64,000 bases of DNA from Eledone cirrhosa (Eukaryota). This document shows positions 1 to 64,000 of this stretch, in pieces. Where the stretch lies: the NCBI GenBank assembly GCA_964016885.1, contig OZ024758.1:32488001-32552000 (forward strand), written 5' to 3'. Numbering within the stretch: the first letter of the stretch is position 1; every line of letters begins with the position of its first letter. The translations under genes were made by a program, and so were the position numbers. The notes under the pieces were generated by a model. It worked only from the letters and a program-made list of their open reading frames with translations, was not told where the DNA came from and did no database searches.

Positions 1-1740
1 CCCAGGAGAATTCTTCAAGGATATCGACCATACTAAACCTACCCTATCCGACATTGATTTCAACCCAGAAGACATAGAAAGAGCCATAGACAAGCTCTCC
101 ATGCACTCGGCTGCGGGGCCTGATGGTTTCAATGCCATGATACTTAAAAACTGCAAGGTACAATTGTTGAAACCCTTTACATGATATGGAAGGAATCTAT
201 GGAGAATGGCAAAATACCAAATACATATAAAGAAGCACACATAACTCCAATACATAAAGGGGACAGAAAATCAAAACCAAAGAACTACCGACCAATCTCC
301 CTGACATCACACATTATCAAGGTCTTCGAAAGAATAGTTCGTGGAAAACTGGTTGAGTTCCTGGAATCCAACAATCTGATGAATTGCAATCAGCATGGAT
401 TCAGGTTAGGTAGATCATGTCTTTCCCAACTACTGGCACACCATGACCAAATCCTAGAAAATCTAGAGAATGGATACAACACAGATGTTATTTACCTCGA
501 CTTTGCCAAGGCATTTGACAAGGTAGATCATGGCATCCTGGGACACAAACTTCGAAAGCTAGGAGTAGGAGGAAAAGTTGGTACATGGAAATATGAGTTC
601 CTTACAAATAGAACTCAAACAGTCACTGTGAATGGAACCCATTCAACACCATCACCTGTGACCAGCAGTGTTCCTCAGGGTACAGTACTCGGCCCGATCC
701 TGTTTCTCATCCTCATCTCTGACATAGATGAAGATACAACCAGCAACGTCTCATCCTTTGCTGATGACACCAGGGTCATGAGACAAATCAAAGATGAGGT
801 GGATACAGAGGCCTTACAAAAGGACCTAACCACCATATACAAATGGCAGGAAACAAACAACATGTTGTTCAATGATAAGAAGTTTGAACAGATCAAGATC
901 TGAAAAATACAACAAACTACAGAAACCCATCAGGACAACAAATAATGGAAAAACAGTATGTGAAAGATTTAGGCATCCACATGGGAACCAGCCTAAAATT
1001 CAGAGAACACCTTGACTCAGTCTGTCTTACTGCAAGAAAGTACAGCGGGTGGATCTTGCGCACCTTCAAATCAAGAGATACCTCAACAATGAAAACCCTC
1101 TGGAACAGTATGATACTTCCGAGGATTGACTACTGTTCTCAGTTGTGGTCACCAACAACAAAGGGCCAACTATCTAAGATGGAATCGCTCCAAAGAAATT
1201 TTACCTCATACTTCTCAGAAACGAGGGACCTGGACTATTGGCAAAGACTCAAAACCTTGAAGATGTACTCAATAGAAAGAAGATTTGAGCGAGACCGAAT
1301 TATATACATTTGGAAAATGATAGAGCAAAAGGTGCCAAACTTTGGTATCAAAACCTACCACTCACTGCGCCACGGAAGACGCTGCCAGCTACCACCAATC
1401 AACAAAAAGGCTGGCCAGGCAGCAAAAACCCTGCAAGAGTCAAGTCTGTTGGTTCGAGGGGCACAACTATTCAACTCCATTCCGGTACATGTCAGAAATC
1501 TATCAGGATGCAGTGTGGAATCATTCAAATTGCAGCTGGATAGATACTTAAGCACCATTAGAGATGAACCCCATCTCCCAGGATATACACAACGAGCAGA
1601 AACTGACTCAAACTCGCTCCTACACATGTCAAAATTAAACAGAGAATCCAACCTGGCAACCACACCAGACTCTGAGGGTGGAGTCTTCGACTTGGCCTGA
1701 GCATGGACTCAAACTCAAATGAAATGAAATGAAATGAAAT
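1..1740 (+). mobile_element. CR1-group (CR1/L2-like) LINE, 3' portion of ORF2 (reverse transcriptase), broken; ends in a (GAAAT)n tail
   Basis: ORFs 181-903 (NYRPISLTS, QHGFR, YLDFAKAFDKVDH, VPQGTVLGPILF, FADD) and 945-1700 (DLGI, YCSQLWSP, LESLQR-like, LFNSIP); stop/frameshift at about 901-945; GAAAT x4 at 1720-1740. Confidence 0.93.
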
Positions 1741-1967
1741 AATACCTTCGCCTGTAATTAATATATCTTATAACTAATATATCTTATAATACTTTTAATA
1801 TATAACACCTTTAGTTATGCTATCACTACACATTTGTCTTACATTTATTGCATGTTCTATGCTATCATTTATACAATGTAACTGACACTAACAATTCGTC
1901 TTCTCAAATATAATGTATCTTAATAAATGTCCTAAGGATTAAGAATTTATTTATTTAACATTGTATA

Positions 1968-2014
1968 TGCTCCAATGATTCCAGACCTGTGTCTGGAAGA
2001 AACGATCGTCAGCA
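1968..2014 (+). ncRNA. Degenerate minimal hammerhead ribozyme (Penelope pLTR type)
   Basis: TGCT-CCAATGA-TTCCAGAC(CTGT)GTCTGGAA-GAAAC-GATC-GTC-AGCA: stems I and II intact, palindromic stem III ACGATCGT, core CUGAUGA mutated to CCAAUGA; followed by AATTAAA and (TA)n. Confidence 0.65.
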
Positions 2015-2052
2015 ATTAAATGCATTAAACAAAATTTGATTGTTTTCTATGT

Positions 2053-2138
<86 letters not shown>

Positions 2139-2145
2139 ATATTTA

Positions 2146-2966
2146 TATAGTTGGGGAGGGGCATATTTGTGTAATAATATTGCCAGAATTAATAACAGAA
2201 GACACTCACTGTTTGGTTGGTTTTCGCTTCTGCGTCTTTTATATCGGTTAATTTAAAAGGACAAAAAAAACGGGTCAGTACTATACGAACATGCCAGACA
2301 ACAACATGACGGTAACATAGACAACATAGAAATTAGAATATCTAAACATAGAAATGACCCAGCAGATAAGCAAATCAGAGAGGCCAGTGAAATATAACTT
2401 AGAAGGCCAAGGCTAAACAGAAAAAAATGAATGGAATAACAACAACACCCAAACAAACAATACTGACCTAAGAGAAGTATAAATAAATAAATACATACAC
2501 AAGCACAATAACAACAAACACACATAAACACACACTAGTAAACTAAGATAGAATACAATAACCAATACACAGTCACCCAAACACGAACACACATCAAACA
2601 CTACACACCCGCAAAGAAGACAAAAAAAAAAAAAATAAATAAATAAACAGACTAAATAAAGATGGCATAGGCATACAATACAACGGGAGGAAACATAATA
2701 GCACCACTGACGATGTTGCAGATGTGCAACGAAAGAACTTTGTTAGACTATATATATGTGTTTGTGTCTTATATTGTATCTGTATTGGTCAGTCAATGGT
2801 AACATTGAGGACCGAATAAATTAAATTAACCAATATAAAAGACACAGAAGCGAAAACCAACCAAACAGTGAGTGTGTTCTGTTATTAATTCTGGAAATAT
2901 TATTACACAAATATGACCCTCCCCAAGTATAACACACGATTTCATATCAAAAACCTCGCAAAACTA
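2146..2966. mobile_element. Penelope-like non-coding insertion with about 110-bp inverted arms, between (TA)n tracts
   Basis: 2146-2256 is the reverse complement of 2821-2931; HHR-like motif in the spacer; about 35-nt unpaired tail at the right end. Confidence 0.65.
2703..2744 (+). ncRNA. Minimal hammerhead-like motif
   Basis: ACCA-CTGACGA-T-GTTGCA(GATG)TGCAAC-GAAAG-AA-CTT-TGTT; weak stem I. Confidence 0.55.
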
Positions 2967-2973
2967 ATATATT

Positions 2974-3038
<65 letters not shown>

Positions 3039-3039
3039 A

Positions 3040-3160
3040 TCATCATCATTGTTTAACGTCTATCTTCCACGCTAGCATAGGTTTAGATGGGAATTGTCCC
3101 ACTTGAGGCAAGATTGGTTGTCTTGCTCATATAGGACTAGACGGCTGATCTCCGGCCGTT
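3040..3160 (-). mobile_element. SINE fragment with RTE-derived 3' end and (GAT)n tail
   Basis: Reverse complement of ...CTATGCTAGCGTGGAAGATAGACGTTAAACAATGATGATG; homologous to 24430-24688 and 34380-34717. Confidence 0.7.
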
Positions 3161-4044
3161 TCGACAGCTAGATCTGAACTAACCCAGTAGTGTTATGACG
3201 ATAGTAATCTAGCTGAATTTATCAAGGAGTACAGTCCATATATGGGCATGGAATGAAAACATAGCAGCAGTATCATATCAAACAATTCTAAAAGTTGTTT
3301 TTTTTCCTGTTACGGGGAGTGGTCAAAGGTTTTGGGATGTCATATACATAGTTAAATTCCTTAAACAAAAAGGATGAACTTGTTACCTCATGTAAACACA
3401 AAATACATAGGACATATCTTACCTTCACCCACCCTCACGACCCAGGTTGGTAGACCCCGGCTGTTTCTTTTTCCTATTTACAAACTAAGATAGAGGAAAC
3501 CCCAAGTATACTTAGGTAGAAGTAGAAATTTTTTTCTTCTTCTCTTATTTTCTTTTTTCTTCATTAGTTAGACACTCTAATTACACTTAGGTGGATCATT
3601 GCACTATTATATACATAGCACTGGCCGAACACATAGCCAGGGTGTTTTGGGGGTGGTGGTTAGTCTTGGGCGTATCATTATGGAAGATAATATTGATAAC
3701 TTACTACATTGAGGTGCTGTGCTAGTGTATTAGAGTAACTAATAACTAAATTTTATTAATTGGGAATTTAATTATTATTAAATTATATTTGCTTTGCTCT
3801 TTAGCCAACGCTAGACCCGGCATACCCATAGTAACTCTACAACATTCCTTGTTTCTCATAGGTTCTTACCTCCTTTTACTGATAACTGTAAAGAATTCTC
3901 TTTTAATGCATGACCAGCATCCACAGGTCAGAATGTCATCTTACTCCCTCCACTACAGACAAGTTCAGCCACCCACCCACCCCCACCGCTATGAAGGAAT
4001 TTAACTATGTATACAACATCCCAAAATCTTTTACCACTCTTCTG

Positions 4045-4205
4045 ACAAGAGAACCAAGGGTAGACTCCAAGCAAGATGGTTAGATAACATCTATGAGGTT
4101 GGCTGGTCTTGCTTAGGGATCCAGCTCGAGATGGTTGCTTCTGACAGGACCTGATAGAAGGACTGTTTGAGGACTCTGCTCCCACAAGAAGAAGGAGGAG
4201 GAGGA
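4045..4205 (+). mobile_element. RTE-type LINE 3'-end fragment with (GAA/GGA)n tail
   Basis: Translates ...ARWLDNIYEVGWSCLGIQLEMVASDR...LRTLLP; homologous to the reverse complement of 8130-8270. Confidence 0.65.
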
Positions 4206-7108
4206 ATCAAGGTACAAATTGTTGTCCTTGAATGCACGTAGTCTATGTAATAAGATAAATCTTTTTGACTCCTACATCAAAAGTATTGACCCTGACTTCA
4301 TTACAGTCACGGAAACTTGGGCACATCCCTTACTCTGTGATGAGGTTTTCAGCATAACTGGTTACAACTTGTTTCGTAAAGACCGCATTAACCGTCGTGG
4401 TGGTGGTGGTGTAATGGTCTATGTTTGGTGAAACTTTTCAGCAATTCCTAGTGTTGATTTGAACCAATCACAGCAAGAGGTATTTTTCTGCATATGACCA
4501 TGTCAACACTGCTACTTGGAGTCGTTTACCGTCCCTCAAATTACCATCAGGACACTCAACTTTCTGATATCCTCAGAGCTGCTGCCAGGAAAACAGCCAC
4601 TTATGTTTTTATTGCAGGGGGCTTCAATCACCCTGAGATTGACTGGGAAACTTTTCATTGGCCGCAAAGTGCAAATGACTTCCTTGAGCTAGTGCTGGAC
4701 TCGAATTGGTCCCAAGTAGTCACCTCCCCAACAAGAGGTGACAACACTTTGGATCTACTCTTCACCACTACTCCTGAAACGGTTATTAGTGTTACTACTG
4801 AGGAACCTTTAGGTGACTCTGATCATGCTATGATCATTGCCAATCTATCCCTCGTGGGCAGTAACAAAAACCACAACCATCTCCAAACTGCTCAGTTTGA
4901 CTGGAATAAAGCAGACTGGAACTGTTACTGGACTGAGCTGCAACGTCCAAACTGGCTTGAGTTCTACGACTCTGGAGATGTCAACACTGTACTCCAGAAC
5001 ATCCTGAACTCAATATGGACAGCATGTGCAGCATCGGTGCCACATAAGCAGAAAAAACATCCCAAAAGTGCAATTTGGGAGACTGCAGCAGTCCGTCTTG
5101 CCAGGAAAGAACGTTGTAATGCTGAACGTGAGTACAAACTGCATAAATCAGATATCAAATAGGAAAAAGCAAAATAAATCATCCAACCATCTCATGTAGG
5201 TGACAAAAAAGGCAGTGCTTGAATTTGAGCAGCGCATAGCAACCAACCCTGACAGTAAGATGTTCTGGAAGTATGTTCACCCAAAGCAGAGGTCTCACTC
5301 TCCAGTTGGTCCTCTTCGCAATCCCCACACAAGCCAGGTTACTGACAACTCCAAGGAATGCGCAGAACTCATTACTGAATGCTATGCAGACATTTTTACT
5401 GTTGAAGACCAGAGTGTACCATCTCCACCATCTCTAACATCAAATTCCATAACAACTATGGAATTTACACCTGCAATGCTGCGACGTCACCTTAAAAATA
5501 AACGCAACCATGCCTCTCCTGGTCTTGATGATGTTACGTACCTGCTTCTTAAACGTGGTGGGTACTTCCTTCTGCACCAGCTATCACACTTCTTCCAATT
5601 CTGTTTGAACAATGGTGCTACTCCAGAACAGTGGAAAACTGCCAGTGTCATTCCTCTGTTCAAAAAGGGTGACTGCACATCACCTGTGAACTATCGTCCA
5701 GTCAGTCTTACTAGCTGCATTGCCAAACTGATGGAATCCTGTGTCAGAGAAACCCTTTGGAACTTCTGGAACTCTCACAGTCTTATCCGGCCCTCACAAT
5801 TTGGATGTATCCCTAACTCCAGCTGTTGTGATCAACTTATCGAGTTTCTTGAAGACATCACCCGGATCACTGATGGCAGCTCATGGGTGGATGTTGTTTA
5901 CCTTGACTTTGCTAAAGCTTTCAATTCTGTGCCACACAAAAGACTTATGGCAAAACTCTCTGCAATGGGTGTGAAGGATGATCTTTTTAACTGGTTGAAG
6001 TCTTTCATTCTCAGTCGAAGAGAGGTAGTCATGGTTCTAGGACAGCATTCCTCACCATATGAGATGTCATCTGGTGTACTGCAGGGATCTGTTCTTGGCC
6101 CCCTTTTGTTTGTGGCAGATATTAATGACATAGATGCCAACTTAAAGAATGCCACAGTACTGAAATATGCAGATGACATCAAGCTGTACCTTGAGATAGA
6201 AAAGACAGATCCCGAACACTATAGATATTTCCCGCAATCTGACCTGGACGCAATGGAGCAATGGATCATGGACTGGCAACTCAAGCTGGCTGTGGACAAG
6301 TGTACCACCATGCATTTTGGGAGTAAAAACCCAGTGTCCACTTACTCCCTCCACAACACTAATATCAAGAAATTTCTTGTGAACGCGACCTGGGAATTAC
6401 TGTCAGCAGTGATTTGTGTTGGACGAAGCACGTCTCTAAAATTGTCAGGAAGGCCGAGAGTGTGTTAGCATCACTCAGCAAGACCTTTGTCAGCCGCTCT
6501 CCAGCTATCTATTTAAAGCTGTATATAGCTATGGTGCGGCCACAATTAGAATTCTCATCATCAGTCTGGAACCTCTATCTTGCTTAGAACATTGACTGCC
6601 TGGAAACTGTTCAGAGACGTGCAACCAAGCGAATACCCTCCATCAGGCATCTACCATACTCTGCCTTGCTTCCCTGGGCATGGATACATCTGGCAACTGA
6701 CTTGGTAAACACCCACAAAATTATTAACCATCTTGCCAACAACACCCCTGAGTACCTTTATGATTTCCATGTGTCTAACAAACGTGGGCATGCCCACAAA
6801 GTCAGAAAACAGCACAGCTCCCATGACTTTCGGAAACATTTTTTCATGCTCAGTGTTGCTGAAGCATGGAACAAACTACCTGCATCAGTTATTAGCTGTT
6901 GAGACACTGCATCCTTTAAAACATCCATGCTTCCTGAGATTCGCTAACACACCACCTAATATTCCATCTCCATCCACACACTCACATGTATATCATGACT
7001 CATACACTATTCACTTTCCTGACATTTGTATATTATTCTATGTACTATACTAGCACCTTTGATGAGTTGTAGTGCACCTGAGCACTGTACACAATAATTT
7101 CATTATTT
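4206..7108 (+). mobile_element. CR1-clade LINE, complete but decayed ORF2 (APE endonuclease + RT) and 3' UTR
   Basis: ORFs 4219-4431 (SLNARSL, ITVTETW, RKDR..RGGG), 4494-5162 (YRP, GGFNHPEIDW, PTRGDNTLDL, LGDSDH) and 5200-6468 (NYRPVSLTS, YLDFAKAF, QGSVLGPLLF, KYADD); stops and frameshifts; tail AATAATTTCATTATT. Confidence 0.95.
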
Positions 7109-7109
7109 C

Positions 7110-7159
7110 AAGAAGAAGAAGAAGAAGAAGAAGAAGAAGAAGAAGAAGAAGAAGAAGAA
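7110..7159 (+). repeat. (AAG)n microsatellite
   Basis: About 16 perfect AAG units. Confidence 0.98.
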
Positions 7160-7622
7160 GAAGAAGAAGAAGAAGAAGAGTTTGGAATAGCTGGGTATAA
7201 ATTGCAAGTTTCACATGAGAAGTGAGATGTTTTCCACTACTTAACAATTATCAGAGTAAATAGATGCTAAATAAAATGTTTTTTTAAATGTTAATAAGAA
7301 AAAATGTTATACATAATGATTAAAGAATGATAAATCTTTAGTTTCTTTCAAAAAAATCAAAAGTGTCATCGTTTGAAATATACAGAAAGTCATTTTATGA
7401 AGTTTTGACATCAATACTGAAAATGATGTTTCAGAATAAGAAAAAAAAAGGAAGCTTTTCTTTATCTCCACATTTGTTGTAACATCTACCACATACACAA
7501 CCATTCAAAGTTGGTTAGATTGCTGTTTGTCTAGAATCTCCTAAATCATACAACCACTAATGACTACCAAGAACTAAGAGACATAACTTTAATCTTGCTA
7601 ACTTAATGGCATAAAAGCTTCC

Positions 7623-7850
7623 TTAAACCTTTAGCATTTAAACTGGCCATATCTGGCCAGAATTCTCTTACCGTCTCTGTTCAAACTATCCTAAACTAGC
7701 TGTTCATACTGAGATTAAGGCATTATTCTCAGAATAAATAACATCAAAATCTCATAGATTCAATAGTATGTGAGATAATTATATGAGATAAAGCCTTTAC
7801 CTCAAAAATACAATAGTATATATAGAGAAATGTAAATGTTAATGGGTTAA
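7623..7850 (+). mobile_element. piggyBac-type MITE (TTAA-flanked) with one internal minisatellite unit
   Basis: TTAA-ACCTTTAGCATTTAAAC ... GTAAATGTTAATGGG-TTAA; homologous to copies at 11512, 15032, 21545 and 47102. Confidence 0.8.
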
Positions 7851-8094
7851 ACCAAAAAGGTAACAAGAAGAAGTTTTCATGGAGGAAATCATAACAGCAT
7901 TGGACATAATACTATATGGATTTGGCCTTTTACATTCTGAGTTCAAGTTCTGCCAATGTGTTTAGGTGGTTAAAAGGTTTGCTTTGCTACCATGTGGTTT
8001 CAAACTCCTTCAGCAAGGGTATTTTACTATAACCTTAGACATGCCAATCCCTTGGGAATAAAATTGGTAGAGGGAAACTCTGTGGAAGCACTTC

Positions 8095-8360
8095 TCTTCT
8101 TCTTCGCCCACTTATTCCCGAGAGGGTCGTGGGGGGAAGAGTCCTCAAACATTCCCTCCAGCGGGTCTTGGCAGAAGCAACCATCTCCAACTGATCCAGC
8201 TGGATCCCCAAGCATGACCAGCCAAGCTCATGGATGCTATCCAACCATCTTGCTTGGTGTCTACCCCTGGGTTTCCTACTCGTTGGTTTTGCCTGTAAAA
8301 TCTGTCCATCGATTCTTTCCTCAGACAGTCTACCACATGTCCATAGTATCGGAGCTGTGA
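8095..8360 (-). mobile_element. RTE-type LINE 3'-end fragment
   Basis: Minus ORF SIHELGWSCLGIQLDQLEMVASAKTRWRECLRTLPP, ending in GAAGAAGAG. Confidence 0.7.
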
Positions 8361-10049
8361 TCTCTGAATTCAGAGAAGTAGTGACTCTATCTGGAACATC
8401 ATATATAAATACCCCTAGTAGGGAAAGCAGACATTAGATGACAATGATGATGACAAACAGTGTGACAATAATACAAATAAAACCAAGAATAATTCACAGA
8501 TCACCACCACCACCACCATTGTTTCCACAATATACTTTCACAATATGCAGAACTCGAGGTACATGCTACCATTGCAGCAGAATAGAGAAAGCCTTACTGT
8601 AGAGGATAGCGAGGGAGGCACGTTGATATAGCAATTCTAAATTGAGGGACTCCATCTTGACTGCAGTGAATAGGGAGTTGGTCCAAGAATCAAGAACACC
8701 AAAAGTCTCCAATACTAAAGTCTGTCTCAAGCCTGGAGGCTCATTAGGCCAGTGCTTATCAAGGTTTCTGTACCGTTAAGTGACTGAGAGTACAACCCCC
8801 CCCCCCCCCCCCCCCTGGACAGGATCTAGTCCATTACAGGATTAACTCCTCCCTCTGTCACTGCTATAGTTTCAATGACAAGCCTATCAGAAAGCAATTA
8901 ATAGTTTAACAACTACTTCATTATTCTAATTTAATTTCTTGCTAGGATAGGAATGTGTCAACAACTTCTAAAACAATTACACAAATAAAAGGGATCTAAA
9001 TAAATGATGCAATTATATTAATACCCAATCTAATCCAGGGCTTTCTCGCCCCTCTTGTGGTCCATCACTTTCCGTCAACCTCCATCACTTTCTATTTAGT
9101 TTTGGTCATGTCAGGGGTGTAGCCATACTGGCCATGCTTGGTCAATTGTGGGTTGGTGAGGCTATTTAACCCATAGTTGGGGTGGATGGCTGTTGACTCT
9201 GAAGAGTTCACCTGCCTTTTTTACAGCTCTTGTTTTTTGTGCAGCTGGGTTTCCACTTACCCTTCTCCCAAGACCAGGGTCTGGTGGAGGGAGACGGTCT
9301 AGTCATCAGCCACTCAACCATGAAGCAGGTTGTACTTGGGTACATGGTACCAGTAGTAGGCAGAATACTCTTGATCTGACTGAATTGTATTAATATAAGA
9401 TATAATAATCAAGGTTTGAGATATTAAATTAGAATTAATTAATAGTTTAATTTCATGAATCCTTTAGTCAGGAAGTGATCTTTGACAGTTTCCTGCTGAA
9501 AACCTTCCTATCATTTGCTGAAAACCTTGCTATATTTAGGTAAGTGCCTGTCACTCAATGACAATTTACTTCAATGTTTGTCTGTCTTTTTTTTTTTTCC
9601 AGAAGTTCAATGTATTTTTATTTGGTTTTTCCGGATCATATTAAAACATTTCCAATCATACTATTTTGTGAGCTCTTTTGTGTACATGCTAGTTGCTGTG
9701 GCTGAAGATATGTAAGTAGTTTTGCATGGGAAACTTGAAAGATCCATTCAATTCACATGGCCTTACTAGTGAAGCCACTGTTTCTGAATTATTCATAAAT
9801 GGTTGGCTGAAAAAAACACCAACAACCAAGTTTGTTGAATGTAATCATTCTACAAACAGTTATTCCATATTTCCTTTGAAAGTCTTTCCACATATTCAAA
9901 TCATTTCTGACCAATATTTCTAATTTTCTACCATTTCCATACAATATCGCAGGCAATACAGTTGGATCAATAAATGCAGATTTTGGTGTAATAAAATGTT
10001 CTGTTATTTCCAAACACACCAATTAAAGATACTCAAGTCTAATGATATA

Positions 10050-10250
10050 AAGTCATCATTATCTTCGTCATTATCGTCATCATCATCGCCAATATAATCA
10101 TTGGCATCATCATCATCTCCATCATCCTCAACGTCACCATCACCATCACCATCATCATGATCTCCATCATCCTCAACGTCACCATCATCACCATCACCAT
10201 CATCATCACCATCATCCTCAACGTCACCATCACCATCATCATTTACCATC
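10050..10250. repeat. Compound (CAT/CAC)n microsatellite, probably an expanded SINE tail
   Basis: CATCAT/CACCAT units with a recurring CCTCAACGTCAC; followed by a SINE 3'-end remnant. Confidence 0.9.
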
Positions 10251-10339
10251 CACCTTCCCTGCTAGCAAAAGTTGGATGAGTTTTCACTGACCGAGTGATG
10301 CAGCAATTCCGTTTAATTCTATATATGACCCAATGTCAA

Positions 10340-10533
10340 GAGGGTCAGCTGAAAGGTTCAAAGGCTGACTATGAAGGAGTGATGCTAGAGCTGTGAAATC
10401 TTGCATACATTAATTTCAGCTCTTCTAAATAACTGTATTGTTTCTTTCCAGGAACTATGTTGAAAAATAAACCTCATTTGGTCATTCCATGAGAGTATCT
10501 TATTCAGCCTATGAACTTCTCAGCCAACCTTTG
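10340..10533 (+). mobile_element. Tc1/mariner-type MITE (about 190 bp)
   Basis: TIR GAGGGTCAGCTGAAAGGTTCAAAGGCTGA ... TCAGCCTATGAACTTCTCAGCCAACCTT followed by TA; second copy at 23543. Confidence 0.75.
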
Positions 10534-10644
10534 TATATGTATATATACCTACATATATGCCTACATAAAATGCCAAAAGATTTATATGCAATATTCATGT
10601 GTCAAAAACGATTACAATGCTCTCTTGTTAGTATCATCATAGCC

Positions 10645-10900
10645 ATCATCACCATTTAACATTCATTTTTCCATATTAGCATGGGTTAGACAAGTTGTCC
10701 TGTTGTAAGACAAGCCAGATTAGATGACCATATCTTACTCATACAGAACTGATTATGGCCCGGTTCCTATGGCTGGATGCCCTCCCTAATGCCAACCACA
10801 TTTACAGTGTGTACTGTGTGGTGTGTATTGTGGCACTAAAACAAACACTTTACAGTGTGGGCTGTGTGGTGTGTATTGTGGGCTGTGTGCTTTTTGTCAT
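10645..10900 (-). mobile_element. SINE with RTE-derived tail
   Basis: GGCTGGATGCCCTCCCTAATGCCAACCACATTTACAGTG motif shared with other copies. Confidence 0.7.
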
Positions 10901-11511
10901 GTCACCAACATGACCACTTTATAGTGGTCTGTATAGAAATAAAGATTGTGTGGAATACAATTAGTTCTCAGACCAAGGAAATAATATCTTCATTGGTCTT
11001 TCTGTTGTTGATATTATCTGCTGGTTGCAACTCCTGGAGGTTGAAATTGAACTCAGAATGCATAGAACCAAATCAGAAACTTCCTTATTAACAATTTTTT
11101 CTAATCCCCCACCCCCTGAATTACTATTTGTTTATCAACTCTGAAAGGATGAAAGACAAAGTTGATGCCTGCAGAATTTGAATACAGACTGCAGTGAACT
11201 GGAAAAATATATAAGCATTAAATCTGACACCTTAATGACTGCCAGTTTGTTGTCTAAGATACTATTCCCTCCAAAACACTGACCCCATTAAATAATACTA
11301 TAAAGACACTTCTAAATTCTTTGACAGTGCAATATAGTGCCTTCTTAAGTAGTTCAATACACAATAATATCAATATATTCTTCAGTATTGGCATTGCCAA
11401 ATCAAACTATGTTTCTCCATGATAGCAAAAACTGGAAGAGTAAAGAGAAAATATTTTCCTTAACAATTGCTATTTCATTTTTAGTGGTAGCTTATCTAGC
11501 CAAATTTTACC

Positions 11512-11691
11512 TTAACCCTTTACATTACTCTATATATATACTATTATATATAGAGAATCAATGAGATTTTGATATTTATTTTGAGATCAATACCTTAATA
11601 TCAGTATGAACAGCCAGTTACAGCCGGTTTGAACAGAAAAAGGTGAGAGAATTCTGGCCAGGTATGGTCGGTTTAAATGCTAAAGGTTTAA
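11512..11691 (-). mobile_element. piggyBac-type MITE, internally deleted
   Basis: TTAA-CCCTTTACATTACTC ... GGTTTAAATGCTAAAGGT-TTAA. Confidence 0.75.
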
Positions 11692-11794
11692 TGTAATTTC
11701 TTTATAACTGTATAAAAATTATAAATGTGAAAGAAAACAACAAATAAACAAGCAATTGTTTTAATATTTTACGATAATAAAAATATAGTTTCAA

Positions 11795-12080
11795 ATAAAA
11801 GACCAATAATTTTCAGAAAGCCAGTACAACGCTGTAGAAAAATACAAAGGGCAAATAATGACAAATACAACAGAACAAAGTAATGTTTAACCCAATATAT
11901 TTCAACATATTTCAGGGCTATAACTCTCTTTTTCAATGTTTTAGCTTCAGACTTGAAAAGAGGGTAATAGCCCTGAAATATATTACACTGGGTGAAACAT
12001 TACTGTTTTGTCATCAATTGCCCTTTGTATTTTCTACCACATTGTACTGGATTTTTGAAAATTATCAGTCTTTTATTACA
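11795..12080. repeat. Old imperfect fold-back palindrome
   Basis: ...GTAGAAAAATACAAAGGGCAA...TATTTCAGGGCTATAACTCTCTTTTTCAA / TTGAAAAGAGGGTAATAGCCCTGAAATA...TTGCCCTTTGTATTTTCTAC; centre near 11945. Confidence 0.75.
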
Positions 12081-13249
12081 TATCTCACAATGCTTCATAT
12101 TAACTTCCATATTTTAAATAAAATTTTCTATCCTATATAAAAATGCCATCAACATTATTTGAACCAGTTTTAAAACAAAATCATAAATTTCTTCAGAATA
12201 TAAAAATTAAAAACAAAATAAATTGAATGTTTTCCTTAAGAAAATATGAAAAGTAGTTATAACTAAAATCTGAGTCAAACAACATAGTAGATTAGATTAC
12301 ACAGTTTCATTTTTAAACTGGACAGTGTTTAAATTATAATGAATGCCGCTTTACATACACACTAGGGGGGAGGGGTGCAAGATAAGATTTTGCAATGGGT
12401 AATAGAGTTTGAAAAAAAAAAAATCAAGAAAACCGTCGCAATAAATTCTGTTTGTTGAAAAAAATAATACCAACAGAATTATATGTGTATCTAAGGAAAA
12501 GTGAAAATCTTTCATTTATTCATGATTGATTTTTTTGTTGTATCAATTGTTCGTTATGCAAGCAATGAAACTCAACACTCTAGGAGTTTTCAGAATCACT
12601 TCTCTGGTTTATTTTGTTGCATACAAGAATACAAGACAGTTTTAGATTCGAAAATGATCAATATCTTTGTGTTTAGTGTAAGAAAAGTAGTTCAAGGTTA
12701 GTGACATATCTATAACATACACTCACCATCATCGTTAATTTAACAAAACAACAAATATAGAAGGGCAAATATTCTTGATCTTACAAGTCATTGTTAAAGT
12801 ATTGGTAGTTGTGTAAAATTGTCAAAGAATACCAATATCAACAACATTGAAGGAGTATCTATCTACATGGTGGCTCAGCCTGCTAAAATATCAGCCAAAC
12901 TATCTTAAAAATTATACAACACACTTTCTTGAAAAAAATGAATGACACTGTTTGAAAACAAGATGGGACAGTTATAACTGGAATGTCTTGGATCAAATAA
13001 ACAATAAGAGAGCTTTTATAGAGTCACTTAACCTGCTAGATATAACAGCCAAATCTCTCACAAAATCACACCTTTACTATCTTTAAAGAAAAAGAAGGAC
13101 ATATTGGATAATGTGGTGTAAGATAAAAGAATGCCTTTGATAATGTGTTTGATGCAAGTTGATGGGTTGATTTAGGACTAATAACAATATATTAAACATT
13201 TCCTATAATGATTTCCATATGGAGGGTTTGTAGAATATTGCTAAGTTCA

Positions 13250-13622
13250 ATTTGAAGGGGAGGGGAAAGTCGATTAAATCGACCCAGTGCATTACTGGTA
13301 CTTTATTTTATCAACGCCGTAAGGATGAAAGGCAAAGCTAACCTCAACGGTATTTGAACTCAGAACGTAAAGGGCCACAACTCTATGCTGGAAAGCATGG
13401 TGTCTGACGCGCTACTGATAAGCAGTATCAGTAGAGCATCGGACACCATGCTTTGCAGCATAAAGGTATGGCCCTTTACGTTTTGAGTTCAAATCCTGCA
13501 GAAGTTAGTTTTGCCATTCATCCTTAAGGGCTCGATAAAATAAAGTACGAGTAAGTACTGGGGTTGATTTAATTGACTTTCCCCTCAAATTGTTGGCCTT
13601 TTGCCTAAAGTAGAAGCAATTA
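13250..13622. mobile_element. Head-to-head pair of tRNA-derived SINEs (Nin/Deu-domain-like core)
   Basis: 13250-13420 minus and 13426-13622 plus; B-box GAGTTCAAATCC; core TTTGCC(T/A)TTCATCCTT..GG..CGATAAAATAAAGTAC. Confidence 0.85.
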
Positions 13623-13959
13623 TTAAGTTCAATTAGTGCGATGTGTGGCCTTTTCCCCTTCAATAGAGAGTAGGTGAAAAGCTTGTTAGAGTTTATTAGT
13701 AAAATCTTCATAATTAACTCTTGATGTTTATATAGTTCTTGATGTTGAGTATTTTTCAGCTAATCTTATTGTTCTACCACAGTCAAGCCTGATCAATCAG
13801 ACATATGATGAAAGGCATTGTAGATCATTCTATCTTTTTAGATATATCTAAGATACAATATCAAATATGTCATTTTTCTTTCTTAACTGTTAAAGTCCTG
13901 TACCACATAATACCAAATTAGCAAGTCATTCGTGAAAAGTATAATACACAAGTCTAAAA

Positions 13960-14070
13960 GGCTTAGTGGTTAGAGAGTTGGATTCACAATTGTGAGGTTG
14001 TGAGTTCAATTCTCGGACTGGGTGATGTGTTGTGTCCTTGAGCAAGACACTTTATTTCATGTTACTCCTT
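13960..14070 (+). mobile_element. tRNA-derived SINE 5' part (Meta/MESC-like core)
   Basis: A-box GGCTTAGTGG, B-box GAGTTCAATTC, core GTTGTGTCCTTGAGCAAGACACTTTA. Confidence 0.8.
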
Positions 14071-14484
14071 CTGCCAGGAGTTGCAACCAGTAGAGAGTAT
14101 CAGTAATGGAAAGGCCAATGGAAACATTGTTTCCTTGGTCCAATTTGATGAGGTCCACCCCACATGGCAAGTGAATGAGGTCTGGGATCTTGTTGATCGA
14201 TCAGAGCGAGCGATAAAACATCATTATGACAACATCACACTAAAAATTGATGTCTTTACTCTAATATTGCAAATTTATCTTGCGAATATAGGCCTAAACC
14301 TGAATTACACTTCAGAATTTTAGGAGTTGACTTATGCGCCAGATCGACTTGTATGCCGCCATATATGGTAAGTTGATTTTATTTATTTATTGAGCTACTA
14401 CAATCAAATATAATACAAACAGCTACTAATGTTTTATTGCTATAAAACTGTCTCTAAAACATTAATATATATGTAAAGTGATCG

Positions 14485-14662
14485 TGTAGGGGTCACGACA
14501 AAAAGCACCCAGCACACACTGTCAATGTGGTTGGCGTTAGGAAGGGCATCCAGCCATAGAAAACCATCCAGAAACTATCCTATATGAGTGAGACACAGTC
14601 ATCCGACCTAACTTGCCTCTGAATGGGACAAACCCGTCTAACCCAAGCTAGCGTGGAAGATA
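14485..14662 (+). mobile_element. SINE with RTE-derived tail
   Basis: GTGGTTGGCGTTAGGAAGGGCATCCAGCC...AACCCAAGCTAGCGTGGAAG. Confidence 0.7.
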
Positions 14663-15465
14663 GTTTAATATATAGTAAATATTGTCAGTTTTCATAAGTA
14701 TGCTCATATATTTTTTTAACATTTTCTGTGTGAAAATATGTAAAATAATATTTATGATAAATGATGAAAATAGATATAAAAAATACAAAAAGTGTTTTGA
14801 TTTTATAGTGAAATTTCACAAGAATTTAATTAAACAGAGTTAATATTACAGTTGACATTCATGAGAGCCTGCTTAAACTGTTCAACCTAATAATAAAATC
14901 AATAAAACTATTTGATGAATATAAAATGTTGATGATATAATCAGTTTAAATGACCTACATCCATGCATCTTTAAGCTATATTCAAAAATATTCCCATAAA
15001 ACGATTCAAATTTGAAAGCTTGATGCAAACTTTAATCCTTTAGCATTTAAACTGGACATATCTGACTAGCATTCTCTCACCTCTTTCTGTTCAAACTGGC
15101 CCCAACCGGTCCCTTAAGGTATTGTTTTCAAAATTAATAATATCAAAATCTTGTACATTCGATATTATGTGAGATAGTTATGTGAGGTAGGATCTTAACT
15201 GTAAAAATACAATAGTATATATATAGAGTAATTTCTTTATTTGCCACCAGGGCACAAAAGGTAGGGACAGATACAAGGGGGGAAGTTTACATATAATTAA
15301 TGAGTACAAAAATATAACAATGAAATAACAACAACAAACGAAGTCCTCAATAGGGAGGGGGCATTAACATGGGTCGCACACACCCCGGAAAAATGTGCAG
15401 CTCTTCTCCTCAGGAGCACAAAGAGTAGGTGCTTCCCTCGTCCCCTCTTTTTCCTCTTCTTTCAC

Positions 15466-18400
15466 CTACAGGCTGATATAGAGAGAAGACCCATTCACTC
15501 TGGCCATTCTCCCTACTTTCACCCACCTTTCATAAAACTTGCTGGGGTAGAGCACCTCTCTCGCCATTCTGATCCTTCTTTTAAAATGGTATTTGAAAAA
15601 GGGGACCAGTTGTTGGCCGGAGAGAAAGGTGTCTGACCTCAGCCCTTTCAGCCTCGTCCACCATACAACTTCTTTAGCCATGGCTATCACACAAAGAAAA
15701 ACCGCCTCTCCTTCGTTTTTGAAAGGGGGAGGCGGTTTGATCGTGACAATGGACTCGGTGGTCAACCGGATTGGTCCCACCCTCGACAGTAGTCGTTCCA
15801 CATAGCCCCACAGGTCAGTAATGCCTGGGCAGTGTACGAATGCGTGCGCAACGGTTTCGTCGTCATGCATGCATCTCGGACAGATCTTATTCAAAGGATC
15901 CCTACCCAGGCTCCCATGCCTGTGGAGCTTGTCTCGAACGGGTAGAGCCCCTCGGTAGCACTGCCAAGCCAGGGACTTTTGGAAGTTGTCCATCGGTCCA
16001 GGGCCAAACGTCCTACCGAACAGACTGGCCAGTTCATCTTCCTCCATGCCTAGAGCTTCTCCGAGAGCATCGTCGCACCTGCTGTGTACCAACCCTCTAT
16101 AGAATGTCGAGGTGGAGTCTCCACTGATTGCCGGGTCTGCTTTCCAGAGGGCCGTGAGCGCCTGGGCACATTCAATGTGCCAGTCGCCCACTTTTCTCGG
16201 TCTTTGCTTGACCCAGGATTGCAGCTCGGTGAGCGAGACGAGTCTAGGAAAGGCTCGCCTCACAAACGGGGACCACACCGGTTGACCGGTGAGGAATACC
16301 TGGAGGTGCCGTAGCCTTAATGCGTGTTTACGCATCTGTAGCCACGGCATCCCCAGCCCTCCTTTCGAAGGGTGTTGACAGCAGATGGATCTCCTCACCA
16401 AAAGGGTCCGCTTGTTCCAAAGAAATTGGAACAGCGCGCACTCCATTTTGGCAAGTCTTTTCACTGGGCAAGGCACGACGGTCAAGCGGTAGTAGATGAC
16501 GGATGCTATATAAGTATTTGCCACCTCCGCTCGACCTTTCAGGGATAGTTTGCACTGGGCCCACTTCTGGGTGAGTGCAAACACCCTGGCCGTTACCTCG
16601 TTCCAGTTTTTCTCCACCTGGAGGTCTGGTCCGAACCAGACCCCGAGCAGCTTCACCGGGCCCTCCGTCCAGCGTCCGATGACGTCATTGGAGGGCATCG
16701 GTTTGCCTCTCCATGTTCCGGGTTGCAAACCGATGGAATTGTCCCGGTTCAGCTTGGCTCCTGTAAACCTTTCATATTCCTCCAGTAAGGTGCCGATCTC
16801 ACCGATTTGCGAGGTTTTTCGACACCATTACTGTCACGTCATCGGCGTAGGCCAACGCCGCTTTCTGCAATCCCGGTTCCAAAGGGATGCCTTGCAACCG
16901 CTCCAACTTCCGCAGTAGTGGCTCAAGAGCCAGCACATACAGAAGGGAGGAGAGAGGGCATCCCTGTCGGATGGATCGCATGATTTGGAACGGCTCCGAG
17001 AGGTGGCCGTTCACCTTGACCCTTGAGCAGACGTTGCTGCTGTGCATCGCAGCAATCTAACTCCTGAAAACGGGTCCGAAGCCTGCCGCCGCGAGCACCG
17101 CATCCAGGTAATGATGGTCAACCCTATCGAAAGCTTTAGATTGATCCAAGTTGATCAGGGCCCCACCAAAGCCGGGTTCATTCCCTACCCTCTCTATGAT
17201 GTATCGCATAAGGTGGAGATTGTCGTGAATGGACCTGGACGGGATTGCGCATGTCTGCGCTTCTCCCACCAAGTTTCCGACGACAAGCGCCAACCTCTTC
17301 GCTAACACCTTGGCCAAAATCTTTAACTCTGCATTTAGCAGAGTTATGGGCCTGAAGTTACTTATGTCATCCCCCTTGTTCTCGTCCTTCCTCACCAGCG
17401 TAACTACGCCCTTGGCCACAGAACTGGGAATTCTCCCGTTCTGCTGCCAGTTGCAGTAGACCGCTTCGAGGATATCGGAGAACAAGTCCGGCATCGCTAC
17501 ATATAGCTCGGATGGTAGACCATCGAGACCCGGGGATTTGCGTTTGCCGCATTGGCTCAGCGCCGCTCCTATCTCAGCAGCTGAAATCGGCCTTTCGCAG
17601 GACTTCGCCTCCCCGTCCGAGAGGCGCGGCAGACCATCGAGGTATGGATTGAAATCCATAGTCTCACCCGGCGCGCCACCCCTCCCGAACTGTCGTGCAA
17701 AGTGCCGCTGAAAGGCCGCACACATCTGCCCAGGTTCAAGGATCACACGCCCATCCTGGTCCTTCAAAGACCGAATCGTGGACTTGTTCCCACTTTTTGC
17801 CTCTGTCACTCGGGCCCAGCTAACAGCTTTGGCTCCCTCATTACCCAGAGCACGTATTTTACTCCTGACAACGCAGCCCTCGTGCTTCACATCAAAGAAC
17901 TGGTCTAAGGCCATTCTTGATGCCAGCACGCTGGCTACATTGCCACTCCTAATCGCCTCTTCTACTCTATCTACTAATTCCCTTTCCGTCTTGTTCCTAT
18001 CCCTTGCTAATTCCTGACTAAAACCTATCGATTCTATTCTAATTGCTCTCTTAAGAGAGCTCCACCACCTGTTGTTGACAATTACCCCTGTCAAACTCTG
18101 CTTAAATAATGTGCTAATCCGTTTACTGTAAGCTTTGCTTCTCGGTAAGGACAAGTTCAGCTTCCAGTAACCGGGTCCCTGTGTATGGGTTCTATCAAGG
18201 TTGGCTATGCAGGTCACTAACTTGTGATCCGAATAGTCAACCATGAACATTTTTGGACAGCTAAATGTGTCCCTATCCTTATCTCTAACTCGGACCCTAT
18301 CTAGGTACAACCTAGATGTTCCGCTGCGATTGGTCCACGTCCATAGTGGTACAGTCGGAAAATGTAGTCGATATCTATCGGCCAGGTCAAATCGGCCGAT

Positions 18401-18893
18401 TAACCTTTTGAAGCTTTTACACCCCCCTCTATTGGCACATGCCCCTACATAGTCCCAACGTGCATCCAGGATACCATTCCAGTCCCCCACTAAAAGCAAG
18501 GAGCGGTACGTTCCCAGAAAAGTTTCCAGACGTTGGAAGTAGTTCGGCCGCGCTGCCCAACACAGCAATTAGTCTAAGGGCTCCACTTTCACTACTGCCG
18601 ACGTCTAAAACCACCAGTCGACCCTCCGGGTCCAGGTGCACCTTCTGTATGGCGGGGCCCAGGTGTTTTCGCAGCAGAACGACAACTCCACTCCCACCCC
18701 CCGGTTGACAGAGAGATGCGAAGATCTCAAAGTCGTCGAAGAGGGGCGCCAGTTGGCGCTCGCTGCTGATCCTCGACTCGCAAATAGCCATTACATCCAT
18801 TCTATGCGACCTGAGATCGTTTAAAAGTTTGCCTTGTTTCCAAGACAGTCCCAGGCCGATTACATTCAGACACCCAACTCTTATATCAGCCAT
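15466..18893 (-). pseudogene. Tx1 ORF2 (APE endonuclease, reverse transcriptase, C-terminal CCHC finger), about 3 frameshifts
   Basis: GCLNVIGL, MAICES, GDWN, WTW, YSDH, GYWKLN, KSPGLDG, NFRPITLLN, DQSKAFDRVDH, IRQGCPLS, AYADD, CPRC..ETVAHAFVHC across ORFs 18429-18893, 17057-18568, 16799-17047 and 15466-16728. Confidence 0.93.
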
Positions 18894-18961
18894 GTTGGTT
18901 AAAAGAGGAAGGACCTACCTGTTCTGCTCCTGAGGAGCAGGTTGCACAATATCCATGGGCG

Positions 18962-20611
18962 TCATGGAGGGGTTGTTTGGTGGGGTGGGGTGTTTGGTGA
19001 GGTGTGGGTGGGGAAACGTTTCAAGAGGACACGGTTATAGGGTCGAGTACATGTTTTCCCCACGTCCTCAGGAAAGTTCTCACTTAGTTTTGCATAGGTG
19101 TCCATTGGGAGTCTTATCATTTTTAAATGCGGTTTGTTGGCCGCGCTTGCAAAGAATTGCCCTTCAGTTTCCACCGAAGGGTCTTTGTGTATTGTTTTTA
19201 CTAGTTCTTTGTTATTTGTGTTAATGCATGTATACTGTTTTATTTGTGTTGTGTTTGTTTGTTGTGCTTGTGTGTGCTTGCGTTTTGTTGTATGTGTTAT
19301 GTTTTGGGGTGGGGTGGATTTTGTTTGTTCTGTTTGTGTTGTTTTTGTTGGTGGTTGTGTGTTTGTTTTGTTTATGTTCGTGTGGTGTTTTCTTTTTTTT
19401 CTTTTTACAGGTTGGAAGGGTCCCCCTTCTTCGTCACTAGGTGCCATTTCAGCTGGGTCCTCGTCTGTGCTGTCGGGTAGTGATGTATTTTGGGGTTTTG
19501 TTGTGTTTGTGTGTGTTTTTGGAGTTGTTTTGGGTGGGACCGTGTCTTGTGTTATTTTTCCGTGTTGTTTTTGTTGTTGTTGTTGTTGTGGTGGTGGTGG
19601 TGGTGTGTGGGGTGTAGGCAAAAGAGCCTTTTTTTTTGTCAATTGAGGACAGGCAGCCCTTAGATGACCCCTGCTTGAACAGTAGTAACATATGGGCCTC
19701 CTACCCTCGGCTGAAATATGTACAAATGTTTCTCCATCGAGGGACACCCTCTGTGGTATTCTAGCTATTCGTTCTGGTCTCATTTAGACCAGAACCTCCA
19801 CGCTCAAACCGCCGAAAACGTCTGTGGTGACTTCTCCTACTGAGAGGATTCCGTCCTCGTCTATTAAAAATCCTGTAAGTACCCAGGAAATGCATGCATT
19901 TGGCCGGATTCCGGAGACTCTTATTTTTTGCATTCTTTTCCCCAAATATATGTGGAAAAATGTATGTAGCTTGGAAACAATTGGCAACACAGAGTATTTC
20001 CTAGCCGTCAGTTGATCCTTCATTAGCACCGTTATATTCCCATAGAGTGGCCCTTTTTGTATGAACGATATATCACTCCACACATTTTTTAGGACCAGCT
20101 CAATTTCTTTTTGGGATAATTGAGCTGGTTTCCTTGTTATGTTGGAAATTGTTCTGAAAGATATCGTTCTTAGTGTCGTGTCTCTTTTGATTTCTTGTGG
20201 GGAGGTGATTGTGAAGTCTCCTCCTTCTTTGAAAGTTACATACTGTTTTGCTTCCTTCATCTTTTCTCTCAGAGTTGTAATGTCCAGTTGCTTGCAGGTC
20301 TGTGTTTTCCGGACCGCCTGTGCAAAGGAGGCACCAGTAGTGGGTTCGCTTTGTTTGGTGTTATCGTTATTTTTTCCCTGGTTGGTGTTGTGACTATTGC
20401 TGTTATTGTCATTGTTGTTTTTGTCTGCGTTTATGTGACTTTCTGGGTTTTCACCCATTTTTACAAATTTTTCTTTTAATTCCGTGTTCCATGTTTCTTT
20501 TGCAGAAGTGAGGAGGGAAGACTTAGAGCATTGTGCTTCTAGCTTCTCTGTATCACCTTTCTTAGGGAGCGTGGTTTTCTCGTTAGGATGAGATGTGAAA
20601 ATTCCGTCCAT
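18962..20611 (-). pseudogene. Tx1 ORF1 (gag-like CCHC knuckle), one in-frame stop at 19784-19786
   Basis: ORFs 19784-20611 and 18962-19783 abut in the same frame; CYYCSSRGHLRAAC knuckle; basic FQPVKRKKRK motif. Confidence 0.85.
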
Positions 20612-21301
20612 TTCTATCAGTTTGCCGTAATAAATTTTAAATGTAAAATTTGCCCCAAAAAGGGGCGAAAATAAATAAACTCAAAGTCTGACGACCCAGG
20701 CAAGGGGTTAACATATATTACAGTACAAAAACAATAAATCAAAACTCACTTTTGAGTAAGTAAATCCAACTCGGTAGCCGAGCTTGTTCACACACGTCAA
20801 CACACGTCTCTCGTATACGAGATGTTATGTGAGATATTATGTGAGGTAAAGTCTTTACCTTGAAAATACAATAGTATATATAGAGTAATGTTAATGTTAT
20901 GTGAGATATTATGTGAGGTAAAGCCTTTACTGTGAAATACAATAGTATATATAGAGTAATGTAAATGTTATGTGAGATATTATGTGAGGTAAAGCCTTTA
21001 CTGTGAAAATACAATAGTATATATAGAGTAATGTAAATGTTATGTGAGATATTATGTGAGGTAAAGCCTTTACTGTGAAAATACAATAGTATATATAGAG
21101 TAATGTAAATGTTATGTGAGATATTATGTGAGGTAAAGATTTTACTATTTCAGAAAGGATATATTGCACATGGCATTTAGTTTTCAGTAAATACACATTT
21201 AGGCAGTGGTGTGTGTCTATATATATATATGTATGTGTGTCGGGTTCAATCGGGGGTAACCACAGTAAGTAAGGTACTCAATACATAGCAGAGTATAAAT
21301 G

Positions 21302-21389
21302 TTTAATATAGAAATGGCTTCTACAGGACTAGTACTGTTTCCTTTGAATGAAACAGTTCTCGTCCTGTAGAAGCCATTTCTATATTAAA
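21302..21389. repeat. Short fold-back hairpin from a Penelope-like terminal repeat (3' half of an HHR)
   Basis: TTTAATATAGAAATGGCTTCTACAGGAC..CTGTTTC / GAAACAG..GTCCTGTAGAAGCCATTTCTATATTAAA; same family at 28113. Confidence 0.75.
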
Positions 21390-21544
21390 TATATCTATAT
21401 CGTTCACTGAATATACACACATTCTTGGGTTGTGTTGTTATTCCTATCCCTGTTGTTGCAGTTGTCATTGTTGTGTTGTTGCTGTTGTTGATAGTGTTCT
21501 TGTCATTGGTATTGTTGTTGTTGTCTATGTTATCAAAATAAGTT

Positions 21545-22580
21545 TTAACTATTTAGCATTTACATTACTCTATATATACTATTGTATTTTCACAGTAAAT
21601 GCTTTACCTCACATAACATTTACATTACTCTATATATACTATTGTATTTTCACAGTAAATGCTTTACCTCACATAACATTTACATTACTCTATATATACT
21701 ATTGTATTTTCACAGTAAAGTCTTTACCTCACATAATATCTCACATAACATTACTCTATATATACTATTGTATTTTCACAGTAAATGCTTTACCTCACAT
21801 AACATTTACATTACTCTATATATACTATTGTATTTTCACAGTAAAGGCTTTACCTCACATAATATCTCACATAACATTTACATTACTCTATATATACTAT
21901 TGTATTTTCACAGTAAAGGCTTTACCTCACATAATATCTCACATAACATTTACATTACTCTATATATACTATTGTATTTTCACAGTAAAGGCTTTACCTC
22001 ACATAATATCTCACATAACATTTACATTACTCTATATATACTATTGTATTTTCACAGTAAAGGCTTTACCTCACATAATATCTCACATAACATTTACATT
22101 ACTCTATATATACTATTGTATTTTCACAGTAAAGTCTTCACCTCACATAACATTCACATTACTCTATATATACTATTGTATTTTCATGGTAAAGGCTTTA
22201 TCTCACATAATATCTCACATAACATTTACATTACTCTATATATACTATTGTATTTTCACAGTAAAGTCTTCACCTCACATAACATTCACATTACTCTATA
22301 TATACTATTGTATTTTCATGGTAAAGGCTTTATCTCACATAATATCTCACATAACATTTACATTACTCTATATATACTATTGTATTTTTGCGGTAGAATT
22401 AAGGTATGGTTCTCAAAATGAATAATATAAAAATATTTTTATATTATTAATCTCACATAATATTTTTATATTATTCATTTTGAGAACCATACCTTAACCT
22501 CAGTATGAGCAGCCGGTTTGAACAGAAAGAGGTGAGAGAATTCTGGCCATATACGGCTGGTTTAAATGCTAACGTGTTAA
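21545..22580 (-). mobile_element. piggyBac-type MITE carrying 13 minisatellite units (60/66/72 bp)
   Basis: TTAA at both ends; unit TTACTCTATATATACTATTGTATTTTCACAGTAAAGGCTTTACCTCACATAA[TATCTCACATAA]CATTTACA; internal hairpin at about 22399-22497. Confidence 0.85.
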
Positions 22581-22909
22581 AGAAGTTACTTATAAATATA
22601 AGCAATAAATAACCGAAGAGGAATAACATCAGAAATGGTAAAAATGTAAATCTTAGAGAAATCTAATTTATTATCTGCTCTTGGCAGTAAAAGGTGTATA
22701 AGGTTATTAAATATTAGAAATTCTTTAAATACCAAAGTGCTGTAGTATAGATTCTTAACATGAGAATGTGGATAAGAAAGTTTTAGGATTAGAAAGTACA
22801 TCCCGTTCCTCTTAATATTTTTCTTATATGCCAAAGTTTGCAGGAAGATTGTCAAGCAGTTTCCATAAACATATATATCTATAAACCATGGAAGCGGGGA
22901 AATTGACAG

Positions 22910-23012
22910 TGGTGATGGTGGTGGTGATGATGATGGTGGTGGTGATGATGATGATGATGATGGTAATGGTGGTGATGATGATGATGTTGCTGATGCTGAT
23001 GGTGATGATGAT
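22910..23012. repeat. (GAT/GGT)n microsatellite
   Basis: Direct reading of the sequence. Confidence 0.9.
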
Positions 23013-23197
23013 CTATTTACCACTGTCATCATTGCCTGACAGCCTGTTCATTCTCAATAAACAGTAAAGGGTTCATTGCTTCAGAAGGGTCTTTGTATAG
23101 AAAACATGGATAACAGGTAGAAATTAGGGAGAGAATAACAACAAATACAGAGGTAAATTCATTTACCTGGAGCTTTGGTAGTATTCTCTGGAATGGA

Positions 23198-23510
23198 AGG
23201 CACTCCATCAGTTACGACAATGAGTGTTCCAATTGATCCGATCAACGAAACAGCCTGCTCATGAATTTAACGTGCAACTGGCTGAGCATTACAAAAACAC
23301 GTGCATTCTTAACATAGTTCTCAGGGAGATTCAGCATGACACAGAATGTGACAAGGCTGGTCCTTCGAATTACAGGTACAAATGAGTTCATTTTTGCCAG
23401 TTGAGTGGACGGGAGCAACATGAAATAAAGTTTCATGCCCAAGGACACAATGCACCGCTGGGAATCAAACTCACGACCCTATGATCTTGAGCTGAATACC
23501 CTAACCACAC
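23198..23510 (-). mobile_element. Full-length tRNA-derived SINE (Meta/MESC-like core)
   Basis: Reverse complement: GTGGTTAGGGTATTCAGCTCAAGATCATAGGGTCGTGAGTTTGATTCCC...TGTGTCCTTGGGCATGAAACTTTATTTC...GATGGAGTGCC. Confidence 0.8.
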
Positions 23511-23542
23511 ACTTTAACTAGTATTCTCTACACATGGCTATA

Positions 23543-23729
23543 TAAGGGTCAGTTGAAAAGTTCATAGGCTGACTATGAAGGACTGATGCTAGAGCTGTGA
23601 AATAGTGCATGCATTAATTTTAACTCTTGTTATTAATAACTGCATTGTTTCTTTCCAGGGGAGTATCTTGGGGAGTTTCATTCCATGAGAGTATCTTGGT
23701 CAGGCTATGAACTTTTCAGCCAACCCTCA
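23543..23729 (+). mobile_element. Tc1/mariner-type MITE
   Basis: TA-flanked TIRs AGGGTCAGTTGAAAAGTTCATAGGCTGAC / GTCAGGCTATGAACTTTTCAGCCAACCCT; homolog of 10340. Confidence 0.8.
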
Positions 23730-24039
23730 TATATGTCTCTAATTTAGGCAGAATGCCAGAAATTTCAATTTAAGTGAAAATCACTTAAATCTGCTTCCAT
23801 ACAAGCATGTCAATCCGATCAATTTTTAAGTCTCTCATAGGATTACTCCCTTGATAATGGGCTTTTAAACCTGAAAATATTTGGGATGGTCAAATTTAGT
23901 TAGGTAAGATTCTTTTATCTTGGCAATTTAGCTTTCTTCATACGCATTGTGTTGGTCTTCAAAATTTAAATTTGTGTTCCCTATTAAACAATCTTCAAGC
24001 AAGCTACAACACTCTGTTATATATATATTTATTAAACAC

Positions 24040-24202
24040 TGAGTTTCAGAAGATCCCGTTAAGGGTGAAAGCACTGATTCTTTGCTTAAACTTTAATCTG
24101 TTATTTTAATAAATATTTGCTCTATGGTTCATATATATTTGATATATATTTATCCTTATCACGCCCTCTTTGGATTTTAGTCTTCACATTTATTATTATT
24201 GC
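24040..24202 (+). mobile_element. Dispersed Penelope-like terminal module with an HHR-like variant and AATAAA
   Basis: CAGAAGA-TCCC(GTTAA)GGGT-GAAAG...TTTTAATAAA...; homologs at 25497, 34815, 37940 and 55980. Confidence 0.55.
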
Positions 24203-24221
24203 TATATATATATATATATAT

Positions 24222-24426
24222 ATAAATGAGTTGTTGACTTGATATTTTTCCTCTCTTTACGTTCCTTCACCATTCGTCTCTGTTTACATTTTCTTTTCTC
24301 TCTCTCCCCTTTTTTTTTATCCCAATAACTTATTTTAGTTATTGTTCACCCTAGGCTGAGGTATCTTGTCTCTAATGCGAAGAAATACCTATGATTCCTA
24401 GCAGACAACTGACGATGGATAATCCC
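24222..24426 (+). mobile_element. Penelope-like terminal-repeat fragment: hairpin, k-turn-like stem, then CUGACGA
   Basis: Homologous to 33670-33775; truncated by the SINE that follows. Confidence 0.5.
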
Positions 24427-24429
24427 CGT

Positions 24430-24688
24430 AAAACGGCAAAAAAGCACCCGGCCCACACTGTAAAGTGGACGTGTAGGCACCATGGAAAAAAGCACCCAGC
24501 ACTCACTGTAAATGAGGTTGGTGTTAGGAAGGGCATCCAGCTGTAGAAATCAAGCCAGAATCAGTTCCCGTATGAGCAAGACAAGGTCAGCCGACTGGAC
24601 ACTGCCCACAACAGGACAACCCGTCTAACCCATGCTAGCGTGGAAGAATGGACGTAAAACGGTGATGATGATGATGACGATGATGATA
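24430..24688 (+). mobile_element. SINE with RTE-derived tail
   Basis: GGTGTTAGGAAGGGCATCCAGCTGTAG...CATGCTAGCGTGGAAGAATGGACGTAAAACGGTGATGATG. Confidence 0.8.
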
Positions 24689-24696
24689 TATATATA

Positions 24697-25315
24697 CTAG
24701 CTGGCCAGCCCAGCAGGCGCCTGGCTAGGTATACCGGCATTTTATCTTTTCAGGAATTCCCCCTCCACTCCAGTACAAAGATACCGCATGCCCTCTCAAG
24801 TCAGTTCAGCAGCCAGTACGTTAAAGAAAATTGATAGTTACAACAATAAAGGCTGAACAGAGAACACAAATTTTTTAACAAACTTTACAATAATTTGTAC
24901 AACCATAATAGAAATTCCAAGTAACAGAAAATACATAAATTACATTGTTAGAGCATCAGAGTATACAATATTTTTTGTTCGGCCCTCGGAAACAAAGATG
25001 AAGAGATTGTTTGGCGAGCTCACCCTAGAGCATCCTACATACAATTGACCACGAGAGAAGCATGGTTTTCCCAGATGAAGGCCAGCCACTTTTAGGGTTT
25101 GACCCTGAGCTTTGTTGATGAAAATCGCGAAGCTTAGTATCTCGGTTGCTCTAGTAATATTTTTCTTCTGGAAAATCTGATCTTGTGGCCAGGCTGGGAC
25201 GTTTTTTGTGGCATATCGGCAGTAACAATGACGATAAACCATCTGTGGCTTTCATGAAATAAATACGTTTGTTTATATTTTGTTTTTGTGTATGCAAAAA
25301 TATCTGTACCCAAAT
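24697..25315 (-). mobile_element. Non-autonomous Helitron 3' part with a Pif1 helicase C-terminal remnant
   Basis: SFAIFINKAQGQTLKVAGLHLGKPCFSRGQLYVGCSRV...TKNIVY; 3' GC-rich hairpin and CTAG|T end. Confidence 0.88.
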
Positions 25316-25317
25316 AT

Positions 25318-25488
25318 ATCATCATCATCATCATCATCGTTTAACGTCCATATTCCACGCTTGCATGGGTTTGGACGGGGGTTTTCCCACTTGAGGCAAG
25401 AGTGGTTGTCTTGCTCACATAGGACTGTCTGGCAGGTTTTCTACGGCTGGATGCCCTTCCTAACACCTACCACATTTACAGTGTGGAA
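25318..25488 (-). mobile_element. SINE with RTE-derived tail, inserted in a (TA)n of the Helitron
   Basis: Nearly identical to the reverse complement of 34545-34715. Confidence 0.8.
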
Positions 25489-25496
25489 TTATATAT

Positions 25497-26170
25497 ATTA
25501 AAATAACAGATTAAAGTTTAAGCAAAGAATCGCTGCTTTCACCCTTAACAAGATCTTCTGAAACTAAAAGAAATCAATCTGTGAACGCAGAAGTAAATAT
25601 TTCGAAAAACGTTGCAACCGAAGGAAAACAGGAAGATGATACTTTGGTTCGTGAAGACGTTCCCTGGCAATGAATGAAAAAAAGCGAAGATAGTACGTCA
25701 TTATGTGGAGCGATGAGAACAGTTACACGGTATATATTGAGTCGTAGACTAAGATACTATTTAGGAAAATGATTCTCGGCTTTGGAGTTAAGAATAATGT
25801 AAATAAATTAGTAGAACGAAAATGACAGAGGTTATTACAATCATTAAAGTAATAATAATTAAATATATACATACACGCATCTATATACGTACATATATGT
25901 GCATACGTGAAAACACCCGCCATGCATGCATATACATGCACGTACATATAAACACGTGCACACATACATAAACCCCTGCACGCATACGAACGTATACATC
26001 AAATACACATTAAAAAATATATATGTGTGTATATACATATAATTATATAAACGTATATAAATATACACACATAAATACGTATATAACACACACATACCTA
26101 CAGGTAAATACACATATGTTCACCAAACGTATGTCAACCAAAACCCAATGTACACATATACACACCTTAC
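25497..26170 (-). mobile_element. Long copy of the Penelope-like module
   Basis: Co-linear homology with 55980-57010. Confidence 0.6.
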
Positions 26171-26794
26171 ATATGTGCAAGCACGCATACAAATATACAC
26201 AAACACAAAATACACATATACACATAACCATATACATATATACCAGTATATATAATATATTATATACACCTATAACAAATATAAGCAAATATACATACGA
26301 GAAAGTATACATACCTTCACAAAACATACAGGTAATATATACTTACCTATACAAATAAATAATACATTTTTATAGCCCAAAATATAGATTAATTTAGATT
26401 AATTCACTATTTTGAACTAACATAAATAATTCGAAATTTAACGGTCATCCGGATATGTTTGGATATATATAATTGATTAATAGTTTATTTCTAATTAACT
26501 TAAGGACTCGAAATTAAACCCTGATATAACTACACCCAGATATATTTGATATTTAGATTGATTGATTATTTCTAGATAATTCAACGATTCAAAATTATTC
26601 TTTCACAAAGGTATGCCCAAATGTATATTTATATATTTATATATCTGTTAGAACACGAAAAGTGTGAAACAACAGAATGTTCACTTTTCGTGTTCTAACA
26701 TATATGCGTAACTTCTTCATAAATTTTCCGGGGATAGCCGTGGTGGTGGTGATCGTATGTCATTGGCTAATTTTCAACCAATCAGAGTAAGTGT

Positions 26795-26828
<34 letters not shown>

Positions 26829-26894
26829 TATTCCCCCTCTCTCTATATATATCTTACGCTTTCGCTTTACACTCCTCCCCTTCAATAACACATT

Positions 26895-27370
26895 TCCCCC
26901 TCTCTATATATCTCTTATACTGTTACACTTATATTTCCATTTATTTATTACCCCCTCTCTCTATATCTCTTCCACTGTTACTTACCCCTGTTTCTCTCTA
27001 TCTGTTCCGTCTCTATATATATCTCTCTTACTCTTTCGCTTTGCACTCCTCCCCTTCAATACCATCTCTCCCCCTCTCTATATATTTGTTACTCTATCGC
27101 TGCACGCTCCTCTCCTTCAATATATCAATTACACACCGATAGTTGAACCGCCAAGTAGCGAGGTATCACAGTATATATGTTTAAATATATAGTGTGGCTG
27201 TGAAAACTGACTTTAAACGTGTTTCGGTTTACGAGCGCCGCGCCGGAACGAATTAAACTCGTAAACCGAGGTGCCACAGTATATATATATATATAAAATA
27301 AAAGAATTTATTCAGTTTTGGGACAATATAATTTTGACTGATAACAAATGTGAAATTCTTAACTAGCATC

Positions 27371-27404
<34 letters not shown>

Positions 27405-27695
27405 TATGAAACTTCTAGGTATGTCACGATGTATCTAACATTACGTTGACACTTTCCCCCTCTCTATATATCTCTTATACTGTTACACTTATATTTCCAT
27501 TTATTTATTCCCCCCTCTCTCTATATCTCTTCCACTGTTACTTACGCCTGTTTCTCTCTATCTGTTCCGTCTCTATATATATCTCTCTTACTCTTTCGCT
27601 TTGCACTCCTCCCCTTCAATACCATCTCTCCCCCTCTCTATATATTTGTTACTCTATCGCTGCACGCTCCTCTCCTTCAATATATCAATTACACA
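26895..27695 (+). repeat. About 240-bp direct repeat (26895-27135 and 27453-27695), CT-rich; the spacer holds Tigger/pogo-like ends
   Basis: TTCCCCCTCTCTATATATCTCTTATACTGTTACAC...CAATATATCAATTACACAC occurs twice; the spacer has AAACTCGTAAACCGAGGTGCCACAGTA and AGTAGCGAGGTATCACAGTA (also at 29286-29352). Confidence 0.75.
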
Positions 27696-28112
27696 CTTAC
27701 GCTTTACACTCCTTTATCCCCAGCGCCCCTATATATACACCCCCCCCCCCCGCATCTATATTTTAATGTTCCGTTGCACCGTGAATATATGTGTCTATAT
27801 ATATATACATATATATTGTATATACACATTCATGTATGTGTATACACACTCATGTATGTATATACACTGGTTTTATGTGTGTATTGTAAATTTGTACTGT
27901 TAAAACACGAAACTAACATTCGATTGACACTTTGATTACCTGTACAGGCAATAGTTATTAGAATGCTGTTGAAGTGTGTATATATTTTTGGGGGACATCC
28001 TGTATATACACACATTATATATAATACAATAAACAGATAAATACACACATATATATATGAGCTTATTTAATTATAAATATTGTGAATTTTTAACTCAGTT
28101 CAATTATATATA

Positions 28113-28170
28113 TAAATGGCTTCTACAGGACTAGAACTGTTTCATTCGAAAGAAATCATCATAATATTGA
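28113..28170 (-). ncRNA. Degenerate minimal hammerhead motif
   Basis: Minus strand: ATGATGA-TTTC(TTTC)GAAT-GAAAC-AGTTCTA-GTC-CTG. Confidence 0.4.
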
Positions 28171-28785
28171 GAGGGGGGACTAGATAAAATATTTCACATC
28201 AAATGTGTATAAGTTATAAGTTAAAATGTATAAATAGAGACGATAGTGGAGGTATATCTGTTTAGTGGAACAGTAGACGATAGAATTAAATACAGACGAG
28301 AATCTCCCTTTAATGAAAAAGCAGACGATAGAATTAAGGCAATTTAAATTTTAAGCATTTGCATTTTTGCCTTTCATCGTTACGGGGTCGATAAAATAAA
28401 GTACCAGTAATACACTGTCACTATAAGTAGACGACTTTCAAATTGAATTGTTGGTTCCATTTCTTTAGTATTTTCAATTGTAGTTATCTACTTAAAAAGC
28501 GTTACACGGTTAGAGACATAATTGGTAAGTTATATCTTCCTTATTAAACCATTGCATTATTTCGCCTACAATAGAACAAAAATGAAATGTTCTTTAAAGA
28601 AACAGGAATATAACTTTATAAAAAAAAAAGTTGCATCCGCTTCTTTTATCATTGATAATTTTTTCGTTTTAATATTAATTGTTTTTTGTAGTTGTTTATA
28701 TTAAAAATCTTACTGTAATATTTACTTAAACGAAGGCAGACATCTAAACTTATAGATTAATCTTGAGCGAAGGACTACATAAATC

Positions 28786-28858
<73 letters not shown>

Positions 28859-28862
<4 letters not shown>

Positions 28863-29160
28863 GAAGAATGATAAAATTTCAAGCAAAGAGTTTAATTAGA
28901 TAATGACTTACAAATTTGTTTCAGTATATATTTAATATAATATTAATATATTTTGTAATATTATTAACTAATTATTATAATTAGCGCTTCAGGCTTTGTC
29001 TATATACTGAAACAAATTTGTAAGTCATTACCTAATTAAACTCTTTGCTTGAAATTTTATCACTCTTCGTTTTGAATTTCTCCTAAGTATTCAATACTCT
29101 GTTGAGAAATACATTTTACATAAACAGTCTTTGTACCATTTATACGGTATTAATTACTTA
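28859..29160. repeat. Fold-back with about 72-bp arms (28859-28930 / 29000-29072) plus tail
   Basis: AAACGAAGAATGATAAAATTTCAAGC...TTTGTTTCAGTATATA and its reverse complement; the right arm has GAAAC-AAATTT-GTA (HHR 3' half). Confidence 0.75.
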
Positions 29161-29349
29161 TATTTATATATATATATATATAGCGTATGATTAGAACTGT
29201 GTTTATTATTAATATTTTAATGGATTTAATGAAAAATTTTAGGTGTTCATATATATATTCTAAAAATGCGCGAAATCGTGAATCCGCGATAGTTGAACCG
29301 CCAAGTAGCGAGGTATCACTGTATATATGTTTAAATATATAGTGTAGCT

Positions 29350-29814
29350 GTGATGTATCTCGCGAGTGAATCGAGACCTGTCACTGATTTTGGTGTCCCC
29401 ACTGCCGATGTGAATGAGCAACGCTGCACTTGTGAATTGGGTCTTGATGTTGCAGGCAGTTCATATACTTACAAAGATGCAGTCCCACAAGCTTGTTCAC
29501 ATTCCTGTGCTAATAATCTAGATGGGCGTATTAAATTGGATGTGAAAGCAGCTTACCGGATGCGGAATCGGGAGAAGTTGAGACAAAAACAGGCCGATTA
29601 TAGAGCTGTGAATTTTGCTAAATTAACACAAAAACAGGCCAAGTATAGATGTTCAAAACGGTATGAGTTGGCAAACAAGCAGGCCAAGTATAGATCTGCA
29701 AATTCAGCTATTATATCTCAAAAGCAAGCCGAGCGTAGAGCTTCTAAACGTACCGAGTTGGCTAAAGAGCAGACCAAGTACAGATCTGCAAATATCTTAT
29801 TGCACAAACAATAA
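29350..29814 (+). pseudogene. Fragment encoding 15-aa basic repeats (KQAxYR), possibly a Helitron-type N-terminal repeat region
   Basis: KLRQKQADYRAVNFA/KLTQKQAKYRCSKRY/ELANKQAKYRSANSA/IISQKQAERRASKRT/ELAKEQTKYRSAN; repeats diverge more in DNA than in protein. Confidence 0.45.
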
Positions 29815-30024
29815 TTCTGCACAAATGTTGCTCCATTATTAGATCTAATGTTGCAACGATACAGTTAAATGTTGTCTGTGTATTTTAAAAAAGATTTGCT
29901 TATAATCTTTTCAAATTTCATTACGCCAATGATTCAAGCTCAAATTGACATTATCTAAAAAATTGTACAAACAGCGGTGGATTAGCAGTAGTGAACAGAT
30001 AAATCAGTCAATTTATTAAGATTG

Positions 30025-30670
30025 ACTTGGCATCAATCAGCAAGACCTTCATTAGCTGCTCTCCAGCCATCTATTTAAAGCTGTATACATCTATGGTACG
30101 AATACACTTGGAGTTCGCGTCATCAGTCTGGAACCCCTATCTTGCTCAGAACATTGACCTCCTGGAAACTGTTCAGAGACATGCAACCAAGCGCATACCC
30201 TCCATCAGACACCTACCATACCCTGAATATTTTGCTTCCCTCTGGCAATGGACTTGGTAAACACCCACAAAGTTATTAACCATCCGACCAACAACAACCC
30301 CGAACACCTTTTTGATCTCCATGTGTCTAACACGTGGACATGCCTACAAAGTCGGAAAACAACACAGCTCCCATGACTTTAGGAAATATTTCTTCATGCT
30401 CAGAGTTGCTGAAGGATGGAACAAACTTCCTGCATCAGTTGTTAGCTGATGACACACTGCATCCTTTAAAACCATCATACATTCCGAAATACACCAAAAC
30501 TACACCTGATGTCCCCCTTCCATACACATGCACATATGTGTATATCATGACTCATGCACTGTTCTTTTTTCCTGACGTTTTTATATTACCCTATGTATTA
30601 TATATGCACTTTTGATGAGTTGTAGTGCACCTCAGCATTGTACACAATATTTTCATTATTATTATCATTA
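30025..30670 (+). mobile_element. 5'-truncated CR1 LINE, same family as 4206-7108
   Basis: LYTSMVRIHLEFASSVWNPY..LETVQRHATKRIP; shared 3' UTR GATGAGTTGTAGTGCACCT; (ATT)n tail. Confidence 0.9.
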
Positions 30671-31147
30671 TTAATATTACACTCATTGATCCATTTTGCA
30701 CTAACTCTGCATCAAGCACCCTCACCTAAATATTAACCAATCAAGGATCCAATACAACTATCTGTTGGATGAGTATTGTATAGTGCCAAAAACGAAACCA
30801 ATCAGTTTAGCAGAAAGTTTCCAGACAAGAAACACGCATATTTTGCTATTCTCAAACACGTTTACACATGGCATGAAATATAACTAATCCGAGATGGCTA
30901 GGTTTCATCTTCTAACTGGATATACGAAATCCATTATGTCTTGACAACAACATGAGGTAACATTATGTTATTCACAGACACACTTTGTACACTGTTCCAT
31001 ATCAGAATGTATTTCCTTCGTCACATTCACAAACAGTATTGAAAATATGTTCTTCGGCAAATAAAAATGTTTTGTTCATAATATTTCAACTAGCGATTGC
31101 TCTACTCCACGCACGACCACCATAAATTAATGACCAGCTCAACACAA

Positions 31148-31320
31148 GTATTGGTAGAGCGTCAGACACCATGCTTTGCAGTATTGTTATGGTCCTTTGC
31201 ATTCTAAGTTCAAATCCTGCCGAGGTTAACTTCGACTTTCATACTTACTAATTCGATAAAATAAAGTACCAGTAATGGACTGCCGTAATGGATTTGTGCC
31301 GAAAAATAGAAACACTATTA
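31148..31320 (+). mobile_element. tRNA-derived SINE (Nin-like core)
   Basis: GGTAGAGCGTCAGACACCATGC...AAGTTCAAATCCTGCCGAGGTTAAC...CGATAAAATAAAGTACCAG. Confidence 0.8.
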
Positions 31321-31868
31321 ATGTGCAATAAGAGCAAAATATAACGACATTGCTCAATTATTTTATCTAATGTTGTAATAACACAAGGAAATGTTGTTTG
31401 TGTATTTTTTTTTATATTTGCTCATAGGCTTTTACAATTTCGCTCAGCCAACAACTATTAAAAAGTGAGTTGCTTAAGATAACAATTTAATCACAAATTG
31501 TTGCTATCTTTTAATACACTCCAACAAGTCATCAAATTATGTACAATAAAAACAAATCTTATTAATTTGCTCAGGGAATATAAAGAAAATGTATATACAC
31601 TGATAATTGCAATTGTATGTAAATATTTTGTTTTTGTATTGTTTATTTTGTTTTCTATTATGTATAATATATTGATTTAATATTGATTGTTTTTTGTAGT
31701 TGTTTATATTAAAAGTCTGAAAATATTTTTATACATCTTACACTAATATTTATAAGATAATTTATAATAACAATTACATAATCTAATTACATTACAACGA
31801 TAATTTATTATTAATATATATCCTGTTTAACTAGAGTTATTACAAGCGTTGCCTTAAAAAAATATTAA

Positions 31869-32825
31869 ACTAGACATGAAAAATGCGCAAGCTCAAAAGT
31901 GCCACAGAATGTTATAATAAACCTTCAAAAGTGTGGGACTAGAGTTGTTGCTAAAAAATATTGTAATCATTATATATCGTACATTCTGTGGCATCCTTTA
32001 TAAAAATAGCTTAAACCAACGAAGCCTTTATTTTTACGCTATTTCACTTAGTTAATTCTTAGAGTGTAACATATAAAAATAAATACATCTATGTTTAATG
32101 TAATAACAGCTATAAATAATTACGTAATATTATTATCATATACTCATAGTAACAAAATAATTGTGTTGAAAATTAATATGATGCTTATATGAACGATCAA
32201 ATCTATAATGATAATTTCTTAAATATACTAATAGTAAAATAATTTAGTTATCTATTGTTACATTTTCATAGAACTATAATATTAACAATCGTATTGCATT
32301 ATCAAATTTTTATCACTACAAACTTTCATATTGGAATTACCTTAAGCCACTTATTATTACTTCGCTTTCGTACTTTTACAGCTGTAGATATTGCGCTGTA
32401 TCTTATATCTAATATCAATATCTCATGGTAATTTGCATGCAGTGTAAAATAGGTTTATTAATAACTTTAATATGAAATGTATTATACAGGGCTGCGGAGT
32501 CGGCCAAAAATTGACTGGCTCCAACTCAGGATCCGATACTCCATTATTTCCTAAATTTCAGCTCTGCAGCTCTGTTATTATATTAATTAATTTATTTTAT
32601 AGTTGTAAATCATATTTTTATATGTTACACTCTAAGAATTAACTAAGTGAAATAGCGTAAAAATAAAGGCTTCGTTGGTTTAAGCTATTTTTATAAAGGA
32701 TGCCACAGAATGTACGATATATAATGATTACAATATTTTTTAGCAACAACTCTAGTCCCACACTTTTGAAGGTTTATTATAACATTCTGTGGCACTTTTG
32801 AACTTGCGCATTTTTCATGTCTAGT
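31869..32825. mobile_element. Element with about 213-bp near-perfect terminal inverted repeats (ACTAG...CTAGT)
   Basis: 31869-32081 vs 32613-32825, one mismatch seen; each arm has an internal IR TGCCACAGAATGT/ACATTCTGTGGCA. Confidence 0.8.
32487..32574. mobile_element. Small hAT-type MITE
   Basis: CAGGGCTGCGGAGTCGG ... CAGCTCTGCAGCTCTG with a 7/8-matching TSD GTATTATA/TTATTATA. Confidence 0.65.
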
Positions 32826-32874
32826 ATATATATATATATAGTTAAAAGAATAGAGGTGTAACACACAAGTTATT

Positions 32875-33187
32875 ATATATTGGTAAACGGAATAGAAAAT
32901 GCTGACAAATTGTTCACAGTTGAAAAATGGTTTAATTAGGAATAAAAGAGTATTAGTGATTGTATGGGTTAGTATTCAGTTGTGGTTTTAAGTTTTTAAG
33001 TTTTTACCGGTTGCGCATTTCTAAATGCTTTTCAAAAGCATTTAGAAATGCGCAACCGGTAAAAACTTAAAAACTTAAAACCACAACTGAATACTAACCC
33101 ATACAATCACTAATACTCTTTTATTCCTAATTAAACCATTTTTCAACTGTGAACAATACAATTTGTCAGCATTTTCTATTCCGTTTA

Positions 33188-33196
<9 letters not shown>
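32875..33196. repeat. Fold-back palindrome with about 155-bp arms and a 1-nt loop at 33032
   Basis: ...CATTTCTAAATGCTTTT-C-AAAAGCATTTAGAAATG...; arms differ by one 5-nt indel; about 34-nt tail at 32841-32874; (TA)n on both sides. Confidence 0.92.
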
Positions 33197-33261
<65 letters not shown>

Positions 33262-33269
33262 TGCATCAT

Positions 33270-33775
33270 CTAATTATACGCTATTTATCCACGACAATAC
33301 AAATCTCCCTCCTTATGCTTTATACAATAAAAATTATTCTTCCTTGTCTCTCTATCCTTAATCAATTCTCTCTTGCTTTCGTGCATAAGTTATTTCTATA
33401 CTTCTAGTAACTATCTTTTTCCTCATCTGTTTCTCTCTCTGTCTTTCTTCAATAATTTAAATTATTTGAATCTCTAACAGTTATGTAAATTGCTATTATC
33501 TATTTTTATAAGCTTTCTCACACGCACCCTCTGTATTATATGTAATTTTTTCATGTCTCAATCTTAAGATATATAAATATTGAGTTTTGTCATATCTTAT
33601 TCGCTGCCATGACTGAATCTTAACCATCTACTAAGTCAGGGTATGTCATGCATCACCCTATTTTACTTGTCCCAATAACTTTATTTAGTTATTGCTCGCA
33701 CTAACCAGAGGTATATGATTTTTAAAGCGATGAAATACCAATGAAGGTTGGAAGATCACTGATGAAGGACTAATT
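33270..33775 (+). mobile_element. Penelope-like terminal-repeat fragment with k-turn-like stem and CUGAUGA
   Basis: 3' 100 nt homologous to 24320-24426. Confidence 0.5.
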
Positions 33776-33828
33776 TTATTCATATGTAACCCATGTGCAA
33801 CCATGCAGCACTCCATTTTTCTTATATT

Positions 33829-34202
33829 TATACAATATATTAACAAATGGAAACTATATTTATAAAACCATATTTATTTTATTATACATATTTCAAGGGC
33901 CACCAAGGCAAATTATGGTGCGCTTTCATCAGATGAAATACAATACAGATTAGTTTTATAAATAAATATTGACATACCCTGAAAAAAGACAACCTTAACG
34001 GTTGGAGCTTCCTGGATAGGAACCTCCAACCGTTAAGGTTGTCTTTTTTCAGGGTATATCAATATTTATTTATAAAACTAATCTGTATTGTATTTCATCT
34101 GATGAAAGCGCACCATAATTTGCCTTGGTGGCCCTTGAAATATGTATAATAAAATAAATATGGTTTTATAAATATAGTTTCCATTTGTTAATATATTGTA
34201 TA
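33829..34202. repeat. Fold-back palindrome (about 185-bp arms, 4-nt loop) with an HHR-like motif in each arm
   Basis: GGAGCTTCCT-GGAT-AGGAACCTCC centre; CTGATGA-AAG.GCACCA..TGGTG..CTT-GAAAT-AT-GTA at 34099-34146; a third, non-palindromic copy at 35105-35352. Confidence 0.9.
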
Positions 34203-34379
34203 TTTACTCCAATAAACTGTTAAGTGCTTTATATCAGTTATAAAAATATTTTTTAAGCTTGTATCCCAACAAATTAAATATAACCTCTGCATATATATTT
34301 ATATACATATATATGTATATATATATATATGTGTGTGTATATATATATATGTGTGTGTATATATATATATATAAAATAC

Positions 34380-34717
34380 ACCCCCACCCTATCCACACCG
34401 CCCCTTTCAATGTAAAGTTATGTTGGTGCCACAACATCCAGGCCGAAACAAATGAGGTCGTGTAGGTGTCACGACAAAAAAAAAAAAACACACAGTCCAC
34501 GCTGTAATGTGGCCAGGTAGGTAACACGGTAAAAACCTCCCAGTCCCACACTGTAAATGTGGTTGGTGTTAGGAAGGGCATCCAGCTGTAGAAAACCCGC
34601 CAGACAATCCTATGCGAGCAAGACAACCACTCTTGCCTCAAGTGGGAAAACTCCCGTCCAAACCCATGCAAGCGTGGAATATGGACGTTAAACGATGATG
34701 ATGATGATGATGATGAT
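34380..34717 (+). mobile_element. SINE with RTE-derived tail
   Basis: Very similar to 61370-61833; ends GGACGTTAAACGATGATG. Confidence 0.85.
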
Positions 34718-34750
34718 ATGTATATATATATATATGTATATATGTATATA

Positions 34751-34793
<43 letters not shown>

Positions 34794-34907
34794 ATATATA
34801 TATATATATATATTTATTAAAATAACAGATTAAAGTTTAAGCAAAGAATCGCTGCTTTCACTCTTAACGGGATCTTCTGAAACTATTATTATTATTATAT
34901 ATATTTA

Positions 34908-34991
34908 TACAATATGTTGAAAAGGTAACACACCAGAGAGATATATATGTATATATATCTCTCTGGTGTGTTACCTTTTCAAAATATTGTA
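34908..34991. repeat. Short fold-back hairpin with a (TA)n loop
   Basis: TACAATATGTTGAAAAGGTAACACACCAGAGAG / CTCTCTGGTGTGTTACCTTTTCAAAATATTGTA. Confidence 0.85.
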
Positions 34992-35074
34992 TTTTAAAGA
35001 GCTCAGCATTTCTTCTCCTTTGAGCACATTATTTACAGGGAATGGCGAGGGCCTATGGCTCCATCATTTATCGT

Positions 35075-35110
<36 letters not shown>

Positions 35111-35346
35111 GAGGTTATATTTAATTTGTTGGGATACAACAAGCTTAAAAATATTTTTATATTTTTATCCAGGAAGCTCCAACCGATAAGATTTTCTTTT
35201 TTTCAGGGTGTCAATATTATTTTATAAAACTAATCTGTATTGTATTTTATCTGATGAACGCGCACCATAATTTGCCTTGGTAGGCCTTGAAATATGTATA
35301 ATAAAATAAATATGGTTTTATCAATATAGTTTCCATTTGTTAATAT

Positions 35347-35418
<72 letters not shown>

Positions 35419-35464
35419 TAGATAGATAAATATACACGGGTGTGTATGATTGTGTATAGAAGAT

Positions 35465-35855
35465 TATATTAATAAGAGGAATTCCAGCTTTGTTTGATTT
35501 ACTCGTTTTATTTACAATCTTTTAAAATTTATAATGGTATTATAATGAAATAGTATGATAGAATATTAAATTCTAAGTGTTAATTGAACAAGTACTTTCA
35601 TGCTTTCGCAATCTTCAGGTTCATGATATGTGGTGACAGTCAAGTTTGCAATTTTCAACAGTTGAAAATTGCAAACTTGACTGTCACCACATATTATGAA
35701 CCTGAAGATTGCGAAAGCATGAAAGTACTTGTTCAATTAACACTTAGAATTTAATATTCTATCATACTATTTCATTATAATACCATTATAAATTTTAAAG
35801 GATTGTAAATAAAACGAGTAAATCAGACAAAGTTGGAATTCCTCTTATTAATATA
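35465..35855. repeat. Fold-back palindrome (about 195-bp arms, 1-nt loop at 35660)
   Basis: ...GCAATTTTCAAC-A-GTTGAAAATTGC...; a few transition mismatches; about 35-nt tail on the left. Confidence 0.92.
35698..35734 (+). ncRNA. Minimal hammerhead ribozyme (mirror copy at 35586-35622, minus)
   Basis: GAAC-CTGAAGA-TTGC(GAAA)GCAT-GAAAG-TA-CTT-GTTC; palindromic stem III AGTACT. Confidence 0.75.
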
Positions 35856-35887
35856 TATATACATATACATGTATATATACATATATA

Positions 35888-36820
35888 TTCTAGCGGCTTT
35901 CCGCCTACATTAGTAATCTTCTCTGGCTTCTTAATATTCTCTATCAGACATTTTGTCTTAATCTCATTCATTCTCAGCCCCACACTCATCGACACAGTCT
36001 CAACCTCCTCAAATCCTCTGCCTCCTTCACTGTATTTGTCATCAAAACTATGTCGCCGGCAAATTCAACATCTGATACCTTTTTCGCCTTAACTCTCCTG
36101 CTCTGAGCCGGTGTTACAGTAAAGCCAGAGTCCTGATGATTCTCCAGCACAAGGCGCATACAATAGCCCAATACGATGATAAAAATATAGGGAGCCAATG
36201 TATCTCCCTGGAGCACTCCAGCCAGTATCTCAAAGAACTCTGTCATCCCATCAGGTGTAATGACTTGGGATTTGATGTTGGTGTAGAGCAAAGATTGGTA
36301 ATACAGAAGATGATGTGGTTGAGAGGAAGAGCAAAACCTGGGCGGCGTGCCACAGCTTGAGATCAGTGTGGAAGTCGGACCTTCGTAAAGACCTGAAGAT
36401 CCGTCTCTTCGTTGCTGCTGTACGTGTCTGAGACTTGGACACTGACCAAGAAACTCACTCAGATGGTGGATGGGTGTTACACGAGAGTGCTCAGGATGGC
36501 TCTGAACATTAATCAGTATACACTGAGGATAAAGAACTCAGAGCTGTATGGGAGCCTCCCAAAAGTCAGCTCAAAAGTGACACAGAGGAGACTGAGGTTA
36601 GCTGGACATGCTCACCGACATCCAGAATTGAGACTGCACTCAGTGCTCCCGTGGGAGCCCCTGCATGGACACTGGAAGAGGAAGACCTAGGTTAACATAT
36701 GTTGATGCCCTAAGGACAGACACTGGTTTCTTGGCGACGCAGGACATGACAGCGATAATGAGGGACAGAGACTGCTGGAGAGAACTCGTCCATGGATCTC
36801 GGGAATTTTACCGGCCATAG
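35888..36820 (+). mobile_element. 5'-truncated, 5'-inverted RTE-like LINE
   Basis: 35888-36293 minus: GVLQGDTLAPYIF..FAGDIVL..GLRMNEIKTK..GKPLE; 36294-36820 plus: LLYVSETWTLTK..DGCYTRVLR..RRLRLAGH; inside (TA)n. Confidence 0.85.
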
Positions 36821-37413
36821 ATATATATATATATATATATATATAAAAAAAGTAAATATCTTTAAGTTGTTTGGAAGCCTCGACAATGCAAATGGGTAAA
36901 TCTCCAGATAACAAGGTCCGGTGGTGGAGAGAGAGATGTAAGTGGGTGTACGTTGAGATGCGTGGTGTGTATAAGATGTGTGAGATGTGTAGAATGGAGG
37001 GAAGAGTATAAAGGATAAAAATAAAAATAACAACACAAGAGAGAGTTACCTTGGGAGAGATTGAATAGTCCCTATATATTTCGGATTCACATCCATCAAC
37101 TGGGGTTTTTTTCCGGGGTGGGGGAAAAGGTTGTCTGTCGGACAAGTCCGGAACGCGTCTTTCGCTGTTTGTTGTTTTGAATATCAAAAAAGCCACTCGG
37201 CAAAATATCCCCTCTACCTCCATCCCATCCCATCCTACCCCCATCTTGACCCACCTCATGGTACTGTCGTTATGTAAGTACTTCTTACCTATCTGCTTTT
37301 TCCACATGTATAACTTACTTGAACTGTGCCTCGATGTATGTATATATATGTGTGTGTGTGTATAAATGTTGTATATTTGCGTACGTATGTGTATATATAT
37401 ATTTGTGCATATA

Positions 37414-37458
<45 letters not shown>

Positions 37459-37649
37459 AAGCAAATTATAAACGTAAACATGTAAGTATGTTTTTGAAAC
37501 GGTGCGCGAGTTTGAAATTAGAAATTATAAGCTTTCACCGTATTTTAGACTAAAGAAATTTCTAGCCTGATAGTGGGGTTTATAACCCTCGGAGAAATGG
37601 AAAAAGATGAGTGTTGCCGTACATATAAATATATATATATATATAAGTA

Positions 37650-38839
37650 TCTATAATATAAAGCTGACGGCCGTATGTATGTAACAAACTTTTTGGCAAA
37701 CGGCTGGACCAAACAACACCAAATTTCCACCATAGATGTAACTTTTTCCAAGTAAAAAAGTGAGGGTATTTTTGTCTACTGAACTTTGTTAAAAGATTAA
37801 AGACATTATTTAAATTTCAACACTACCGGTTATACGACATTCCTCACTTTTTATTAGTCTGTCTTTTTAGATAAATACATAGCTATGACGTCGCACACTT
37901 ATAATATGTCTCTGTATGTCTGGCTGTCTGCATTAGATAACGTTTTTCGAAATATTTACTTCTGCGTTTACAGATTGATTTTTTTAGTTTCAGAAGATCC
38001 CGTTAAGGGTGAAAGCAGCGATTCTTTGCTTAAACTTTAATCTGTTATTTTAATATATATATTTGTGTACAGATATTTTTGCATACACAAAAACAAAAAC
38101 CTATTTATTTCATGAAAGCAGATACATGCGCACATTTAAAGTACAGGGCCAAGTGTATCACACGATTGGAAGTCTCCTATCTCTAACCTATGAAGACCAC
38201 GACTTTTTACAAATCTACTTCATTGGAGATGCAGATTCACATGCGATACATCACCATCGGGCCATCCCAGGAACCAGACTTGAAAACATTCGCCAGTTAC
38301 AGGACATATTAAGCGACTTCAGTTTCCAATAAGACTAAGCTTCACGATTACCATCAACAAAGCTCAGGGTAAAAGTGGCTGGCCTTCATCTGGGAAAACC
38401 ATGCTTCTCCCATGGTCAATTGAATGTAGGATGCTCTAGGGTTAGCTCGCCTAACAATCTCTTCATCTTTGCTCCCGAGGGCCGAACAAAAATATTGTAT
38501 ACTCTGAGGCTCTAACAATGTAATTTATGTATTTTCTGTTACTTGGAATTTCCATTATGGTTGTACAAATTATTGTAAAGTTTGTAAAAAATTTGTTCTC
38601 TGTTCAGCCTTTATTGTTGTAACTATCAATTTTCTTTAAAATACTGTCTGCTGAATTGGGGAATCCTAAAAACTATTCAAACCCAACATGAGAGCACATT
38701 AACCCCCACCAACCCCCTCACCACAACCTCGCAGACTTGAGAGGGTGTGCAGTATCTTTGCACTGGAGTGGAGGGGGGAATGCTGAAAAGATAAAATGCT
38801 GGTATACCTAGCCGGGCGCCAGCCGGATGGGCCAGCTAG
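37650..38839 (+). mobile_element. Non-autonomous Helitron (A|TC ... hairpin-CTAG|T) with Rep/Hel remnants
   Basis: 5' TCTATAATATAAAG; TFKVQGQVYHTIGSLL..FLQIYFIGD (Helitron N-terminal region); TINKAQG..CFSHGQL..SRV (Pif1); 3' GCCGGGCGCCAGCCGG..GCTAG. Confidence 0.9.
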
Positions 38840-38867
38840 TATATATATATATATGTGTGTGTATATA

Positions 38868-38919
<52 letters not shown>

Positions 38920-38920
<1 letters not shown>

Positions 38921-40770
38921 GATAACAAGTTATCTTTATAGGTAATCCAGTTAGCGGTTGTGAGTACTCTGTATGTGGATAGTTTTAACGTATGGTGTTG
39001 TTTGACTCAACAAGAGGTTTCCATAGTTAGGTAGTGAGTTCGCGAGAATTCCTATGCAGGTGATTCTTGGAGTAATAATAGTGAAAGATTGAAGAATAAC
39101 ATGGTCAGCTGTACAAAAAGGGTTTTATTTCAAGTATTAATTGTTTCATTGATCAGGTGAGTCTAAAGACCACTAATCACTCAAAGTTGCATCACTCGAC
39201 CTTAAATACAGTGTTTACCTCTGATCAAATCATCGGAATACTGGAGGTATTACATATGGCATTGGTATATATATACAACGGAGAATCAAAACAATAACAT
39301 TAATAATAAAAGATAATGTTAAAGAGGTAAAGAAGTTACAGATGTAAAAAAAAATAAGTAAAAAAATAATAATAAGTACAGAATACAATAGCTGATAATA
39401 GTGGTGGTAGTGAGTAAGCTTATGTGTAAAGATGTGGTGAGGGTGGAGATAATACTAACACGAAAAGCAACATTAGATACATACATACATACTTGGTGGT
39501 CAAATCTCAGAGGGTTATAAGTAGAGAATAAAATGACAGATAAAAGATAAAAAATAATAAATTAAAAATTAAGTGAGAGGGGAAGAGATACGAGGATGAG
39601 ACATAAGGGGTAGGGCTAAGGATGGGGAAGGAGTAGATAGAGGATAAAAATTGAGAGGAAGAGTTTTGATATATGTGTGTGTGTGGTAAATGACTAGCAT
39701 GCTGATTGTCTTATCTTAATGGAGTTGGTGTGGCTTTAGGGAGAGAGAGTAAAAGAAAGGTTAGGAGATTTATGATGTTGATCTAGTGACCAGTTGGTCA
39801 GTTGACAGCTAATAACAGTGGGGTGGTATGTAGTTAGTACATTAAAATCCGGGTGGTTCAGCTCGAATTTTGGGATTGCTGGATCGAATCATGTTGGTTT
39901 GAAATTTGTGAACTTGGTAGCTGCTTTGTGCCTACAGAACATTGATCGTCGTTCTATTTTGTTGTTAAGCAGCATCTTATCATACTTTAAACTATGGAAC
40001 AGCTACATATTGCAAAGTCCGCAGTGGGACATTTCATTGTTGTAGGCCCTTGTTCCCGATAATTTCGACCAGCTAATCCTGTATTCTTGGTTTGTGTCCT
40101 TGAGCTGCTGGATTTAATTGGCCAGCGTTGTTGAGTTCTCTAGTTTATGGTTCTTCATAGAGTGTCTGTGAACGTACCATATTATTTTAACTCCCCAGGC
40201 TTGGAACCTATGTAGTGCCATGTTAAGTTGCCCGAATTTATAGTACACAGGTACACTATACTTGATTCCAGGTATCTATTTTGTAGTGGGCATTTATCCG
40301 GCAGGTGGCAGTTACAGCTGGGGGCCTTCCTGTGTGCAGGTTCTCCGTTGCGGTTTTGTATGTTGTTATGGATGGGCTGAGATTTAGGCTTATTGATGTT
40401 TTGTTGAGATGTGCCCAGACGTGTTTGTGGTTGTGATGTTGTTATGTGTTTGTGTTTTGTATTTGATGCTATGGTGTATGTTGGTAGATTATTTTCTTCT
40501 GTAGTTGACTTTATGTATGTGTGATTCTATGTTGGCTGCAGTAGAGTAAGAGAGTTTGATAGTGTTTCTGAGGGATATACTATGTCCTATAGAGTTAATT
40601 ATGGAGCGAGCGTGGTTTGAGTTATAACTAATGTAGGCTAGATACTCTTTATTTTTATGGAGAAGCTCTATTAGTCCTGTGTTTAGTTTGAGTGTTACAT
40701 CTAAGAAGTTTGCATTTTTAGAGTTAAGTGCGAAAGTGATACCTAGGCCTAGTTTGTTGTAGTTTATGAA
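38920..40770 (-). mobile_element. Decayed Penelope-like element (Neptune type): RT thumb, GIY-YIG and 3' terminal region
   Basis: NANFLDVTLKL..YISYNSNH..SISLR (ORF 40489-40866); my translation of 40325-40200 minus gives SCNCHLPDKCPLQNRYLESSIVYLCTINSGNLTWHYIGS. Confidence 0.85.
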
Positions 40771-41415
40771 GCTGTGGTCATTTCCAACCGACCAAATCAA
40801 CCACAGGAGGTCAAATCCTATGTGGGTATGGCGGAGGGCCAATTTAAGGAACGCTTCCTGAACCACCAGTCAACCTTTAGGTACCCGGACAGACGTTCAT
40901 CCACGAAACTCACGAGCCACGTATGGTCCCTCAAGGACTCAAGTATAGACTACTCCATTCAATGGAAAGCCATCACTAAGTCCAAGCCATACACAAGGAG
41001 CAATCTGTCATGTGGGCTATGTATTGATGAACGAATAAAGAGATTGCGCAATAATGATTGCCTAAACTCGAGGAATGAATTCTTCACACGTCCACATGTC
41101 TGGAAACACCTCTTACATAACTACAAAGCTCCGGATTGAATTACAACAACATCCTAATTTTCTTATCAACTAGAAACTTTCGGACTTTCGCAGTTATCTC
41201 CCTAACACCTCTCACACGCAATTTAGTATTGCCTGTGTGAAGTGATCTTTTCTGCGCATGCGCGTTCGTACGGTTGTCCTTCCTGTTCCGTATAACCATG
41301 TCCATTACGAGCTGAGGATCCGCTAAGGTGAAACAATTGTTCTCGGTATGGTGAACTAACTGTTGTGTAACCACTTCTACCTAACTCGTCCCATGCCCTG
41401 CCACTACGGATATTA
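40771..41415 (+). mobile_element. Penelope-like element 3' end (Neptune-type GIY-YIG endonuclease plus pLTR)
   Basis: ORF 40774-41139 SYVGMAEGQFKERFLNHQSTF..TKLTSHVW..IQWK..CGLCIDE..LNSRNE; HHR downstream. Confidence 0.9.
41308..41345 (+). ncRNA. Minimal hammerhead ribozyme in a Penelope pLTR
   Basis: CGAG-CTGAGGA-TCC(GCTAA)GGT-GAAAC-AATT-GTT-CTCG; palindromic stem III ACAATTGT. Confidence 0.75.
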
Positions 41416-41889
41416 CCTTCCAGTGTTCTACCACTATATATATATGTATATGTGTATATATGTGTGTGTGTATATATATATATATATGTATGTATATGTA
41501 TATATATGTGTATATATATATAAATATGTGAAGACTAAAATCTGAATAAATATGATAAAAATATATATACATACATGTACGTATATGTGTGTGTATGTAT
41601 GTGTACACATGTGTGCGTATACATGTGTATATATATATATGTGTGTGTGTATGTATATATATATAAATATGTATATACATATATATGTGCGTGGGTATGT
41701 ATGTATGTATAGATAGGCCCCTGAGTAGTCCAGTAAGATGATCTCTCTAGTGCTGGTGGCACGAATAAAAGCACCCAGTCCATGCTGTAAAGTGGTGCTG
41801 GTGTTAGGAAGGCATCCAACCAATATATATACTAATGCCAAAAGTTATGAGCACAACAAATGAGAATTGCAACAACTGCTTAAACAGCA

Positions 41890-44800
41890 ATAACACTAAC
41901 CATGTTAGGGCTGCGCACGGTAGTGGGGTGGCTAGTGAGGCCATGTGTGAGAACCCTCCCGAGCGTCATCAAGCAATCGCACAGCAGGGAAAAGAATGAG
42001 ACGTCGCATCTCAGAGTTGCCACACTTAATGATGGCACTCTAACAGGTAGATCTGGTGAGATAGCGGAGATACTGGAGAAAAGGCAGGTGGATGTGTGCT
42101 GTGTGTAAGAGGTGAGACGGAGAGATGCCTCTGCAAGACTAATCGCAGGCAAACATCGTAGTTATAAGCTTTTCTGGGTGGGTAATGATAATGGGTTTAG
42201 GGGAGTAGGCATTTTCCTGGCTGAGAGATAGATCAATAGGACAATAGAGGTAGTTCGAGTTAATAATCGAATAATTAAGCTTAGATTAGTTGTAGGCAGG
42301 AGACTACTGACAATCATCTCTGCCTATGTTCCCCAAGCAGGCCTAGGCAAAGAAGAGAAAGACTGCTTTTACGAGCAACTTTTACAAACAGCCGCAATGA
42401 CAGAGGACGGAGACATCGTTATGCTAGCAGGGGTCTTCAATGGTCATGTTGGATGTTCAATTTTGTGATGCACATGCACTACTAACTTCCAGAAACCTAC
42501 CAGCCACCTAATAACCTACAAATCAGGCGAGCACATAAGCCAGATTGACTTCTTGCTAGTTAGGCAATGAGACCGATAGATGGTGTCAAATACTAAGGCA
42601 TACCCCGGAGAAGAATGTACCCCACAGCATAGGTTAGTCATTAGTGACATCTCAGTAAGCAAGAGACAGGAAGGTGTGGAAAAGAAAGGTCTGGAAGCTA
42701 AAAGACCTTTCACTAAAATATAAATTTATAAAGCCCTTCAAGACGTGTATGACGAAAAAGAAGATGATTTAGAGTCGTATGACATAGATGATAACTGGAA
42801 TTTCTTACGTGACAACTTACTACAGGCTACTGAAGAAATTTGCGGCCGGAGCAGAGCTCCATCTAGACAAAGAGTGACCTGGTGGTGGAACAGCACAGTA
42901 GATAAGGCCATTAGAGACAAAAGACTAGCATGGAAGGCTTGGAAAAATGGTGGGAGTAGAGAAGGATACACAGCCGCTAAGAGAGAAGTTAGACGTCAGG
43001 TGTATTTAACATGCAGGGAGGCTGAGAGTAGGAGGTTTGCCAATGTTCTGCGACGGGTAGATCAGAGGCGTGCGGTGTTCCACATTGCAAGGCAGTGTGT
43101 CAATGCAAATCACGATGTTGTTGGAGATAAATGTATCTGGGATGATGCCGGTGTACTTAGTGTCACGAATGATCAGAAAAAGGAGGCCTGAAAATGTCAT
43201 TATGAAAGACTGATGAATGTGGAGAATGAATGTGAGAGAGAGAAATTACACCCAGTAGATCTGACAGAGGGACCAGCTATTGAGATTGACTAATATAGGG
43301 TCCAAGAGGCAATTAAGGAAATGTAAAATGGTAAGGTGCTGGACCGTCGGGGATAGTTGCTGAGATGCTGAAGGCATCAGGAGAAGTAGGCACTAAACTG
43401 GTGGCATGCATCATCAATGAAGCTATATATGGTGGTGTCATACCCAAAGACTGGTGCAGCAGTATTCTCATAAATTGCTATAAAGGTAAAGGCGATGCTC
43501 TGGAGAGGAGCAATTATAGGGGTACAAAGCTGATGGATCAGGTTATGAAAGTGGCAGAGAGAATATTAGAGCAACTGTTTAGAGAAAGGGTCAGATTAGA
43601 TGAGGTGCAGTTTGGTTTTGTGCCTCGGAAAAGTACAGCAGATGCCCTCTTCTTAGTGAGACAATTGCAAGAGAGGTTCTTAGAGAAGAATAAGCCACTA
43701 TACTTAGCCTTTGTTGACCTAGAGAAGGCCTTTGATAGGGTGCCCCAATCTGTCATCTGGTGGTCCCTAAGGAAACTAGGTGTTCAGGAATGGCTTGTGA
43801 GGACAGTGCAAACTTTGTACAGAGGTGCTGTCAGTAAAGTCAGGGTAGGAATGGAGTTTAGTGAAGAATTCCAGATACAAGTAGGAGTACATCAAGGTTC
43901 AGTCCTCAGCCCGCTCTTGTTCATTATAGTCCTCCAAGCCATAACAGAGGAGTTTAAGACTGGCTGTCCATGGGAACTTCTCTATGCTGACGATCTGGTT
44001 CTTATAGCAGAATCAGTAGAGGAGCTAGAGAATAAATTCTGGCTATGGAAACAGCAGTTGGAAGCAAGAGGACTGAGGGTGAACCTAGCTAAGACAAAAG
44101 TGTTGATGAGTAGAAGAGAGGACAAAACTCTGATGTCGACAAGGAAATGGCCATGTTCGATATGCAGAAAAGGAACTGGCATAAATTCTATAAAATGTAC
44201 ACAATGCAGATCTTGGGTACATGGGAGATGTAGTGAGATAGCAGGCAAACTAACAGGTAAGGAAAAATACGTATGCAGTAGATGTACAGGGAAATTTGAC
44301 AGTAGAAGTCGCATTGATAGACACATTTCTCAAATGCAGGTAGGATCTATAGAAGTGGTTGATAGCTTCCAGTACCTAGGTGATCAGATTAGCATGGTAG
44401 GAGGGTGTTCTGGGGCCATAGTATCTAGAGTAAGGATGGGTTGGAAGAAGTTTAGGGAGCTGCTTCCTCTGCTGACGAAGAAGGGTTTCTCCCTGCGTAT
44501 GAAAGGCCGGTTATATGATGCCTGTGTGAGGTGCGTGATGCTGCATGGTAGTGAGATATGGGCAGCAACTGCAGAGGATATGCAACGGCTGGAGGGAAAT
44601 GAAGCAAGCATGCTCCGTTGGATGTGCAATGTCATTCTGTCTGAACGACCGAGCATGGATGAGTTGAGAGAGAAACTGTGTTTAAGAGGGATAAGTTGTA
44701 GTGTGCGGAAGAGTAGACTGCGATGTGATGTGCATGGAGGATGACCCATGGGTGAAGAAGTGCCAAAAAATCCCAGTAGAATGAAGACGCAGTAGAGGAA

Positions 44801-44966
44801 GACCAAGAAAAACATGGGCGGAGGTGGCGAGAGCAGACCTCAGATCGCTGAAGCTCACGGTGGAGATGACGAAGGACCGTGTCCAGTGGAGAGATGCTGT
44901 GCTGAATAGGACCCATCCCACTCCTGCAAGCAGGGAAAATCGGACGTAAAATGATGATGCTGATGA
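41890..44966 (+). mobile_element. Full-length decayed RTE LINE (APE, RT and Cys-rich insert) with a (GAT)n tail
   Basis: VATLNDGTLTGRS..DVCCV; VTWWWN; NYRG, QFGF, FVDLEKAFDRVP, GVHQGSVLSPLLF, YADD, WPCSIC..CTQC..WVH..C..CSRC; ends GGACGTAAAATGATGATG. Confidence 0.93.
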
Positions 44967-45239
44967 TATGTGTGTGTATATGTGTTATATTTATATATGT
45001 GTGTGTGTATTTGTAATATATATATATATCGAAAGGTTGTGAGTTCAATTCTCAGACCGGGTGATGTGTTGTTTGCTGCTTGCTGTCCCAGTGCAGCTGC
45101 TACATATGAAGCCTACATTCTTAGTTAAGCTTCCTGAGATCCCGCTACATCTCTTGTGTACCCATTGTTTGCATTTAGGGCAGAGGATGGAGTTATATAT
45201 ACACATATACATACATATGTGTGTGCGTGTGCTTGTATG

Positions 45240-45433
45240 AAGGCATATGGCTTAGTTGCTAGAGTGTTAGGCTTGCAATCATGATGTTGTGAGTTTGATT
45301 CTTGGCTCAGGCCATGTGTTGAGAACATCAGTAGCATGGAGAGGGGAGACTTGTGTACATTGTCCAGACTTGTGCTTCGGAGGGGGAACTTTCTAGGTAC
45401 AAATTCCATGATCATAGGTGACTGAAGGGGGTC
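45240..45433 (+). mobile_element. tRNA-derived SINE, internally deleted
   Basis: GGCATATGGCTTAGTTG..GTGAGTTTGATTC..ACTTTCTAGGT..GACTGAAGGGGGTC. Confidence 0.7.
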
Positions 45434-45466
45434 TTTATCTATATACATTTGTATGTGTGTCTATAC

Positions 45467-46895
45467 CAGGGGTCGGTAACCCCCGGCCCGTGGGCCACAT
45501 CCGGCCCTGGAGTGATTTTTGTCCGGTCCACCATCTTACACTAATTATCTAATTAGTATCGAATACAGATACAGTAGTTCACTTCAAGGTTGTGCTGACC
45601 TGATGCCCATCACAAATCGCTGTTCATACCGTATATATTTACAGATACCTTTGTAACCTTATTATACTTTCCATTTATTATTATTTCCTCTTATCCATCT
45701 TTTTCTGGGTTTTCTGCCAAGCATTATATCACCTGTGTTATTAAGTATTATATCACCTGTATTATTATTTCCTGTGTTTTTGTTCCAGTCAACAAACACA
45801 AATGTTGGCTGGGAGGTATACTACCTTACGGTTCGCATGACTCACTTTTATACCCATATTGTCATTCAATAAAATCACTCATGAATTATTGTCGTTTTCG
45901 TTTGCCTGTCCTTACCTGTGCCCCCCGGCACAAGGTAAAGTTGTCCTTGGGAAAATTACTTCGTTCCCTCCTCCCTAGAGTATTTTCATTTGAGTTTGTT
46001 GTCTGCTGGTATAACAACTATACAGTAGGTATCTTTACTCGATAATAATGTTTATTTAATTATTTGTGATAAATTGTGTGAATTATTATTATTATAATTA
46101 GGCCAAAAGTGGTTTAAAAAAACAAATGGCAACCCTGATCTAACAACGTCGTTAGAAACCTTTATTCACAATTATCATATTTTATCGCATTACTGTATTT
46201 GCATTTACATTTGTTTTCATTGTTTCTTATTTCTTCATTCTGATTATTATACTTTTTGTTCTTTTTCCTTTCCATAAATCTTTTTTGTTTGAACAAAAAC
46301 AAGCCCATGGAAGCTAACAAAAGAAAAGTGGATTTGGAGTGCTGAACTTTTAACGATGGCTGTTTTTTCATTGAGCACTTCGGAAAATGTGTTTGCTCCT
46401 ACAAGAAATATATATTGCCAAGAGGAAAATATAAAAACATCTTGACTCATGCGAAACTGATGATATCATTATTTGGAAGTACATATGCTTGTGAACAACT
46501 TTTTTCCAAAATGAAATATACTAAGTCATTTAAGAACAAGGTTGTGACGACTACCTGAATGATGTTTTGCTCCTGTCATCGACAAATATTTCACCTGATG
46601 TGGAGAAGTTATCCCACAATAAGCAGAAACAAGTGTCTCATTAAATTATTTACCATTTCTAACTGTATTTCATTTGTAGCAAGGAATTTGCTTTTTTTTT
46701 GTTGATTGTGATAGTAGTTGTTTTTCTGTTATTCCTGCAGTAAAATAAGGGGCCTTGTTAAAATAAAATTATATTAAATTTCTTGTTTTGCTTTAAACCT
46801 TCAGAAAATTTATTTACATATTTAATAACATGGCCCTCCTCCATGACACTACATAGCTGTTTGGCCCTTTCTTTCCAAAAGGTTGCCGACCCCTG
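45467..46895 (+). mobile_element. hAT (Charlie/SPIN-type) deletion derivative with transposase remnants
   Basis: TIRs CAGGGGTCGGTAACC / GGTTGCCGACCCCTG; perfect 8-bp TSD GTCTATAC; remnants KRKVDLEC and FGSTYACEQLFSKMKYTKS..KQKQVSH*. Confidence 0.93.
45589..46018 (+). mobile_element. Possible solo-LTR-like insert inside the hAT element
   Basis: GTTGT...ACAAC ends, internal AATAAA near 45868; no clear TSD. Confidence 0.3.
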
Positions 46896-47101
46896 GTCTA
46901 TACTTATATTTATACACACATACATACATATATATGCACACACACACACACACACCAGTATAATGATGGTATACACTTTTGTTTAATTGATTTTTTTGAG
47001 TCAGAAATATTGTTTTGAAGATATTCTTCAGGATATTCTTCTTGACAATTTATTTAAATTTGTCCAGTGTTAAATACATCACTAAAGTTTATCTATGACC
47101 A

Positions 47102-47659
47102 TTAACCCTTTAGCATTTAAACTGGCTCAGAATTCTCTCACCTCATTCTGTTCAAACCAGCTGTAACTGGCTGCTCATACTGATGTTAAGTTATTGTTCT
47201 CAAAATAAATATCAAAATCTCATAGATTATGTGAGATAATTATGTGAGGTAAAGCCTTTACCATGAAAATATAATAGTAAATATAGAGTAATGTAAATGT
47301 TATGTGAGATATTATGTGAGGTAAAGCCTTTACCATGAAAATACAATAGTATATATAGAGTAATGTAAATGTTATGTGAGGTAAAGCCTTTACCATGAAA
47401 ATACAATAGTATATATAGAGTAATGTAAATGTTATGTGAGATATTATGTGAGGTAAAGCCTTTATTGTGAAAATACAATAGTAAATTCAGAGTAATGTAA
47501 ATGTTATGTGAAATGTTATGTGAGGTAAAGCCTTTACCATGAAAATACAATAGTATATATAGAGTAATGTTAATGTTATGTGAGATATTATGTGAGGTAA
47601 AGCCTTTACCATGAAAATACAATAGTATATATAGAGTAATGTAGATGATAAAGGGCTAA
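47102..47659 (+). mobile_element. piggyBac-type MITE with 6 minisatellite units
   Basis: TTAA-CCCTTTAGCATTTAAAC ... GTAGATGATAAAGGG-CTAA; 60/72-bp units at 47228-47645. Confidence 0.88.
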
Positions 47660-47944
47660 TGTATGTTTGAATAATTCAACAATAAATTTAACCTAGTTAT
47701 TATTATCAAAGTATATTGAAGAACATTCTAAAGAACATTCTGGAAATGTTTTAATATTCCAAAGTATAGATAATAATGGAGTGAAAGTCCTATTTTCAAA
47801 TCTTGCAGGCTGGAGGAAAAATATGAAGAATGTTTCACATAGATACTTGTTATTCATGGCCACACTCAGCGCCCCCAACCCTATTTCCAGAGAGACCTTG
47901 TAAATAATATATAATAAATAAAATTGTCAATTTATATATAATAA

Positions 47945-48137
47945 ATAATTGTTTCTACTTTTGGCACAAGGCCAGCAATTTCCCAGTGTATTACTGGTAC
48001 TTTATTTTATCGACCCCGTAAGGATGAAAGGCAAAGTTAACCTCGGCGGGATTTGAACTCAGAATGGCAAGGGCCGTAACTCTATGCGTCAAAGCATGGC
48101 GTCCGACCCTCTACCGATACTGCCAATTCACCGCCAT
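47945..48137 (-). mobile_element. Full-length Nin-like SINE
   Basis: Reverse complement GGCGGTGAATTGGCAGTATCGGTAGAG...GAGTTCAAATCCCGCCGAGGTTAACTTTGCCTTTCATCCTTACGGGGTCGATAAA. Confidence 0.88.
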
Positions 48138-49339
48138 TATATATAATAAATAATATAATATAAACTATGTATAAATAAATATTATATATTTTTATTTTAC
48201 TATATTTATATATAATATGTATTATTTGATATTTAATATACTATTATATCATCTGTACCACTCCCCCAGCGCCCCCTGAACCTTCTTAACTTTGAGAACC
48301 TCTGCTGTAGAGGACGGATTCGTACAGGTATACTGGGTGGGGGGTTTGTGTGTATGTGTAAAATATAATAGAAAAAAGACTTACAGTAATATAGCAGTTA
48401 TGTTTCTAAATATCTTTCCCCTTCCCATCACACACTCCAGATGAAACATTTATTTCAATCCTTCTTCTATTGAACTACATACTGCTAGAAACATCAACCA
48501 TACTCAATTTGCAACTCTCATAGTCAAGGAAGTTTTTTTTCAGCAGACAATCAAATATATGAATTTTCATACTTTAGTTATAAATTCTGATGTTTTTGTT
48601 ATCAGTTGAATAGAAAAGTTAATGGTATAGATTAGAAACAAAAACACAAATCTGTGTTAGCCAATTATAGATGCTGCTTTTGAAAGTGTTTTCAACAAAA
48701 CTGCTTCAGAATGGTATAAATGTTAAAGAGCAGACATAAGTATAGAAAAAAAAAATGTTTGGATATCTAGTACTAGAATAATAGAGTAAAATACAATCTG
48801 CTAACTTATTCTAACCAATATCTATTCTACATATATTGACAGAATATTCTATATTCAACAGTATTCACAGCATCCAACCCAATCTTGTACATAACTAGAC
48901 TAATATATAACAAACATATATCTATATATATATATATATATACATACAAGGCATGTCTACTAATGTTGATTCAGTTAGAATATAAATTGTATTGCAGGCA
49001 TTAGAGTTCTAGAGACACCTAGTGTCATGCATGGCAACTTTCAAACAATGAATGATAATTTTTTTAATAAATATTCATACTTTAAATCCACATGCCTCCA
49101 TACCATCAAATATCATATTAAATTTTCTGTTTAAATGAATGTATATGAAATGATTTTCAAAGGAGAACACTTAGCACCATTATATGCTTCAACATAACAA
49201 TAACAATTTTAATTCAGTTATGGAAATATTCCTAATAAATGTTTTGTAGTTAGGAGTAAATATGTTTGTTTTAAAGATAAACAATCGTCAAAAATGAACG
49301 ACTACTTGTTTTTAATAAAATATTTAGTTATTTAATATA

Positions 49340-49928
49340 ATGATGGTTTCTGATTTAGGCATAAGACCAAGAAATTTAGGTGAGGGGAAAGTCAATCAAA
49401 CCGACTCTAGTGCATTACTAATGAAAGGATGAAAGGCAAAGCTAACGTCGGTGGGATGTAACTATATGCTGCAAAGCATGTTGTCCAACATTCTACCAAT
49501 ATTGCCAATCCACCACCCTTTAATATAATTGTTTCTACTTTTGGCACAAAGCCAGCAATTACCCAGTACATTTTATGGTACTTTATTTTATCGACCCCGT
49601 ATGGATGAAAGGCAAAGTTAACCTCGGCGGGATTTGAACTCAGATCATAAAGGGACGTAACTATGCTGCAAAGCATGTCCGACTCTCTACCGATACTGCC
49701 AATTCACCGAATAATGGTTTTTTATTTAGGCACAAGGCAAATAAATTTGAGGGAGGGGAAAGTCAATCAAATTGGCCTCAGTGCGTTATTTTATCTTATC
49801 AAACCCCGTAAGGATGAAAGGCATTGTTAACTTCGGGAGGATTTGAACTCAGAACGTAAAGTGCCATAACTCTATGCTGCAAAGCATGGTGTCCAACGCT
49901 CTACCGATTCTGCCAATCCACTGCCCTT
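49340..49928 (-). mobile_element. Three tandem head-to-tail Nin-like SINEs
   Basis: Copies at about 49340-49520, 49525-49710 and 49712-49928. Confidence 0.85.
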
Positions 49929-50452
49929 TAATATTTAGAAAAGAACCTATTTTATTTCCATATCTTTTATTTTAACCCTATCATTATCTTTCACTTATAT
50001 TTATTTTTGTAATGATTATAGACAATGGAACAAAAGCCAAACAAAAATTAAAAAATTCTTATAAATGTATTTACTAAGCTAGTATTAATTGCACAATTAC
50101 AAATCGAGTAGATAGCCATTCAATTACTGTCTAATATTAACAGGGTATTGTTATGATAGTAAATACAATATGTCTGAATGTCGTAATTAATGAGAAACAG
50201 ATCTGATGCAAAACTTTATTTCAATATTTCAGTTTATTAAAATGGCGTACTCATTGTTAAAACAAACTTAGTCACCTTATATATTTATATATACAATGAT
50301 AAACCATTTATGCCACAAATGACATTAATTGATCTCAGATTTAAATTGCTGCCTATTTTGCATCAACAGACAAAGAAAAAAAAAAAGAAAAGAAGTTTAA
50401 TGTTAAATTAGAGATATGTAAGCAATTTGACAATTATTTTTATATTTTTATT

Positions 50453-50622
50453 TCATCATCATCACTATTTTTCCACACTTGCATGGGTTAGATGGGTCGT
50501 TCTTGTTATGAGACAAGCCTGGCTAGTTGGCTGCACTGTACCTTGCTCAAACTGAACAGTATTTTGGCTGTTTTCTTTTACAGTTGGATGCCCTTCCCAA
50601 TCCAACCATGTTTACAGTGTGG
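50453..50622 (-). mobile_element. Old SINE with RTE-derived tail
   Basis: CTTGCATGGGTTAGATGGG...CAGTTGGATGCCCTTCCC. Confidence 0.65.
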
Positions 50623-53284
50623 AACATTTAATTTTGTTAAATAAATTCTAAACTTATATAAAGATAAAGACTATGCAATAAGAAAAGAAGAGAAAAGGTA
50701 GTAAAATAAGCTCAATCATACAAATACATGTAATTTAGTCAGTAGAGGAGGAGTGACATTTGCAGGCTCTCCTTGACTAGTAAAACTGATGCAGTTAATG
50801 TCCAGTCTTAATACAAGAAAAGTGTAAGCAAGGAGGAGAGCTGAAGTCTTGTCTAATAAAGACAAGGTAACAGTATTAACAAGCCTACCACTCAATGATT
50901 ATTTTTTTAATTTAAAAATAGTTTCAACAATTACACATACACATTTGCATAGTAATTTGAATATAGTAATTATTGGAAAACTATTTGTTTAGAATCCTAA
51001 CACCAATAAGTGACACCATTTTAAGGGTAATTTTAGTTTCTTGATCTTGACAATAATATTCCTGTAAACTTAAATTATTTAATTAAAATACGAGAAAAAG
51101 AAATATATGGCTTTTGAAGGCCGTTTTAGGTAGTTGATATTGAAGTTGAACTTCTGCAGGTTGATGTCTTAAGACAAAATATGGGCAAATAGGGAATTCC
51201 AGAAGATTGTGGTTTTTAGGAGGAATGACTGGGAAATGTTGTTAGTGTGGAGTTCTGGGAGAGAGGGGATGGGGTTCAGTAGGAGATTCCTTTAGATAGG
51301 AGAGATGGGTTAGAGATAGAGAATCAGAATTTCTATCTCAAAGAGGAACAATATTTGTGGTTTGCTTGTTAGTGGTTATATAGAATCATGGTTGGACCAA
51401 AGTCTACATATGTTTGCTTAAAGGAGATAATAGGCAACTATTATATCACAAAACAGTATGTAAATCTTCATAATTATCCTAACTGGAGGAATTCAGTGGT
51501 CTTGAATAGATCTCATAAATCCTGTGTTTGATGCAGGGGACCAGTCATGAACTGGAGAAGAGAATATGGGATTTTGAGCCAGCTGAAAGAGCAGCTCCAC
51601 AGGGTATTGTCCACCCTAGAGCATTACTCATGAGTTTGAAACCCTGTTTTATCTCATAGTGGAGCCTTTATTACAAAACTTTACCATGTGTACACTTCTT
51701 TGACAATCAAGGACATTATGCAAGAGGAATTGTCAGAAGCAGTACATCATGAAATAGTGTTATGTTGTCATGAAATCAAACACATGATCCAGATTTTTGC
51801 AACAGAGCAAACTTCCTTGAAGTCAGCCAAGGATCAGATCGTGGTATATATTCTATAAAATTAGATTATTTTAGTTATATGAGATTAACCTGCAATCAGC
51901 TATCAGAGAATAACTTTAGGATTATTTCTTCCCCACAACATCGCTATAGTGTTTTATTATTGTAGTATAAACAGTGGAGAAGTTGTATTCTGGGAATCAG
52001 TGCCTCAATACGTTGTGTTGGTTCAAGTTCTTCAGAAATAAGCTGGCAGCAATTAAGCATACTTGTAATCAAAATAATTCCACTGAAGAATATTCTCCTC
52101 TATTTGACATGCATTGTATATCTCAGGCTATATTAACTAATGTGACCTTTTATTAAGATGGAATTGCACAGCCTGAGGGAAACCTGGCTGTCATTTCCAG
52201 CAGTTGAGCAACCATATAGAACTTCACTTGTTAGCTCAGGTGTGAGTTGTGGATATTTCAACATGACCAATGTTCTTATACAGGTTATCTTTTATGCCAC
52301 GATAGAAATCATGTCTCCCGTTAGATAGTTCTCTAATAGTAGATTAATCTCATATAATGGTAGATTATATAAAAATATATCAACATCGTAGACATTACAG
52401 AAAGGTTGCTAGTTCAGATACAACTATAGTCTGAAACAAAGTAATGGCTATTTTCAAAGTTTTTAAATCTGAAAATTTCCATTTTCAGTTTATATTAAAT
52501 TCAACTATGGAACATTGGAAATTTCCTCTATGAATATTATATGAAAAGTATATTACTCTCTTTTGATATGATTGTCAACCTTGGATTAATGTACAAATGT
52601 TTATCTAAATCCAAGATACACTTAAAGATTATGACATTAACATGTTCTGAAAGTTGTTAGTCAAAAGTTTAAATCTCAGGTCATTGCTCACACCACCTGA
52701 TGCTTCAACTGCAATGTTAGTAGTGATTATATTTTTCATTTTATTTCGCTTACATAATCAAAGCAACCTTTTAAGATTGAATGATCTCCTTTGAAATGGA
52801 TCATTTCTTTCTTTAATATACAGAATGTACTTTGTAGTATCTTCAGATCAAAGAGGATGATACAAATATCATGCTTTATAATACATGGTAATTATATTTA
52901 CATGCAAAACTCACATGCACACATACTAAACAGACATGTCTGTAAAACACAATACTAACACAGCCATTATTTATATTTTTCTATTGTTGCTATCCATAAT
53001 TTCACTGATAACTACAGACTAGTTACATTTTCTTCTCAAGATCAACATTATTAGGACTATGAGCATCAAAGACATGTGATACTAAAAAGAGATAAAAATA
53101 GAAGTACATGATAGTTACTTTATTCAATACAGCATGCTAATTACCATCTACAGACATTACAAATCAGGTGGGGTATATGGGAGGGGGGGGGTCTTACAGA
53201 ACTCACCCATAAAGTTCTCATTTCAAGGAGGTGGTGCATGCTGGAAATCGTAGAGTAGGATCACGTGTTGAAGTTTACACTTGA

Positions 53285-53399
53285 TCACAAATTGTGAAGA
53301 AAGACAGCAATATGCAGCAAAATTTGGATCTCCAGATTGGAGAGCTTCCTGGCTGGAGAATGAGAGAAGCCATGATATGACGAATTGAAAGAAAATGAA
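53285..53399 (-). CDS. Candidate terminal exon of an unidentified host gene
   Basis: Pyrimidine tract and CAG acceptor (GTCTTTTTCAG); one frame gives SFSFNSSYHGFSHSPARKLSNLEIQILLHIAVFLHNL*; AATAAA about 165 nt downstream; TE-poor unique context. Confidence 0.22.
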
Positions 53400-54751
53400 C
53401 TGAAAAAGACAGCTGATGAAGATCTTTTTTGTGTTTCTTTTTTTTACTGCTTTTTGGTTCATAAAAAAAAAAGGTTTGTAAAACATTGAAAACTGTTTTG
53501 AATGCAGTATTGCAATCCATTGTTTGTCATTTGTTGATTATGAATGTTTTAACTTAAATTTAGTTGACAATCCTTGCAGAAAATAAAAGAAAAAGAAAAT
53601 TAAGAAAATAAAATTCCTTGATATTCTTTTCTGGTAGCCATGGAGAAAAACAGAAAACCAAATTTATTACAAACAAACAGAAGTGCCATTGTAAACTTTC
53701 ATACAAAATCAACAAGATTGGCTTTCTGTTATATTTATGGTTTTATAGTTACAATGATTTTTCTAGATAAATTCAGTTTTCTAGATAAATTCAATGTTTG
53801 TTTTTTTATAAGAAAGTTCACTTGCAGCCTTACCATTCAGATTGAAGCAACAAACTTGAAACCTAGAAGTCACTAAGTCGCTGCAAATTTTCGACTTAGA
53901 AAATACAATTTACACATAACTCATTAAGTATTGAGTACTCATTCATTTAATGTCTGAATGCTTCAAATACTATGGTATTTTAAATACATTCTAATATATA
54001 TATATATACACACAAATACACACACACATATATATATATATACACACACACCCCACTCTCAATAAGTGTGAACCTAATACCTTTCGTAACTTGTGTTGTT
54101 TTTTACTTATATATATATATGATTCTCGCTGAATTTATATTTGTATTAATCTCCCGAGTCTTACAATTAACCTGTTAATAATTCTATTGACAGATTAATT
54201 GCATAGGTTTATTTTAAAAACTACCCGGTTGAGTGCTTATTCGATTTGTGCTATTTATGCAATTTTTTGCATGATTTACACATACTGAATTCAGTTGCCA
54301 AAATATGGGGAATTTCCCCTTGTGAGTTACACATGTGCTTTTACAAAGTTCTGTTTCATTCACAAAGTTGGTTACAGAGCAAAATACCTGTTGAAAACGT
54401 GATATTCCTTGTTCAATCTTTATGCTAAAAGCTTATAGTTTTAAGCAGACAGTATTATTGATTTAGATGTCATAGAAACCCTGCATTTGGATTTTACCAT
54501 CAATTCCATTTGGGTCCAGGTCTGTTTTTATCATTTATTTTGTTTGACCTGTTTTGCTTGATTTGTTTTTTGGCTTAGGTGGTTAATGCCTTCTTAACCA
54601 CTTTTTCAGTTTGTATGGCGTTTTAACATATTGTTTAGCTCTAGTTTTCTTAACTATTGGAGCGTTTCTTTTCGCTTATTCTACCGGCCGAAATACGATT
54701 CTTGCTGAATTTATATTTATATATATACATATATGCATATATACACATACA

Positions 54752-54805
<54 letters not shown>

Positions 54806-54925
54806 CATCGTTTAACGTCTATCTTCCACGCTAGCATGGGTATACACATACATAAACACACACATACATACATATATCTGTATATCTATATACACATACA
54901 TATATATATATGTATATACACATAC

Positions 54926-54970
<45 letters not shown>

Positions 54971-55134
54971 AGAAAAAAAGAGAACCAGTGTTGCGATGAA
55001 TGGAATTTATTGCAATCGTTTCTCTGGCGGCCAGCTCGAGGCATGATCGATGTGATGATCGAACCTGACTCTGAAAATCGCAAGGTCCTCAGATACGTCT
55101 TGATGCACTTAGTTCATTTATGCTTTGCCGTTCA

Positions 55135-55730
55135 CGTGTATTACTATTACACATCCAACAGGGAATCCATGCTTCGTTCCTCTGCACACAATGCCCATGT
55201 CTCACTGCCATGTAACATTATTGTTGTATGCAGGCATCATACAGTCTGCCTTTAAACCTTTAGTGGCCAATAGTGGTATAAGCTCTCTGAACTTTTTCCA
55301 TCCCGTTCTGACTCTGGCTACTGTACTTTCAGAGCACCCTCCACCACAGCTGATTTTGTCACCCAGGTAATGAAAGGTGTCCACTATTTCTATAGAACCA
55401 TCTTGTCAACAGAAGGGGCTAGTATCCTGTGGACACTTGCTACTTATTGCACCTGAGCACCGGCCACATATAAAATCTACGTCATTAGATAGCTTACCTG
55501 TGATCCCTCTACATCTTTTATGTACCATAATTTGTATTTGGAACATAAAATGGAATTTCTGCCTACTCCTTTCCTACACACTGAGCAAGGCCATTTCCCA
55601 GAGGGGACCTGTGCCATATTTTCCTTCCTACATACAAGAACTTTAGTCTTAGGCAAGTTTACTTTAAGGCCTCTAGTTCAGCCATCGATTCAGCTATGAG
55701 TGTTAGATCATCTGCATATAGAAGTTCTCA
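55135..55730 (-). mobile_element. RTE LINE internal fragment
   Basis: DTFHYLGDKISCGGGCSESTVARVRTGWKKFRELIPLL; related to 41890-44966. Confidence 0.85.
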
Positions 55731-55773
55731 TATATATATAATATAAATATATCACCATATCGGTGGGAAGAGC

Positions 55774-55813
55774 TGTCGTAACGAAGGCCAGTCAAGCCTG
55801 AAATGCATAGACG
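55774..55813 (+). ncRNA. Degenerate minimal hammerhead motif
   Basis: TGTC-GTAACGA-AGGC(CAGTCAA)GCCT-GAAAT-GC-ATA-GACG; palindromic ATGCAT; core mutated. Confidence 0.45.
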
Positions 55814-55979
55814 GTTGTCCCCCTTGCTTCTGGTGGACACCACCAGAGGGCTTTAGTCCCGATGTTTGCATAGCTATGGCTTCCTAAAACCGTGTTTCTT
55901 TAGAAATACAAAATCTCTATACATATTTGTATAAAGCTATGCTTGAAGCGAAATCTTATTTCTTATATATATATATATA

Positions 55980-57118
55980 TTTATTAAAATAACAGATTAA
56001 AGTTTAAGAAAAGAATCGCTGCTTTCACCCTTAACGGGATCTTCTGAAACTAAAAAAAATCAATCTGTGAACGCAGAAGTAAATATTTCGAAAAATGTTG
56101 CAACCGAAGGGAGACAGGAAAATGATACTTTGGTTCGTGGAAATTTCCCCTGCCAAAGAATGGAAAAAAACCGAAGATAATACATCATTATTTGGGGCGG
56201 GGAGAACACGCAAAGATAAAACCACGTTTATGGTATAAATGAAGTCGTAGACTAATATTCCATTAGGTGGTTCGTGGAGACGTTCCCTGGCAATGAACGG
56301 AAAAAACGAAGATAATACGTCATTATGTGGAGCGATGAGAACAATTACACGCAAAGACAAAACCACGTATATGGTATAACTGAAGTCGTAGACTACAATT
56401 CTATTAGGAAACCAAATGATTCTCGGTTTCAGAGTTAAGAATAATTGTTTCTACTTTAGGCACAAGGTCAGCAATTACCCAGTGCATTACTGGTACTTTA
56501 TTTTATCGACCCCGTAAGGATAAAAGGCAAAGTTAACCTCGGCGGGATTTGAACTCAGACCGAAACAGGCTGTAACCCTATGCTGCAAAGACTGGCGTCT
56601 GACCCTCTACCGATACTGCCAATCACAGAGGTAATTGAAATCAACAATAATTAATTATATACATGCACGCATCCATATACGTACATACACATGCATACGC
56701 GAAAACACCCACCATGGGTGTGCAAATACAGGCACATGCACATAAACACGTGCACACATACAAAAACCTACGCAACACCTGTACCCGCATACATACGAAC
56801 GTATACACCAAATACACACAAAACGTATATATAAAAAAAAATGTATATGTGTGTGTGTGTGTGCACGTATACATATAATTATATATACGTATATAAATAT
56901 ACACACATAAACACACATATAACGCACGCACACACATACCTACATGTAAATACACATATGTTCGCTAAACGTACGTCAACCAAAACACAAAGTACACATA
57001 TACACACACCCTACATACGTGCAAACCCACATACTCACGGGTCTTATATATCTGATATATATTTATCCTTATCGAGCCCTCTTTGGATTTTAGTCTTCAA
57101 ATTTATTATTATTACTAA
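55980..57118. mobile_element. Penelope-like module: long inverted part joined to a plus-strand 3' tail; a Nin-like SINE is inserted at 56443-56625
   Basis: 55980-57035 matches 25497-26170; 57045-57115 matches 24130-24200 on the plus strand. Confidence 0.6.
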
Positions 57119-57466
57119 TATATATATATATATATATATATATAGATGTATATATATATATAGATGTATATATATACACATATACATATATACACACTAG
57201 GAGCTAGGGTCCGTGCATGCATTATAGAAACTTGAGTTGATCAATTGCGTCGGTTGAAGTAAGCAGAATTTTGGCTGCTTACTAAATCGTAGACACAAAA
57301 AAAGATAACACACACACACACACACACTAGATAACACTACATGTGGCTTTGACCGGGAGGGTGATTTAGAGGGAATTGGGGGGGGGGGGGTAAGGCTGCA
57401 CAGCCCCACTTTCCGCCATGGCGACTGGACTGCATGCCCTGCTTTCCAGGTTACCCTTCGCCACTG

Positions 57467-57467
<1 letters not shown>

Positions 57468-57553
<86 letters not shown>

Positions 57554-57566
57554 TATATGTATATAC

Positions 57567-57599
<33 letters not shown>

Positions 57600-57733
57600 C
57601 ACATATACATATATGTATATACATATATATATATACATATATGTATATACATATATGTATATACATATATATATGTATATACATAAATATGTGTATATAT
57701 ATATATATATATATACATATACATAAATATGTG

Positions 57734-57766
<33 letters not shown>

Positions 57767-57785
57767 ATGTATATACATATATGTG

Positions 57786-57820
<35 letters not shown>

Positions 57821-57821
57821 G

Positions 57822-57865
<44 letters not shown>

Positions 57866-57884
57866 TCTATCTATCTATCTATCT
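57468..57884. repeat. Long (TA)n/(TACA)n microsatellite
   Basis: Direct reading of the sequence. Confidence 0.97.
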
Positions 57885-58222
57885 AAGGCGGGTAAAATTC
57901 CCGAGATCCATGGATGAGTTCTCTCCAGCGGTCTCTGTCCCTCATCATCGCTGCCATGTCCTGCGTCTCCAACAGACCAGTGTCTGTCCTTAGGGCATCA
58001 ACATACGTTAACCTTGGTCTTCCTCTTCCAGTGTGTCCATGTAGGGGCTCCCAAAGGAGTACTGAGTGCAATGTCAACTCTGGATGTCGGTGAGCATGTC
58101 CAGCCAACCTCAGTCTCCTCTGTGTCACTTTTGAGCTGACTTTTGGGATGCTCCCATACAGCTCTGAGTTTTTCAGATGGGTGCTACACGAGAATGCTGA
58201 GGATGGCTCTGAACATTAATCA
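57885..58222 (-). mobile_element. Second copy of the RTE-like family, also 5'-inverted
   Basis: 57885-58172 minus RRLRLAGHAHRHPE..RGRP; 58173-58222 plus GATGGGTGCTACACGAGAATGCTGAGGATGGCTCTGAACATTAATCA; (ATAG)n tail. Confidence 0.85.
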
Positions 58223-58371
58223 TTATTAATATACATATATATATATATATACATATATATATACACATATATATATATACATTTATATATATATATACAT
58301 TTATATATATATATACATTTATATATATATATACATTTATATATATATACATTTATATATATACATATATT

Positions 58372-59310
58372 GTTGTGTGTGTGCATGTTCCATGTTTTTA
58401 CATTTGCACAATTTCAAACCGATTCGACTCAAAGTCTGTAAGAATCTTGTAAATGGTCTAACTTAGGTCAATGACTATTTATTAATTTCAAACTCGCCCA
58501 CAATTACGGAAATAATTGATAAAACTAAATACTTGACGCTTTACTCCTCTAATACAATCTGATACCCTCTCTCTACTCCCCTTAAAATTCGATAAAACTA
58601 CATACATGCTGCAACTTTCTCTTATATACGCTTAAACTTACAAACTTCCTTTAGGAACCCCAAAGAAAGAAGAGAGAAAGAGATGACGGAGAGAGAGAAG
58701 AGAGTGTGAGAGAGAGAGAACGTTTGGTTTTGAGTGTGGAACGGTCAAACATTTATTCACTTCAATGACAACGAAGAGAACTTATTTCAGTTCATACGAA
58801 ATAACAATTATTCAAAAGCAACAGATACATTTATTCAATAACAAAACAAATAGCGATAAATCTTTTTTAAAACATCTCTCAACGAACATGGAAGAAAGAA
58901 GTATCAGTTTATTTACTATACACAATAATATCCTCTATGAGGTCACTTAACCTGCTAGAAACAGCAGCTAACTCTCCCCCATATCACACCCCTCCCTACT
59001 GTCTTAAATTTAGAAAACACACATTAGACAACCATACAGAACAACTACATCGCAGCTCTGTTGTTCGGCTGGCATCGTCTACGCGCGTGTTACGCAAGTA
59101 CTGTGAAACAATAAATTTCAACACTTCTTTGCACAGAGATAATATCCATAGGCGAAACTACAATTGTCACTGCTGGCGCAGCTCCTGCTTCCAGGTCTGC
59201 AATTCATTCACCCAGTGCCTGGCAGACAAAAAAGTGCTGCCATAAAATGGGTGGTGCAACCTAACTTTGCTAACTTACTGACCCCGAGCAACGCCGGGCT
59301 TTAATGCTAG
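58372..59310 (+). mobile_element. Non-autonomous Helitron-like element
   Basis: 3' hairpin CCCGAGCAACGCCGGG followed by GCTAG|T; 5' region with AAACCGATTCGACTCAAA. Confidence 0.65.
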
Positions 59311-59377
59311 TATATATATATGTATACATATATAAACAATTAAGTCAAAAATGTCTAGAAAGGCCGGAAGATAGGTA

Positions 59378-59422
59378 AATATTGCTGATGAGATGTAACA
59401 ACATCGAAACTAGTCCAATATT
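59378..59422 (+). ncRNA. Intact minimal type I hammerhead ribozyme 1
   Basis: AATATTG-CTGATGA-GATG(TAACAA)CATC-GAAAC-TA-GTC-CAATATT; predicted cleavage after C59415. Confidence 0.88.
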
Positions 59423-59845
59423 CCTTGTCTGGCTTTCTGGAGAATAGAGGAAAGGTGTTTCCTCGAAAACCAGTATCACTCTAAAAACCGGTTTGTCTGT
59501 GTGTTTACATACAGAATAGCTGGACACTCACAGTAAAGTGACCAGTGAAAAACTCAGTACATCTACATATGTACACGTGTGTGTATTCATATGCATACTA
59601 GTATTTCAGTATACATATGTGGATGTACATTTTTGACTTAATTGTTTAAGCGTCAGTCATACAAAAGTGAGTTACAAACGAAACGAAATTTAATTTCGTT
59701 TCGTTATTTGTTTTTTTATCGTCTCCGTTGAACCGGTACGTACTCACGCTCTATGCAAATTGGTCTGCCCACTACTAATTTTCATAGAAAAGGCATATAA
59801 CGATATGTGCTTTTACGATTCTCTAGAAAGGCCGGAAGATAGGTA

Positions 59846-59890
59846 AATATTGCTGATGAGATGTAACAACATCGAAACTAGTCCAATATT
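59846..59890 (+). ncRNA. Intact minimal type I hammerhead ribozyme 2
   Basis: Identical to ribozyme 1; predicted cleavage after C59883. Confidence 0.88.
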
Positions 59891-60379
59891 CCTTGTCTGG
59901 CTTTCTGGAGAATAGAGGAAAGGTGTTTCCTCGAAAACCAGTATGACTAAAAAAAACGGTTTGTCTGTGTGTTTACATACAGAATAGCTGGACACTCACA
60001 GTAAAGTGACCAGTGAAAAACTCAGTACATCTACATATGTACACGTGTGTGTATTCATATGCATACTAGTATTTCAGTATACATATGTGGATGTACATTT
60101 TTGACTTAATTGTTTAAGCGTCAGTCATACAAAAGTGAGTTACAAACGAAACGAAATTTAATTTCGTTTCGTTATTTGTTTTTTATACATATATATATAC
60201 ACATATAACCAAAGATTAATATGGTTTATTGATTACTCAATGAACATAGTTTTACAATAGATTATAAGAACTCTACAAAGAAGTTTTCTGGAGTTATTAA
60301 TATTATTCAGTCAATACTGCCAATACTGGAATTGAACCATCAAGACTGTTGAGGTATGTCATACATCAATTCATGTATT

Positions 60380-60438
60380 TTATCTGATGAGGACGTACTG
60401 AAAAAACAGCACAGTAACTTCGAAATATATACAATAAA
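60380..60438 (+). ncRNA. Hammerhead-like motif in another pLTR remnant
   Basis: CTGATGA-GGA.GTACTG..CAGTAAC.TTC-GAAAT-AT-ATA-CAATAAA; stem I poor. Confidence 0.45.
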
Positions 60439-60483
60439 ACATATTTTGATTATGTGAATGTCTCCTTTTATTAAAATTCTGAA

Positions 60484-60504
60484 TACACATATATATATAT
60501 ACAC

Positions 60505-60535
<31 letters not shown>

Positions 60536-60563
60536 CATATATACATATATACTTATATTTATA

Positions 60564-60601
<38 letters not shown>

Positions 60602-60918
60602 CATATATACATATATACTTATATTTATATACATACATATATACATATATATATATATACACATACATATATACATATATACTTATATTTATATACATAC
60701 ATATATATATATATACTTATATTTATATACATACATATATATATATATATACACATACATATATACATATATACTTATATTTATATACATACATATATAC
60801 ATATATATATATACACATATATATACATATATATATACATATATATATACACATATATATACATATATATATATACATATATATATATATACATATATAT
60901 ATATACACATATATATAC

Positions 60919-60951
<33 letters not shown>

Positions 60952-60962
60952 CATATATATAC

Positions 60963-60994
<32 letters not shown>
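60484..60994. repeat. Compound (TA)/(TACA) microsatellite
   Basis: Direct reading of the sequence. Confidence 0.95.
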
Positions 60995-61325
60995 CCATGC
61001 TCCGCTGGATGTGCAATAGTAATATACATGAACGGCAAAGCATAAACGAACTAAAGAAAAAATTAGAAATAAGAGGGATCAGATGTTGTTTACTCGAGAG
61101 AAGGCTACGTTGGTACGGTCACGTGATGCGCATGAAAGACGACAGCTGTATAACAAAGTGCAGGGCAATAAAGATAGACGGTAGCCACGGAGTAGGCAGA
61201 CCCAGAAAAACATGGGACGAGCTGATAAATTCCGACCTCACACGCTTACACCTCTCCAAGACAATGTCACTGGACCGAGACCTTTGGCGGTACTCAGTAA
61301 TAGAGAAGACCCGCCTTACCTAAAT
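60995..61325 (+). mobile_element. RTE LINE 3' fragment
   Basis: [32 protein letters not shown]. Confidence 0.88.
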
Positions 61326-61369
61326 ACAAAGTAAAAACCTACTTACAGTCAGTAGGCATCTCTATCAAA

Positions 61370-61833
61370 ACACACCCCCGTCCCACCACCTCCACCCCAC
61401 CCACACCGCCCCTTTCAATGTAAAGTTATGTTGGTCCCACAACATCCAGGCCGAAACAAATGAGATCGTGTAGGTGTCACGACAAAAAACACACAGTCCA
61501 CGCTGTAAATGTGGCCGTGTAGGCAACACGGTAAAAACCTCCCAGCCCCACACTGTAAATGTGGTTGGTGTTAGGAAGGGCATCCAGCTGTAGAAAACCC
61601 GCCAGACAGTCCACGCTGTAATGTGGCCGTGTAGGCAACACGGTAAAAACCTCCCAGCCCCACACTGTAAATGTGGTTGGTGTTAGGAAGGGCATCCAAC
61701 TGTAGAAAACCCGCCAGACAGTCCTATGCGAGCAAGACAACCACTCTTGCCTCAAGTGGGAAAACCCCCGTCCAAACCCATGCAAGCGTGGAACACGGAC
61801 GCTAAACCTGATGATGATGATGATGATGATGAT
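61370..61833 (+). mobile_element. SINE with RTE-derived tail and an internal tandem duplication of about 113 bp
   Basis: An ACAGTCC-bounded segment (61493-61605) is repeated at 61606-61717; (GAT)n tail. Confidence 0.85.
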
Positions 61834-61921
61834 ATATATATATATACATATATACCATATAAAACCACAAGGAGGAAGCAAAGAGGCAGTACAAAGTTGC
61901 ATGCTGGAGAGTGGGGGTGGG

Positions 61922-61956
61922 GGACGACGTTTCGGGCATTAGCCCTTCATCAGGAG
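61922..61956 (-). ncRNA. Penelope-type hammerhead-like motif
   Basis: Minus strand: CTC-CTGATGA-A-GGGC(TAAT)GCCC-GAAAC-GTC-GTC; stem I not formed. Confidence 0.5.
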
Positions 61957-62473
61957 AAAAGTGGGCATGAAAAGAGTTCCGAGGGTGTGAGGGGGGAATG
62001 GTGGAATGACATTAAAAGGGGACGAGAAAGAAGGGAGGGAAAACATTTTTTTAGAGGGTAAAAAAATTAAAATGAAACATGTGGTGAAAGGGTGTGAGGT
62101 GGGTGGATGGAGGGGGAGAGGGGGACATGGGGTCCGAGCTGGGAGGGCTGAAGGTGGTGTGTGTATGTGTGTGTGGATGTGAGAGTTGGGGGAAGAAAGA
62201 GGTTCTACGTTCGTGTAATAGGGAAACCGGTGTACATGGGGCGGGGTGTAAGTCAGTGTGTGTGTGTGCATGTGGATGGAGAGGGGATAGAGGGGTGGGG
62301 AGAGGGGGCGTGTGGAGTCCAGAAGCTGAGTGTGTGTATGTGAGGATACGCACATGTGTGTATTTTTGTGTGGTGTGGATGTATGGTTGCGTGGTGCGAA
62401 AATAGTGTAAGTGTTTGTGTGTGATCCTGGATGTTTTTCCATGGACTGTAGGAACGGATGTTGAAAATTCCGA

Positions 62474-64000
62474 GTGTAGCAGGGTGGATGCCTGGAGCGG
62501 TGGAGCAGGGTGGGTGCCTGGAGCGGTGGAGCAGGGTGGGTGCCTGGAGCGGTGGAGCAGGGTGGGTGCCTGGAGCGGTGGAGCAGGGTGGGTGCCTGGA
62601 GCGGTGTAGCAGGGTGGATGCCTGGAGCGGTGGAGCAGGGTGGATGCCTGGAGCGGTGGAGCAGGGTGGGTGCCTGGAGCGGTGTAGCAGGGTGGATGCC
62701 TGGAGCGGTGGAGCAGGGTGGATGCCTGGAGCGGTGTAGCAGGGTGGATGCCTGGAGCGGTGGAGCAGGGTGGATGCCTGGAGCGGTGTAGCAGGGTGGA
62801 TGCCTGGAGCGGTGGAGCAGGGTGGATGCCTGGAGCGGTGTAGCAGGGTGGATGCCTAGAGCGGTGGAGCAGGGTGGATGCCTGGAGCGGTGGAGCAGGG
62901 TGGATGCCTGGAGCGGTGGAGCAGGGTGGATGCCTGGAGCGGTGGAGCAGGGTGGATGCCTGGAGCGGTGGAGCAGGGTGGATGCCTGGAGCGGTGTAGC
63001 AGGGTGGATGCCTGGAGCGGTGGAGCAGGGTGGATGCCTGGAGCGGTGGAGCAGGGTGGATGCCTGGAGCGGTGGAGCAGGGTGGATGCCTAGAGCGGTG
63101 GAGCAGGGTGGATGCCTGGAGCGGTGTAGCAGGGTGGATGCCTGGAGCGGTGTAGCAGGGTGGATGCCTGGAGCGGTGGAGCAGGGTGGATGCCTGGAGC
63201 GGTGTAGCAGGGTGGATGCCTGGAGCGGTGGAGCAGGGTGGATGCCTGGAGCGGTGTAGCAGGGTGGATGCCTAGAGCGGTGGAGCAGGGTGGATGCCTG
63301 GAGCGGTGGAGCAGGGTGGATGCCTGGAGCGGTGGAGCAGGGTGGATGCCTGGAGCGGTGGAGCAGGGTGGATGCCTGGAGCGGTGGAGCAGGGTGGATG
63401 CCTGGAGCGGTGGAGCAGGGTGGATGCCTGGAGCGGTGTAGCAGGGTGGATGCCTGGAGCGGTGTAGCAGGGTGGATGCCTGGAGCGGTGGAGCAGGGTG
63501 GATGCCTGGAGCGGTGTAGCAGGGTGGATGCCTGGAGCGGTGGAGCAGGGTGGATGCCTGGAGCGGTGTAGCAGGGTGGATGCCTAGAGCGGTGGAGCAG
63601 GGTGGATGCCTGGAGCGGTGGAGCAGGGTGGATGCCTGGAGCGGTGGAGCAGGGTGGATGCCTGGAGCGGTGGAGCAGGGTGGATGCCTGGAGCGGTGGA
63701 GCAGGGTGGATGCCTGGAGCGGTGTAGCAGGGTGGATGCCTGGAGCGGTGGAGCAGGGTGGATGCCTGGAGCGGTGGAGCAGGGTGGATGCCTGGAGCGG
63801 TGGAGCAGGGTGGATGCCTAGAGCGGTGGAGCAGGGTGGATGCCTGGAGCGGTGTAGCAGGGTGGATGCCTGGAGCGGTGTAGCAGGGTGGATGCCTGGA
63901 GCGGTGGAGCAGGGTGGATGCCTGGAGCGGTGTAGCAGGGTGGATGCCTGGAGCGGTGGAGCAGGGTGGATGCCTGGAGCGGTGTAGCAGGGTGGATGCC
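62474..64000 (+). repeat. 26-bp G-rich satellite, at least 58 units, running off the window
   Basis: Unit GCAGGGTGGATGCCTGGAGCGGTG(G/T)A; the variant pattern repeats at 728 bp (28 units). Confidence 0.97.

What the first reader, a model, noticed from the sequence alone, without database searches (positions are those of the whole stretch)
32841..35855. Cluster of unrelated near-perfect fold-back palindromes in (TA)n, with mirror-image ribozymes and a one-sided tail of about 35 nt
Seen: three long palindromes of different sequence within 3 kb (32875-33196, 33829-34202, 35465-35855; arms 155-195 bp, loops 1-4 nt) plus a small one at 34908-34991. Two carry an HHR motif in each arm pointing outward. 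The three long ones each have about 35 nt of extra unpaired sequence beyond one arm only. The same architecture recurs at 2146-2966 (tail about 35 nt) and, with longer tails, at 21302 and 28859. Established: Penelope insertions often have an inverted truncated pLTR lacking the short 3' tail. Inference: several PLE families here target (TA)n and, when heavily truncated, deposit pure hairpins. This would be a genome-wide source of long dsRNA (ADAR or Dicer substrates) and cruciform-prone DNA, possibly excisable by the outward-facing ribozymes.
Basis: partly seen in the sequence, partly recalled or inferred. Interest (0 to 1): 0.75.

Follow-up and report, generated by a model that had tools for sequence, protein, structure and literature searches.

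The report
Penelope retrotransposon ends form DNA palindromes
These mirror-image DNA stretches are most likely the short ends of Penelope-like retrotransposons inserted head-to-head into TA repeats, a known habit of these elements, but their exact symmetry and unusually long one-sided tails give a handle on how such elements insert.

Summary
The palindromes are real: P1 32874-33197, P2 33829-34202, P3 35465-35855 and P4 34907-34992, with 0-4 arm mismatches and loops of 1-4 nt. P2 and P3 carry a minimal type-I hammerhead in each arm, facing outward. Rfam misses both, but P3's matches the signature of Hydra-clade Penelope-like elements (PLEs), and P2's covaries with a relative at 60384. Hydra-type PLE ORF remnants lie at 38919-41437.

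Corrections: P2's tail is about 89 nt, not 35; a sister insertion at 35107-35354 carries part of it. Tails in the window fall into two groups, 30-43 and 70-93 nt. 'Excision by ribozymes' fails: one transcript has one sense ribozyme, and the hairpin buries it.

Best reading: head-to-head PLE 3' ends, made from two cDNAs started at the two published initiation sites, with symmetry from cDNA snap-back (inferred). Inverted copies, tails, (TA)n targets, junction palindromes and opposite-strand ribozyme pairs are all published. The ORF-less symmetric form and the long tails were not found in the papers read. P1 and P4 are unassigned, and a SINE forms a similar palindrome. Verdict: new variant of a known kind, interest 0.4.

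The parts
32874..33197 (.). P1 palindrome; arms 159/164 nt, loop 1 nt, no ribozyme; element sense is the minus strand (tail-bearing left arm); right end runs into (TA)34
32841..32873 (-). P1 one-sided tail, about 34 nt, ending at (TA)8 (32825-32840)
33829..34202 (.). P2 palindrome; arms 185 nt, 2 mismatches, loop 34014-34017
34091..34156 (+). P2 right-arm type-I minimal hammerhead: 8-bp helix I (one mismatch), long helix II, palindromic helix III, predicted cut after 34148
33875..33940 (-). P2 left-arm mirror hammerhead (core at 33932)
34203..34291 (+). P2 one-sided tail, about 89 nt; its distal 53 nt are also in the sister copy
34907..34992 (.). P4 small palindrome centred on a TA run; arms 42 nt, 1 mismatch
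34993..35076 (+). P4 one-sided extension, about 85 nt, up to (TA)15; membership of the element not shown
35107..35161 (-). Sister insertion of the P2 family: distal tail piece, inverted, 3' end at (TA)15
35166..35354 (+). Sister insertion of the P2 family: tail-less arm with hammerhead (core 35251); 10 mismatches and 3 gap columns in 191 against the P2 left arm; ends in (TA)n
35435..35464 (-). P3 one-sided tail, about 30 nt
35465..35855 (.). P3 palindrome; arms 195 nt, 4 mismatches (all transitions), loop 1 nt
35696..35736 (+). P3 right-arm minimal hammerhead of Hydra-clade type (U after the first core box and U before GAAA; cut after U 35730)
35584..35624 (-). P3 left-arm mirror hammerhead (core at 35618)
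31823..32833 (.). Adjacent asymmetric inverted pair: arms 31862-32081 / 32613-32833 (98.6%), 531-nt spacer, about 41-nt one-sided extension on the left; no ribozyme found; PLE or DNA transposon unresolved
33259..33828 (+). Older repeat remnant with a decayed ribozyme core word at 33759 and a relative at 24304-24421; P2's left end abuts it
38919..41437 (.). Two different Hydra-type PLE remnants head-to-head between (TA)n arrays: RT thumb and endonuclease on minus (40749-39820), endonuclease on plus (40756-41139), hammerhead core at 41312 with the same U..U signature as P3
59333..60188 (+). Tandem pLTR-like repeat (468-nt offset) with Rfam-recognised hammerheads and a 22-nt inverted stub (59333-59354) that matches 60095-60116, about 70 nt before the 3' end: independent long-tail example
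60373..60490 (+). Distant relative of the P2 arm: hammerhead with covarying helix II; ends in (TA)n at the position of P2's tail-less end
21299..21392 (.). Small palindrome with an 8-nt loop closed by a 4-bp inverted microhomology that is also in the non-palindromic sister copy at 28105-28155; about 70-nt extension on the left
2146..2966 (.). Asymmetric inverted pair between (TA)n arrays: arms 111 nt, spacer 564 nt, tail 35-43 nt
28859..29165 (.). Asymmetric inverted pair between (TA)n arrays: arms 72 nt, spacer 70 nt, extension about 93 nt

Best explanation
The palindromes are complete insertions of Penelope-like retrotransposons (at least P3 of Hydra-clade type) reduced to two head-to-head copies of the element's 3' end. 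Steps: (1) the GIY-YIG endonuclease nicks both strands of a (TA)n target (published in vitro for another PLE; inferred here). (2) Each 3' end primes a cDNA, one at the outer start site (giving the tail) and one at the inner start site (tail-less); the tail is the distance between the two sites, 30-43 nt in some families and 70-93 nt in others (published principle; long class seen here). (3) One cDNA snaps back on 1-4 bp of microhomology and copies itself; the new sense strand is complementary to the other cDNA and anneals to it, so the product is symmetric whatever the second cDNA's length (inferred). (4) Without snap-back, or after later loss of one side of the centre, the usual asymmetric inverted structure results (inferred). 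Serial insertion into the same expanding (TA)n tract explains the cluster. The ribozymes are passengers of the duplicated 3' end, not an excision device. My odds: PLE origin 0.9 for P2 and P3, 0.7 for P1, 0.55 for P4; two cDNAs given PLE origin 0.8; snap-back as the main cause of symmetry about 0.5.
For: Ribozymes: a type-I descriptor finds 6 hits in the window, 4 in the P2/P3 arms and 2 in the tandem repeat at 59.4-59.9 kb, against a mean of 0.025 in 200 shuffled windows; arm shuffles hit 0 of 5000 (P2) and 1 of 5000 (P3). Helix III is self-complementary, as in PLE dimeric hammerheads (PMC4209133). P3's U..U core signature is in 14 of 26 Hydra-clade rows of File S2 of PMC8557442 (counted by eye); in the window it occurs 3 times, twice in P3 and once behind the Hydra-type endonuclease at 41312. 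P2's helix II shows double-sided changes against 60384 at 3 of 5 lower pairs and 2 of 4 upper pairs. Tail: the sister insertion has tail piece and arm both ending in (TA)n with none of P2's left flank, and the 60384 relative ends at P2's tail-less site. All 9 candidate pairs other than the sister copy have one-sided extensions of 30-43 nt (4 of 9) or 70-93 nt (5 of 9) up to a TA run; window-wide chance is 0.017 for 25-45 nt and 0.054 for 25-95 nt per side. Symmetry: 5 of 10 candidates have spacers of 8 nt or less; independent exponential truncation gives P at most 5e-4. Snap-back: at 21299-21392 the loop follows the tail-less arm and closes on a 4-bp inverted word that is present in the longer sister at 28108; a single self-primed cDNA from that arm cannot supply the tail. 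PLE coding remnants: profile hits at 40179-39820 (1.4e-15) and 40427-40203 (5.3e-8), RT-thumb tblastn hit 40749-40567 (1.3e-7).
Against: No arm is linked to a PLE ORF: no profile hit below E 1 lies in 31.8-35.9 kb, and four 10-11-nt arm words had 0 matches in the Naiad/Chlamys/Hydra consensus file. Rfam gives no hammerhead hit for P2 or P3 at E up to 10 although the control at 59367-59438 scores 3.9e-9. The conserved G10.1-C11.1 pair is absent in both. Monomer folds are not better than shuffles (z 0.11, 1.34, 0.00). My descriptor was written after seeing the motifs. Covariation rests on 3 sequences of 2 families (22 of 500 shuffles reach it). All four palindromes are flanked by TA on both sides, which also fits a TA target duplication. 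The cluster is richer in TA runs than the window average, so chance values are too low there, and symmetric pairs are easier to find than asymmetric ones. P2 and its sister share the same 5' boundary, which favours a fixed RNA end over random snap-back; the sister may itself be a decayed palindrome, so it cannot show which P2 arm owns the loop. The 21.3-kb element is not shown to be a PLE. A SINE forms a head-to-head palindrome too.
Confidence: 0.72

Rival explanations
1. Same PLE origin and two cDNAs, but symmetry arises because both cDNAs run off one fixed RNA 5' end (promoter start in the pLTR, or a short non-autonomous RNA) and are end-joined; or a master copy already holds the palindrome and is copied as a unit.
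For: Both P2 arms and the independently inserted sister arm start within about 5-9 nt of each other. Arm lengths (159-221 nt) resemble rotifer pLTRs of 181-218 bp, which carry promoter motifs and inherited 5' palindromes (PMC3846280). In vitro, 5' truncation of the template sets product length (PMC11167929). P3's right arm starts with an initiator-like word (recalled consensus; no call).
Against: The 21.3-kb sister copy runs past the palindrome centre. The SINE palindrome is centred about 12-17 nt inside the SINE's 5' end. Other candidates have very unequal arms (22-nt stub against more than 800 nt at 59.3 kb). P1 and P2 centres show no initiator-like word.
Confidence: 0.3
2. Host fold-back (replication or break repair at cruciform-prone (TA)n) duplicated the ends of already inserted repeats; PLE enzymes are not needed for the inversion.
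For: P4 is centred on a TA run. A SINE palindrome (13260-13586, spacer 5, one arm lacking about 33 nt of the 3' end) and three other non-PLE inverted pairs (11794-12077, 22399-22497, 26641-26705) lie in the same window. Self-annealing 3' ends with 2-bp microhomology give inverted duplications at L1 breaks (10.1101/2024.12.14.628481).
Against: Host fold-back has no reason to stop a family-specific distance before the element's end and land in (TA)n; three copies of the P2 arm and the 60384 relative end at the same internal site. Tail lengths fall into two narrow groups.
Confidence: 0.12
3. The palindromes are MITE- or foldback-type DNA transposons with TA target duplications, and the 'tails' are host flank.
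For: Each palindrome has TA on both sides. P1, P4 and the 31.8-kb pair have no ribozyme and no sister copy.
Against: P2's tail travels with the arm in a separate insertion. P2 and P3 arms hold PLE-type hammerheads. Single arms occur alone (35166-35354, 60373-60490). A TA run lies 30-93 nt beyond one arm in all 9 candidate pairs.
Confidence: 0.08
4. Fold-back artefacts of library preparation or assembly.
For: No reads were available. P1's arms have no substitution.
Against: Arms differ by 1-4 substitutions or a 5-nt indel. Inversions stop at element ends and do not run into flanks. Diverged sister copies and older palindromes (14% arm mismatch) exist. The structure matches published PLE insertions.
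Confidence: 0.03

Closest known systems
Hydra-clade Penelope-like elements (PMC8557442; passages, section 11 and supplement parts read)
   Same: (TA)n target; hammerhead about 100-200 nt from the 3' end with the U..U core variant and frequent cleavage after U; Penelope-13_HM is listed with a 5'-truncated inverted copy and a ribozyme on each strand; CxCX5C linker in the window's ORF remnants.
   Different: No ORF in the palindromes; spacer 1-4 nt; tails of 70-93 nt in some families against the 30-40 bp stated for PLEs; P3's helix III has G15.2-C16.2 where the listed rows have C-G; P2's ribozyme has a long internal-looped helix II and an A-U closing pair.
Adineta vaga Penelope (Pen2a, Pen3a) inverted pLTR insertions (PMC3846280; parts 1-4 of 5 read)
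   Same: Head-to-head inverted pLTRs of about 180-220 bp, optional 31-bp tail on one side, palindromes at the inverted junction, self-priming proposed.
   Different: There the junction palindromes named are 18-38 bp and flank an ORF, with 8-10-bp target duplications; here the whole insertion is a 320-390-bp palindrome in (TA)n. That paper invokes self-priming on an antisense RNA; here two cDNAs plus cDNA snap-back are proposed.
Poseidon PAc of Anolis in vitro (PMC11167929; parts 1-2 of 4 read)
   Same: Both strands nicked and extended at AT-rich DNA; two internal RT start sites define the tail; ribozyme cleavage is not needed for insertion.
   Different: PAc starts lie in the first 111-150 nt of the ORF and need no homology to the target; here the sense arms have no open frame and most tail-less ends are TA-rich.
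Opposite-strand min-HHR pairs in Schistosoma mansoni (PMC4209133; parts 1-2 of 4 read)
   Same: Dual minimal hammerheads about 100-700 bp apart on opposite strands, ascribed to truncated PLEs; here 84 and 167 bp between cores.
   Different: That paper does not describe arm symmetry, tails or targets in the parts read.
Non-LTR retrozymes (10.64898/2026.07.22.740005; part 1 of 5 read)
   Same: Non-coding PLE-derived repeats with type-I hammerheads.
   Different: Retrozymes are direct tandem repeats, which allows ribozyme dimers and circles; P2 and P3 are inverted. The 59.3-60.2-kb repeat is the closer match.
L1 twin priming and fold-back inverted duplications (10.1101/2024.12.14.628481; passages read)
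   Same: Two primed cDNAs per insertion; 3' ends self-anneal on 2-bp microhomology.
   Different: Twin priming gives non-overlapping inverted pieces with a poly(A) end (recalled); here the same segment is copied twice and there is no poly(A).

Membership tests
Penelope-like element (EN+), insertion structure | 5'-truncated copy in inverted, head-to-head orientation | tested here: met
   P1-P4 arms; orientation fixed by ribozyme strand in P2 and P3
Penelope-like element (EN+), insertion structure | 30-40 bp tail on one side only | tested here: inconclusive
   One-sidedness met in all four. Length met for P1 (34) and P3 (about 30), not met for P2 (89) and P4 (85). Only P2's tail is shown to be element sequence
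Penelope-like element (EN+), insertion structure | Type-I minimal hammerhead with palindromic helix III near the 3' end | tested here: met
   P2 and P3; absent from P1 and P4 arms
Penelope-like element (EN+), insertion structure | G10.1-C11.1 pair / match to Rfam hammerhead models | tested here: not met
   A-U in P2, U.U in P3; no Rfam hit at E up to 10. U.U is common in Hydra-clade rows; the P2 relative at 60384 has G-C
Penelope-like element (EN+), insertion structure | Linked RT plus GIY-YIG ORF | tested here: inconclusive
   None within or beside the palindromes, as expected for truncated copies; ORF remnants of other families at 38919-41437. Linking needs the host genome
Penelope-like element (EN+), insertion structure | AT-rich or (TA)n target | tested here: met
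   7 of 8 ends of P1-P4 at TA runs or degenerate TA runs; P2's left end at a short TA-rich word
Penelope-like element (EN+), insertion structure | Target-site duplication or empty-site allele | not testable with these tools
   Masked by (TA)n; no second haplotype or host genome available
Hydra clade | C-terminal GIY-YIG with CxCX5C linker, RT phylogeny | tested here: inconclusive
   Motifs seen by eye in the 38.9-41.4-kb remnants and their homologues; no tree built; Pfam gave no GIY-YIG hit for the remnant or 14 of 14 homologues scanned. P3 is tied to the clade only through its ribozyme
Hammerhead ribozyme (active) | Self-cleavage | not testable with these tools
   Predicted to be blocked in the full hairpin; metazoan min-HHRs cleave weakly and as dimers
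Non-LTR retrozyme | At least two direct tandem units, each with a hammerhead | tested here: not met
   P2 and P3 units are inverted
MITE / TA-targeting TIR transposon | Element bounded by its two TIRs, flanks unrelated between copies | tested here: not met
   For P2, sequence beyond one arm recurs with the sister copy, and single arms occur. Untested for P1, P3, P4 (no sister copy)
MITE / TA-targeting TIR transposon | TA target duplication | tested here: inconclusive
   TA on both sides of all four, uninformative in (TA)n

The most novel reading that the evidence does not exclude
Inverted PLE insertions are routinely born as perfect palindromes (two target-primed cDNAs, one snapping back and annealing to the other) and the textbook 'inverted 5'-truncated pLTR' is often their decay product after one-sided loss from the centre; the P2 sister at 35107-35354 would be such a fossil. 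This genome has a second class of PLE with 70-93-nt spacing of RT start sites, and the same machinery also mobilises a SINE (13260-13586). Active PLEs would then keep seeding 150-200-bp perfect hairpins into (TA)n tracts, a self-made source of dsRNA for editing and silencing.
Probability: 0.2. Interest if true: 0.72.

Novelty: new variant of a known kind. Interest (0 to 1): 0.4.

Why it matters
How PLEs make tandem and inverted insertions is named as an open question in PMC8557442, and the in vitro study leaves the steps after first-strand synthesis unvalidated. Short, ORF-less, nearly undiverged palindromes are clean records of those steps: loop origin, microhomology, centre position and tail length can be counted across a genome and separate snap-back from run-off at a fixed RNA end. 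Tails of 70-93 nt widen the stated 30-40 bp rule. In practice such elements are likely to be mislabelled as MITEs or miRNA hairpins (many sub-threshold Rfam miRNA matches). If transcribed they would be strong dsRNA (-250 to -303 kcal/mol), but nothing here shows transcription.

Tried and rejected
Rfam at gathering threshold: 0 hits in the window. E-value mode on the cluster: 60 matches, mostly miRNA models, all below their gathering scores, read as generic hairpin matches. Rfam on the P2 and P3 ribozymes alone: no hammerhead family. The repeat finder was swamped by microsatellites.

A possible endonuclease C-terminus in 2254-2445, noticed by eye, found no support: 0 of 5 candidates scored and the Hydra-type profile did not hit it; it stays unassigned. 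The word-index protein search and the PDB search of the 40801-41136 endonuclease found nothing; the exhaustive search found 3385 relatives at E up to 0.001. The Atlas gave a GIY-YIG label for 3 of 30 hits, at 15% of members for the row shown.

Octopus Naiad 3' ends and Hydra-1_Obim's 3' end did not match the arms by eye; only 6 of 59 supplement parts were read. Tail regions show no consistent stem-loop: 1 of 9 folds had z below -2. No open frame spans any sense arm.

ADAR-editing origin of P3's mismatches (4 of 4 are G.T on the plus strand) was considered: four events cannot be polarised without a family consensus, and P2 and P4 do not follow. Arm mismatch as a clock was rejected because conversion can homogenise arms. 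My first argument, that P2's loop is native to the tail-less arm, was withdrawn: the sister's junction can be read as a microhomology join at exactly P2's boundary. Ribozyme excision was rejected. No tRNA gene was called in the SINE. Bacterial, phage and plasmid collections were not searched, being irrelevant to an animal repeat. No eukaryotic genome collection, reads or RNA data were available.
Full report
Setting. The window is 37% GC with no N, with 52 merged (TA)5+ arrays, decayed LINE reverse transcriptases and SINE-like repeats. It is an animal genome. A cephalopod or other mollusc is my inference from recalled repeat types, from sparse Atlas taxon labels and from a by-eye likeness of one endonuclease to Hydra-1_Obim; it was not established.

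The observation. Self-BLAST and arm alignments confirm four fold-backs. P1 32874-33197 has no substitution and one 5-nt indel; P2 33829-34202 has 2 mismatches in 185; P3 35465-35855 has 4 in 195; P4 34907-34992 has 1 in 42. Loops are 1, 4, 1 and 2 nt. Ten shuffled windows gave no non-TA arm above 18 bp. The four are unrelated to each other. One-sided extensions reach the next TA run after 34 nt (P1), about 30 nt (P3), 89 nt (P2) and 85 nt (P4). Two further members were missed: a sister of P2 at 35107-35354 and an inverted pair at 31862-32833 with a 41-nt extension.

Ribozymes. A type-I hammerhead descriptor, written after I had seen the motifs, found 6 hits in the window: both arms of P2, both arms of P3 and two tandem copies at 59385 and 59853. 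Shuffled windows gave 0.025 on average, and arm shuffles 0 and 1 of 5000. Rfam recognises the 59.4-kb control (HH9, E 3.9e-9, below the gathering score) but not P2 or P3, and their monomer folds are no better than shuffles. Three things argue that they are real PLE ribozymes. First, helix III is self-complementary (dimer energies -4.2 and -7.2 against -6.2 kcal/mol for the control), a hallmark named in PMC4209133. Second, P3 has a U after the first core box and a U before GAAA and cuts after U; 14 of 26 Hydra-clade rows in File S2 of PMC8557442 show that U..U pattern (counted by eye), and Hydra-1_Crog shares a 15-nt word with P3 (by eye). In the window the pattern occurs 3 times: twice in P3 and once at 41312. 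Third, P2's ribozyme has a relative at 60384 with double-sided changes at 3 of 5 lower and 2 of 4 upper helix-II pairs; this rests on 3 sequences and 22 of 500 shuffles reach the score. That relative has a substitution at the conserved U16.1 and is probably dead.

PLE context. The 41312 ribozyme follows a GIY-YIG-type frame (40801-41136) with 3385 relatives. The longest relatives show the RT catalytic word, the thumb and a CxCX5C linker, as described for the Hydra clade. A profile of the best 150 finds a second, different remnant on the minus strand at 40749-39820; the two face head-to-head between (TA)n arrays and share no detectable DNA similarity. Pfam names neither the remnant nor 14 of 14 relatives scanned. 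No coding hit lies in the palindrome cluster, so no arm is tied to an ORF.

The tail is element sequence. The sister copy consists of the last 53 nt of P2's tail, inverted, joined to a tail-less arm 5% diverged from P2's (10 mismatches in 191 columns). Both its ends abut (TA)n and it carries none of P2's left flank, so it is a separate insertion. The 60384 relative also ends at the tail-less site. The tandem repeat at 59.3-60.2 kb, with its Rfam-recognised ribozymes, begins with an exact 22-nt inverted stub that ends about 70 nt before the 3' end. Among 9 candidate pairs other than the sister, extensions are 30-43 nt in 4 (P1, P3, 2146, 31862) and 70-93 nt in 5 (P2, P4, 21299, 28859, 59333). 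Chance is 0.017 and 0.054 per side window-wide, higher inside the TA-rich cluster. Four further inverted pairs examined (11794, 13260, 22399, 26641) were left out of this count because they lack TA-run ends or belong to other repeats.

How it most likely works. Shown elsewhere: a PLE protein nicks and extends both strands of AT-rich DNA and starts at two internal RNA sites whose spacing is the tail (PMC11167929). Inferred here: two cDNAs, one per target strand, give a head-to-head pair with the tail on one side. This alone does not explain symmetry: 5 of 10 candidates have spacers of 8 nt or less, against 1-8% per event under independent truncation (P at most 5e-4; ascertainment favours symmetric cases). 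I favour snap-back: one cDNA folds on 1-4 bp, copies itself, and the new sense strand anneals to the other cDNA. The best case is 21299-21392, where the loop continues the tail-less arm and closes on a 4-bp inverted word also present in a longer sister at 28108; that arm's cDNA cannot have supplied the tail. That element is not shown to be a PLE. The main rival is run-off at a fixed RNA 5' end, or copying of a palindromic master, because P2 and its sister share one 5' boundary. The two can coexist.

Results against. A SINE at 13260-13586 forms a head-to-head palindrome with a 5-nt spacer, and one arm lacks the last 33 nt or so; it is not in (TA)n and its loop follows the tail-bearing arm. P4 is centred on a TA run and could be a host fold-back. 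P1 and the 31.8-kb pair have no ribozyme and no sister, and TA flanks also fit a DNA transposon.

Consequences. The hairpins would fold at -250.5, -291.0 and -302.8 kcal/mol, so transcripts would be long dsRNA; no transcription was shown. Excision by the ribozymes is not supported: a transcript of either strand holds one sense ribozyme, the inverted partner cannot provide the dimer, and the first helix-I pair has probability 0.0 in the full hairpins (0.13 for P3's right half alone, 0.0001 for P2's).

What is known. Inverted 5'-truncated copies, a 30-40-bp tail at one end and (TA)n bias: PMC8557442 (passages; section 11; 6 of 59 supplement parts). Palindromes at the inverted junction and a self-priming proposal: PMC3846280 (parts 1-4 of 5). 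Opposite-strand ribozyme pairs 100-700 bp apart: PMC4209133 (parts 1-2 of 4). Retrozymes: 10.64898/2026.07.22.740005 (part 1 of 5; supplements closed). L1 fold-backs: 10.1101/2024.12.14.628481 (passages; supplements closed). An Octopus vulgaris repeat annotation lists 31 recently active Penelope-like families and has no occurrence of 'palindrom' (PMC13282606, passages; supplement listed, not read). Nine searches surfaced no paper on ORF-less, spacer-less PLE palindromes or on 70-90-nt tails; most hits were seen as listings only, and subscription papers and Repbase are not covered.

Verdict. Works like: a PLE inverted insertion. Membership: P2 and P3 probable PLE ends, P3 Hydra-type by ribozyme only; P1 and P4 unassigned; none is a retrozyme. 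New variant of a known kind; interest 0.4; the bold reading has probability 0.2 and would merit 0.72.

Noticed in passing
window 13260-13633: Head-to-head SINE palindrome (86% arm identity, 5-nt spacer); the left arm lacks about 33 nt of the 3' end that the right arm and five other aligned copies keep, a PLE-like asymmetry in a SINE.
   Followed up: partly
window 38919-41437: Two different Hydra-type PLE families joined head-to-head with no TA run at the junction near 40760; either two insertions or one event with two RNAs.
   Followed up: partly
window 59333-60188: Tandem pLTR- or retrozyme-like repeat, 468-nt offset, 98.9% identical over 363 nt, two canonical hammerheads, 22-nt inverted stub, no ORF.
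   Followed up: partly
window 61915-61965 (minus): Another minimal hammerhead-like motif (fold z -2.39) about 100 nt from a (TA)n run; missed by my descriptor.
   Followed up: no
window 3349-3444: Weak hit to the endonuclease C-terminus profile (E 0.0013), probably another decayed PLE.
   Followed up: no
window 2254-2445: Stop-interrupted frame that looks by eye like a GIY-YIG C-terminus inside the 2146-2966 inverted pair; searches gave no support.
   Followed up: yes
window 24686-25613 and 37939-38850: Related elements in opposite orientation (88-96% in blocks), ending in a GC-rich hairpin plus CTAG against (TA)n, as does 59290-59310; Helitron-like by recall. A fragment of the other end lies in the cluster at 34797-34900, with copies at 24042-24116 and 55964-56052.
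   Followed up: no
window 20822-21146, 21554-22388, 47227-47650: 72-nt tandem arrays inside a dispersed repeat; the first two face each other around the 21299 palindrome, and a 39-bp-arm hairpin lies at 22399-22497.
   Followed up: no
window 11794-12077 and 26641-26705: Older or shorter inverted pairs with 23- and 17-nt spacers, unassigned.
   Followed up: no
window 15466-20680 (minus): Long, frameshifted L1/Tx1-like element with zinc-knuckle ORF1, RT and zf-RVT pieces.
   Followed up: no
window 43335-44744: RT frame with a PHD finger (E 4.5e-06) behind the RT domain.
   Followed up: no
window 62474-64000: GC-rich 26-nt satellite, at least 58 copies at 96% match, running off the window end.
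   Followed up: no
window 35465-35855: All 4 arm mismatches of P3 are G.T on the plus strand; too few to tell deamination from RNA editing.
   Followed up: partly
window 26828-27696 and 27137-27203 / 29287-29353: Pyrimidine-rich internal duplication (249 nt, 98.8%) next to (TA)15, interrupted by a 67-nt repeat with a second copy 2.1 kb away.
   Followed up: no

Follow-up and report, generated by a model that had tools for sequence, protein, structure and literature searches.

The 64,000-nt stretch of the Eledone cirrhosa genome analysed here (the window) contains one of about 2,000 or more insertions of an ORF-less, ribozyme-bearing 468-base repeat. Judged by its sequence (tandem hammerheads, a non-coding unit, dispersed copies, target duplications longer than 4 bp and a self-paired monomer), the element is a non-LTR retrozyme, and its insertions appear to give unusually direct genomic evidence for a driver and for rolling-circle reverse transcription. 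The explanation we consider probable is that self-cleaved 468-nt RNA is ligated to a circle, which is then reverse-transcribed in a rolling fashion by a Neptune-type Penelope enzyme.

Twin type I hammerheads in a two-armed insertion

A pattern search of the window recovered two identical hammerheads starting at 59385 and 59853, at the spacing of 468 nt given in an earlier note on this DNA. Both match Rfam Hammerhead_HH9 at 38.9 bits (E 3.5e-7), below the gathering score of 52; Rfam microRNA and other non-hammerhead matches in the window were rejected as noise from TA repeats. The ribozymes had been described as minimal, but stem I reaches ~25 bp once extended and carries a conserved bulge, loop II is conserved across families, and helix III comprises 1-2 bp and a palindromic loop. 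By stems I and II, the conserved loop nucleotides and helix III, the predicted ribozyme is a canonical type I hammerhead; in the canonical metazoan design, which combines a weak helix III with a palindromic loop, cleavage occurs as a dimer (available sections of PMC4209133). Pairing of the two copies with each other over 6 bp is predicted to be possible (-6.2 kcal/mol). In an alignment of ten natural variants from the window family and its sister families, six of 16 stem pairs (stems I and II) have changed at both partners, and pairing is found in 96.9% of alignment cells, exceeding all 500 shuffles and all slid controls; because the alignment rows are related sequences, this covariation score is not a probability.

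The element is framed by an 11-bp target duplication with ambiguous ends (59323-59333, in a (TA)n tract, and 60184-60194, with (TA)n beyond). The last base of the left copy overlaps a short inverted arm (59333-59353, minus strand), which is the reverse complement of unit positions 275-295 and stops at a "short" end site; what had been read as a 22-nt inverted 5′ tag is thus 21 nt long and forms the second arm of the insertion. The long arm (59354-60184, plus strand, as are all features below) holds 1.78 tandem units, at 59354-59821 and 59822-60184, and stops at a "long" end site near unit position 363. Where they overlap, the two units are 98.9% identical, with four substitutions, none inside the ribozyme; the ribozymes are therefore identical as previously stated, and the count of about five spacer differences is corrected to four.

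Hammerhead 1 with its extended stem I spans 59354-59441 (core 59385-59415) and hammerhead 2 spans 59822-59909, with predicted cleavage after 59415 and 59883. Cleavage at both sites would release a 468-nt monomer (59416-59883), likely a circle. Between the two end sites lies a "tail" of ~70 nt (59648-59716 in the first unit), which has a homologue in a sister family and includes a perfect hairpin (59677-59705) in the predicted fold; it recurs as the terminal tail of the long arm (60116-60184) and is missing from the inverted arm. The predicted fold also has a long internal hairpin (59557-59628) that is kept in the sister family. The monomer folds at -153 kcal/mol (z -8.1; none of 100 shuffles is equally stable), with a predicted circular fold of -148.9 kcal/mol, and the three hairpins named in the earlier note are all present in the predicted fold. 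Its claim that no coding domain is recognisable also holds: the doubled unit has no long reading frame (longest stop-free frame, 60 codons), and the RT and GIY-YIG ORF of an autonomous EN+ Penelope-like element was not found in the unit or its insertions. The frames and arm structure define a short, non-coding unit without LTR structure.

The window yields 17 hammerhead pattern matches against 3.5 expected. Further hammerhead-like cores lie at 33891-33932, 34099-34140, 35251, 35596-35724, 41312, 44472, 60384-60425 and 61930-61953; two of these are inverted pairs, and for the 35596/35702 pair a match was found in the terminal repeat of a Neptune-type family (L112). Other repeats in the window include a 26-bp GC-rich minisatellite with 59 copies and a 72-bp tandem repeat in both orientations (62474-64000, 20822-22388 and 47227-47647), and LINE-type reverse transcriptase frames occur at 15466-20680 (minus strand), 148-1700, 4458-6468 and 43335-44744.

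A dispersed family with sister families

The exact 31-nt core occurs 1,633 times in the 3.0-Gb genome (control 0) and a looser core 40,658 times (control 23), a count that takes in sister families. A search with the unit gave at least 226 matches from the 40 of 775 candidates scored, and exact junctions with (TA)n number 1,995 for the long end and 941 for the short end. The earlier note had proposed that genome copies would tell ORF-less arrays from units attached to a Penelope ORF: the copies are ORF-less, tandem and dispersed, and the unit is not the terminal repeat of any examined Penelope. Sister families have periods of ~420-540 nt, and one can be aligned to the unit over its full length and shares both end sites with it. 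Those represented by L140, L143-L146, L075 and L007 show the same two-armed, two-ended structure, carry a U-U mismatch at the base of stem II, and apparently outnumber the window family.

A young subfamily has units identical across 14 loci, and young loci have one or two haplotypes in common. Variants that recur periodically are common to the units in L089, L097, L098 and L108; these periodic variants and arrays exceeding 28 kb indicate that old arrays also grow at the DNA level. One satellite-like unit array of more than 28 kb, with higher-order variant patterns, occupies G000:C1:95,642,100-95,669,900 (L097, L251, L252), and other arms are 14-15 kb long (L151-L152, L250). Three contig sets from other organisms, from runs of unspecified kind, contain sequence 90-99% similar to the family. 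In one of these sets the similar sequence is a single 495-nt contig that returns on itself by 467 bases, which is not evidence of a circle because a tandem array would give the identical joint.

Insertions have two arms and two fixed ends

Insertions lie in (TA)n and consist of two arms set head to head, their 3′ ends pointing outward. The rule for their ends was derived from 79 loci, representing 80 of the first 100 long-end junctions listed minus one duplicate (16 others had been sampled earlier and 4 were left out). The second arm ends at unit positions 285-297 in 52 of the 79 loci and is a tiny short-end arm in 10, one of them doubtful; in 11 it is missing or is not retrozyme, in 4 it ends at other positions and in 2 it runs beyond the stretch examined. 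Counted by site, the short end (~293) is found on the other arm in 61-62 of 79 loci, and none of these loci, which were chosen by their long end, has the long site (unit ~363) at both arms. One apparent short-short pair (C1:141.067 Mb) was seen among the first 100 short ends listed, from the listing alone. Inner ends are spread over the whole unit, and target duplications measure 10-12 bp where flanks are informative (L034, L102, L184, L221 and L230). The window locus follows the rule, with its 21-nt short arm, long-end long arm and 11-bp duplication.

In sequence terms, two fixed ends, one per arm, are the Penelope "tail" signature of an inverted 5′-truncated copy with a one-sided tail. Penelope insertions are described as carrying an inverted truncated copy and a tail at one end only (available sections of PMC8557442 and PMC3846280), and the Anolis Poseidon enzyme in vitro starts reverse transcription at two internal sites, with both DNA strands cut and extended (PMC11167929).

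Where the second arm is missing, the flank past (TA)n is sometimes mirrored (L047, L179 and L196, and the TA tracts of L033 and L042), as if a cut TA end had folded back and primed DNA synthesis. L047, L179 and L196, considered as RNA chimeras, were rejected as mirror copies of flank across (TA)n. Filler DNA from unrelated retroelements occurs at the head-to-head junction of L219 (65 nt) and of L195.

Both arms derive from one sequence

Comparison of the two arms at 46 loci found one discordant site in 14,490, against 5.4% between loci, and therefore both arms come from one sequence. An arm is longer than one unit in 55 of 79 loci, and both arms are in 19, so the template was a circle or a multimer. 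Only 1 of 109 inner ends falls at the cut (positions 60-66), where 1.6 are expected, and 516 of 517 units have an exact spacer at the cut site; the template therefore had no free end at the cut. At loci chosen without regard to the ribozyme, its 16-nt core has no fixed changes, compared with 118 elsewhere (p 0.016), and the sole exception in the core is a tolerated C-to-U at the cut site. Conservation is non-significant when the core is compared with unit-private changes (p 0.18), and likewise for the whole ribozyme in the first sample (p 0.41).

Variant spectra were compiled from 138 loci (751 pieces) after dropping L105, L024 (mis-split pieces) and L178 (duplicate of L177). New fixed alleles were defined as those that differ from the ten nearest loci and are present in all units of their locus; polarity is thus set by the nearest sampled loci, which are a small share of the family and mostly on contig C1. 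The 51 such alleles comprise 25 A>G, 10 T>C, 8 G>A, 3 C>T and 5 others. The A>G share is far above that of unit-private changes (25/51 vs 55/542, p 8e-11), which are strand-symmetric (55 A>G vs 57 T>C), whereas the fixed alleles are strand-biased (25 vs 10, p 0.01), also when distinct sites are counted (22 vs 10, p 0.033). In an earlier spectrum of 62 loci, A>G was enriched and the strand bias non-significant (p 0.10). Within-locus clustering of the A>G alleles is seen (18 pairs vs 5.9, p 0.0002), with five at L019 and three in 11 of 11 units at L165; fixed A>G sites include unit positions 93, 398, 402 and 403.

These alleles fit deaminated adenosines on one sense RNA molecule whose single unit was copied repeatedly, and they fit an ADAR-edited monomer circle copied repeatedly. 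ADAR activity is high in octopods. Since 19 of the 25 A>G sites sit in A-U pairs, wobble-tolerant selection for pairing could also favour them; the excess of G>A over C>T (8 vs 3) runs counter to such selection, in small numbers.

The genomic evidence, which is indirect, favours a circular monomer as template, and we consider it likely that the circle is the main one; linear templates in some cases and later growth at the DNA level probably contribute too. The foremost rival is an uncleaved linear read-through multimer, made from homogeneous source arrays that lengthen by unequal crossing-over and mobilised by the same Penelope driver, with little need of the ribozyme for mobility. At L087, two alleles missing from the inner units are common to the outermost units of both arms, an in-register pattern that fits a linear multimer or gene conversion; 13 cross-arm pairs of alleles at the level of single units occur in 94 loci carrying 421 such alleles. 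Also in its favour are the periodic variants and longest arrays noted above, the few haplotypes of young loci, as from a master array, and in vitro work in which uncleaved RNA was the main substrate and the Anolis ribozyme was dispensable for insertion (PMC11167929). However, stochastic edits along a multimer would differ by unit, whereas all units of a locus carry its clustered A>G alleles, and 38 of the 51 fixed alleles are present in both arms. Among 114 units with at least two alleles at the level of single units, only 2 pairs are shared across loci. Core conservation and stem covariation likewise argue against this linear template, which we regard as unlikely. L105, a 798-bp inverted duplication including flank, was dropped as a test of the template, as a linear template and a rearrangement are indistinguishable there.

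Considerably less probable is a cleaved linear monomer on which the enzyme jumps from end to end without covalent circularisation. Such a template would likewise fix the edits of one molecule in every unit and would require an active ribozyme, but jumps should add or lose bases and truncate at the cut, which the exact spacers and the unclustered inner ends contradict.

Neptune-type Penelopes as candidate drivers

The genome is rich in GIY-YIG Penelopes, with 10,597 candidates, of which 150 were scored and 42 loci examined. Two families with a CX4CxxC linker are labelled NepA and NepC here. Pfam RVT_1 and GIY-YIG domains were identified in L109 (NepA) and L115 (NepC family), and the linker in L109 and L241, in the order RT, linker, C-terminal GIY-YIG. 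We take both families to be of Neptune rather than Nematis type; a protein search returned 1,076 mostly unnamed relatives, with no clade name among them. Insertions of NepA and NepC have the same two-ended structure as the retrozyme, with tails of ~65 nt and ~40 nt, respectively, and at least 40 NepC copies at 99% identity mark this family as young. Comparison of the end sites of the retrozyme and both Penelope families revealed nothing in common in sequence or fold apart from pyrimidine-rich ends.

Retrozyme sequence joins Penelope sequence without intervening (TA)n at four loci, three with NepC (L033, L167, L189) and one with NepA (L046). In the left arm of L189, 250 nt from the end of NepC, 99% identical to young copies, are followed in the same sense by almost three retrozyme units, and the left arm of L167 joins ~2.4 kb of NepC to 40 nt of retrozyme. 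At L033 a young 13-unit arm stands opposite 1 kb of NepC, and at L046 a retrozyme arm stands opposite NepA. Two of the four fall within the 79 unbiased loci. In our estimate they are probably co-integration products. They could also be deletions between neighbouring insertions, as three of the four join like end with like end, the junctions carry short inverted remnants, and the flanks show no informative target duplication. An inverted duplication of the L033 flanks was ruled out on inspection, and L224, L188, L100 and L106 were rejected as chimeras, being neighbours in a TA tract.

The integration marks and these junctions support the suggestion of the earlier note that Penelope mobilises the family. 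The element is very probably non-autonomous and Penelope-mobilised; NepC is the best driver candidate and, by a modest leaning, the main present driver.

The unit itself has no blastn match to NepA or NepC better than E 0.017, and none in their pLTR end; in a pLTR comparison covering four Penelope families, the terminal-repeat similarity that would mark the unit as a pLTR derivative of NepA or NepC was not found. A related explanation is that the unit is the pseudo-LTR of an as yet unfound autonomous Penelope, the arrays being truncated copies. The insertion architecture is identical, of 57 retrozyme families in Xenopus, 24 have matches among known elements, almost always Penelope termini (bioRxiv 10.64898/2026.07.22.740005), and the GIY-YIG loci examined are a small part of the candidates. 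Against it, no constant unit-ORF junction occurs in 28 loci (from the first 100 exact cores listed) or in the 79 long-end loci, the unit is present in none of the 42 GIY-YIG loci (two weak matches are a TA-rich hairpin and a sister-family insertion), and the examined Penelopes bear minimal, often U3:A8, ribozymes instead, all of which makes a pseudo-LTR very improbable. A DNA-level satellite or palindrome-forming repeat spread by recombination with no RNA step, as the few satellite-sized arrays and the mirrored flanks at L047, L179 and L196 might suggest, is scarcely credible, because the outer ends are fixed at two sites and the inner ends random, target sites are duplicated, the A>G alleles are strand-biased and the ribozyme stems covary.

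Most NepC copies (L241:1499-5149, L242-L246, L118 and the L107 flank) have two overlapping frames of 455 and 784 codons. In NepC, NepA and a third type of copy, CATTTTTTAGAC lies in this overlap; it includes a heptamer, U UUU UUA, whose phase would suit a -1 ribosomal frameshift, and a splice acceptor is the other reading. To our knowledge, Penelopes have been described as single-ORF elements. A killifish Neptune has two ORFs without overlap in the available sections of PMC12602865, and our literature search found no paper on a Penelope frameshift. Three Neptune-type families (L109, L241 and L051-type loci) carry U3:A8 minimal hammerheads with an ACCGGT palindrome in their terminal repeats; in the NepC hammerhead GCA replaces GAA, and this ribozyme may be inactive.

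Discussion

The proposed cycle would begin with read-through transcription of arrays and RNA cleavage, probably by two ribozymes paired via the ACUAGU palindrome. The monomer would be ligated by a host RtcB-type ligase, as set out in the available sections of PMC7229834, and the circle occasionally edited by ADAR. The GIY-YIG nuclease would make staggered cuts in (TA)n, each DNA end would prime cDNA at one of two internal sites, as with the Anolis Poseidon enzyme (PMC11167929), and each cDNA would make many turns on one sense-strand circle before both cDNA ends are joined head to head; old arrays would grow at the DNA level as well. We put forward only tentatively, as falling a little short of an even chance, a fuller version in which an enzyme dimer sits on one ribozyme-made circle, primes both ends at two sites 70 nt apart and carries out dual rolling-circle reverse transcription that leaves the ADAR edits of that molecule in every repeat, sometimes taking up a second RNA and so generating retrozyme-Neptune hybrids.

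The family resembles the animal non-LTR retrozymes of PMC7229834, as described in its available sections, in its ORF-less tandem units, highly paired monomer, GC content below 50%, target duplications longer than 4 bp and coexisting Penelopes, and axolotl HHR_Amex1 of the same work in its canonical type I hammerhead with a weak palindromic helix III. Its 468-nt unit exceeds the ~170-400 nt given there, and two arms, two fixed ends, driver chimeras and fixed A>G clusters are undescribed in those sections. That work showed RNA circles in coral, mussel and axolotl and proposed Penelopes as drivers and a circular template, whereas the present family is known from genome sequence alone.

EN+ Penelopes of Neptune/Nematis type and Poseidon PAc, in what is available of PMC8557442, PMC11167929 and PMC3846280, share tandem and inverted 5′-truncated arms, a one-sided tail, AT-rich or (TA)n targets and a hammerhead upstream of the ends, with duplications of 8-10 bp. 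The retrozyme differs from them in having no ORF, a tail of ~70 nt rather than 30-40 nt, both arms as multimers of one short unit, and a canonical ribozyme with extended stem I. For the retrozyme family, the bias of A>G towards the sense strand speaks against antisense self-priming, as presented in the available part of PMC3846280. Chlamys MRC1-type elements are likewise ORF-less, multicopy, head-to-tail and Penelope-moved, but share 3′ sequence with their driver and belong to a clade without canonical hammerheads (PMC8557442, available sections). Vertebrate retrozymes also appear as non-autonomous Penelope partners ranging from monomers to long multimers; there, Penelope co-occurrence and pLTR similarity were reported, local DNA amplification was favoured and the mechanism was left open (bioRxiv 10.64898/2026.07.22.740005), whereas here no similarity of the unit to its candidate drivers was found, and the case is built on insertion ends, junctions and variant spectra.

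Our search of the literature found no report of this family, of two-armed retrozymes, of driver hybrids or of editing footprints; supplements, Repbase and Dfam, which may list the family, were beyond its scope. Rolling-circle copying of a single RNA circle has long been proposed for such elements, and the same search found no demonstration. The available sections of PMC7229834 and the 2026 preprint raise the questions of the mobilising enzyme and of the circle as template, and PMC8557442, in its available part, poses that of the origin of the Penelope inverted arms and one-sided tail. The family offers thousands of young insertions, two exact priming coordinates, a young candidate driver and a natural molecular barcode, and all three questions are therefore testable with an RNA of 468 nt. 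As a tool, too, an enzyme able to turn a small circle into long cDNA and insert this at (TA)n would be of interest. If the fuller version of the cycle is true, these insertions would be the first record in a genome of an animal ribozyme circle being reverse-transcribed by the rolling-circle route, they would provide a general account of the head-to-head, one-sided-tail structure of Penelopes, and they would reveal a way for RNA edits to be inherited and to drive the evolution of the element.
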